Shown in pieces: positions 1 through 54,152 of a stretch of 54,152 nucleotides of DNA. Position 1 is the stretch's first letter; every line of letters starts with the position of its first letter. Source of the DNA: Prorocentrum cordatum (Eukaryota); assembly GCA_963575745.1 (NCBI GenBank), contig CAUYUJ010000262.1, positions 62,001 through 116,152 on the forward strand. Reading direction: 5' to 3'. The notes beneath the pieces were generated by a model. It made no database searches, was not told the DNA's origin, and saw only the letters and a list, made by a program, of their open reading frames with translations. The translations under genes were made by a program, and so were the position numbers.

Positions 1-392
1 CCAAGAGGGGGAGCTCGAACTGACAGTTCGAGCCCTCCGCCCCAAGACAACCCCCGATACTGCCACCAGGCCTCCCAACTCCCCACAGGAGGAGCTCAGA
101 GGCGCAGGTGACGCCCCCCGAAAGGCCCCAAACGGACACATGGCCCCCAGGAGGCCCCAGGGGATTTCAGAACTGCCGCCACGAGGCTTACCAGAAGCTC
201 CCGAATGACCCCAACAGGCATCCAAGAGGCTTCTGACACACAACCCATGCACGGTTGCTGGATGGGACGACGAGCACTCGGAGTGGCACACGAACCGAAC
301 AATCAACTGTTTTTTTCGGTTAGTGATTGATTCCAGCGCTCTCCCAAACCACCCGACGATGACGTCGAAGATAAGAATGACGACGACGACGA

Positions 393-444
<52 letters not shown>

Positions 445-1754
445 CACAGCGACGACAGCGGGCACGGCGACGACGGCGAGCCCCTCGCCCAGAAAACCCC
501 AGGGGGCCCCAAGAGGCCCCTCAAGAGGGCCCGAATAGGCAAAACCCATTCCACTCCTGTGAAGCATTTCCGCGTTTGGCATGTTACTTTGTGTCGCTGG
601 CATTCTTTTTCGGGCCACTTCTGCCAGGATTCCTATTCGGATTGTGGGGCACTTTGGCTTCCGCCGCCATGCCCCTTCTTCGTGGCAGAGGAGGCGGAGA
701 GGAGGAGACGGAGGATAACGGAGAGGATTTGCATTTGGAAGGGGAAGAGGAACCCGTACGGGGACGGGGATGCCGAGGATTACCCGTCAGGAATGAGTGG
801 CAGGACGGACGCAAAGGACGAAGGGCGGGGGGAGGATGGCGAAGGACGAAGGACGCAAAGGACGAAGGACGAAGGGCGGAATGGGGAGGGGTCCAGTGGG
901 CCCCAGGGAACCCTGATTTCAGTACCTGGCCTCTGGCCCCTTCCTTGGGCGGCTCTTGGCCCTCCCAGGTACGTGCGGCAGGCTTTCAAATTGCTCCCAG
1001 GCGGCCCGGGGTCGTTGAACGAACTATTCGTTCCAAGACGCCCAAGACGGCTTCAAGACGGCCCAGGTGGCCCCCAAGATGCCCCAAGAGGATTCCCAAG
1101 AGGGCCTCAAGCGGCAAAAATGGCCCCATTCCGTTTGGAGAAATTGTTAGAACATTCGTCTGTGGAGCTTTCAGAGCATCCAAGACGGCCGGCACGACCT
1201 CCAAGACGGCTGAAGAGAGCCCCAAGAAGGCCCAAAAGGCCGCCAAGACAGCCAATGAATGCCCCAGGACAGCCCCAAGAGGGGGCCCAGAGGGGGTACG
1301 CGAACTGATATTTTAAGTCTTCGGCCCCAAGACGTCCCCCAGGAGGCACAGGAAGCTCCCCCAAAAGCTCCCAAGAGGCCCCCCGAATAGGCTCCCAGGA
1401 AGCCCCAACAGGCCCAAAGGGGCCCCCACGAGCCCCCTGCCCAGACGCCCTGAGGCACTCATGGCGATCCCGAAGCTTCCAGAGAGGAGAGGCGATGAAC
1501 GGCCGTCCTGACGCGATCTTGGACCGTCTTCGAGCTCAAGGTGCCCCCATCGTGGCCCAACAGGTCCCAGAAACGCCGGAAGAGAGCCTCCCTGGGGTTC
1601 CCAGGCGACCTTTCAGAAGCAACTGCACTTGTCAGAGTGAGGGGGCTGAACCGAAAGGTCATTCACTGTCCCTGGGTGCGTGGCTGAAGTGGAATTCCGC
1701 GATGCGGATTCTTGTTGTTGTTGTTGTTGTTGTTGTTTGTTGTTGTCGTCGTCC

Positions 1755-2070
1755 CACCCGCGACCCGCCCCGAGACCCACCCGCGACCCACCCGCGACCC
1801 ACCCGCGACCCACCCGCGACCCACCCGCGACCCACCCGCGACCCACCCCGCGACCCACCCGCGCCCCACCCGCGACCCACCCGCGACCCACCCCGCGACC
1901 CGCCCGCGACCCACCCCGAAACCTCCCCGGCGACCCACCCGCGACCCACCGGCGACCCACCCGAGACCCACCCGCGACCCACCCCGCGACCCACCCGCGA
2001 CCCACCCGCGACACACCCGCGACACACCCGCGACCCACCGCGACCCACCGCGACCCACCCGCGACCCACC
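1755..2070 (+). repeat. 11-bp minisatellite (CCACCCGCGAC)n
   Basis: Direct reading; followed by a duplicated AAAATTTTCGGCGCCTGCGGCGGGC at ~2072 and ~2169. Confidence 0.95.
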
Positions 2071-3464
2071 CAAAATTTTCGGCGCCTGCGGCGGGCTTCT
2101 TTTGCATTCGTTCCAGGTGGAGAACCTGCGACCCACCTGCAACCCAAACCGCGTTCAGTGTACAAATCAAAATTTTCGGCGCCTGCGGCGGGCTGTTTCG
2201 ACGCCCGCGTCGCCCGCGCCCGCCCCCTCACTCTTATCCGCAACTGCGGGGTGCTACGTATATTTTCAAGGGAGCTCCAGGCCTCATGGGCGCCAGAGGG
2301 TATTGACCCGCTTGTGCAGAGCTGCCTCCGCCCTCCCTGTGGGCCCCCCGGGCGGCCTTCGGAGCTCCGAGACGGCCCCAGGGCGTCCCGCGACTGGGCA
2401 TGACAGCCTCCAGACTCCAGACTGCCCAGGACGCCTCCAGGACGCGCTTCGATGGCCCCATGAGCATTCCCACACAGCCCAGGACGCCCCAAGAGGCCCC
2501 CTGAGACCCCAGACCCCGGGCCAGCACACTTTCCAAAACTTCCCCCCTCCCCGTATCACTTTTTTGTCCAGGTGGGGTCCCAACTCTTTTCGGGGCGCTT
2601 CGGGGCCGGGGCCCGCTGTTGGGGGACCGCCAAACAGGTCCCAGACCGATCAGACAGCCGTCCCGACGGACCAAGACTGTCCCGAGCTGCCCTGAAGACG
2701 GCTTCCAGAGGTTTCAGACGGCCCAAGCAGGTTCAAACAGCACCCCGACGAGTGCCCCGAGAGGCTCAATTTAGGTATGTTCCTTGAGTTTGTTTGACGG
2801 GTTTCGGGCTTCCAACGCTCCCAGACGGGTCAAGAAGCTCCCCAGACCGCCGTCAAGGCGGCTCTAGAGGGGAGGCGTCCACGACGATCCAAGACCAATC
2901 CAAGAGGACCCCCAAGAGGGCTCCATCCCATCAGGAAAACTGACATTTGTTAGCAGATTCGCCTTAAAGACAACCCCAGAGGTTTCCAAAAACGCCCACA
3001 GACTGCCCAAGAGGCTCTCAAGAGTGCCCCTAGACGGCCCAAGAGGGCCCCAAGATGGACCAAGAAGCCCCGAAGGTGGCCCAAGAGGGCCCCAGGATGG
3101 AGGTGTAATACGAGCTGCTATTTGGAGCCCTCTGCCCAAAAATGACCGCCTAGAGGTGCCCAACAGGGCATGCCGAAAGAGGCCCCTGGGAGGCCCAGAA
3201 GAAAACACAAAGAGGCCCCCAAGAGACCCCAGGAGGACTCGGGGAAGCCTCCAGGAGACCCCAAAGAGGCCCCAAACAGGGCTCTGAGAGGCTTCGAAAG
3301 AGACCCAGGCCCCAAGATGCCCAAACATGGTTGGTATGCTATCACACCGTGAGGAGACAACACGAAAACGATCTGGGCACGTCCCAGCAGGACCCGAGAC
3401 GCCTGAAGAGAGTTCCTGCTTCTTCCATATATCTTTCTGCCTCCTGTATCTGTCCTTCCGCGTC

Positions 3465-3775
3465 CCTCCTGCACGTGTTCCGCCAGCCGGCGTGACAGCG
3501 CGTGCATGCCGTTTGAAGGCAGTTTTCTCTTCGTGCTCCGTTACCGTTCCTTCGTCCTGCACGTGTTCCGCCAGCTGGCGTGTCAGCGCGTGCATTGAAT
3601 ATCACGGCTGTGTTCCATCCTTCGTCCGCGTCTTTCTTCGATCGTCCTGCAAGTGCTCCGCCAACCGGCGTGACAACGCGTGAATTATGTGAAGGCAGTT
3701 TGCTCTCCGTCCTCTGGCATTCCTCGTTTCTTCTGCACATGCTCCGCCAGCTGGCGTGGTAGCGCGTGCATTCTA
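3465..3775. repeat. Degenerate ~88-90-bp tandem repeat, 4 copies
   Basis: Core CCGCCA(G/A)C(C/T)GGCGTG..A(G/A)CGCGTG at ~3480, 3568, 3658 and 3743. Confidence 0.8.
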
Positions 3776-5029
3776 CTTCAGGGCAGTTTTTGTCCCGTCC
3801 CCCGTCATTCCTCGTGCCTCCCGCACATGTTCGGCAAGACAAGCCAAAAACATGTGACGACATCCAAAGACCAGCAAACTACGGCCTCGACATGTCATCA
3901 GAAAGCCAGTCAATGCCCCAAGCCTATTCAGCGATCTCCCCGACGAACCCGCAAGCCAAGAACTGCGCGTCGTGACAACGAAGAGGCAACCCTGGACGGC
4001 GCCATCTGGGCATGCATGCGTGCATGCATGCATGCATACTTACATAATTACATGCCTGCGTGCACATATATATATATATATGTACATCTATAAATTAGTA
4101 TATACATGCATACATACATATGTACATACATAAATGCATGCATGCATGCAGACATACATAGATACATACATACAACCAAACATACAAACAGGCATACATA
4201 CATGCGTACCTGAATACATACCTACATACATGCATACATACATGCGTACATACATACATATGATATATGATCGCCCCCCCCTGTGATCATACATGTTGTT
4301 TTTTTCTCGTCGGCTTCGTCGTCGTCGTCGTCGTCCTCCTCCTCCTCCTCCTCCTCCTCCTCCTTCTCCTCATCTCCCTCCCCATCATCCCCCCTCATCC
4401 TTTCTCCTCCTTATTCCTCCATTATTCTCTTTATTGTTTTCCTTCTACTCCTCCTCCTCCTCCTCCTCCTCCTCCTCCTCCTCCTCCTCCCCCTCCTCCT
4501 CCTCCTCCTCCTTCTCCTCCTCCTCCTCCTCCTCCTCCTCCTTCCCCTCCCTCTCCTCCTGCCCCTCTCCCTCCTCCTCCTCATCCTCCTCCTCCCCCTG
4601 TGCCTCCTCCCTTTCCTCCTCTTCTTCCTCCTCCTCCTCTCCTTTCCCATCTTCTCCATTCGCCTTGTCTTCGCTACTTCCCACTTCTTTCTTTGTCAGC
4701 CCTCCCCCTCGTATGCTGCCCACTCTCCGTCCGCATCGGTGTCGTTCCTTCCCGCTGCATTTCTTTCTATGATTCGTTCCTTCTCCTTTTGATTATGTTC
4801 GTTATCCTCCCGATCCTCCCTCCTCCCTCACCCCTCGTCCCTCCTCCTTCCTCCCACCCTTCTCCGTTGCAGGGCCTCGTCATCTTCTTCCCCTTCGCAA
4901 GCTTCCTTACCGCCCTCGTTCCTTCTACTCTTTATTGTCCCTCCTACTCTTCATTATCATTGTCGTTCCTTCTACTCGTTTATCGCTGATCCGACTTCTC
5001 TGCGTATGTTCGTCTTTCCAAGGGCCTTC

Positions 5030-6620
5030 AAACATCGACTCCTTATGTGTAGGGGCCTCCACAGATTGATTCCATTTGTGGAGGGACCTCCACATAATGA
5101 TTCCATATGTGCAAGAGGCTTCCATAATGATATCTTGTGTGGAGGGGCCTCCCACTCGTTGAATCCTTATGTGGCAAGGGCCTGATTCCTCTTGTGGGGG
5201 ATCCTCCACATATTGTTTCCTTATGTGGAAGGGATCTCCACATATTGACTCCGTCTGTGGAGGGACCTCCACATGTTGATTCCTTGAGCAAGGATCTCCA
5301 TATTGATTTCTTATGTGGAGGGGCCTCCAACTTGTTCATTCCTTATGTGGAAGGGGCCTTGACATAATGATTCCTTATGTGAAAGGGCCTGCACATATGG
5401 ATTTCTTATGTGGATGGGCCTTTTCATGTCGACTCCTTATGTGGAGGGGCCTCCACAAATTGATTCCGTCTGTGGAGGGACCTCCACATATTGATTCGTT
5501 TTGTGGCGGGCGATCTCCTTTTCCTCCTCCTCCTTCTGCTCCTCCTCCCCCTCCTTCTCTCACTCCGGCGCAAGGGTTGAGGAGAAGAAGGACCAGAAGG
5601 AGTAGGAGGAGAAAGATGAGGAGGAGAAAGATGATATTGTTTCCTTTTGTGGGGGATCCTCCACATATTGATTCCTTATGTGGAAGGGACCTCCACATAT
5701 TGATTCCCTATGTGCAAGGGGTCTCCATATTGATTTCTTTTGTGGAGGGTCCTCCCACTTGTTGATTCCTTTTGTTGGAAAGGATCTGCACATTTTGATT
5801 CCTTATGTGGATGGGCCTTCAAAGTATCGATTCCTTAAGTTGAGGGGCCTCCACATGTTGATTCCGTCTGTGGAGGGACCTCCACCAATTGAGTTCTTTT
5901 GCGGCGGGCGATTTCCTTTTCCTCCTCCTCCTCCTGCTCCTCCCCCTCCTCCTCCCGCTCTGGCGCAGGGGTTGAGGATAAGAAGGAGCAGAAGAAGTAG
6001 GAGGAGAAAGATGAGGAGGAGAAAGATGATATTGTTTCCTTTTGTGGAGGGGCCTCCCCCATATTTTTCCTTATGTGCAAGGGGCCTCGCGCATATTGAT
6101 TCCTCTTGTGGGGGGGGATTCCTCCACATATTGACTCCTTATGTGGAAAGGGCCTCCACATGTTGATTTCGTCTGTGGAAGGACTTCTACATATTCATTT
6201 CTTAGGTCAAAGAGGTCTTCACATGGATTTCTTATGTCGATGGGCCTTTGAAAATATAGACTCGCTATGTGGAGGGGCATCCACATATTGAGTTTGTCTG
6301 TGGAAGGACCGCCGCATATTGATTCCTTATGTGCAAGGGATCTCCATATTGATATCGTGTGTGGAGGGGCCTCCAACATGTTGAATCCTTATGTGGGGGG
6401 GGGCCTTCACAGATGAGTTCCTCATGTGAAGGAGCCTGTACACATTGATTCCTTATGTGGGAGGCCCTTCACATTTCGATCCCTTATGTCGAGGGGCGGC
6501 CTCCACATGGATTCCTGGTGTGGAGTAGGAGGAAAAAGATGATGATGAGGAGGAGGAAGAGTAGGAGGCGGAGGTGGACACGGGGGAAGCGGATTTACAT
6601 GTCGATTCTTTGTGTGGCGG
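5030..6620. repeat. Palindromic ~30-32-bp satellite (TTCCTTATGTGGAGGGGCCTCCACATATTGA)
   Basis: Dozens of degenerate units, each with the inverted repeat ATGTGGAGG-NN-CCTCCACAT. Includes a duplicated CCT/GAG-rich insert at ~5505-5650 and ~5900-6045. Confidence 0.9.
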
Positions 6621-6904
6621 GGTGGGGCACATATAATGGGAGGAGAGGAGAGGAGGAGGAGGAGGAGGAGAGAGAGAGAGAGAGAGTGCCAAGAGAGGGA
6701 GGAGAGAGACAGAGGGAGGAGGAGAGAGAGAGGAAGGGAGAGGAGAGGAGAGAGAGAGAGAGAGACAAGAGATGGAGAAGGATATAGAGAGAGAGAGAGA
6801 GTCAAGAGAGAGAGAGAGGGGGAGGAGAAGAGAGGAGAGATAACGAGAGAAAGAGGAACGGAATTCGGCAGAAAACGGGCGGGAACGTTGAGTCAAGGAG
6901 TCGA

Positions 6905-7493
6905 CTAGGCGGAGGACACGGAGGAGGGTGTTTTGATTTCCTTGTTGTTCCTCCTCCCCGCCCTCGGAGGCGAAGTTTTTCTTTTTTGCCGTGTGAAAAC
7001 ACAAGTTATTTCCTATGTTTCTTTTGTTTCTTGTGTTTCGCTCTCCCTTTCGGCCCCTCGGGGTTTCCCCGCCGCCCCAGGGCCCGAAAAACAGTGAAAA
7101 ACGGAAAAAAAACAATATATATATATATATATATATATAAATGTGGTTTCACATGGAAAAAAATAAAAATAAACTCCTCCTCCGAGGGCGGGGAAAGGGG
7201 AAAAAACACCCTCCTCCGTCTCCTCCGCTTACTCCTCCGCTTCCTCCGTGTTTCTTTTTTTTCCTTTTGTTCTTCTTCCCCGCCCTCGAAGGGGGGAGTT
7301 GTTTTCCTATTGTTCCTTGTGAAAACACAGGTTTGTTCCTATGTTTCCTTTTTGCTCCTTTTTTTCTGTCTCCCGTTCGGCCCCTCAAGGTTTCCCCGCC
7401 GCCCCAGGGGGGGAGCGAAAAACAGGAAAAAAGGAAAACAAAAATGTGGAAAAACATGTGTTTTCACAGGGAAAATAGAAAAAAAATGATTAT

Positions 7494-7539
<46 letters not shown>

Positions 7540-7800
7540 CAAAAAATATCCTCCGAGGGCGGGGAAAGGGGGAAAAAAAAAAAACACCCTCCTCCGTCTC
7601 CTCCGCTTACTCCTCCGCTTCCTCCGTTGTTTTCCTTTTGTTTCCTCCTCCCCGCCCTCGAAGGGGGAGTTGTTTTTCTTATTTTCCCATGTGAAAGCAC
7701 AAGTTTTTTCCTATTGTTCCTTTTTTCCTGTTTTTCGGTCTCCAGTTCGGCCCCCGCGGACACCCTCCTCCGTCTCCTCCGCTTACTCCTCCCCCCCTAC
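6905..7800. repeat. ~370-bp direct repeats with (TA)n microsatellites
   Basis: CCTCCGAGGGCGGGGAAAGGGG..CACCCTCCTCCGTCTCCTCCGCTTACTCCTCC at ~7178 and ~7550, partial at ~7761. Confidence 0.8.
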
Positions 7801-7867
7801 TCCCCTCCTCCGAGATGAGGAGAAGGAGGAGGAGGAGGAGGAAGAGGAGGAGGAGGAGGAGGAAGAG

Positions 7868-7899
<32 letters not shown>

Positions 7900-10057
7900 A
7901 ATGTATGATCACAGGGGGGGCGACCATACATATATACATACACACAAACATACATACATACATGTCTACACGCCTATATGTCTACATGCCTACCTACCTA
8001 TATACCTACATGCATGCATCCATCCATCCATCCGTCCAGCCATCCACCCACACATACATACATACGTGCATGCATGCATGCACGCATGCATGCAAACATA
8101 CATACATACATGCATACATAGACACACACACAAACACCATGAAGCAGCACACTGATCACTACACCCAGACCTCCGACTTCCGATATGTTCACAATGTGGA
8201 TCCCCAGAGATCTAAACAACCCTCCCCCATAGTCACTTTTTTATATTGAGACGTTCTTGACAGACCCGGGGCCCTGCAAGGGCCCGAGGAGGCAAGTTGT
8301 CCGTCGTGATTGCTTCGTGACGCGAGGAGGTCGGGGCGCGGTATCATTGAACTGGCGGAGGAGGAGGAGGAGGAGGAGGAGGAGGAGGAGGTGCAGGACG
8401 AGGAGGAGGTGCAGGAAGGTTGGCGCGAGGGGGGCGACCTTCTAAGAAGCCAGGGGCGATTGCGATAAAGCTGCGGGGCTCATTAGAAGCCCGCCCAGCT
8501 TGCAAGAAATCTTCTGTAGGGGCCTCCAAGGCCTGCTGAGAAGCTCCCTTGCCTTCGAAGTCGCCCCCCCCGCTTTCTTAGAAGGCTGACCCCCTAGCGC
8601 ACACACTGGTGGGCGCCGCCAACGGTCACCGTCGTCGTCGGTCGTCGTCGTCGCCGTCGTTCGATCGAAGCTGAGTTCCAGAATTCCTTGACTAGGCTCC
8701 CGAAAATCCCCGGAGAGGTCCCCCCCGAAGGGGCCCCCAAGAGGCCCTACAATAGGCTTCCAGCATCCTCCTGTCGAGAAAGGAGGAGGAGGAGGAGGAG
8801 GAAGAGGAGGAGGAAGAGGAGGAGGAAGAAGAGGAGGAGGAGGAGGACGAGGAGGAGGAGGAGGAGGAGGAGGAGGAGGAGGAGGAGGGGGAGGAGGGGG
8901 AGGAGGAGGAGGAGGCAGCGGCGGTGGCGGCGACGGCGGCGGCGGTGGCGGCGGCGGCGGCGGCGGAGGCGGAGGCGGAGGCGGAGGCGAAGGAAGAGCA
9001 GCAAGACAAGGCGGAGCAGGGCCTCCCCCCTCGCAAGGAGAGCCATGGGCCCCGAGTGCCGCGCCGAGCGCGCGAGACGGGCCCGCAGGAGTGTGAAGGC
9101 TCCCCGGCGGGGGACATGCGCCAGCCGCCGCCGCCGCCGCCCCCGTATCGTTCGCCGGTCGCCGTCGTAACGGTCGCCGTCGTTCGCCTGTTGCCTGTCA
9201 CCGACGCAGGTCGTCGTTCGCCGTCGTCGTCGTCGTCATCGCCGCCGGTCGTCGTTCGCTTGCCGCCGCCGCCAGTCCTCGTCCGCTGGTCGCCGCCGTC
9301 GTCCCCAGATCCACGGCGTGCGCGAGCATCTTCCACACCCATGCGACTTATGAAGAAAAACAGCTTCTGGGTCAGAGTCTGAGTTCTCTCTGCATATATG
9401 CGAAAATCTGGATTCCAGGGTAGACTATCGAGAACGGCACCGACGACAAGCATGTTCTATGTATGCTCAAACTTACGCATTATTTGGGATGTGCCAGACC
9501 TGGACCGCTTGCTTTCCGCAAAAAAGATGCTCGTGGAAGCCTGAAGCCTTCTGAACAATAATTTCCAGTGCATGGTTCTCTGCAGTCTTCTAGCCCCGGG
9601 ATGCGTTCCAGCAGCTGCGCCTTGCCGAACGCGGTCTGGGGGTGCCCAGATCGTCCCGAGCGGCCGCCGGAGGCACGAGGTACGGCCCGAAAGCCACCAG
9701 GAAGACGGATCTCCGATGGCATGATGTTTTCAGTCGTTGCGTTTTTATTCGATGTCTGCCTCTCGGAGGACGCCCACTGGGGGGCGATAAACGAAGGGGC
9801 AGCGAGGGCTGCCGAAAAGCGGCCCTTCAAAACCCATGAGAGCGCCCCTGAGGCCCAGAAGGGGGCCTTTAAGGCACAAGAAGGGCACCTTTCTCTCCCC
9901 CACATGTATCCGCCCCCCAGCAATGCGCGCCCAAGCCTCCTGGGCCCGTGATCGGCCTCTGGGCCATCAAAAGCGCGTCGGGACGAAAAACTACCCCCAA
10001 GAAAGTAGCCTGAGACCGCGGATCGAAAAACACAGCAGAAAAACGATCGGTCGACCG

Positions 10058-10278
10058 CTGGCGGCGCCCACAAGGGGATTGGCGCGAGGGGGGGTGGGTT
10101 TCAAAGAAGGCGGAGGGCTTCTCAAAGGGTAAAGGTCTTCTCCAGAGGGCCCGCGAGCTTTTGCGAAGCCCTCCTCGAAGCTGGGAGGGCGTTTAAGAAG
10201 CCCCAGCCATCTCGGAAGCCCCGCATCCTTTTTAGAAGCCCACCACTCTCGCGCCAACCCCCCGTGGGCGCCGCCAAC
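10058..10278. mobile_element. MITE-like element with ~30-bp imperfect TIRs; related copy at ~8419-8622
   Basis: GGCGGCGCCCACAAGGGGATTGGCGCGAG is inverted to CTCGCGCCAACCCCCCGTGGGCGCCGCC. Confidence 0.55.
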
Positions 10279-12425
10279 AATCGCCGTCGTCGTCGGCCGT
10301 CGTCGCCGTCGCTCATCGGTCGTCACCGCCATCGACCGATCGACCGATCATCGATTCGAGGGTCCAGGTTTCTGTGAGCTTCTGTCCTTTCTGGGCTTCT
10401 GCGGCGCCCCCGTGGCCCCGGGCCAAGACCGCCTTGGGGTTCTGACCAGAGCGCACCCCGAGAGAGGTCCAGGGGTCCGCACGCCGTCGCCAGTCGTCGG
10501 TCGTCTCGCCATCGTCGCTGAGACGACGTCACATGTAATCTCGAGTCGGGCATGTCCCTTTACAGGACGAATATGCAGTAATAGACAAGAGATAGTCTGG
10601 GGACGATGTTTCGAACATGTTGGACAATATCTGAGCATTTCTTGGCTATGTTGCATTTCTCTTCCAAACTCCGCCTGTAGGAGGACATGCCCGACCTAAA
10701 TGTAATCGCGAGTTGAGGGCTTCCCAGCTGATGGGGAGGTTACGCGCTCCACTGTGAATTGTGGTTGGCCTGCGTCTTATCCGGGTTGCCTGATTAGAGG
10801 CATGCGTTGGTTAGATTCTCTAGGTCGAGCAAGAGGTCGTCGTCGGTCGGGGTCGTTTGTCGCCGTCGTTGCAGCCGCTGCCGCCGTCGTCTCCGTCGTC
10901 GCCGTCGACCGTCGTCGTCTCCGATCGATCGAGATTCGAGGTTCGAGGTTTCCAGCAGCTGTCTGGTCCTCAGGGCCGCCCCGGGCGCCCCCGTGGCCAC
11001 GGCTGGATCCGCCTGGAACCCCAGGCCAGAACACGCCCCAAGGGGGCCCAGACACCCCACATCCGTGGATGCGATGTGATGTTTCGTGCCCTGGGGCTCG
11101 CGCGAGCGAGGGTCTGGTCTTTTGGTGCTGATGCTCGTGTCGACGACATTCGTTGTCGCTTGCGTCGAGGACGATCACGTGGTGGCCCGATATCATGTTC
11201 ACTTCTCATTGTGAACCCCAGATGCTTCGACACCCTTCCCTGGACCGATTCTTCAATCTGGGCCGTATTTTAACAGCGCAGGGTCCTGGTAAGAGGGCCC
11301 TTGGAAGCCAAAGATCATGATTTAAGAGCCTGAGGGAATCTGGGGATGTCCACGGTCGTCGCCGTTGCTGTCGCGGCTGCTGACGACGTGAAGGCGTGGC
11401 CGAGGGCCAGGCTGGCCGGCATGGCCGTCCTGGCCACGGTTGGACTAGCGTCGAATTCGTTGTCCAGAGAGAGAGAGAGAGAGAGGTCCAGTGTCGTTGT
11501 CGCTTGTCGTCGTAGTCCGCCGTCGTCTTCTCAGTCGCTGTCGCGTGCGTCGTCGTCGTCGTCTCAGCGGCAGCCGCCGTCGCCGCAAAGGCCTGGGCGA
11601 GGGCCGAGCTGGCCGCCGTAACCGCCAGCGAGCACGACGCCGTGGAGGCTGGAGTGGACGTCGGGCAGGCCTCCGGGCACGACGACGTCAATGGCGATCC
11701 TCCTCTTCCTCGGCCATCCTGTTCCTCCTCCTCCCCCTTCTCCTCCTCCTCCTCCTCCTCCTCCTCCTCCTCCTCCTCCTCCTCCTCCTCCTCCTCCTCC
11801 TCCTCCTCCTCCTGATGACGGATCTCCCCAGGTACGCTCCGCCTCCTCCTCCTCCTCCTCCTCCTCCTCCTCCTCCTCCTCATCATCCTCCAGCAGGCGG
11901 CCGCGAGTCTTCCCTGCGCGGCTGGCGCTCTTTGATCGGAAGCCGGCAGATTCCTCCGTAGCCGGGGACGGCTCCCGTGGGGGTGGCCAGCTGTTTGAGA
12001 CAGCGGCCACTCCCAGGGGGGAGGGGTCTGCCGGCCGGGGCCTCGACCACCCTCCGATACACGGGAGCTCGGCGAGTCCCCCGAGGATGAGGTAGGCCAG
12101 CTCCCCGACGTCGCTTGGTTGGCCCGCGCGGCGCAGCCATCCAGTCGCCCCGCGCTGCCGCCCCCCCCCTCCTCCACTGCCCCGCGCCCACCTGCCGCCG
12201 CCCGCGGCCCGGGCAGCTCTGGCGGCAGCCCGGCGCCCCCGCCCAGCTCGCCGTCCTGCTCCTCCGCGCCCGGCAGCCCGCGCCAGCCCCGCCGGCCGCG
12301 CAGCGCCCGAGCCGTAGCGCGCCTCACCCCAGCAGCCCCCGCCGCTGCTCAGCGCCCAGCGGCAGCCCGACGGCCTGGCGCCCCGGCAGCCGGCGCCGGC
12401 AGGCTGGGGCGCAGCGCGTGGCAGT

Positions 12426-15400
12426 CTAGCCCCCTGTTCCGGCTCCGCGCCTGGCGCTGGCGGCCCAGCCCTGCGTCTGCGTCGCCGCCAGCACCGCGTC
12501 GGCGGCGTTCCGCTGGAGGACGCACCCGAGCGACTGGTGCAGTCGCCGGATGGCCGCGGAGCGGGCCGTGTCCTGGGCGGGCGCCAGCAGCCTCGTCCGG
12601 GCCAGCGCCTCCTCCCCCAGGCGGCCGTGGTCCTCCACCACAAAGGGCACCACAGCCAGCCCGGGGTAGCGGGCCCGCTTGCGCCGCGCCGCGGCCGCCG
12701 CTGCCGCGCCGTCCCGCCGCGCCGTCCCGCCGCGCCGAGCGCGAGCCGAGCGCGAGCGCGTCTTGTGTGAGCGCGCTCACCACGGTCAGGTCGACAATGA
12801 GTGGCTCAGCTAGGCCTGGGGCGTGGACGACGAGGTGCATCCGCGCCTCCGGGCTCGCCAGCGCGGCGTGCGGGAGGAGGACTTCTCGGCGTACGGTACA
12901 CCCTTGTTCTTCGCACTACTCCGCGAGCGCCGCGCAGCCCGCGTCGTGGCGGCGGACCAGCCATCCGCCCACCTTGCAGCCGCGGGCGTGCCGCCCCTTG
13001 GGGTCCAGTGGCTCGCCGCAGACTCCGCTGTCGGGGTGCCGGTGCTGGCAGAGCCTCGGCGGCCGTGGCCCTGCTGCGCCTGCCGCGGGCGCGGGGGCCG
13101 TGCAGCCAGGCAGGTCGAGATTGAACCGGCACCGCACCAGCTGCGCGTTGGTCAGCCGGTGGCAGGGGCGCGTCGGCATCTGCAGGAGTGCGCTCGCTCC
13201 GTGGCCTCCCGCGGAGCGCAGGGCGGCCGCCGCCGAGGGGTCCGCGGCCGCTTCGTCGGCGGCGAGGCGGGCAGCCGCAGCGAAGGAGGCCGTAGCCAGG
13301 GTGCGCGGCGTAGCTGCCAGTGCCTCGTCGCCCACGTGGGCGGTGTCGTCCCCTAGCGCGGCCCGGAGCATCGCCGTGGCCGCCAGCAGGGCGTGGCGCG
13401 CCCAGGGGCTCAGCGCTGCTAGGGCGGCGGCGCTGTCCAGGCCGAGCCGCCGCAGGCAGTGCGGCAGGCAGAGGTGCCAGGAGGCTGCGCTCGCCGCGGG
13501 GGCCGCGAGCTCCACGCTCTGCAGTCCGTAGCCTCCGGCGGCGCCGGCGAGAAAGAGCTTCCTGCGCGTGGCGTCTCCCAGAGGGTCGCCCAGGGCGCGC
13601 GCGTACTCCGCGGCCAGCGCCCCGTCCAGAGCCCGCGCCTCCCCAGTCGGGATGCCGCAGGTGCGCGCCAGGAACGTGTAGTCAGAGCCCGTCTGCGTGC
13701 GCAGGAGTGTGAGCGCCACGTGTTTGTCCAGGCCCGCCGCGCAAAGAGTGCGCAGCCTCTGGTAGAGCCTACCGCGGGCTGTCTGCAGCGCCGACACCTC
13801 GGGGCTGCCCTCGGCGAGGAGGCTCCCTTCCGCCGGCGCAGCGGCAGGGGTCGCTGGGACCGTCGGCAGCGCGCCGTGGCGGAGTACCAGGGCCCGGGGT
13901 TCTAGCTCGCGCCGCCCAGGGAGCGCCGCCACGTCGACCTCCCGGCCTGGGCTCAGCTTGGTCTTGGCCAGGTTGCCGCGGAGGCCTACCGCGGCGCAGG
14001 CGCGCGCAAAGGTTTCCTCGGCGGCGGGGGCTTTGGAGGGGTCACACATGACGTCGAGGTCATCTTGGTAGCAGTACCCCCTCGCCGGTTCCGCCGCGGT
14101 GGTTGCTGCCTGCCTGCTCCACGGCGCCAGCCACCCCGTGGTAGCACCGAGGGAACACCTGGTTGGTGAGGGCGTCTCCCTGGTCCCCGCCGCGTTCCTT
14201 CGGGAGTTGGGTCCGCGTGCCGTCGCGCGCCACGTGCACGTGTGTGGAACCCGTGCACAGGCCCAGACGCGCCCAAGGCAGCAGGTCCGGGACCAGGGCG
14301 GACACTGTTGTCGCCGCGGCCCCCCTGTCAAATTCGTTGCGGGCGCTACTCACGTCCAGGCTGACCTTGCAGCAGCGCGGCCGGCAGTCGAGGTCGAGCA
14401 GAGCTGCCTTGCGCATGCGTTCTGCCCCCCGGGCGCTCCCCACTGAGTAATCGTTCTGCCCCAGCGCCGCGGCCACCTGCCAGTGAACATCCGGCCGACG
14501 GCCTTCGAGGCGGCGCGCCGGTGGACGTTGCCCAGCGCAAGGGGTCGCACCTTGTTTTCTTCCTCCCGGTCCCCCGCCAGGATCCTTGCTGACAGCCAGG
14601 GCCCGTGCACCTCGCCAGGGACCCGGCCGAGCTGCAGCCGCAGGACCACTTGCTGGAAACTCTCCCAGGCCGCCGCGTGACGAGGCATCCACGTCCAGTG
14701 CTCGTTCCTCGTGCCGCCTGGCCGGGCCCCCCGGTTCCGCGGCACGTGGGTGCAAGCCTTCCGGAGTTCGTCCAAAAAGCGGTTCACGTCCTCCTCCTCC
14801 TCCTCCTCCTCCTCCTCCGGGTCCGCCGCCATCAGGGCGGGCTGCGAGGCCGCCCGCGGGAACAGGCCAGGGAGGCACCGCCTGGCCTTGCTGTCGGAGG
14901 CCATCTGGGTCCGCCCGTCCACGACTCTGAGGGCCTCCCGGATGTCTTCCTCCGCCAAAGCCTCGTTGATGCTCTGGATGTCCCGGGCCAGCTGCTGTGC
15001 CTCGGACTGCGCCGCTGCTCCGGGCTCTGCCAGTGGGACCTCGGACTCCCGCCAGAGGACGTCCCAGCAGCCTTCCCACGCCAGCCCGATGCGCCTCGCC
15101 AGGGTCCGGGCCAGTGTTTCGCCCCTCTGGCCCCGCGCCCCTCCTCGACGCTTGCGGGCAGCGGCGAAGAGCAGGCGGTCCGAGAAGAGAATCGCCTTCA
15201 GGAGCTGCGCCTGCTCCTGCTCCGTGGTGGCCGCGAGCATGGCGTCGCACAGGGCCTTACGCAGGTCTGCCACTGCGCGCACCGGGTCGTGCAGGCGGCC
15301 CCACGACAACAAATCCCAGAACTCCATGCGCTGCAACTCCCCGTACTGAACCTCCTCCTCCCTCCTCGGTTCATGCCTCCTCCTTTGTCCTTCTGCTCTT

Positions 15401-15786
15401 CCCGCAGCTGCCTCCGGGGCAGCTCGGGCCAGGGACCCGGCAGCAGTGGCGGCAGCGCCAGCGGCAGCCCCGAGAGCAGCCTGCGCCTCTATGTGGTGCA
15501 CGCGAGCGCCCTGCCCTCCCCGGCGGACGCGCGGCGCCCGGGCCAGGATCTCCTCCAGGCAGCTCGAACACATCGAAAGGGTGCGCGAAGAGGGGGCAGA
15601 GATGACCCACGCTCCACCTCCTGAGGTGGTTCCGTCGTCACCCTCGTCCGGCGGGCGCTGCCGCCGGCGCCCTGGCGCCGCCACCGCAGCCGCCGGCGCA
15701 GCGCCTGGGTCCGCTTCAGCATCGGTCCCCACCGCCGCCGCTGGTGCAGCGCCAGGGGCGTCGCCAGGGTTCACGTCCATCTCCAT
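12426..15786 (-). pseudogene. Degraded CRE-like (RLE-type) non-LTR retrotransposon ORF: reverse transcriptase, CCHC knuckle and restriction-like endonuclease
   Basis: Motifs across several minus frames in the correct order: KVRPLALGNVHRRAASKAV, SLDVSSARNEFDR, GGDQGDAL, YQDD (14059-14070), GLRGNLAKT, GGYGL, C..CGEPLDPKGRHARGC..G..VRRHD, RMHLVV..LIVDLTV, VPFVVEDHGRLG, LQRNAA. Multiple frameshifts and an in-frame stop near 12916. Confidence 0.85.
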
Positions 15787-15979
15787 GGTGTAGGTGTGCC
15801 TGCAGGGCCGCCGCCGCCGCCGCCCAGAGCAGCAGCGCAGGGGCCCGGCCTCCTCCTCCTTCTCCTCCTCCTCCTCCTCCTCCTCCTCCTCCTCCTCCTC
15901 CTCCTCCTCCTCCTCCTCCTCCTCCTCCTCCTCCTCCTCCTCCTCCTCCTCCTCCTCCTCCTCCTCCTCCTCCTCCTCC

Positions 15980-15989
15980 TTGGCTCAAG
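15980..15989 (+). other. Partial spliced-leader relic (TTGGCTCAAG); second partial TGGCTCAAG at 16118-16126
   Basis: Exact match to the 3' 10 nt of DinoSL directly after a (CCT)n tract; the match is short. Confidence 0.4.
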
Positions 15990-17219
15990 GCTATCGCGCC
16001 CGTTCATCCATCGATGTCTGCTTCTGGTGTTGCCCCGCCCGCGCCGACGGCACCTGCTGCTGGGCCGCCTGAGCCGCCCATTTCGTTGCCTTCCCCTCCT
16101 GCCGAATGAGCTCCTCCTGGCTCAAGGGGTCGTGTGTTGAGGAGTCCGAGGTTTAGATTCGAGTGCTCAAGACTGTCTGCACGACAGGCGCACATGCCTG
16201 GGCTTCGATCCTGAGCAAGCGTGAAGCCAAGCGTGCCTCGCAGTACACATCTCCTCCTGATCAACTCGTCTTTTCCCCCCTCCCCCTCCTCCGTCTCTTC
16301 CTCCTCCTGCTCCTCCTCCTGTTCCTCCTCCTCCCTCCTCCTCCTCCTCCTCCTCCTCCTCCTCCTCCTCCTCCTCCTCCTCCTCCTCCTCCTCCTCCCT
16401 CCTCCTCCTCCTCCTCCTCCTCCTCCTCCTCCTCCTCCTCCTCCTCCTTCATCCTCCCCCTCCTCGCAGCAACAGCGTCGGCGAAGGCGGCGCCGACGGC
16501 GGCGGCGGCGGCGACGTCTTGGAGAATTGGGAAGCCTCTAGAGATTCTCGTGGCCACGGCTAGACTCGACTCGGCTCGGAAGCTTGTCCCGATGGGCCCC
16601 CCCGAGAGGTCTTGACTGGATTTCGGCCTGCTGGGAGGAGGAGGGAGAGGAGGAGGAGGAGGAGGAGGAGGAGGAGGAGGAGGAGTAGGAGGAGGATGCG
16701 GACGAGGAGGAGGAAAAGGAGGAGGAGGAGGAGGAGGAAAAGGAGAAGGAGAAGAAGGAGGAGGAGGAGGGGGAGGAGGAGGAGGAGGAGGAGGAGGAGG
16801 AGGAGGAGGAGGATCGAGGATAAAGGTTTTCCAGTTTTCCATAGTTTTCACATTTGCTTTCTGGTTTATGTGAATATCCTCGTCGTCACATTTGAATCCC
16901 CCACTGAATCACAGCGAGAACGCACCATCGGAGAGGTCCCGGGGGGACGTTTGCAGGGCCAGACGCCTGGGAAGCCATGGTTCACGTTGAGTAGGCCAGA
17001 GCCCTTCGGCAGCTTTGGGCAGCCATCGGCGACCTTCGGCTTCGGGTCCGTTCCGATCCGATCGATTCAGTTTGGCTACGATTCCGCCCCGCTCGATCCT
17101 AGTCGATCTCGGTCCTCGGTATCCCAGCGACACGAGGCGGCCCGAGACTGTCGGGTGTTTGCACGGTGCAGTCGTGCCTCCTCGCGCGGCCAGTCTAACT
17201 AAACTGCGACTGCGTGCGG

Positions 17220-17962
17220 ATGGGGCCCGATCCGCTGCACTCGCCTGCCCGATTCGACCTCCCGATCTGGTGCCGAACGATCTCTGGGCAGGCGCTGTAC
17301 ACCGTGCGGCACGTGGTGCGCGTCGCCACCGCAGCCTGCGCGGCCCTCTCGGCGCTGAAGCTGGCGGTGTACTGGCAGACGGGATCCGCGGTGATCCTGA
17401 CCTCGGCGCTGGGGTCGCTGGGAGACCTCGCGGCGACGTGCGTCGCACGGTTCGCCGCCCGCCAGGTGGCCAGGCAGGACCGTGCCACCTACCCCGCGGG
17501 GCGGGCAAAGTTCGAGCCAGCAGCAGTGGCCTTGTTCGCGGCGTTCATGGCCACCATCATGTTCGCGAACGCGTTGGGCAACGTCAAGGAGGTGTCGGAG
17601 ATCGACGAGGCGGCCAGGGAGAGGGCCGTGAGATCGTTCTGGTCTCTGCTGATGGGCGGGCAAGGCGAGACGTGGTCATTACTTCAGCGAGGGCGAGGCG
17701 AAAGCGAGCCTCCGGCGTTTCAATTCAAGCCAGGCGAGGGTTCGTTGAATGGCACATTCGACGCGGATACATGGCTAGAGGCCAATGCAAACATGCAGGA
17801 GACTATAGATTACGCTGGATTCGTTGTACAACCGTTCTTGGAGTCCAACAAGGCGTGGACTGCCATCGCTTTGTTAAGCTGCTGCGCAGTACTCAAGTTC
17901 GGTTTGTGGTTCTACTGCGTCATGCTGGCAATCCCAAAAAGCGGATCCACGTTTCTTGTATC
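17220..17962 (+). CDS. Cation diffusion facilitator (Mn-CDF/MTP8-11-like) transporter, segment 1
   Basis: LKLAVYWQTGSAVILTSALGSLGDL...YPAGRAKFEPAAVALFAAFMAT...LKFGLWFYC matches the MTP pattern (TM1-TM4, including YPxG(K/R)xxx(Q/E)P..F..MAT). Similarity ends at KSGSTFLVS, where repeat DNA begins. Confidence 0.8.
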
Positions 17963-18159
17963 GAGCACGCCTATGGCGAATCACCGCCGTCTCTTGCCTT
18001 TGGGAAGCGCTTATGTGGCCGAACGTTGTGGCCAGAGCTTTCCAAGCTATCGGACTATGTGTTCCCCCAGCCGTTGCGGCCATTCGGGGAACACGTGGGG
18101 GACAAAGAAGAAGAGGAGGCCAGAGGGGAAAAGGAAGGAGAAGGAGGAGGAGATGGAGG

Positions 18160-20690
18160 CCTCTTCGGAGTCTCTCGGGCCACTCCTTGAGCCTCCTGGG
18201 AGCTTCCTGGGGGCCTCTGAGAGGCTTCGTGGGGGGGCCTCTGGAGGCTCCATGGGAGGCTCTTTGGCCACCTGGCCGGCGGACACCGCCTCTCTGGGCG
18301 CCAAGGTGGGCCCTATTTGGGGCGCTTCAGGACCGTCGTGGAGGCCGTCTTGGGCGTCTCAGAGGTATCCCGGGCGTCCTTCTCCTCCTCCATCTCGTTT
18401 CTCTTCCTCCTCCTCCTCCTCCTCCTCCTCCTCCTCCTCTTCCTCCTCCTCCTTCTCCTCCTCCTTCTCCTCCTCCCCCCTCCCCTTCTCTACATTGGGC
18501 TCCTCCTCCTGCTCCTCCTCCTCCTCCTCCTCCTCCTCCTCCTACTCCTCCTCCTCCTCCTCCTCCTCCTCCTCCTCCTCCTCCTCCTCGTCCTCCTCCA
18601 ACTTGAGGCCCTCTTGCGGCCACCTTGAGGGCCACCTGAGCCGTCAGCGCGGGCCATCTCTGAGGCCTCCCGGGCGTTTTCGGGGCCCTCTTGGTGGCCT
18701 TTGGGGCCATCTTGGGCCGCCGGAGAGCCGAAAATGTGCAAGCGTCAAAGTATGTGAAAAACCTGAGTTGAATCAATGATTTCGACCTGTCTGGGCCTTG
18801 CTGGAGGTCTTCTTGGAGGCCTCTTAGGCCGTCTCAGAGGCCTCTTGGGCGATCTTGAGGCCATCTTGGCCTATCTTGGGTGCATGTCGGTCCATCTTGG
18901 AGACATATCAGGGCCATATTGTGCTCTGCTGGGGCCATCGCAGCCGTCTTGGAGGCCATCTTGGCCGTCTTGGGGGCCCTCTTGGGGCCGTCTGGAGCAG
19001 AAATGCCGACGACCTAGGAAGTTTACGGATATTCGTGGAGACGATTTTTCTGTGTTTGTCGTTATCTCAACGTCCTTCTGGGTGGCCGGCAGGTTGGGCC
19101 GAAGGCCCTCAGGGCCGCAAGTTATTGAATATCCAGCACGCCGCGCACCCCTGTTGCAAGCCACTGGGGGCGGCGGATCTAAGACGCCTACGGCGAATCA
19201 CCGCCGCCCCCTGCCTTTGTGGAAGCGCCTATGTGGCCGAACGTTGAGGCCAGACCTGCCAAGCCATCGGACCATGTGTTCCCCGAATCGGTTTGGAAAG
19301 CCTTCGGGGAACACGTGGGCATCTTGAAGGTCATCTTGGCCGTCTTGGAGGCCTCCTGGGCGATCTTTCGGCGATCTTTGGTGGCTCTTGGGCCGTCTCG
19401 GGCCGTCGGAAGGCCGAAAAGAAGGAAATGTCAAAATCCGTCACAAACCTCAGGAAAATCTATGTTTTCGGCCTCGTCTGGCCTTCCTGGAGGCCCTCTT
19501 CGAGGCCTCTTGGGCCCTTTTGAGCCAGCTTCGAGCCAACTTCGGCCATCTTGGTGGGTTCCTGGCACGTCTGACGCCGTCGGGAGCCGTCTTGGGGGCC
19601 TTTCTGGGCCCACAGGGGACCCTCTTGGGCCTCTTCGGGCCCTCCTGGAGGAGCTCTTAGAGGCCTCTTGGGCCGTCTTGGGGGCCTCTTGGGCCGTCTT
19701 CGGCCATCTTGACGCCATCTTAGGCCGTCTTGGGTGCATCTTCGGCGCCTTGGCGGCATCTTGGGGCCATCTGAACCGTCTTGGAGGCCATCTTGGAGAC
19801 CATCTTCGGCGTTTTGGAGGCCTCTTGGGCCGTCTTGGGACCGTCTTGGGCGCCTCTTGGGCCGTCACGGGGCCATCTTGGAGGCCTCTTGGGACGATCT
19901 TGGGGACTTTTCGGGCCACCTGGGGCCGTCGGAAGGCCGAAAAGGCGTAAATACCAAAATCTGTGAAAAACCTAAGGGGAATCAATGATTTTGGCCTCGG
20001 CGAGCCTTCCTGGAGGAGCTCTTGGAGGCCTTTTCGGCCGTCTTCGGGGCCTCTGGGGGGACTCTTGGGCAGTCGTGGGCCATCTTGACACCATCTGCGG
20101 CCGTCTTGGGTGCATCTTGGGCCGTCTTGGCGGCATCTTGGGCACATCTGAGCCGTCTTGGAGGCCATCTTGGCCGTCTGGGAGGTCATCTCGAGCCATC
20201 TTGGAGGATTTTTTGCGGTCGTTGAGCTCGTTTCCGGGCCTTCCGCGGCCCCGGCGGGACGCGCCGGAGCCCATTCGGAGAGTGCTTTGGGAAAAAGAAC
20301 CAAAACCAAAACCGATAGGGTTCGGCACGCCGGGCACCCCTTTGCTGAAGCAAAAGGGGGCGGCGGATCTAGTGGCCTTAGGCTCAACCTGCCACCGTGC
20401 TTGGGTTGTGGGTTACGGACATATTGCATGCATGCCTCTTGTGGTCTCTTGGAGGGCTCTTGTGGCCCTCTGGGTGAGCGTTCTCGGAGGCCTCTTGGGG
20501 GCCTCTTTGGGGCTTTGGGGGGATCTTTTGGCGACCTCTTGGCGGCACTGGGTTCCCCCTCTTGGGCCGTCTTGGACGGCATTCCAACAGAAAAGCCGAT
20601 TATGTTACAGTCATGCACGACATGTTGTTTACTAAGTTGGCCCTTTTGGGCCGGCCGCAGGACCTCCAAGACGGCCCACGATGCGCCAAA
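18160..20690. repeat. Dispersed low-complexity GGCCGTCTTGG/GGCCTCTTGG repeat family
   Basis: Same family in the opposite orientation (CCAAGAGGCC/CCAAGACGGCC) at ~1-3320 and in the same orientation at 50170-50400. Confidence 0.85.
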
Positions 20691-21309
20691 CATGGTTCCT
20701 ATCGCAGTCGCTGGCCGCTTGGGCCTGGGTTGCCAGAAATACGAAGTCAGGGCTCCCTCGGATCCTTCCACCGCGCTGCCCAACACTGAGACTGCCGAGC
20801 AGTGGCGAAGCGCCCTGGCTTGCCTATAAGCCCACCAAAGAATGTTCTGAGAACATTTTGTGGTCTGCACGAAAAGTTCTTAGAGCATTTCTGAATGGGG
20901 CTTTCTTGTTTCAACACAGCGCGTTTATGTTTTTCAGAACCTTATGTTCGTTCTGAGAACATTTCTGGGTTCTAAGAACATTGCGCGGTAGGCCTGTGGG
21001 AATGCCGGGACGGTCGGTCCCTGCTCAGTATTTAGCCTGCCGCCCAGTTATTGATCCTCCTCTTCCTCTCTCTTTTGGTCGCCCGCTTCGCCTCCTGTTG
21101 ACCGCTGTGCTGTTGAAAGACATGGACGTGGTGGATCCGCCACACAGCGCTTGGGTCTGCTTCGCTCCTTCGCTCTACTTCTCCTGCCTGCTTCACACCT
21201 CCACGGCGGCACGCTTCGAGAGGCGGCCACAGGAGCAGCAGGCTGGCTTCGCGCTATCGCGAAGAGGGGAAAAGGAAATAATTGTACATATCATAAAAAG
21301 AAAAAAGCC

Positions 21310-21425
21310 ACCAACAACAACAACAACGACAACGACAATGACAACAGCAACAACAACAACAATAACAACAGCAACAACCGCAACAACAGCCATAGCAGTA
21401 ATAACAACAACAGCAACAACAACAA

Positions 21426-21460
<35 letters not shown>

Positions 21461-21550
21461 ATAACAATAACAACAACAGCAACAACAACAACAACGACAA
21501 CAACAGCAGCGACAACAACAACAACAACAACAACAACCACAACAACAACT
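21310..21550 (+). repeat. (AAC/AGC)n microsatellite
   Basis: Direct reading. Confidence 0.95.
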
Positions 21551-21761
21551 AAACGCCCGACATGGCTCCAGGACGGGTCCTGAGACCAGCCGAGGCCATG
21601 CTAGAAGTATGGGGTCCGAGATCGTGCGATCGAGAGAGCGCACGGGAGCTCCCGCGAATCGGGGCTTTGGGCCCCCTGAGGGGCATCTGCAGCACACGAT
21701 ACAGATATGTCGAAAGGACCCGGCCACACTCCACTCGGTGCCTACGGCACGGTGGCGGATC

Positions 21762-22178
21762 CGTGGCCAACGACAGCAGGAATGAGTTCCTCGCAACCAG
21801 TTTCGCGATCGCTTCCCTGATGGTGGGCTTGTACTTCAAGGACTCCATGCACGAACTCGCAGAGAGGGTCGATCCCCTCTTCTCCGTGGTTCTGTCGTTC
21901 GTGATCATGTGTACTTGGGTGACGCTGCTGAAGGAACAGCTGGGGCCGCTTGCACAAGCAAGCGTACCCGTGGACTTACTGGAGCCGTTGCAGCAGCATG
22001 TGTGCCAGACAATCAAAGAGCATTGCGCCAAGGGCTTAGAGGCCGACAGCGTTGTGGCCTACCAGTACAGCTCATCCAGGTACATGGTTGAGATAGCACT
22101 GGCCATGTCTGAGCCAGATTCGGTCCCCTTTTCCACGGCAGACGCAGTGATCCAAGCTCTCGAGAACAACATATCCAG
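21762..22178 (+). CDS. CDF/MTP-like transporter, segment 2 (TM5-TM6 and dimerisation domain)
   Basis: VANDSRNEFLATS...VDPLFSVVLSFVIMCTW...DSVVAYQYSSSRYMVEIAL...LENNISR parallels the MTP pattern ADH.ND...DP...W...DTVRAY...Y.VEVDI...LQ.KLE. Joins segment 1 in frame if 17963-21761 is removed. Confidence 0.8.
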
Positions 22179-23305
22179 GCTGGTGGTGGTGAAGAGGAGG
22201 AGGAACAGGGCGAGGAGGAGGAGGAGACAGGCCCAAACATCCAACATTAAGGAGAAGGAACGGTACCGTACAAAAATCGCCGCTGGAATTATGGGCCTTG
22301 CCTTGATGCAGGATTCCTTCGAGCCAGGAATGGATTCGTCAGAAACCTTCGACTGGACGTTCGGACAAATACCAGCTGACTTTGGTCACGACGGCCTGAT
22401 GTCAGGAGACGGGGACGTCACCATTTGTTCGTGACGTGGGTCCCTGGGCCTGTCGACACGTTTCCTCGGGCTTGTTTTTTATGCTGATTTGTTGTTGGCG
22501 GTCTTGGGTCCCAAAAACGGACTCTGGAGGTCCACAATTGCGAAGAATTGGCCGTCTCGATGCTTGGTGTATGGCACCGGGGACCAGATCGGTGCGATCG
22601 ACACGGGAACGGAAGAAGTGGTCACGAAGACCGAAAGCATGTCTTATTCATTTTGAATATGACTCGCTGTCGGTGTCGCCGCCGACGTTGTCCATTTGAG
22701 ACAGAAGGCCGCCAGCTCAACAGCGGCCGCTGTCGGGTTTGGACAATATTACGATATGTGTTGTTGGGCAGCGTATTCATTTGTTCCGCACCCATCTCGG
22801 GCGTCCAAATCAGAGGGGGAAGAGGGGACGCAACAAATCTCCAGGATCCCAGACGTCCACGGGGTCGTGGTTCACGTGGTCTGAGGCCCGCTGACAGACG
22901 CGCACATCGCGGCTCGGTGTGGCCCTGGCTACAGCAGGGTCGGGACGGACGGAAACTGCTCGGCGGGCGTCCCAGCGCTCCTCTGCTCGAAGGCGGCCGG
23001 GGATACAAGGGCAGCAGCAGGAGGGGCGGCAGCAACATGATGAGAGCAAGTCCAGACATGCTCGCCTCGTGGAAAAAACTCGACGGGAGGGGTTGGGCCG
23101 CCCTCGGCCTCACAGGAGCCCTCGCCGGTCGCCTGGCCCCACGACCCTCAAAGAACGAGTCGAGATGAGAAGCTGGCCCTGGGGACAGCGTCGGGGCTTC
23201 CAGGGACCTTGCATTGAAACAATCGGGGTATCGCACGTCTGGGAGGGGAAAAGGAGGCGGAGGAGGAGGAGGAGGAGGAGGATCGGGAGGATGGGGAGGA
23301 GGAGG

Positions 23306-23336
<31 letters not shown>

Positions 23337-23847
23337 GGACGGAAGGGGAGAGGAGAGAGAAGAGGAGGAGGAGGAGGAGGAGGAGGAGGAGGAGGAGGAG
23401 GAGGAAGAGGAGAACCATCAGTAGCAGGAGCTGGGCGCGCGCCTCGGCACCTATTTGGCGCGTTGCCCGCAATTCGGGGCGGTTCTGGTGGCGATTCGGG
23501 ACTCGCGGCAGGAGCGTGCGGTCTGGCACGGCGAAGCGCAGCGAGGAGAAACGGAGGAGCAGAGAAGAGGAGGAGAAGGAGGAGGAGGAGGATTATGAAG
23601 CTTCCTTCTCCTCCCTCCCCCCTTGTCAATTGGTGTGCACCCTGCGAATCGGAGCATTCTCTGTGGTAGGTAGCGAGCAATCGAGCGAGAATGAGGAAGA
23701 AGAGAAGAAGGCGGAACAGAGCGGCGGGAGCAAGAGGAAGAGGAGGAGAGGGATGAGAGGAGCAGGCGCGCGGGAGGAGCAGCAGCAGGAGGGACACGAT
23801 GGCGACGACGCAGCCGGCGGCTTCCCAGCAGTCAAGCGAATCGCAAG

Positions 23848-23890
23848 AGCCCCGATGGTCAGTAGATGTGTTGTTTTCGTAGGGCTATGA
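23848..23890 (+). CDS. CDF/MTP-like transporter, probable terminal exon
   Basis: APMVSRCVVFVGL* resembles the MTP C-terminal PEVERAFVH.D. A GC-AG intron at 22179-23847 restores frame, giving a 1203-nt (400-aa) CDS. The match is short, so this is tentative. Confidence 0.45.
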
Positions 23891-24419
23891 GATTGCACGG
23901 CATATCGAATCAAACCACCACGGACTACGGTCCACAGCATGGCACAGCTTTTCTCTAAAAGAGCGCGCTCGTGGCACACGTCTCATCAAGAGGTTGGCCC
24001 CAGCTTCAAGCTACCCCCCATCCCCCTTTTAAAAGGGAGGGGCTTCCGAAGCTATCCCCCACCCTCCTTTTGCGGGCATTTTGTAGCTGGTGGTGGCTTA
24101 GCTAGAGGGGGAGTGGGAGGCTTGGAAGCTACGCCCCCCCCTCCCCCCTTTTCTCGGGGCCCGGGGTTAGCCCGAGCTCCCCTATCCAGGGGGGGAGGGC
24201 TTCCGAAGCTAGCCCCCCCGTTTCCTTTTACTCCCTGGCAAAAGGCGGGTGGACCTTGGAAGCTCCCCCCCTCCTTTTCGGGGCCCGGGGTGAGCCCGGC
24301 TCTGGGTGAGCCCGGGCTCGCCTTTCCAGAGGGCGGGGGCTTCCGAAGCTACCCCTCCCCATCCCTCCTTTTATTTGCTTTTCCAGCTGGAGGGCTCTGG
24401 CTGAAGGAGGGTTCGAAGC

Positions 24420-24800
24420 TACTTGGTTTTCGGCGCCCCTTGGGCCTTTGGCGCCCGTTGGTTTTCGGAGCCTTTTCTGGTTTTCGGCGCCTCATTGGTT
24501 TTCGGCGCTCGTTAGGTTTTTGGCGCCTTTTGGCTTACGGCGCCCCTTTGCTTTTCGGCGCTCTTTTGGTTTTCGGCGTTCCTTTGGTTTTCGGGTCTCT
24601 TTTGGTTGTCGGCGCCCTTTTGGTTTTCGGCGCTCTTTGGTCTTGCGCGACCCTCTGGTTTTGGGCGCCCTTTGGCTTTCGGTGCGCCTTTGGTTTTCGG
24701 CGCCCCTTTGGTCTTGGGCGCTCTTTTGATTTTCGGCGCCCCTTTAGTTTTCGGCGCCCTTTTGGTTTTCGGCGCTCTTCGGTTTTGTGCGCCCCTTTGG
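24420..24800 (+). repeat. TTGGTTTTCGGCGCCC satellite (left arm)
   Basis: ~18-19-bp degenerate units; same family and same strand as 43760-45145. Confidence 0.9.
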
Positions 24801-25147
24801 GAAAGAGCGCCAGTGGATCACCTTGGCCTTTAAAAGGGGGGGGGTGCTCCAGGGAACCCACCCCTCCCTCCCCCCCTTCAGGGGGGGGGGGTCCGAGAAC
24901 CCCCCTCCCCCTCCCCCCCTTTAAGGGGGGGGGGGGGGTCGAACCCCTCCCCCCCCCCCTTTGAAAGGGGGGGGGGGGGTCGGAACCCCTCCCCCCCCCC
25001 CCCCTTGAAGGGGGGGGGGGGGGGTCGGACCCCCCCTCCCCCCTCCCCCCCTTTCCGCAGGGGTCCGGTGCGAGCGAGCCGAGCGCGCGGACTGTTGGAC
25101 GTAGGGGCCGTCGGGGGCGGGACTCTGAAAGCTTTGCGGGCGAGCGA

Positions 25148-25273
25148 GGTTTAGGGTTTAGGGTTAGGGTTTAGGGTTTAGAGTTTAGGGTTTTGGGTTT
25201 GGGGTTTGGGGTTTGGGGTTTTGGGTTCAGGGTTTTGGGTTTAGGGTTTAGGGTTTGGGGTTTAGGGTTTAGG
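25148..25273 (+). repeat. Interstitial telomeric repeat tract (TTTAGGG and variants)
   Basis: Direct reading of TTTAGGG, TTAGGG, TTTGGGG and TTTTGGG units. Confidence 0.95.
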
Positions 25274-25482
25274 GCTTCTCTCAGCGCAGCGGCCGACAGT
25301 CCAGGCAATGCTGCCCCCCCTTCGGCAAGCTTGATTGGGGGGGCGGTTAGCCGACCCGAGCAAGCTTGGCGAAGGGGGCAGGAGGTGCAACATCTTCCCA
25401 CCCCCGGCCGCATGGCCGGCAACCTCCCAAACTAAAGCCTTTTAGGGTTTAGGGCCGTTGGCCCCTAAATTCCCAAATGCGT

Positions 25483-25623
25483 TCCAAGCGCTCCCAGGCG
25501 CTCCCTGGCGCTCCCAGGCGCTCCCAAGCGCTCCCAGGCGCTCTCAGTCAAGCGCTCCCATGCACTCCCCGGCGCTGCCAGGCGCTCCCGGCGCGTTCCG
25601 AAGCGCTCCCTGGCCATCCCAAG

Positions 25624-25655
<32 letters not shown>

Positions 25656-25820
25656 TCCCCCGGCGCTCCCGGCGCGTTCCCAAGCGCTCCCGGGCGCTCC
25701 CAGACGCATCCAAGCGCTCCTTGGCGCTCCCAAGCGCTCCCAGGCGCTCCCGGCACGCTCCCAGGCGCTCCCAAGCGCTTTCAGGCGTTCTCAGGCGCTC
25801 CCAGGCGCTCCCAGGCGCCC

Positions 25821-25885
<65 letters not shown>

Positions 25886-25889
25886 CCAA

Positions 25890-25925
<36 letters not shown>

Positions 25926-25970
25926 CCAAGCGTTCCCAGGCGCTCCCAGGCGCCCCCAGGCGCCCCCGGG
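25483..25970 (+). repeat. 10-bp minisatellite (CCAGGCGCTC)n
   Basis: Direct reading; reverse-complement arrays occur at ~37325-37430 and 37595-37730. Confidence 0.95.
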
Positions 25971-27139
25971 CGCTTCGAAGAAAAGGTCTTTGGGTTTAGG
26001 GTGTTATATTCGTTGAGGATCAGGGGAGGTTTATCATTGAAGCGCGAATCCCCAAAAGAGGGGGAGGGCAGCAGCAAAAGCTGCCAAGGCGAACCACTCG
26101 GGCTACATGCTCAAGCATCTCAGAGATGCCCTGTCTCTCGTAGACGGCGACGGTGATGCGCGGTGGGGTGGGCAGAAGCACAACGAGGTGCTTGGGAATT
26201 TAGGGTTTAGGGCCTGCATTGGCGCAAGCGCGCGCTGGCTGCGACCCCCCCCCCATCAAGGTTGTTGGGGGGGATCGCTGCCCAAGCCGCGCGCGCCACG
26301 GTTAGTCGCACTCCCGCCCCAGACCGCCCAGAGTGAAGCCTTTTAGGGTTTAGGGTTTCTCCCCCCAACCCCCCTATCACGGGGGGCTGTCGAAGTGTTG
26401 CGCGCAGGCGATCGCCGACGCGGCCGTGGCACTGCGCATCCACGTGAGCACGCGCGCAGGGCGCGTGGCGTAGGCGGCGCTTCGGCTCGTTGTCCCGTCG
26501 AAGAGGCAGCCGTTGGCGATGGCGGCGATTAGCTTCGCCGTTGGGCTGCCGCTGGCGCAGCATGCTTATGTGTTGTCGCTTTTGCTGTCGGCACTGGGTT
26601 GTGACACTGGGCTGCGAATGCTGGGAAGCGCGCGCGCGGCCGCGGCCGTGGCAATGCGCGCCCATGCGAACGCGCGCGCAGTGTGCATGGCGCTGGCGCG
26701 CCAGCTCGCCTTGTCGATGAGCAGCCGTTTGCGTCTTCTGCGTGGAGCTTTGCCGTTGGGCTGCCGCTGGCGCAGCAGATCCACAGGGGCCCAGCTTTTG
26801 CCGTCGGCATTGGAAAGCAGCACTGCAAGGGCGCTGGCGTGACAACACTATGGGTTCCCCTGCGCCTCAGGCGAGCGGCTGCGCCGTCGGGCTCGCTGAC
26901 GGCGACGCGCACGGCAGTTGCATTCGCCCGCGGCTTTGGGTTTCGCCTGCGGGGTCGCTCCCGCTGAAGGGATTGCAATCATCGACGCAGACGCTTTCGG
27001 CGCGAGCTTCGGAAGGCGGCAGGGGAAGCGCGAGGGGGTGGGTCTGGCACCCTCCGCTACGATGCGCGCGCATGGCTGCGGCAGCACCTCCACGGCAGAC
27101 CCCATGAAATGTTTGGGGGGATTTTTGTGGAAGCCAGGG

Positions 27140-30100
27140 TCGGCCTCGCCCTTGCGCCCGCTGCGGCCGCGGCCCACGCCCGGCGTGGCGCCTGGCGCCC
27201 TCGGGGCGCTATCTCCGAGCTATCTTTGAAGGACGCCGCAGACGGCGCACTCGGCCTCGCCCCCGCGCCCGCTGCGGCCGCGGCCCACGCTCGGCGTGGC
27301 GCCTGGCGCTCTCTGGGCGCTATCTCCGAGCTATCTTTGAAGGGCGCCACAGACGACGCCTTCGGCCTCGCCCCCGCGCTCGCTGCGGCCGCGGCTCACG
27401 CCTGGCTTGGCGCCTGGCGCACTCTGGGCGCTATCTCCGAGCTATCTTTGAAGGACGCCACAGACGGCGCTTTCGGCCTCGCCCCCGCGCCCGCTGCGGC
27501 CGCGGCCCGCGCCTGGCGTGGCGCCTGGCGCACTCTGGGCGCTATCTCCGAGCTATCTTTGAAGGACGCCGCAGACGGCGCACTCGGCCTCGCTCCCGCG
27601 CCCGCTGCGGCCGCGGCCCACGCCTGGCGTGGCGCCTGGCGCACTCTGGGTATTATCTCCGAGCTATCTTTGAAGGGCGCCACAGACGGCGCCTTCGGCC
27701 TCGCCCCCGCGCCCGCTGCGACCGCGGCCCACGCCCGGCGTGGCGCCTGGCGCCCTCTGGGCGCTATCTCCGAGCTATCTTTGAAGGACGCCACAGACGG
27801 CGCCTTCGGCCTCGGTCCCGCGCCCGCTGCGGCCGCGGCCCACGCCTGGCGTGGCGCCTGGCGCACTCTGGGTGCTATCTCCGAGCTATCTTTGAAGGGC
27901 GCCACAGACGGCGCCGTCGCTGTAGTCTTTGCGCTCGCTGCGGCCGCGGCCCACGCCAGGCGTGCCTCGGGCGCTCGTGAGCGCTATCTCCGAGCTATCT
28001 TTGAAGGACGCCACAGTCGGCGCCTTCGCTGTAGCCTTTGCGCCCGCTGCGGCCGCCGCCCACGCCAGGCGTGCCTCGGGCGCTCGTGAGCGCTATCTCC
28101 GAGCTATCTTTGAAGGACGCCACAGTCGGCGCCTTCGCTGTAGCCTTTGCGCCCGCTGCGGCCGCGGCCCACGCCAGGCGTGCCTCGGGCGCTCGTGAGC
28201 GCTATCTCCGAGCTATCTTTGAAGGACGCCACAGTCGGCGCCTTCGCTGTAGCCTTTGCGCCCGCTGCGGCCGCCGCCCACGCCAGGCGTGCCTCGGGCG
28301 CTCGTGAGCGCTATCTCCGAGCTATCTTTGAAGGACGCCACAGTCGGCGCCTTCGCTGTAGCCTTTGCGCCCGCTGCGGCCGCCGCCCACGCCAGGCGTG
28401 CCTCGGGCGCTCGTGAGCGCTATCTCCGAGCTATCTTTGAAGGACGCCACAGTCGGCGCCTTCGCTGTAGCCTTTGCGGCCCGCTGCGGCCGCCGCCCAC
28501 GCCAGGCGTGCCTCGGGCGCTCGTGAGCGCTATCTCCGAGCTATCTTTGAAGGACGCCACAGTCGGCGCCTTCGCTGTAGCCTTTGCGCCCGCTGCGGCC
28601 GCCGCCCACGCCAGGCGTGCCTCGGGCGCTCGTGAGCGCTATCTCCGAGCTATCTTTGAAGGACGCCACAGTCGGCGCCTTCGCTGTAGCCTTTGCGCCC
28701 GCTGCGGCCGCCGCCCACGCCAGGCGTGCCTCGGGCGCTCGTGAGCGCTATCTCCGAGCTATCTTTGAAGGACGCCACAGTCGGCGCCTTCGCTGTAGCC
28801 TTTGCGCCCGCTGCGGCCGCCGCCCACGCCAGGCGTGCCTCGGGCGCTCGTGAGCGCTATCTCCGAGCTATCTTTGAAGGACGCCACAGTCGGCGCCTTC
28901 GCTGTAGCCTTTGCGCCCGCTGCGGCCGCCGCCCACGCCAGGCGTGCCTCGGGCGCTCGTGAGCGCTATCTCCGAGCTATCTTTGAAGGACGCCACAGTC
29001 GGCGCCTTCGCTGTAGCCTTTGCGCCCGCTGCGGCCGCCGCCCACGCCAGGCGTGCCTCGGGCGCTCGTGAGCGCTATCTCCGAGCTATTTTTGAAGGAC
29101 GCCACAGTCGGCGCCTTCGCTGTAGCCTTTGCGCCCGCTGCGGCCGCCGCCCACGCCAGGCGTGCCTCGGGCGCTCGTGAGCGCTATCTCCGAGCTATGT
29201 TTGAAGGGCGCCACGGTCGGCGCCTTCGCTGTAGCCTTTGCGGCCGCTGCGGCCGCCGCCCACGCCAGGCGTGCCTCGGGCGCTCGTGAGCGCTATCTCC
29301 GAGCTATCTTTGAAGGACGCCACAGTCGGCGCCTTCGCTGTAGCCTTTGCGCCCGCTGCGGCCGCCGCCCACGCCAGGCGTGCCTCGGGCGCTCGTGAGC
29401 GCTATCTCCGAGCTATCTTTGAAGGACGCCACAGTCGGCGCCTTCGCTGTAGCCTTTGCGCCCGCTGCGGCCGCCGCCCACGCCAGGCGTGCCTCGGGCG
29501 CTCGTGAGCGCTATCTCCGAGCTATCTTTGAAGGACGCCACAGTCGGCGCCTTCGCTGTAGCCTTTGCGCCCGCTGCGGCCGCGGCCCACGCCAGGCGTG
29601 CCTCGGGCGCTCGTGAGCGCTATCTCCGAGCTATCTTTGAAGGACGCCACAGTCGGCGCCTTCGCTGTAGCCTTTGCGCTCGCTGCGGCCGCGGCCCACG
29701 CCAGGCGTGCCCGGGCGCTCGTCAGCGCTATCTCCGAGCTATCTTTGAAGGACGCCACAGACGGCGCCTTCGGCCTCGCCCCCGCGCTCGCTGCGGCCGC
29801 GGCCCACGCCTGGCGTGGCGCCTGGCGCACTCTGGGCGCTATCTCCGAGCTATCTTTGAAGGGCGCCACAGACGGCGCCTTCGGCCTCGCCCCCGCGCCC
29901 GCTGCGGCCGCGGCCCACGCCTGGCGCGGCGCCTGGCGCACTCTGGGCGCTATCTCCGAGCTATCTTTGAAGGACGCCACACACGGCGCCGTCGGCCTCG
30001 CCCCCGCGCCCGCTGCGGCCGCGGCCCACGCCTGGCGCGGCGCCTGGCGCACTCTGGGCGCTATCTCCGAGCTATCTTTGAAGGGCGCCACAGACGGCGC

Positions 30101-30250
30101 CTTCGGCCTCGCCCCCGCGCAAGCTGCGGCCGCGGCCTACGCCCGGCGCTGCGCCTAGCGCTTTCCTGGCGCTATCTCCGAGCTATTTTTGAAGGGCGCC
30201 ACAGACGGCGCCTTCGGCCTTGCCCCCGCGCCCGCTGCGGCCGCGGCAAA
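27140..30250. repeat. Tandem repeat of 109-111-bp units, about 28 copies
   Basis: Core GCTATCTCCGAGCTATCTTTGAAGG(A/G)CGCC recurs every 111 bp (27208-27874 and 29727-30170) or ~109 bp (27983-29727). Confidence 0.95.
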
Positions 30251-30317
30251 CTCCAAAGTCATTGGCGTTGTTTCGGTCGTCGCAGGATTCTGCCCTAGGC
30301 GATGTAGTGTCAGCAAG

Positions 30318-31000
30318 AGAAGTTGCACACAGCTGTAGCCATTCACAGACTCGGGAGAGGAGAGGCGACGCACGGGCAGTGTTGGAGAGTGCGTTGCATG
30401 GCATGACACGCGCACGTGTTCGCAGGTTGGGAGGGGGAGAGCGAGGGGGAGGGTCTGGCTCCCCCTCGCACACTGTTGACATGAACATGCGTTGCCAGGG
30501 ACGAGTTGCTCGCGCAAAGGTCTAGGAGACATTGTCGAACACATATTTCGCAGAGGACAGTAGACACATATGTATTGGCGATGTCCTGCAGTAGTCATTC
30601 GGAGCAGGGGGTGTTTCAAATGGATGGAGAGATGCATGGGCGGTGCAATTCCCACAGGCAGAGAAATTGCACACAGCCCTGGCCATTCACGGACTCGGAA
30701 GAGGAGAGGCGACGCACAGGCAGTCTTGCAGAGTGCGTTTTATGGCATGACACGCGCACGTGTTCGCAGGTTGGAAGGGGGAGAGCGAGGGGGAGGGTCT
30801 GGCTCCCCCTCGCACACTGTTGAAATGAACATGCGTTGCCAGGAACGAGTTGCGCGCGTACAGGTCTAGGAAACATTTCCGAACACATCTTTCGCAGAGG
30901 ATAGTAGAGACAGATGTATTGGCGATGTGCTGCAGTAGTCATTCGGAGCAGGTGGTGTTTTAAATGGATGGAGAGATGCATGGGCGGTGCAGTTTCCAAC
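30318..31000. repeat. ~344-bp direct duplication upstream of RepHel, each copy carrying a GC-rich hairpin
   Basis: Identical hairpins at 30441-30469 and 30785-30813; shared GGAGAGATGCATGGGCGGTGCA and other blocks. Confidence 0.9.
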
Positions 31001-31379
31001 GGCAGGCGTCGGGCATGCAGGATTATCCCCGTTGTTCGAACGTCTGTGAGCGAATGCAGGAGAGCACGGGTGCAATTTGCGAGCTGTGGGTGCGAGATGC
31101 ATTGGCGATGCGTCCCAGCATGTCGCGGTGGAGGCATGTGGTGCAATCCCGCATGGAAGAACAGCGTCGGAACATTTGTATTGGAGTCGCGGCTCTCACT
31201 TTCCTGAAAGGCGCAGCAGGCAGCGGCCTCTTCCAGATGCACGATGCATTGGCGATGCGCCTCAATGGCCCGCGGTAGATGGTGGAATGCTGGTTGCGCT
31301 CCTGGAGGGGCTGTCGACGCAGCGGCGATGCATCGCGGGATGACGCGTAGAAATGCTGGAGCATGTTCTCTGGCACGCC

Positions 31380-31401
31380 GCCGTTGCCATTTGGGCTCAG
31401 G
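31380..31401 (+). other. Genomic dinoflagellate spliced-leader-like sequence (SL relic or mimic) upstream of RepHel
   Basis: GCCGTTGCCATTTGGGCTCAGG versus DinoSL DCCGTAGCCATTTTGGCTCAAG: 19/22 ungapped, sense strand, ending ~100 nt before the ATG at 31498. Confidence 0.75.
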
Positions 31402-31497
31402 AGAGATCTGCAACGCTCCCCGATTGTCTGGCAGGCGCACCCGCCGCCATCAGTCTGTGCAGTTTCTTGACATTGGCACTTGTCGCGCAATCTCACC

Positions 31498-34400
31498 ATG
31501 GGGCCGCGTCGCTGCGAGGGATTCGTCATGGGGGACGGCGCCGTGATGGAGTGCTGCTTCAGCCCGTGGGACGCCGGCAAGCACGCGCAGGCGAAGTACA
31601 ACGGGCAATGCCAGTGGTGTTCGCCAGTGCGCATGCAGACAATTTGCAAGACGCAGCGGCTTTCCAAGCTGGCGTCTCACAGCCTGGCGAATCTTCAGAA
31701 GCTCGACGCGGGCATCTACGATATCGCCGTGGAGAGGGTGGCCATGTGCGAGGGCGGAGACGAGCTCATCTCCCGTGCCAAGGAGATCGTCGCGAAGAAC
31801 CAGCAGGCCGCGGCGCCAGCGCAGGATCCGGTGGATGACCAGGGCGACGTCGTCATGGAGCCTGTCGAGGAGGTGCCCGGTGGCGCGCCGGACGCAGCGG
31901 AGCTGCCGCCGCCGCCGCCTGCTGCGGAGCGCACAGGGAAGCGCTTGTGCGAAGGGTACGCTCTCGGGCGCGCCATGGGGCGCAAGCTCAAAGACAAAGG
32001 CGACTGCGGCGTGTGCGCTTTCTCCAGGGCGGAGCCCGGCGAGCGCGCTTTTGCCGCGGGCGGTCATTGCGTGTTCTGCACGCCTGCGCGCATGAAGGAG
32101 GCGGCGCAGAATCCCATGAAGAAGAAGAACGTCATGGCCGACCTGAACAAGTTCAAGCAGGCGAGCGCGGCTCTCCATGCGAAAGCGCTCGGGAGGCTCC
32201 GCAGGCACCTGACGTTGCATGATTACAAGGTTCTTGTAACTCCACACAATTGCTGCCGCGGGGCGGGAGAGCACGCGTGCCCGTTCAGCACAGCGAATCC
32301 GGGTCAGCCAGCGCGCGTGCTGAAGGAGGACAAGCACCTGTGCAGCTGGTGCGACCCGCAGAGGCTGCGCGGCATGCAGGGCGTCAAGCGCAGCGGCTTG
32401 CTGAAGCAATTGGAAGCCTTTCGCGAGAAGGACGAGGCTGTGTTCGACAAGGCCGAGGCAATCCTAAAGAGCGTCTACGGCGACGACTACGTGGCGCAGA
32501 TGCGGAAGAAGACGGTTCGCCAGAATCAGCAGGCGGCCCGCGCTCAGAGAGCCCGGAGGCGCAGCGGGAAGACCGATTGGCCAGAGAAGCTCAAGAGGCG
32601 CGCTCTGCAGATGCAGAATCCAGCGGACGACAAGGAGGCGCGGAAGAAGTTCCGGAGACTCACCCTGGAGAACCACAAGAAGGTGGAGAACTCGTTCTTC
32701 AAGGACAAGGCCGAGAGGAGAGTCCGCGGGCGCGCCGACGAGATCCCCAAGGGAGAGGAGTTGGACCCGCCGCTGGAGGCAGCGAGCTTCAGCGATCTCT
32801 CCAAGGGGTTGGAGTCCTGGGCTCTGCGCGGCTCCTGGGGGATGTGCAAGGAGTGCAGCGTCCTGCAGCCGCGCCCGATGCACGAGGTCGACATGTTCCG
32901 GGACGCCAGCGAGGAGATCTCGAAGAGCGCTTGCCGTCGGTGCAACGCCTCCCGCAAGATGTTCGTGCCGCTGCCGGAGCAGGTGCCGAAGAAGCTGCGC
33001 GGGCTCTCCGAGGAGGCCGTCGAGGCGCTGAGGCCCATTGAGATTGATGTCGGCCCCGAGGCGCGGTCCACCGACAAGTTCGGGCGGCCGAACGGGTATC
33101 AGAAGAAGGTGAAGATGATCACCTTTTATTTCTCTCGCTGGCATGTGGGTGACAAGATCAAGGAGATCGAGGACAAGGAGATGCGCCACAGGGCGAAGAA
33201 GGCGCTGGAGTACCTGCTGTCATGCGAGGAGTCCTCGTACAAGTACTTCTACGACATGCATGAGAAGTTCCTCCGCAAGAACGGCGAAGATGCCGCTGAT
33301 AGGAAGCGCAAGCGGCCGTGCCACTTCTTGCAGGAGGTCGGGCTGGAGTGCGCGCTGTGGCCACACCTGTACTGGTGCACGGAGATGACGGAGACTAAGG
33401 AGCAGTGGTCGGATGCGCGTCGCGAAGACAGACGACAGGCGCTGGAGGCGAAGAAGAAGAAGCCGGAGTACGGCTACCGCAGTGACGACTCCGACGAAGA
33501 CGACGGCAGCGGCGACCAGGAGATGAGCGAGCGCACGAGCGTCAAGCGGTCTTTCATCACGAAATGCTTATCACCACTCCTGGGGTACGGGTCCAATTTC
33601 GAATTGTTGCAGTTCGTGTACGACTTGAATCTGTGGGCCACGCTCGGCGGGAAGAAGAACCTGGGTCTGGACAACGTCCCCATGCGAGTGCTCATGAAGG
33701 GCCATACCTTCTCACCTCTGTACTGGAAGGAGGTTCACAACGGGCTCGTGGACCTTGTCCGCCAGATCGGCTTCCCCAAGCTGTTCTTCACCATTGCGCC
33801 GTGGGAGCCAGCGTTCAGGTACCACGACTGGGTGCGGGATGAGATGGAGAAGACTCTGAGGACCCGCATGTATCTGCCCGTGGGAGAGACGCTGCACATC
33901 ACTCACGTGCTCATGGAGATTGTCCGTGGCCTCCTCGCGGGGAACAACCAGCAGTGCATGGATCAGGAGCGTAAGTCGTGGACGAAGCACGTGTTTTCGG
34001 CGAAAGACTCAGATGGGAAGCAGGTGCGCGTGCAGTCCTTCACGCGCTTGGAGTTCCAAGACGGGAGCCGCAAGGAGGGGACGAAGCGCTACGACGGGTC
34101 CGGGCGGCCGCACTTGCACGTGTTGTTCTTCGCAGACGACGAGGCGATGGCGAACATGGGGCTCGAGCATCACCTGTTTGCCACGAAGCCCGAAGACTTC
34201 CCAGACCACCTCAAGGGCTACGTGGACGGCTCGCAGATGGACAGGCACGGCGGCGGAGAGAGCAAGTGGCCGATCTACCACGGGCCGTCAGGGGTGCACA
34301 ACAGCGATGGCATTCTGGAGCTGAAGCACACGGAGAACGACCACGACGCGGGCATGCGAGCCTTTTGCGCTGACGTCATGGACGGGCAACCATGCCACCA

Positions 34401-36759
34401 GGATTGGCTGAAGAGCGACGGCGAGGCCATGCTCCTGCAGTATGTCTCCAAGTACGTAGCCAAATTCTCCGACAGCAGCTACGACGAGTGGATGAGCGAC
34501 AGCGCCTCCGCGGACAGCGTGGCGCGCCGCGTGTGCTTCGAGTATCACCCGTACGAGCCGGAGATGATTCTGCAGCTGTGCGGCGCCCAGTTCCGGCAGT
34601 ACGACATCTCTACGGCCAGTGGCGGGTTCCGCACCGTCTCGGCGCCCTACGCGGGCATGTCAGCGGTGCCGGAGTGGGTGCAGAAGTACGCCGAGTGCGC
34701 GTGGCGCCACGACGGAATGGCTCTGCTGGAGTGGTTGCGCAAGACAAACGACGACGGGAACATCGCGGGTTGGCTGGTTCGCAAGCACAAGCAGGAGCTC
34801 ATGATGGCGCTCTACCAAAGGTATCGGAAGACCATGGACGACGGGGAGGAGCCGCTGACGCTCGACGCTTACTGGCGCAGCCTCCGCGCCGCGTTCAAGG
34901 ACGAGCCGAACAGCGAGAAGGCGCCGATGACATTCGTGGAGTATCTCGCCGCGAGGTATAGGCGGGAGAAGAGCGACGACGAGGTGGATTTCCCTGAGTT
35001 GGAGCAGTTCGCGCGGGCGCACCGCATGCAGGGCGAGAAAGTCGTCAGCGTCGAGACCGTGTACGAGCTGAATGACCGCTACTACGGCCAGTGGGCTGCC
35101 ATGAACGTGCCGTTCCGTTCGCTGGACGAGTTAGTATTCGAAGACATAGAACAGCGTGTCCCCGGGAAGTACCGCTACCTTGCGTCGGCGCTGCGGCTGT
35201 GCTCGGACCAAAGTCGCGTCGCCGCAGAGCATCGCGACCTGTTCACCAACGACAAGCTTCTCGTGGACTACATGAAGGCGTCCGCGAAGTCGACGAAGTT
35301 CAGCGAGAACGTTCTGAGCATGGTCGTGGGGCAAAGGAAGCTCATCAATATGTATCTGACGGGTGTTCTTGACAAGAGCGACGAGAGCGCTGCGGCGGAG
35401 GCGGAGGCGGCCGCGGATGGGAATCGCAGACGCCCGCGAGACGACGCGGAGGGAGCGGCGGACGTGAGGTTCAACCAGCAGCAGCTCCAGTTCGAGTCCG
35501 CGATCAACGAGAGCGTCGACCGTGCGCTCAGGGCGAACCATTCGGATGATTGGGAGGACGCAGACGCTGCGCGCGAGGAGGCATGGCAGAAGGGGAAACC
35601 CATTATCTGCCTCGGCAAACCAGGCACGGGGAAGACTACCGTGGTGAAGGCTTGCATCCGGCGTGCCCAGGACAATGGCGCCCGAGTGCTCTTCGCGCTC
35701 CCGACGGCACAGCTCGCGAGCCGCATGCGGGCCGCGCTCAACGACATGCACGGCGTGGAGGTGGCCACGTGTCACGCAGCGTTCAAGCTGAACGAACCTG
35801 TCACGGAGTCGTTGCCGCTGATGACCATGTACGACCTGGTCGTCGTGGACGAGGTGTCGCTCCTTGACTGTCCGCAGTTTGAGCGCATGGTGAAGTTGTG
35901 GAGCGTCGCAGAGAAGGTCCCGGCGCTCGTGTTCCTGGGCGACAAGTATCAGCTTCCGGGCGTCGGGGAGACGCGCGCATGGGAGAGCGCCGCCTGGTCA
36001 CGGCCAGCGTGCTATCACGTGAAGCTGCACGATGCGTGGAGATGCAAGGAGGAGCGCTTTCAGGAGATTCTCGACGAGATCCGCACGGCGAAGCCGTCGA
36101 AGGAGACGTTGGCGAAGATCTGTCGGGGGCACAAAGCTTGGAAGATGGGCGATCCGACGCCGACGGATCTGAAGAAGCTCTACGAAGCGCACCCGGAGAC
36201 GACCGTCGTCACGTGTACCCGGAAGGGAGCGAATGCAGTGAACGAAGCTGCAGTGAAGGCTCTGTATGGTCGGAAGTCCCCGCTGGCAGTCCTTCCAGGC
36301 GACGTGGAACTGAACCCAGAGAACTACGAGCATGGGCAGTTCCGCACCGATCGCCGCCCCCTGCCGAGCGCTGTGCCGGTTTACAAGGGCATGCAGATTT
36401 ACCTCACGAAGAACGTTCGCAAAGAGGATGATTTCGTGAATGGTATGTTATGCGTGGTCGAGAACTACCACGTGGCCGAAGACGTCCTGCGCGTGAAGAC
36501 AAAGACGGGGCACCGCCTCGCTATTTTCCGCTGGACTGATCGCGAGAAGAATAATGCTGTATATTTTCCGATTCGTTTAGGATACGCTAGCACGATAGAT
36601 AAGGTCCAGGGCGATGAATTTTCGCATATCACAATATACTTAGATGGATGGCCGAGGCCAGCTGCCGGCTATACTGCGCTCAGCCGCGTGGCCACCTCGG
36701 ATGATTATATGATTGGGGGCCATGTAGAGCGCAGCAGCTTCACTCCAGCGCTTGCATGA
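31498..36759 (+). CDS. Helitron-like RepHel protein (HUH Y2 rolling-circle endonuclease fused to a PIF1-family SF1B helicase), ~1750 aa, intronless
   Basis: Uninterrupted ORF; first ATG 31498, TGA 36757-36759. Rep motifs in order: LFFTIAP (~33781), RLEFQ...GRPHLHVLFF (HUH, ~34045-34131), YVSKYVAK (34441-34464). PIF1 motifs: GKPGTGKT (35614-35637), VVVDEVS, FLGDKYQLPGV, FVNG, YFPIRLGYASTIDKVQG, GYTALSRV. The Rep-then-helicase order matches Helitron RepHel. Confidence 0.93.
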   Translation: MGPRRCEGFVMGDGAVMECCFSPWDAGKHAQAKYNGQCQWCSPVRMQTICKTQRLSKLASHSLANLQKLDAGIYDIAVERVAMCEGGDELISRAKEIVAKNQQAAAPAQDPVDDQGDVVMEPVEEVPGGAPDAAELPPPPPAAERTGKRLCEGYALGRAMGRKLKDKGDCGVCAFSRAEPGERAFAAGGHCVFCTPARMKEAAQNPMKKKNVMADLNKFKQASAALHAKALGRLRRHLTLHDYKVLVTPHNCCRGAGEHACPFSTANPGQPARVLKEDKHLCSWCDPQRLRGMQGVKRSGLLKQLEAFREKDEAVFDKAEAILKSVYGDDYVAQMRKKTVRQNQQAARAQRARRRSGKTDWPEKLKRRALQMQNPADDKEARKKFRRLTLENHKKVENSFFKDKAERRVRGRADEIPKGEELDPPLEAASFSDLSKGLESWALRGSWGMCKECSVLQPRPMHEVDMFRDASEEISKSACRRCNASRKMFVPLPEQVPKKLRGLSEEAVEALRPIEIDVGPEARSTDKFGRPNGYQKKVKMITFYFSRWHVGDKIKEIEDKEMRHRAKKALEYLLSCEESSYKYFYDMHEKFLRKNGEDAADRKRKRPCHFLQEVGLECALWPHLYWCTEMTETKEQWSDARREDRRQALEAKKKKPEYGYRSDDSDEDDGSGDQEMSERTSVKRSFITKCLSPLLGYGSNFELLQFVYDLNLWATLGGKKNLGLDNVPMRVLMKGHTFSPLYWKEVHNGLVDLVRQIGFPKLFFTIAPWEPAFRYHDWVRDEMEKTLRTRMYLPVGETLHITHVLMEIVRGLLAGNNQQCMDQERKSWTKHVFSAKDSDGKQVRVQSFTRLEFQDGSRKEGTKRYDGSGRPHLHVLFFADDEAMANMGLEHHLFATKPEDFPDHLKGYVDGSQMDRHGGGESKWPIYHGPSGVHNSDGILELKHTENDHDAGMRAFCADVMDGQPCHQDWLKSDGEAMLLQYVSKYVAKFSDSSYDEWMSDSASADSVARRVCFEYHPYEPEMILQLCGAQFRQYDISTASGGFRTVSAPYAGMSAVPEWVQKYAECAWRHDGMALLEWLRKTNDDGNIAGWLVRKHKQELMMALYQRYRKTMDDGEEPLTLDAYWRSLRAAFKDEPNSEKAPMTFVEYLAARYRREKSDDEVDFPELEQFARAHRMQGEKVVSVETVYELNDRYYGQWAAMNVPFRSLDELVFEDIEQRVPGKYRYLASALRLCSDQSRVAAEHRDLFTNDKLLVDYMKASAKSTKFSENVLSMVVGQRKLINMYLTGVLDKSDESAAAEAEAAADGNRRRPRDDAEGAADVRFNQQQLQFESAINESVDRALRANHSDDWEDADAAREEAWQKGKPIICLGKPGTGKTTVVKACIRRAQDNGARVLFALPTAQLASRMRAALNDMHGVEVATCHAAFKLNEPVTESLPLMTMYDLVVVDEVSLLDCPQFERMVKLWSVAEKVPALVFLGDKYQLPGVGETRAWESAAWSRPACYHVKLHDAWRCKEERFQEILDEIRTAKPSKETLAKICRGHKAWKMGDPTPTDLKKLYEAHPETTVVTCTRKGANAVNEAAVKALYGRKSPLAVLPGDVELNPENYEHGQFRTDRRPLPSAVPVYKGMQIYLTKNVRKEDDFVNGMLCVVENYHVAEDVLRVKTKTGHRLAIFRWTDREKNNAVYFPIRLGYASTIDKVQGDEFSHITIYLDGWPRPAAGYTALSRVATSDDYMIGGHVERSSFTPALA

Positions 36760-37324
36760 TTTAGCGGCAGCAGCGCTCTGTGATTACATCGTGGCTCGGC
36801 GGGGCGCGGATGCTCGCTCTGGCCCCGAGGCCCGAAGCTCTTTGTGCCAGAATCGGCATGCCGTGCATTGCTTGAGGGCAGCGACTGTTCAGCGGTTCCT
36901 TTCGATGCGTTTAGGAAAACCTTCATACGTTGATGCGTCGGATGTTCAGCGCGAGCGTGGGTATTAGCGCGTGCGCGTGCGCATTCGCATGTATAACGCA
37001 CGCGTGGTGACCTTGTGCGCCACGTGCAAGAGCGCGGCACAGACGTGAACACTGCTTGTGTACGCATGGCACCGGCATGAGCATGGCGCGAGCACGAGCG
37101 CTGGCGGTGGCGGTGAACACTGCGTGTGTGTGTGCGCGACACCAGCCTGAGCATGGCGCGAGAAGGACCGCGGGCGGCGTCGCATGCGTCGCACGCGCGC
37201 TCGGCACTCGGAGGATGCATGAATGCGGGCAGGAAGTGTAGCGCACGCGATGACGAGCCACAGAGATTCGTGTCGGGGGGAGGGGGAGCGCGAGGGGGTG
37301 GGTCTGGCACCCCCTCGCGAGTTC

Positions 37325-37730
37325 GGGAGCGCCTGGGAGCTCCTGGGAGCGCCTGGGAGCGCTTGCGGAAGCGCGTGAGGGCGTGTTGGGAGCGGTTGGA
37401 GAGTCCCTGGGAGCGCCTGGAGCGTTTGGAAGTGCTTGAAGCGCCGCATGCGGTAATTTCATGCGTTTGGAGCACCCAGGGGCCCCGAATGCTGTATTTG
37501 CATAGGGTTTGCAGCCTCAGGGGGTGTAGCGACTCGCGGAGAACCCGCTTGCTAGGGCTGAGGGTTAGGGGTTCCTTTTCTGAGGTCCTCGTAGCGCCTG
37601 AGAGCGTGCCGGGAGCGCCTGGGAGCGCCTGGGAGCACTTCGGAGCGTTCCGCGAGCGCCTTGGGAGCGTACCGCGAGCGCCTGGGGAGCTCTTGGGAGC
37701 TCCCGGGAGCTTCTGGAAGCGTCTGGGCGC
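37325..37730 (-). repeat. Inverted counterpart of the CCAGGCGCTC minisatellite
   Basis: GGGAGCGCCTGGGAGCGC units in two blocks. Confidence 0.85.
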
Positions 37731-38076
37731 CGCGGGCGGCCGAGAGGGCGCCGCAGGCTGTATTTTCATATGGTTTGCTGCCCCACGGACGGCCGAAAGG
37801 GCGCCGCATGCTGTATTTTCATAGGTTTGGAGCCCCAGGGGGTGGCACCGACCGCAGCGAACCCTTTGGCTAGCGCTTGGGGTTAAGGGTTCTTTTCATT
37901 AGTCGAACCAGCGGAGCTGCATACGCGCGGCGTGCGAATTCCTCCTCAGCGGCTCTCGCCGCTTCGTCGGTGCCACGTACGTGGAATGGGCAGGCTCGCT
38001 GAGCGCTCGGCCAGGCGCCACGGGCTTCTGACGATGCACCGCCCGCGGCTTGCAGTCTAGGGTTTAGGGTTTAGGG

Positions 38077-41000
38077 TCTAACAGGGCAAGGCCACGATTA
38101 CAACCTTCAACGGAACCCACCTGCGGTCGCCATCATTCCCCCCCGCATCTCCACCCCCCCATAAAGATCATATCTTCTATCATGTCATAGCGTGGCTGTA
38201 GCATAGCATAGCATGGTATAGCATTGCTTAGCAAAGCATGGCAAAGCATAGGTTCCCCCAAAACACATATAGTGTAGCATGGCATTGCATAGCATAGCAC
38301 AACATAGCAGAGCATGGCAAAGCATAGGTTCCCCACAAAGTGGGAAACCTATAGTGTAGCATAGCAGAGCATAGCAAAGCGAAGCATCGGGTCGGACCCT
38401 GAAAGGCGGGTCGGGTCGGGCGGGCGGGACATTAAAGTATGGTGGGTGTACACTTGACACGCGTGAACCCTAACAAGCGGGTCGGGTCGGGTCGGGCGCA
38501 CTCTAGGGTTCGCCCGACCTCAACGTGCTTTGCTATGCAACGCCTCTCGCATGCTATGCCAGCATAACATTTATTAGCACAAAGGCGAGTTCCACAACAT
38601 CTGGATAACCGCAGCCTCTAGCGTGGCTGTCGCATAACACCAGTGCTGAAAAACATTGAAATGTCCAAAGGAGTTGGCCATGATCGCGCGGCCGACGCGC
38701 GCTTGTGCACTTTGTCGTTTTTTTTGCAATCGAATAGTACCATGCACACATCTTGCAAGAGCAGGATGTTAAGGTTATAGTATTTTTTACAACACAAAAC
38801 TCCGGTACACTTCCCGGCCCGCGACCCGGGTTGGACACGAAACGTATGAAAAAAACATAGGATTTTGATAAATTCGATGCGCATGATCAGGATATAGTGT
38901 TTCTTGACAGGGATCAGGACCGCCCGTTTATAGACCCGGTCACGATCCATTATAAAAAACATCGTTTTCAGAGCGCATGATCAGGAAATGGTTTTTTTTG
39001 CATAGGACGGAGGCCGGTTTACATAGCGACCGGTTTGGAAGGATTTAGGGTTTATTAATTATAAGGATTAGAGATTTAGGGTTTAGGGTTTAGGGTTTAG
39101 GGTTTAGGGTCTAACAGGGCAAGGCCAGGAATACCTACCTGCACAGGCACTCACCTGCGGTGGCTATCAATCCCCCCCGCATCTCCACCCCCACATAAAG
39201 ATCATCTCTCCTCTCATGTTATACCGTGGTTGTAGCATAGCATAGCATGCCATAGCAAGCCTGGGAGCAAGCGCTTAGCAAAGAGGCGGCGGCCGCGCGC
39301 GCGCGGGAGACCCAGCGGGCGGGTCGGGTCGGGTCGGGCGGGCGGACCCTAACGGGCGGGTCGGGTCAGGTCGGCGGACCCTAACGGGCGGGTCGGGTCG
39401 GGAGGGCGGGACATTCAAGTATGGTGCGTGTACACTTGACACGCGTGAACCCTAACAAGCGGGTCGGGTCGGGCGGGCGGACCCTAACGGGCGGGCGGAC
39501 CCTCTCGTATGCTATGCCAGCATAACATAGATTAGCACAAAGGCGAGTTCCACAACATTGGGATAACCGCAGCCACGTAGCGTGGCTGTCGCATAACACC
39601 AGTGCTGAAAAAAACATTGAAATGTCCAAAGGAGTTGGCCATGATCGCGCGGCCGCCGCGCGCGTGTGCACTTTGTCCTTTTTTTTGCAATGGAATATAA
39701 GCATGGACACATCTTGCAAGAGCAGGATGTTAAGGTTATAGTTTTTTGGCATTATAAAACTCCGGTACGCATCCCGGCCCGCGACCCGGCCCGCGACCCG
39801 GGTTGGGCACGAAACATATGAAAAAAACATAGGATTCTGATAAATTCGATGCGCATGATCAGGATACAGTGTTTTTTGACAGGGATCAGCCCGGCCCGTT
39901 TATAGACCCGGTCACGATCCATTGTAAAAAACATCGTTTTCAGAGCGCATGATCAGGAAATGATATTTTTTTGCAGAGGATGGAGGGGGGGATGCATAGT
40001 GGCCGGTTTTGAAGGATTTAGGGTTTAATAATAATAGAGATTAGAGATTTAGGGTTTAGGGTTTAGAGTTTAGGGTCTAACAGGGCAAGGCCAAGAATAC
40101 CTACCTGCATAGGCACCCACCTGCGGTGGCTATCAATCCCCCCCGCATCCCCACCCCCACATAGAGATCATCTCTCCTCTCATGTTATACAGTGGCTGTA
40201 GCATAGCATAGCATAGCAGAGCAAGCCTGGGAGCAAGCGCTTAGCAAAGAGGCGGCGGCCGCGCGCGCGCGCGCGGGAGACCCAAACGGGCGGGTCGGGT
40301 CGGGTCGGGCGGGCGGACCCTGACGGGCGGGTCGGGCCAGGTCGGGCGGACCCTAACGGGCGGGCCGGGTCGGGAGGGCGGGACATTCAAGTATGGTGCG
40401 TGTACACTTGACACGCGTGAACCCTAAACGGGCGGGTCGGGTCGGGCGGGCGGGCCCTGACGGGCGGGTCGGGTCGGGTCGGGCAGACCCTAGCGGGCGG
40501 GTCGGGTCGGGCGGGCGGGACATTAAAGTATGGTGCGTGTGCACTTGACACGCGTGAACCCTGACGGGCGGGTCGGGTCGGGTCGGGCGGACGGACCCTA
40601 ACGGGCGGGTCGGGTCGGGCGGGCGGGACAGTAAAGTGTTGCGCGTGCACTTGACACGCGGCATAGCATAGCATAGCACAGCATGGCAAAGCATAGGTTC
40701 CCCAAGAAAGTGTTGTTTCATAAGGAAAGTGGACCTCGGAAGTGGGTGGTTTACACGGCGGGTCGTAAAGATCCCCATAGCAGGCCCGATCCAGGGGTGC
40801 GCCTGGGAGCACGCATGATCAGGAAATGATTTTGTTGCATAGGATTGTGGGTGGTTTATATAGCGGGTTGTAAAGATCCCCATAGCAGGCTCGATCCAGG
40901 GGTGCGCCTGGGAGCACGCATGATCAGGAAATAGTATGTTTTGCATGGGATTGTGGGTGGTTTACATAGCGGGTCGTAAAGATCCCCAGAGCAGGCTCGA

Positions 41001-42287
41001 TCCAGGGGTGCGCCTGGGAGCACGCATGATCAGTTTATAGTATGTGTTGCATAGGATTGTGGGTGGTTTACATAGGGGGCCGTAAAGATCCCCATAGCAG
41101 GCTCGATCCAGGAGTTCGGATCGGACATCGGGAGGCATGGGGGTGCAGGGTTTCAGGTTTAATAATAATAGAGATTAGAGATTTAGGGTTTAGGGTTTAG
41201 TGTTTAGGGTTTAACAGGGCAAGGCCAAGAATACTTACCCGCATAGGTACCCACCTGCGGCGGCTATCAATCCCCCCCGCATCTCCACCCCCACATAAAG
41301 ATCATCTCTCCGTTCAAGTCGTACAGGGGGAGGGTCGATTGCATATAGTCGTACAGCCCGAGAGGGGTTCCGCGCGTGCCCGCTCGCAGATGGTGAGGAT
41401 ATGATCGATTGCATATAGTCGTACAGCCCGAGAGGGGTTCCGTGCGTGCCCGCTAGCAGATGGTGAGGTATGCATGGGTCGAATGCATGTAGTCGTACAG
41501 CCCGAGAGGGGTTCCACGCGTGCCCGCTTGCAGATGGTGAGGGCATGCATGGGTCGATTGCATATAGTCGTACAGCCCGAGAGGGGTTCCGTGCGTGCCC
41601 GCTCGCAGATGGTGGGGGCATGCATGGGTCGATTGCATGTAGTCGTACAGCCCGAGACGGGTTCCGTGCGTGCCCGCTCGCAGATGGTGAGGGTATGCAT
41701 GGGGAAAGTGCACATCGGAGACGATGGATGATCAGGATGTAGTGTTTTTTGCAGTAGATCGTGAGGGTTTGCATGGGGGGTCGGGCAGGAGATAGTGTTT
41801 TTTTCCATAAGGAAAGTGCACATCGGAGACGATGGATGATCCGGATATAGTGTTTGTTGCAGTAGATCGTGATGGTTTGCATGGCGGGTCGGGCAGGATG
41901 TAGTGTTTTTTTTTTGTTTTTTTTTTCATAGGGAAAGTGGACCGCAGAAGTTAGATTCCAATCGGGCCGCGTGGGGTAGAAGGATTTAGGGTTTAATAAT
42001 TATAGAGATTAGAGATTTAGGTTTTAGGGTTTTGGGTTTTGGGCGTTGGGTTTTGGGTTTTGGGTTTTGGGTTTTGGGTTTTGGGTTTTGGGTTTTGGGT
42101 TTTGGGTTTTGGGTTTTGGGTTTTGGGTTTTGGGTTTTGGGTTTTGGGTTTTGGGTTTTGGGTTTAGGGCTTAGGGCCTAGGGCTAGGGCTAGGGCTAGG
42201 GCTAGGGTTAAGGGTTCAGGGTTAAGGGTTAGGCTTTAGGGTTAGGGTTAGGGTTAGGGTTTAGGGTTTAGGGTTAGGGTTTAGGGT

Positions 42288-42318
<31 letters not shown>

Positions 42319-43213
42319 GTATGGTTTGTGTTGAGGGTTAAGGTTTAGGGTTAGGGTCAGGGTGAGGGTTTAGGGTTAGGGTTCGGGTTCGGGTTTAGGG
42401 TTAAGGTTTAGGGTTCAGTGTTTAGGGTTAGGGTTAAGGTTTAGGGTTAGGTCATAGGGTTTAGGGTTACAGTTAAGGTTTAGGGTTTAGGGTTAGGGCT
42501 AGAGTTTAGGGTTAGGGTTAAGGATTAGGGTGTAGGGGTTAGGGTTAGGGTTAGGGTTTAGGGTCAGGGTTTAGGGTGTAGGGTTTTGGGGGTTAGGGTT
42601 TAAGGTTAGGGTTAGGGTTTAGGGTTAGGGTTTAGAGTTTAGAGCAGGGTCTAACAGGGCAAGGCCAGGAATACCTACCTGCATAGGCACTCACCTGCGG
42701 TGGCTATCAATCCCCCCCGCATCTCCACCCCCACATAAAGATTACGCCTGGGACCACGCATGATCAGGAAATAATATGTTGTGCATAGGATTGTGGGTGG
42801 TTTACATAGCGATGTAAAGATCTCCATAGCAGGCTCGATCCAGGAGTGCGCCTGGGAGCACGCATGATCAGGAAATAATATGTTTTGCATAGGATTGTGG
42901 GTGGTTTACATAGCGGGTCGTAAAGATCCCCATAGTAGGCTCCATCCAGGAGCGCGCCTGGGAGCACGCATGATCAGGAAATAATATGTTTTGCATAGGA
43001 TTGTGTGTGGTTTACGTAGCGGGTCGTGAAGATCCCCATAGCAGGCTCGATCCAGGAGCGCGCCTGGGAGCACGCATGATCAGGAAATAGTATGTTTTGC
43101 ATAGGATGGTGAGGGGGGTTACATGGCGAACCGCAGGGCGAAGCGCAGGGCGAAGCGCAAGAAGCCGCCTCTGTAGGGTTTAGGGTTTAATAATAATAAG
43201 ATTAGAGATCTAG
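38077..43213. mobile_element. Array of five non-coding cassettes with conserved termini separated by telomeric repeats
   Basis: Heads (C/T)TAACAGGGCAAGGCCA...CACCTGCGG...CCCCCCGCATC(T)CCACCCCC at ~38078, 39111, 40077, 41211 and 42651. Tails ~GGTTTAATAATAATAGAGATTAGAGAT(T/C)TAGG at ~39075, 40050, 41185, 42018 and 43213. Confidence 0.8.
42016..42645 (+). repeat. Long interstitial telomeric tract (TTTTGGG block, then TTAGGG/TTTAGGG mix)
   Basis: Direct reading; homogeneous TTTTGGG run at ~42050-42162. Confidence 0.95.
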
Positions 43214-43462
43214 GGTTTAGGGTCAGGGTTGGGGTTGAGGTTAGGGTTTAGGGTTAGGGTTAGGGTTTAGGGTTTAGGGTGAGGGGTAGGGTTGAGGTTA
43301 GGGATTAGGGTTGAGGGCTAGGGTTAAGGGTTCAGGTTTAGAGCTTAGGTTAGGGCTAGGCTTAGTGTTAGGGTTTGGGGTCAGGGTTAGGTCTACGGTT
43401 AGGGTTTAGGCTTCGGGTTAGGGATTATGGATTAGGGTTCAGGGTTTGGGTTAGAGGTTAGG
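43211..43462 (+). repeat. Degenerate telomeric tract
   Basis: TTAGGG/TTTAGGG variants. Confidence 0.9.
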
Positions 43463-43759
43463 GCTTCGGGGGGGTCGGGGCGGGGGTGGTAGGGATGGGG
43501 TTCCGGAGCCGGGGCGCGAGCCGGGGAAAGGGGGGGGGGGGGGTTCGCCGACGACGGTTCGGGAAAGGGGGAGGGGGGGGGGGTTCGCCGACGACGGCTC
43601 GGGCAAGGGGGGGGGGGGGGGGGGGTTCGCCGACGACGGCTCGGGCAAGGGGGCAAGGGGGGGGGGGGGGGGTTCGCCGACCACGGCTCGGGCAAAGGGG
43701 GGGGGGGGTTCTGAACCCCCCCCCCCCCCTTTGGGTGATCCAGCGGCGCGCCCTCCCCC

Positions 43760-45145
43760 TTTGGTTTGGGGCGCCCCTCGGCTTTCGGCAAGCCTGTGAT
43801 TATCGGCACCCTCTTGGTTTTCGGCGCCATTATGATTTTCGGTGTCTTTTTGGCTTTCGGAGCCCAATTGGTTTCCGGTGCATCTTTGATGTTCGTTTTT
43901 TTGTGTTCGGCGTTGTTCTGGTGTCCGTTCTCCTTGTGGTTTTTTGGGCCTCATTGGTTCTCGGTGCCACTTTGGTTCTCGGCGCCCTTTCGGTTTTCGA
44001 CGCCCTTTTAGTTATCGGGGCGCCGTTCGGTTTTCGACGCCCTTTTCGGTTTTCGGTGCATCCTTGGTTTTCGGCGCCCCCTTTGGCTGTCGGCGCCTCT
44101 TTGATTTTCGGCGCCCCTGCGGTTTTCGGCAACCTGTTTGTTTTCGGCGCCCTGTCCGTCTTCAGAGCTTTTGTTGCTTTCGGCGCCCCTTTCCTTTTCG
44201 ACGCCCGTTTGGTTATCGACGCCCTTTTGATTTTCCAGTGCCTTTTGGTTATCGGCGAATTTTTGGCTTTCGACGCCCCGTTGTTTTCGGCGCTCGTTTT
44301 GCCTTTCGGCGCCCCTTTGGTGTTTGGCGCATCTTTGGTTTTCGGCGCCCTCTTGGTTTTCGGCGCCCTTTGGTTTTCAGTGTCTTTTGTTTTTCGGTGA
44401 GTTTTTGGTTTCCGCCGCATCATTGGTTTTCGGCGCTTTTGTTGTGTTCGGCATTGCTCTGGTGTTCGTTCTCCTTGTGGTTTTCTGGGCCCCCTCGGTT
44501 TGGGGCGCCCCTTTGGTTCTCGGCGCTCCTTTGGTTCTCGGCGCTCCGTTGGTTCTCGGCGCCCCTTTGGTTTTCGGCGCTCCTTTAGTTGTCGGCGCCC
44601 TCTTGGTTTTCGGCACCGTTATGGTTTTCGGTCCATTTTGGCGTTTGGCGATCCTTTGGTTGTCGGCGCCCTATTAATTTTCGGCGCCCCTTTGGTTTCC
44701 AGCGTCCTTTTCAAGTTCGGCGACCTTGTGGTGTTTCTGGCGTCCTTCTGGGTGTGGGTGTTTTTTGCCCTTCGGCGCCCTATTGGTTTTCGGCGCTGAT
44801 GTTCGGCGCCTGTTGTGTTTTCGGCGCCCCTTTGGTTGTCGGAGCCTTTTTTGGTTTTCGGCGGTTCTCGGCGCTCGTTAGGTTTTCGGCGCCTTTTGGC
44901 TTTCGGCGCCCCTGTGCTTTTCGGCGCTCTTTTGGTTTTCGGCGTTCCTTTGGTTTCTGGGTCTCTTTTGGTTGTCGGCGCCCTTTTGGTTTTCGACGCC
45001 CCCTTGGTTTTCGGCGCTGCTTTGGTTTTCGGTGCCTTTGGTGTTCGACGCACCGCTTTCGGTTCGCACCCTTTCGGTTGTCGGTGGCTCTTTGGTTTTC
45101 TGCGCTCTCTTGGTCCTTGGCGCCATTTTGGTTTTCGGCGTTCCC
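43760..45145 (+). repeat. TTGGTTTTCGGCGCCC satellite (right arm)
   Basis: ~18-19-bp degenerate units; 44850-44995 closely matches 24470-24630. Confidence 0.9.
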
Positions 45146-46269
45146 TCCTTTAGACAAAGGAGGGGTCCAAGACTCCCCCCTTTAGCCCAAAAGGGGGGGA
45201 GCGGGGTGGGGCTTCTGGCAGGGAGGGTTCGAAGGGGGAGGGGGGGTAAGCCCCCCCCTTTGGAAAGGGAGGGGTGGGTTAGCTTCCGGGACGCGAAAGG
45301 GGGGGGGAGGGAATAGTTTCCGAGGGGCGAAGAAAAAGGACGGGGGGGGTTGGCAGGGGAGGCGCAAGGGTGGTGGGTGGGCAGCTAAGCCCCTTCCTTT
45401 TGGTCAGAAAGAGGAGGGGGTGGGTAGCTTCTGGAGCGCGAAAGGGAGGGCGGGGAGGGGGGGGGAGCGCAGCTTTGGAGGGGCAGGAAAAAATGGTAGC
45501 TAAGGGGGTGCCCCATTGAGGGGTGTGCCACGGGCGCGCCCTCCCCTCTCTCATTGCCCGGAACAGCATGCCGTAACCTCCCGCTTCACATTATAATGTT
45601 GGAAAGCAGTGCATCGTATGGGGCAGGCCGTGAGATGTGTATCTCCCCACATTTGTCCCGAATACGTCACGACGACATCTATGCCCACATGTACAGAAAA
45701 GTGCGCATCACATGGCTCCAAGCTCGTGCATACCTCCGCCGTTTGGTACCGCGTTCCGTTTGCACTATGTGTGTTCGATCACGTGTTCTCCCATGATGTA
45801 GTTTTCTCTGGCGTACTTCTGAAGCAATGACATATTGAAGCCCAATGTTAGAATTACGGCCCTGTTACCAACACCGGGAGAGAAGACGCGTCATATGTCG
45901 CAAGTGTTTGCACAAACACATTATATCTAATGTAACCGATGCAGTGTCCCTGTTACCTGCAACCTTACGTTTGCCACTCTACGTGTGTGCTGCGACTTCT
46001 TGTTTACAACACCGCTTGCCCATGGTGCCACAATAAGTCCCACCACAGCGTATTTCCAAGTGTTGGCTTAGTTGCCCGAGGTTCTGAAAATGCAGCTTCC
46101 GAAGTCGTACAGCGAAGAGCCTCGACAGCGCGTCTCTTGAACAGAATACTGCGACGGCCACCTTGTCGTTCGTGATCCATCAACTCGTCTAGGTCTGCCG
46201 CGCACCTTGCATGTCCATATTGGTGGTAGCCACATCTTACGACCCGTTTTGTTACCAAGGGTGCATTTG

Positions 46270-46925
46270 CGAGTTTGGGAGTGTGAGTCCCCGTGCCCAC
46301 TCCACTTTTCGTTCAGGGTAGCCCCTTCTCAAGAACCTCATTCGTAATCCGAAAGATATGACTTCTTTCTTTCTTTACCAGCAGCGCCAGCATCCAGAAC
46401 TTAACATCTGGATCAGAAACTTACCACGGAATCGACAAGCAGCAAGCACCAGCGACGGAATTGGCAACCATTTCGGCAATCCTGGCACGGGGTTCTTTGC
46501 GATTCGAAGCGTGTGAACCCCCGTGCCCATTCTACTTCTCGCTCAGGACAGCCCCTTTTCCAGGAAACAAATTCCGTAATCCTCGTTGACTTTCCAGCAG
46601 CGCCAACATTCATATTTAAATATTTGGATCTGGAACTTACTACGGAATCGACAGGCAGCAAGCACTAACGACGGAATTGGCAACCATTTCGGCAATCCCA
46701 GCACGGACGCCTTTGCGATCCTAGGAGTGTGAGTCCCTGTGTCCATGTTACTTCTCGCTCAGGGAGGGCAGCCGCTTTTCCAAGAAGCCCATGTCGTAAT
46801 CCTTTTTGAATTTCCAGCAGCACCAACATCCCGAATAGAACACCAGAATCAGAAACGTATTACGGAATCGGCAAGCAACAAGCACCAACGATGGAATCGA
46901 AAACCACTTCGGCAATCCCGGACAC
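46270..46925. repeat. Three diverged ~215-235-bp direct repeats
   Basis: GTGTGA..CCC.GTG.CCA at ~46281, 46512 and 46727; ACGGAATCG.CA.GCA.CAAGCAC..ACG..GGAAT at ~46426, 46642 and 46862. Confidence 0.8.
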
Positions 46926-48810
46926 CGCTTCTGGCAACCGCCGAAAATTGTTTCGGCGACCGTGGAGGTGTTTCCAAGCTACAGAAGGAATGCAAATGGT
47001 AATGTTTACGCGTGGTTACGACGGTTAGAAAACGGGCTGGTACATGTTTCAGTGTTTTGCGAATACGTTGTTTGTTGATGAATCATGTTTGCATTCACGC
47101 CGCCTGGATGTGTGGTAATGCTGTGGCCGGTATACAGATACGTCGTCGATATTACGTTTACAATTTGTTGGTGCCGACCGGAGACGTTGTGGATGACAGC
47201 GACGACGGTTGACGGATTTGAGCTAAACAGTGGTTGAGACGAATGTGCATTGAGGCACAAGATAGCACACCAAAGAGCACCATATTTACAAGTATCGTCA
47301 CCAGCCTTTCTTTGTTCACTCTTGCCCTCCGCCTGACTGGTCTCTCTATCCTTCATCCCCTTCTGTGCCCCATACATTTCAGCCCTATTCCGTCCTCCAC
47401 GACAGTTCCCCCACTGTTCGTTCAGTCGCGCAAGGTACTAGTAGCGTCGAGCCTCCCGAGGCTTCAACAGCGATCCATGCGATGGCGCGAGCTCGGCTGA
47501 GCACGGAAAAAGTAGGATAGTCAGAACCGTAATCACAATTGATTCGGAGCACCCCCGAAAATTGCACAGTGGCAAAGACCGCTATATAGCAGCATGACCG
47601 AGATTTATCCAGATATGATGCGAAATTGGGCCGCCAAGACGCAACGGAGCCGACGGGAACGGACTACATTGTTCTTGCGTGTTCGTTTGTCCGAGTTTGG
47701 CCGCACGCTGGGAAAAAATCCGATCTGGCCACCGTTTTCGAGTTACCGGCATTTATTCATTAACGCTTATTGGGGCCATCTTATTCATCCCCAATACGTC
47801 TGCCGCAAGTTTGCCCGCAGCACCTGCGAAGCGTTTCGGGAGCTCCCGCGAAGCTCTTTTCTCGAGTTTTCCAATTCCCCCGACATTGCTTCAAGCGTCC
47901 GTCCCCCACAGGATTCTATCGAGCTCGCAAGTTCCCCAGCCATCCTGCCACGCGTCATTGTCAGCGTCTCCCACAAGCTTTCATGCGCTTTGGACTGCTC
48001 CGCTATCCGGGTTTTGAACGCCACAAGTGTCTTCACAGAGTGGAGTATTGGGAGCGGGCACACATACAGATCGACGCACCCGTCGTGTCGGCAGCTTGTT
48101 CACCTTTCACTTTCCCGAAAATACTTGCACGCTTCCCAAAAAAAATGCGGCGCTGTCGCTGTGATGACAGATTGCGTTGTGTTGAGTTTCCGCCATAATC
48201 CATACTTGTTTCAGACCACTACGACCGTGTTTTTGGGAATGTCAACGTTGTAGGGTTTGGAACGCGACACGTCCTTGGGGGGATTTGCATATTCACGAAA
48301 ACGAAATTGGGTAAACTGAACGCCACAGTGATGTTTCATGCGCGCACAAATATAACAACGTGATCCGATGATTCCAAGAGCCGCGGCTATGAAAATGTCT
48401 GGATTGCCCGTTCATATGGATGGATGTTACTATTCCATGCCAGGTCGTGTGTCTTGCGACCGTTACTTTGCGAACATGACCGGGACATCGCGCACAAAGC
48501 GGGTACGGACATGACACGCGATTTCACGTTCTCGTTATAGCTAGGGTAGCATATTTCCAACACGACGTAACACAAGAGCTCCCTTGGACAATTAAAAAAT
48601 GAGCCCAATTCATGTAAAAATTAGCTTAAATGCACTCCGACAACCGACGGTTCCTCCACGTTGTTTGACAGTAATATTGCAGCTACGGAACTGAGATTTT
48701 CAGCCGAAAACGCGGCACAACCCACTTCACGTTACAAAAATAGTGGTCCGAAAACAAGTGTCCAAATCTATCACAACCTTCAAGAAAACCACGCCAGGTC
48801 ATCACGTGGG

Positions 48811-51100
48811 CCAACTAGCTCACTCCGCGCCAGAATTCCTCTAGCTCATCGATGCCGAAGAGCTCTACGAGGTACTATGGATGGACAAAACGATGATGGG
48901 TCTCAAATTTCCCCCACGGGAAGTTCACGCGTTTTGGATCGTGCAGCTCTTGGGAAAGCTCTATTCTCAAGCTGGCGAGTTTTCCACTGAAGCTTGTAAA
49001 CCTCCCAAGTACCCCCGGGTAGCTGTTGAGAAAATAGAGGGTTCCAGACTAGACATTAGCAGCGACGGGTGGCCGGGCAGCTCTGTCGGGCGCCAGGCAG
49101 GACACCTCGCAGTGCCCAGCTTGAGGCTGCAGCATGTTCGGGCAAGCGTTTGCCCACTCGTTCCCAATATGCGCGCGCGAAGTTGTCCCGCAGCTCCTTG
49201 GAAGCTCTGCGGGGGTTCCTGCGAGGCTACACGTTCCCAGCCCACAAGCTCCCTTGGCATCTTCTCCAGCGTACCTCGTAGAGCTCTCCGGCATCGATGA
49301 GCTAGGGGAATTCCGGCGCGGGGCGGAGCTAGTGACTCGTAGAGCTTTCCTAAGAGCGAAGCGGGGAAGCTAGAAAACGAAGACTCGTAGAGCCTCCGAA
49401 AGAGCGAAACAGCGATGCTAGAGAGTACCTCGTAGAGCTCTTCGGCATCGATGAGCTGGAAGAATTCCGGCGCGGGATGCAGCTAGTATCTCGTAGAGTT
49501 CTTCGGCATGACTCGTAGAGCTTCCCTAAGAGCGAAGCGGCGAAGCTAGAGAGTAATTCTTCACGCTTCGCGTATCCCCACCAGCCCATCTCACAGCAGC
49601 AACTCTTGCGAAGCATGCCGACAGTCGTGTTTTTCAGGCGTGTGTCCGCTTGGCCCCGCATATCTCCCCTGTTCCTCCTTCCTCCCGCCTCCTTGTACAT
49701 CCTCCTTGTGGGGGGAGCGGGAGAAGGACGAGGCGGAGGAGGAGGGAGAGAAAGCGCTCCTCGTGACTTTGAGTCGTTTGGGGTTTCTCGTCCTGGTGTG
49801 AGTCGTTCGGGCCCTTCTTCCTGGTGTGAGTCGTTCGGGCTCTTCGTGGTGTGAGTCGTTCGGGCTCTTCGTCCTGGTGTGAGTCGTTCGGGCTTCTCGT
49901 GGTGTGAGTTGTTCGGGCCCCTCATCCTGGTGTGAGTCGTTCGGGCCCCTCCTCCTGGTGTGACTCGTTCGGGCTCCTCGTGGTGTGAGTCGTTCGGGGC
50001 CCGCGTCGTGGTGTGAGTCGTTCGGGCTCCTCGTGGTGTGAGTCGTTCGGGCGCCTCGTCCTGGTGTGAGTCGTTCGGGCCCCTCCTTGTGGTGTGAGTC
50101 GTTCGGGCTCTTCGTGGTGTGAGTCGTTCGGGCCCCTCGTCCTGGTGTGAGTCGTTCGGGCTCCTCGTGGGGCCTCTTGGGGGCCTCTTGGAGCCTCTTG
50201 GGGCCTCTTGGGGGCCTCTTGGGGGCCTCTTGGGGGCCTCTTGGGGGGCCTCTTGGGGCCTCTTGGGGGCCTCTGGGGGCCTCTTGGGAGCCTTTTGGGG
50301 GCCTCTTGGGGGCCTCTTGGGGCCTCTTGGGGGCCTCTGGGGGGCCTCTTGGAGGCCTCTTGGGAGCCTCCTGGAGGCCTCTTGGGGCTATCTTGGGGCC
50401 TCGTGCGACCTCCTCAGAAGCGCAAATGAGAGCTGCCCCCTGAAAAGGACAAAATGAGGCCAAAACCTTCGTAAAATGAATGATTCTGCTATGAAGGAAG
50501 ATGAGCGCGGCCCCCTCAGGACGCCCAAATGGGGCCAAAACCGTAGTAAAATCAATGATTTTTGCTTCAAAGACGAGCAGAGGGGCCAAACTCCCTCCCC
50601 CCGTCGGGGCCAGAGTCCTCGTGAGGGTCGTCGTTTTTTGGCCCTCCCAGGAGTCGAAAAAGACCCTCTGACCACCCGCGGGGGTCCCTCTCCAGGCCCA
50701 GGGGGAAGGGGGAGGGGGAGGGGTAAACCCCTCCCCGAAGGGGGAGAAGGGGGGTTGAGGACAGAGCGGGCTCTCTAAACCACTCACGCCCAAAGGGCTG
50801 GTGGGATTTCCCGGATAGCTGCTTGCAGCAGAAGGGCTTGAGAGAAGAAGCCGGAAGGTTGTGGGTGGGGGGCCCACTCCCACGCTTGCCGGTCCAGAAT
50901 CGCAGAGATCTGCTTGAGTTCCCAGCGGGTTCGGGAGCGTGGTTTCCTAGCGTTTCCCAATACGCGTGGGTCCAGGGTGCGCGAAGCGCTTCCGCAGAGC
51001 CCCGCCAGCGTCGTGTCCAAGCTCCCCGGAGCGTCGTACCTCGTAGAGCTCTTCGGCATCGATGAGCTATAGGAATTCCGGCGCGGGGTGGAGCCAGTTC
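48811..51100. mobile_element. TIR-bearing non-autonomous element(s) with ~60-bp inverted repeats
   Basis: 48813-48875 is the reverse complement of GTACCTCGTAGAGCTCTTCGGCATCGATGAGCT..GGAATTCCGGCGCGG, found at ~49272, ~49425 and ~51036. Confidence 0.6.
49795..50165 (+). repeat. GGTGTGAGTCGTTCGGGC minisatellite
   Basis: Constant ~18-nt core with short, related variable linkers. Confidence 0.9.
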
Positions 51101-51828
51101 GCCAAACCGGCCAGAACGGACAATGTGGTAATTTGGGGTCGGTATTTTGAAGATTGTGAGAAATTTAAAACTTCGTTTTGAAAATCCAGATTTTTATTCC
51201 CTGCAATTGATTATGGCGCGTTCGATGGCGCAACTCTCAGGGCTCTAGCCGTTGCACAGCTCTCGCAAATTAGGAGGATCCGACGACCATCGGGATACAC
51301 GTCGGAACCTGGTCGTGGTTCAAAGATTGTAAGAAATTCCAAGGATCGTTTGAAAATCCAGATTACGATTGTCTGCAGTCGATTATGACGCGCTTAATGG
51401 TGCAATTCTCGGGGTTGCAGGTCCAGTGCTCGATCAAAAGATGGCTGGGAAACGACATCGCATCAAACAAAAAAAAAAAAAAAAAAAAAAAAAAAACGTT
51501 GCGAGTATCAGCTGACATTCGAGAACGCTCATATATTGTTATGTGGGCTCTCTTCTTGTGTGTTCAGAGCTCGACAAGGGTCCCGGCGGTAACCTGGTTG
51601 ACGGTTTACCAGGTCCGTAGCTGCAGTATTACTATCAAAACATTTGGCGGAACCGACTTTGAAGGAAAATCGAAAAACGTGTTTTGTCGTCTTGTTCTTT
51701 CAATGTTTGAGAAAGTTTTTCCCAACCATCCTGTGGTGTTGGGTCCTCGTTTTGAAGAGACGTCGCCCCGCGTTCCCCCTTCCTCCTCCTTCCTCCTCCC
51801 CTTCCTCCCCCCTCCTCCCCCTCCCACA

Positions 51829-53620
51829 CCCATTCTGGCACACCCCTCACACGTTTCGTGGCCCCATAGGGAGCTCCACCGAAGGCCCCAGTGGCTGCGC
51901 CCGCATGCGGTTCCACCCCCCATTCTGGCACACCCCTCACACGTTTCGTGGCCCCATAGGGAGCTCCACCGAAGGCCCCAGTGGCTGCGCCCGCATGCGG
52001 TTCCACCCCCCATTCTGGCACACCCCTCACACGTTTCGTGGCCCCATAGGGAGCTCCACCGAAGGCCCCAGTGGCTGCGCCCGCATGCGGTTCCACCCCC
52101 CATTCTGGCACACCCCTCACACGTTTCGTGGCCCCATAGGGAGCTCCACCGAAGGCCCCAGTGGCTGCGCCAGCATGCGGTTCCACCCCCCATTCTGGCA
52201 CACCCCTCACACGTTTCGTGGCCCCATAGGGAGCTCCACCGAAGGCCCCAGTGGCTGCGCCCGCATGCGGTTCCACCCCCCATTCTGGCACACCCCTCAC
52301 ACGTTTCGTGGCCCCATAGGGAGCTCCACCGAAGGCCCCAGTGGCTGCGCCCGCATGCGGTTCCACCCCCCATTCTGGCACACCCCTCACACGTTTCGTG
52401 GCCCCATAGGGAGCTCCACCGAAGGCCCCAGTGGCTGCGCCCGCATGCGGTTCCACCCCCCATTCTGGCACACCCCTCACACGTTTCGTGGCCCCATAGG
52501 GAGCTCCACCGAAGGCCCCAGTGGCTGCGCCCGCATGCGGTTCCACCCCTCATTCTGGCACACCCCTCACACGTTTCGTGGCCCCATAGGGAGCTCCACC
52601 GAAGGCCCCAGTGGCTGCGCCCGCATGCGGTTCCACCCCCCATTCTGGCACACCCCTCACACGTTTCGTGGCCCCATAGGGAGCTCCACCGAAGGCCCCA
52701 GTGGCTGCGCCCGCATGCGGTTCCACCCCCCATTCTGGCACACCCCTCACACGTTTCGTGGCCCCATAGGGAGCTCCACCGAAGGCCCCAGTGGCTGCGC
52801 CCGCATGCGGTTCCACCCCCCATTCTGGCACACCCCTCACACGCTTCGTGGGTGGCTCCAAGAGGAGCTCCACCGAACGCCTCAGTGGCTGCGCTCGCAT
52901 GTGGTTCCCCCCCCATTTCGGCACACCCCTCACACGGTTCGTGGCCCCACAGAGAGCTCCACCGAAGGCCCCAGTGGCTGCGCTCGCATGCGGTTCCACC
53001 CCCTTTTTCGGCACGCCCTTCACACGTCTCGTGGCCCCATAGGGAGCTCCACCGAACGCCGCAGTGGCTGCGCTCGCATGCGGTTCCACCCCCCATTTCG
53101 GCACACCCCTCACACGTTTCGTGGCTCCATAGGGAGCTCCACCGAAGGCCCCAGTGGCTGCGCTGGCATGCGGTTCCACACCCCATTCTGGCACACCCCT
53201 CGCACGTTTCGTGGCCCCATAGGGGGCTCCACCAAAGGTCCCAGTGGCACTGCCCGCTTGCGTCCGCCACCACCCAGCACAGCCCTTGTTCCCTGCGCTT
53301 CACCCACCCAGAACAGCGCTTCGCAGCCCTATAGGGAGCTCCACCAAAGGTCCCAGCGGCACCGCCCGCATGCGTCCGCCACCACCCTGCACAGCCCTTG
53401 CTCCCTGCCTGCGTTTCACCCACCCAGTACAGCGCTTCGTGGCCCCATAGGGAGCTCCACCGAAGGTCCCAGTGGCACCGCTCGCATGCGTCCGCCACCA
53501 CGCAGCACAGCCCTTGCTGACCGCGTCTCACCCATCCAGTACAGCGTTTCGTGGCCCCATAGGGAGCTCCACCGAAGGTCCCAGTGGCACCGCCCGCATG
53601 CGTCCGCCACCACCCAGCAC
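51829..53620. repeat. 90-bp tandem repeat: 11 near-identical copies, then progressively diverged copies
   Basis: CATTCTGGCACACCCCTCACACGTTTCGTGGCCCCATAGGGAGCTCCACCGAAGG... every 90 bp from ~51830 to 52820. The array restarts at ~54020 behind the same leader. Confidence 0.97.
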
Positions 53621-54152
53621 AATTGCGGCATTCACAACTGCATATGGTTGGGTCTTTCGCCAGACTAATTTTCTGCGTTTCGAGCAGCGCTGCGCGAGAA
53701 TAGAGCTCTACGAGGCTCCCGGCGGTAACCTGGTTGACGGTTTACCGCCGGCTCCCAGTTTCCAAGGTCTCCGAAGCGTTGTTTTTCCCGGATAGCCCCT
53801 TAGTGACTCGTAGAGCTTCCCTAAGAGCGTTAGCGGCGAAGCTAGAAGAGTAATTCCGGCGCGTTGGGGGGCTAGTTGGCGAAAAAATCTCGACGGAAGT
53901 TTTGTTCCCAACCATCTTGTGGTGTTGGGTCCTCGTTTTGAAGAGACGTCGCCCCGCGTTCCTCCTTCCTCCTCCTTCCTCCTCCTCCCCTTCCTCCCCC
54001 CTCCTCCCCCTCCCACACCCATTCTGGCGCACCCCTCACACGTTTCGTGGCCACGTAGGGAGCTCCACCGAAGGCCCCAGTGGCTGCGCCCGCATGCGGT
54101 TCCACCCCCCATTCTGGCACACCCCTCACACGTTCCGTGGCCCCATAGGGAG

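What the first reader, a model, noticed from the sequence alone, without database searches (positions are those of the whole stretch)
31380..31500. Near-complete dinoflagellate spliced leader hard-coded just upstream of a DNA transposase gene
Seen: GCCGTTGCCATTTGGGCTCAGG is 19/22 identical without gaps to DinoSL, on the sense strand, ~100 nt before the RepHel ATG, and the ORF is intronless. Known: dinoflagellate mRNAs receive this leader by trans-splicing, and genomic relics mark genes recycled through mRNA. Inference: either a rolling-circle DNA transposase passed through an RNA intermediate, or the element carries its own SL mimic to be translated without trans-splicing.
Basis: partly seen in the sequence, partly recalled or inferred. 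Interest (0 to 1): 0.8.

Follow-up and report, generated by a model that had tools for sequence, protein, structure and literature searches.

The report
Worn spliced-leader relic before Helitron-like gene
A slightly mutated copy of the dinoflagellate mRNA leader sits just before a rolling-circle transposon gene, most likely left when that gene's mRNA was copied back into DNA, a process already known to be common in these algae.

Summary
GCCGTTGCCATTTGGGCTCAGG (31380-31401, +) matches DinoSL at 19 of 22 positions. It is the only match with 3 or fewer mismatches in the window, and 0 of 100 shuffles gave one. The analytic chance is about 6e-4 per window. It ends 96 nt before the ATG of an unbroken 1753-aa ORF.

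The organism is a dinoflagellate. The ORF is 93% identical to a Prorocentrum cordatum protein, and window G+C is 60.4% against 59.7% published for that genome.

The ORF is a Helitron-type Rep/helicase. It has an HxH motif, two tyrosines and a Pif1-like helicase. Its Rep fold is closest to the solved Helitron transposase (Z 11.7).

Best reading (0.7): a relic spliced leader left by recycling of a trans-spliced RepHel mRNA. This is a known dinoflagellate process; relics precede more than 20% of Symbiodiniaceae genes.

A conserved "SL mimic" is not supported. None of 13 related loci carries an SL-like motif, and 7 of them include the ORF start with upstream DNA.

Against a simple fresh retrocopy: there is no poly(A) trace, and contigs from other runs continue at least 199 nt upstream of the relic. 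No RNA data could be obtained.

Verdict: a new member of a known kind, of moderate interest.

The parts
31380..31401 (+). DinoSL-like 22-mer, 19 of 22 matching; mismatches at 31385, 31393 and 31400. It keeps a TTTG at 31390-31393. The AG at leader positions 6-7 is lost; an AG remains at 31399-31400.
   Evidence: DinoSL sequence from the abstract of PMC2606063
31402..31497 (+). 96-nt putative 5' UTR between the relic and the start codon. It holds no ATG.
   Evidence: 0 ATG in these 96 nt against 17 in the 380 nt upstream of the 22-mer; no significant RNA fold (z -0.12)
31498..36759 (+). Intronless ORF of 1753 aa (stop included): Helitron-type Rep/helicase (RepHel). ORF G+C is 62%, GC3 83%.
33505..34887 (+). 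Rep (HUH endonuclease) region, residues 670-1130, that was modelled. The HxH motif lies at 34111-34119 (GRPHLHVLFF) and the two tyrosines at 34441-34455 (YVSKY).
   Evidence: H872, H874, Y982 and Y986 are invariant in 14 homologues. Model pLDDT 75.7. Foldseek's only hit with E<=0.001 is 7lcc_A, the Helitron transposase. VIA-align gives Z 11.7, 326 residues aligned, rmsd 4.9; the next hit has Z 6.1. 25 of 30 nearest named Atlas clusters carry Helitron_like_N.
35590..36102 (+). SF1B (Pif1/RecD-like) helicase core, with Walker A GKPGTGKTT at 35614-35640.
   Evidence: Pfam AAA_30 E 8.8e-19 and AAA_19 E 8e-18; the best solved relatives are PIF1 helicases, E 8e-19
31118..31379 (+). Upstream DNA that stays joined to the 22-mer in contigs of other sequencing runs. 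The duplicated or conserved unit therefore does not begin at the relic.
   Evidence: table 8: X2 record 9 covers 31120-31482 with 9 other letters. X4 record 18 covers 31181-31561 with 9. X6 record 26 covers 31118-31561 with 10.
37278..37318 (+). G/C-rich hairpin motif about 520 nt after the stop. The same motif occurs at 27015-27052, 30429-30469 and 30773-30813. It may be an element-end or a dispersed repeat signal; a link to this element is not shown.
   Evidence: DNA fold -16.9 kcal/mol, z -3.6; compensatory T:A to A:T change between copies

Best explanation
The 22-mer is a relic dinoflagellate spliced leader. An mRNA of this Helitron-type Rep/helicase gene received DinoSL by trans-splicing. 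It was then reverse-transcribed by a resident reverse transcriptase and either inserted into the genome or recombined with a genomic copy ('mRNA recycling'). That left the full 22-nt leader fixed in DNA in front of the 5' UTR and an intron-free coding region. Three substitutions followed. The relic-bearing 5' region was later copied or maintained together with at least 199-262 nt of DNA upstream of it, so the latest spread was at the DNA level. Today the relic is probably not an mRNA leader itself. Its retained TTTG may serve as the core promoter motif proposed for such relics, and new transcripts would receive a fresh leader at a nearby AG.

Shown here: the sequence, its improbability by chance, the dinoflagellate origin, the RepHel nature of the ORF, and the ATG-free 96-nt gap. 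Inferred: the RNA intermediate, any promoter role, and the present splicing pattern.
For: 1. The match is 19 of 22, unique in the window, and reached by 0 of 100 shuffles. The chance is 5.8e-4 per window and 2.7e-6 for this position relative to one ORF.
2. The organism is a dinoflagellate. The best protein hits are Prorocentrum cordatum: 93% identity over 95% of the query, and 96% over 33%. Further paralogues and relatives come from Symbiodinium and Effrenium. Window G+C is 60.4% against 59.7% for the P. cordatum genome (PMC10666404, passage).
3. Position and strand fit published relics. In two Symbiodiniaceae genomes more than 20% of genes carry a relict DinoSL within 500 bp upstream. Relics are best conserved at -50 to -100 and keep TTT(T/G) (PMC5585692, abstract and passages). 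This relic spans -118 to -97 and keeps TTTG.
4. The first base is G, which the degenerate first position D allows. All 22 positions are present, as expected for a full-length cDNA.
5. The 96 nt between relic and ATG contain 0 ATG, while the 380 nt before the relic contain 17. This fits a 5' UTR that begins at the relic.
6. The 5.26-kb CDS has no intron, in a genome where 83.7% of genes have introns and exons average 240 bp (PMC10666404, Table 2 passage).
7. The motif is lineage-specific. None of 13 related loci, at 32-49% identity, carries it. This fits an acquired relic rather than an ancestral element signal.
Against: There is no poly(A) remnant: the longest A run in the 1.34 kb after the stop is 4. 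No convincing target-site duplication was found. The only repeat is an 8-mer, TCTGGCAC, at 31369 and 37303, with about 0.3 expected by chance (my estimate).

Contigs from three other runs, in three studies, bridge the 22-mer and continue 199-262 nt upstream at about 97.5% identity. Similarity between copies or strains therefore does not start at the leader, as it would for a fresh retrocopy.

No intron-bearing parent copy was identified. An intron-free ORF is also normal for an autonomous transposon, so that point is weak. No transcript evidence could be obtained.

Whether the other runs' contigs carry the same three mismatches is not settled. One search lists only 6-7 of the 9-10 differences of those contigs, and none of the listed ones lies in 31380-31401.
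Confidence: 0.7

Rival explanations
1. Borrowed relic. The leader relic comes not from the RepHel's own mRNA but from another source. It could be the 5' end of a host retrogene captured by the Helitron-like element, since Helitrons are known gene-fragment capturers (established knowledge). It could also have been joined by recombination between element subfamilies, or be a decayed fragment of an SL RNA gene.
For: The 5' region 31118-31561 occurs in contigs of runs X4 and X6 that go on with unlike sequence after 31561, which is codon 21 (table 8, records 18 and 26). Paralogue P0005 shares MGDGAVMECCF and diverges right after it. This 5' region therefore appears to be joined to different downstream sequences.
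Against: The first 21 codons belong to the family: P0002 and P0003 start with the same MGPRRC.... The sequence after the 22-mer is AGAGAT, not the GT donor of an SL RNA gene. Rfam gave no RNA family match in 30800-32000, though I do not know whether Rfam holds a DinoSL RNA family. No second gene sharing this 5' region was seen in the window.
Confidence: 0.12
2. Functional hard-coded leader (SL mimic). Transcription starts at 31380, so the mRNA begins with an SL-like sequence and is capped and translated without trans-splicing. This has been proposed for a Symbiodinium RNA virus.
For: There is a precedent of thought. DinoSL at the 5' end of dinoflagellate virus transcripts has been discussed as 'molecular mimicry' (PMC9651163, discussion passages). 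All 22 positions are present here, and no mismatch within 31380-31401 is listed for the contigs of four runs.
Against: None of 13 related loci has an SL-like motif, and 7 of them (L002, L003, L004, L005, L008, L009, L011) contain the ORF start with 217 nt or more upstream. The copy has 3 changes, one of them in the U-rich tract. Nothing marks 31380 as a transcription start. No RNA data are available.
Confidence: 0.05
3. Chance resemblance in a large G+C-rich genome.
For: About 45 sites matching at 19 or more of 22 are expected by chance in 4.15 Gb on both strands. There is no poly(A) or target-site duplication to corroborate retroposition.
Against: The chance is 5.8e-4 per window and 2.7e-6 for a site within 500 nt upstream, on the sense strand, of a given ORF. 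None of 100 shuffles gave a match. Real relics are reported upstream of more than 20% of genes in other dinoflagellates (PMC5585692), so they outnumber chance sites by orders of magnitude. The drop in ATG count begins at the motif.
Confidence: 0.03

Closest known systems
Relic (relict) DinoSL of dinoflagellate retrogenes, also called 'mRNA recycling' (Slamovits & Keeling 2008, as cited in PMC9651163 and PMC7245778; Song et al. 2017, PMC5585692)
   Same: A DinoSL-like sequence is encoded in DNA on the sense strand about 100 nt upstream of the start codon. It keeps TTTG, precedes an intron-free CDS, and lies in a dinoflagellate genome.
   Different: The gene is a Helitron-type transposase, not a host gene. 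I found no paper describing that: 'DinoSL'+'transposase' gave 3 papers and 'Helitron'+'dinoflagellate'+'spliced leader' gave 1, none of them on this. The full 22 nt are present, not the 5'-truncated form seen inside transcripts. No poly(A) trace remains. Similarity to contigs of other runs continues upstream of the relic.
Helitron / Helitron2 RepHel transposases: Helraiser structure 7LCC, and the Helitron2-like element of Symbiodinium microadriaticum (PMC8788227, passage)
   Same: It has an HUH (HxH) motif, two catalytic tyrosines and a C-terminal Pif1-like SF1B helicase. The Rep fold is closest to 7lcc_A (Z 11.7, 326 residues aligned, rmsd 4.9).
   Different: Pfam Helitron_like_N stays below threshold: 14.6 bits against a cut-off of 28.9, with weak hits in 12 of 14 members. 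No sequence-level hit to 7LCC was found. The N-terminal region of about 650 aa is cysteine-rich. The element ends were not identified.
DinoSL associated with viral sequences: upstream of 13 of 59 virus-derived genes in Symbiodiniaceae, and at the 5' end of dinoRNAV transcripts (PMC9651163, passages)
   Same: The host leader sequence is found in front of a gene of a selfish or foreign genetic element. Both the retroposition and the mimicry readings have been discussed for these cases.
   Different: Here the carrier is a DNA transposon gene in the nuclear genome, and the leader is mutated at 3 positions.

Membership tests
Relic-DinoSL retrogene (recycled mRNA copy) | DinoSL or a recognisable remnant on the sense strand within about 500 bp upstream of the ORF (the criterion of Song et al. 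2017) | tested here: met
   19 of 22 at 31380-31401, 96 nt before the ATG. It contains exact runs of 7 nt (GCCATTT, 31386-31392) and 6 nt (GGCTCA, 31394-31399). These are shorter than that paper's 9-mer exact rule, but the overall match is far stronger than a 9-mer.
Relic-DinoSL retrogene (recycled mRNA copy) | Host organism is a dinoflagellate that trans-splices DinoSL | tested here: met
   Best homologues at 93-96% identity are Prorocentrum cordatum proteins. G+C is 60.4% against 59.7% published. DinoSL was found on P. cordatum transcripts (PMC10666404, passage).
Relic-DinoSL retrogene (recycled mRNA copy) | Intron loss relative to a parent gene | tested here: inconclusive
   The ORF is intron-free, but no intron-bearing parent could be looked for because no genome is held.
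Relic-DinoSL retrogene (recycled mRNA copy) | 3' poly(A) remnant and/or target-site duplication (the general retrocopy hallmark; not used as a criterion in the dinoflagellate papers I read) | tested here: not met
   The longest A run in 36760-38100 is 4. The only flank repeat is an 8-mer at chance level.
Relic-DinoSL retrogene (recycled mRNA copy) | Similarity among copies begins at the leader | tested here: not met
   Contigs of X2, X4 and X6 bridge the 22-mer and extend 199-262 nt upstream at about 97.5% identity. These may be alleles, strains or later DNA-level copies, so this argues against a fresh retrocopy, not against an older relic.
Relic-DinoSL retrogene (recycled mRNA copy) | Transcripts carry a new DinoSL spliced at or near the relic | not testable with these tools
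   No RNA run was listed.
Helitron-type RepHel transposase | HUH motif plus two catalytic tyrosines in a Rep domain | tested here: met
   GRPHLHVLFF and YVSKY are present. H872, H874, Y982 and Y986 are invariant in 14 sequences.
Helitron-type RepHel transposase | Rep fold like the solved Helitron transposase | tested here: met
   7lcc_A is the only Foldseek hit with E<=0.001 (E 4.8e-4). VIA-align gives Z 11.7, 326 residues aligned, rmsd 4.9; the next hits are other HUH Rep domains at Z 6.1 or lower. Model pLDDT is 75.7.
Helitron-type RepHel transposase | C-terminal Pif1-like SF1B helicase | tested here: met
   AAA_30 and AAA_19 match. PIF1 helicases are the top solved relatives.
Helitron-type RepHel transposase | Pfam Helitron_like_N above the gathering score | tested here: not met
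   14.6 bits against a cut-off of 28.9. Weak hits occur in 12 of 14 family members, best E 0.0015. 25 of 30 nearest named Atlas clusters carry PF14214.
Helitron-type RepHel transposase | Element termini (5'-TC ... hairpin ... CTRR-3', or Helitron2-type subterminal hairpins and short inverted ends) and insertion without target-site duplication | tested here: inconclusive
   A hairpin motif lies at 37278-37318 and at three sites upstream. No terminal inverted repeat of 11 nt or more links the flanks. Further copies with flanks were not available.
SL RNA gene | 22-nt exon followed directly by a GT donor and an intron | tested here: not met
   AGAGAT follows the 22-mer. No Rfam match was found.

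The most novel reading that the evidence does not exclude
A Helitron-like DNA transposon of Prorocentrum has taken a recycled spliced-leader relic into a 5' region that travels with the element at the DNA level and is shared between diverged RepHel subfamilies. On this reading the transposon owes its promoter (the TTTG core) or its 5' leader to a relic of host trans-splicing. The family would then alternate between, or combine, RNA-mediated recycling and rolling-circle spread.
Probability: 0.15. Interest if true: 0.6.

Novelty: new member of a known kind. Interest (0 to 1): 0.38.

Why it matters
Relic spliced leaders are the accepted tag of RNA-mediated gene duplication in dinoflagellates, and they help explain these organisms' huge, repetitive genomes. 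Finding the tag in front of the transposase gene of a rolling-circle DNA transposon shows that selfish DNA elements are also drawn into mRNA recycling. A retro-recycled, intron-free and possibly self-promoted transposase copy could supply enzyme in trans. That would link retroelement activity to the spread of DNA transposons. It does not change what is known about spliced leaders. It is a useful, testable case for those who study the mobile elements of dinoflagellate genomes.

Tried and rejected
- **Transcript evidence.** The look-up of sequencing runs listed no RNA holder, so transcript starts could not be examined. Reads were laid on four DNA or unknown-kind contig runs.
- **Contig depths.** Depths differ between the 5' region and the ORF body (for example X2: 17.1 against 6-8.5). 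The tool states that depth is no copy number, so I draw no count from it.
- **State of the 22-mer in other runs.** One search lists no difference within 31380-31401, but it accounts for only 6-7 of the 9-10 differences of the bridging contigs. Identity of the 22-mer in those contigs is not established.
- **Whole genome.** None is held. I could therefore make no genome-wide count of SL-like sites, no survey of RepHel copies and no search for a parent gene.
- **Collection scans.** The 25 nt after the 22-mer gave 0 hits in genome contigs. The variant 21-mer gave 0 hits in viral contigs. The protein found no relative in viral contigs.
- **Retrocopy hallmarks.** I searched for poly(A) and a target-site duplication and for terminal inverted repeats (and with 0 inverted pairs). 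Nothing convincing turned up.
- **Tandem older relics.** A search upstream, both gapped and ungapped, found none.
- **RNA family and structure.** Rfam gave no match. The fold of 31380-31500 was no better than shuffles.
- **Short SL remnants in relatives.** TTCTGGATCAAG (10 of 12) lies 3 nt before the ATG of L002. Four such 12-mer hits occur in L002-L005, which by my estimate is about what chance gives, so I rejected it.
- **Sequence-level link to the solved Helitron transposase.** There was no hit, either with the family profile at E<=0.01 or with the Rep region alone at E<=10. The link rests on fold and motifs.
- **Host gene check.** The neighbouring Cation_efflux ORF gave no homologue at E<=1e-10 in the near-length search. 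The species assignment therefore rests on the RepHel family and on G+C.
- **Supplements not read.** Table S23 of PMC10666404 lists DinoSL-bearing transcripts per gene model and could show whether members of this family are trans-spliced.
Full report
**1. The observation**

The window reads GCCGTTGCCATTTGGGCTCAGG at 31380-31401 on the + strand. The dinoflagellate spliced leader is DCCGUAGCCAUUUUGGCUCAAG, with D = U, A or G (abstract of PMC2606063 in the listing; the same sequence appears in PMC5585692 and PMC7245778). The match is 19 of 22 without gaps. The mismatches are at 31385 (T for A), 31393 (G for T) and 31400 (G for A).

It is the only site in the 54,152-base window, on either strand, with 3 or fewer mismatches. 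None of 100 dinucleotide-preserving shuffles produced one. The next best sites have 6 and 7 mismatches.

From the window's base composition, the probability of at least 19 of 22 is 5.4e-9 per site. That corresponds to:
- 5.8e-4 per window;
- about 45 sites in a 4.15-Gb genome on both strands;
- 2.7e-6 for a site within 500 nt upstream, on the sense strand, of one given ORF.

The 22-mer ends 96 nt before the ATG at 31498. That ATG is the first in frame after a stop, and the gene models of two paralogues begin at the homologous methionine, MGPRRC.... The ORF runs unbroken to 36759, giving 1753 aa.

**2. The organism**

No whole genome is held for the window. The ORF's best database relatives are proteins of Prorocentrum cordatum:
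- 93% identity over 95% of the query;
- 96% identity over 33%;
- further paralogues at 73, 60 and 45%.

More distant relatives come from Symbiodinium natans, Symbiodinium sp. and Effrenium voratum. The window's G+C is 60.4%. The published P. cordatum genome is 4.15 Gb with 59.7% G+C, the highest among the dinoflagellates compared there (PMC10666404, passage). DinoSL is found on P. cordatum transcripts (same paper, passage).

A check with a neighbouring host-like ORF (Cation_efflux, 17199-18776) gave no database hit, so the assignment rests on the RepHel family and on composition.

**3. The gene**

Pfam recognises only the helicase core: AAA_30 and AAA_19 at residues 1365-1535. The closest solved relatives by sequence are PIF1 helicases.

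Upstream of the helicase, 14 aligned homologues share an invariant HxH (H872, H874, in GRPHLHVLFF) and two invariant tyrosines (Y982, Y986, in YVSKY). This is the signature of a Y2 HUH nuclease.

- Pfam Helitron_like_N is only sub-threshold: 14.6 bits against a cut-off of 28.9, with weak hits in 12 of 14 members.
- An AlphaFold model of residues 670-1130 (pLDDT 75.7) has the solved Helitron transposase 7lcc_A as its only Foldseek hit with E<=0.001.
- VIA-align gives Z 11.7 over 326 residues at rmsd 4.9. The next rows are other HUH Rep domains at Z 6.1 or lower.
- 25 of 30 nearest named ESM-Atlas clusters carry Helitron_like_N.
- The Rep region has 1038 relatives at E<=0.001 among the 50%-identity representatives, and 235 at E<=1e-30. 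It is a large family.

I file the ORF as a Helitron-type RepHel that is distant from the Pfam seed. A Helitron2-like RepHel in Symbiodinium microadriaticum is on record (PMC8788227, passage).

Element ends were not found. The stretch 31006-37277 is unique within the window. It lies between a 344-nt direct repeat and a 10-nt satellite. A G/C-rich hairpin motif lies at 37278-37318 and three times upstream. No terminal inverted repeats link the flanks.

**4. What the 22-mer is**

Relic DinoSLs are a described and frequent feature of dinoflagellate genomes:
- Trans-spliced mRNAs are reverse-transcribed and re-enter the genome, leaving the leader in DNA (Slamovits & Keeling 2008, as cited in PMC7245778 and PMC9651163; I saw only those citations).
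- In two Symbiodiniaceae genomes more than 20% of genes carry a relict within 500 bp upstream. Relics are best conserved at -50 to -100, and TTT(T/G) is preferentially kept and proposed as a promoter core (PMC5585692, abstract and passages).
- Retrogenes have also been reported from Prorocentrum transcriptomes (PMC12014239, passages).

The 22-mer fits this pattern. It is on the sense strand, spans -118 to -97, keeps TTTG at 31390-31393, and has a permitted G at the degenerate first position.

Two local features add weight. The 96 nt between it and the ATG hold no ATG, whereas the 380 nt before it hold 17. This is as expected if a 5' UTR begins at the leader. The 5.26-kb CDS is intron-free in a genome where 83.7% of genes have introns and exons average 240 bp. 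This second point is weak, because transposase ORFs are often intron-free anyway.

Real relics are orders of magnitude more common than the roughly 45 chance sites per genome. I put chance at about 3%.

**5. Is it a conserved signal of the element (the 'mimic' reading)?**

I fetched 13 loci encoding relatives at 32-49% identity. Seven came from metagenome contigs. Six came from short, high-coverage contigs binned into bacterial MAGs. Seven of the 13 (L002, L003, L004, L005, L008, L009, L011) contain the start of the long ORF with 217 nt or more upstream.

None of the 13 has a site with 6 or fewer mismatches to the 22-mer, or 2 or fewer to its 3' 15-mer, on either strand. The motif is therefore not an ancestral feature of the family.

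Nothing here supports it, and it can only be settled with transcript 5' ends.

**6. What argues against a simple, recent retrocopy**

There is no poly(A) trace: the longest A run in 1.34 kb after the stop is 4. There is no credible target-site duplication.

Contigs from three other public runs, in three studies, bridge the 22-mer:
- X2 covers 31120-31482;
- X4 covers 31181-31561;
- X6 covers 31118-31561.

They carry 9-10 differences each, so DNA about 97.5% identical continues 199-262 nt upstream of the leader. The call lists no difference inside 31380-31401. It accounts for only 6-7 of those 9-10 differences, so I cannot say whether these contigs carry the same three mismatches.

The X4 and X6 contigs go on with unlike sequence after 31561, which is the end of codon 21. 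Paralogue P0005 shares MGDGAVMECCF and diverges exactly there. This hints that the 5' region is exchanged between subfamilies.

Three substitutions in 22 nt also suggest that the relic is older than this latest 2.5% divergence. My reading is therefore an older recycling event, either insertion or recombination of a cDNA with a genomic copy, followed by DNA-level copying of the relic-bearing 5' region. A borrowed relic, through capture or recombination, remains a serious rival (0.12).

**7. Novelty**

The phenomenon itself is known. What I did not find in print is a relic DinoSL in front of a Helitron or other DNA-transposon transposase:
- 'Helitron'+'dinoflagellate'+'spliced leader' gave 1 unrelated paper.
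- 'DinoSL'+'transposase' gave 3 papers, none on this.
- 'Helitron'+'dinoflagellate' gave 34 papers, of which I examined passages of two.

These searches cover only the open-access library.

**8. Verdict**

This is a real relic-type spliced leader in a Prorocentrum genome, in front of a Helitron-type RepHel gene. It is a new member of a known kind, with interest 0.38. The decisive data are transcript 5' ends and a survey of all copies in the genome. Neither could be obtained here.

Noticed in passing
window 27015-27052, 30429-30469, 30773-30813, 37278-37318 (+): A roughly 45-nt G/C-rich hairpin motif, GGGAGGGGGAG(C/A)GCGAGGGGG(T/A)GGGTCTGGC(A/T)CCCCCTCGC, occurs four times in the same orientation. 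A compensatory T:A to A:T change in the stem separates copies. In all four laid runs many contigs match only 37279-37318 and diverge on both sides (loose ends), so it is a dispersed genomic repeat. It sits next to satellite arrays each time.
   Followed up: partly
window 31561/31562: Contigs of runs X4 and X6 share 31118-31561 (upstream DNA, the 22-mer, the 5' UTR and the first 21 codons) and then continue with unlike sequence. Paralogue P0005 diverges from P0001 right after the same residues (MGDGAVMECCF). This may be a recombination or gene-conversion boundary between RepHel subfamilies.
   Followed up: partly
window 15880-16130 (+): A long (CTC)n microsatellite runs straight into TTGGCTCAAGG (15980-15990). 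A second TGGCTCAAGG lies at 16118-16127, and GCTCAAG occurs again at 16165. These are exact copies of the last 9-10 nt of DinoSL, about 1.1 kb upstream of a + strand ORF with a Cation_efflux domain (17199-18776). They may be eroded leader relics of a host gene.
   Followed up: no
window about 27100-30280; 30311-30954; 37324-37720 and 25480-25975 (-): Three tandem arrays surround the gene. One is a 109-111-nt satellite with more than 20 units. One is a 344-nt unit repeated twice at 91% identity. One is a 10-nt GGGAGCGCCT-type satellite present on both sides in opposite orientation; its bin reaches a summed contig depth of 42,597 in run X1.
   Followed up: no
window 38055-38075, 39088-39108; 38100-40000: Interstitial TTTAGGG telomere-type repeats and CCCTAA-containing G-rich repeats lie inside a roughly 1-kb unit that is duplicated in tandem at 86-100% identity (families D7-D19).
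   Followed up: no
L008-L013 (genome contigs): Relatives of this eukaryotic RepHel sit on short (2-7 kb), high-coverage contigs of MAGs labelled Alphaproteobacteria and actinobacterium. The Alphaproteobacteria contigs have 64-67% G+C. They are most likely eukaryotic repeat contigs mis-binned into bacterial MAGs.
   Followed up: no
window 12000-16000: A stretch with 71-77% G+C has long open frames on both strands and no Pfam match.
   Followed up: no
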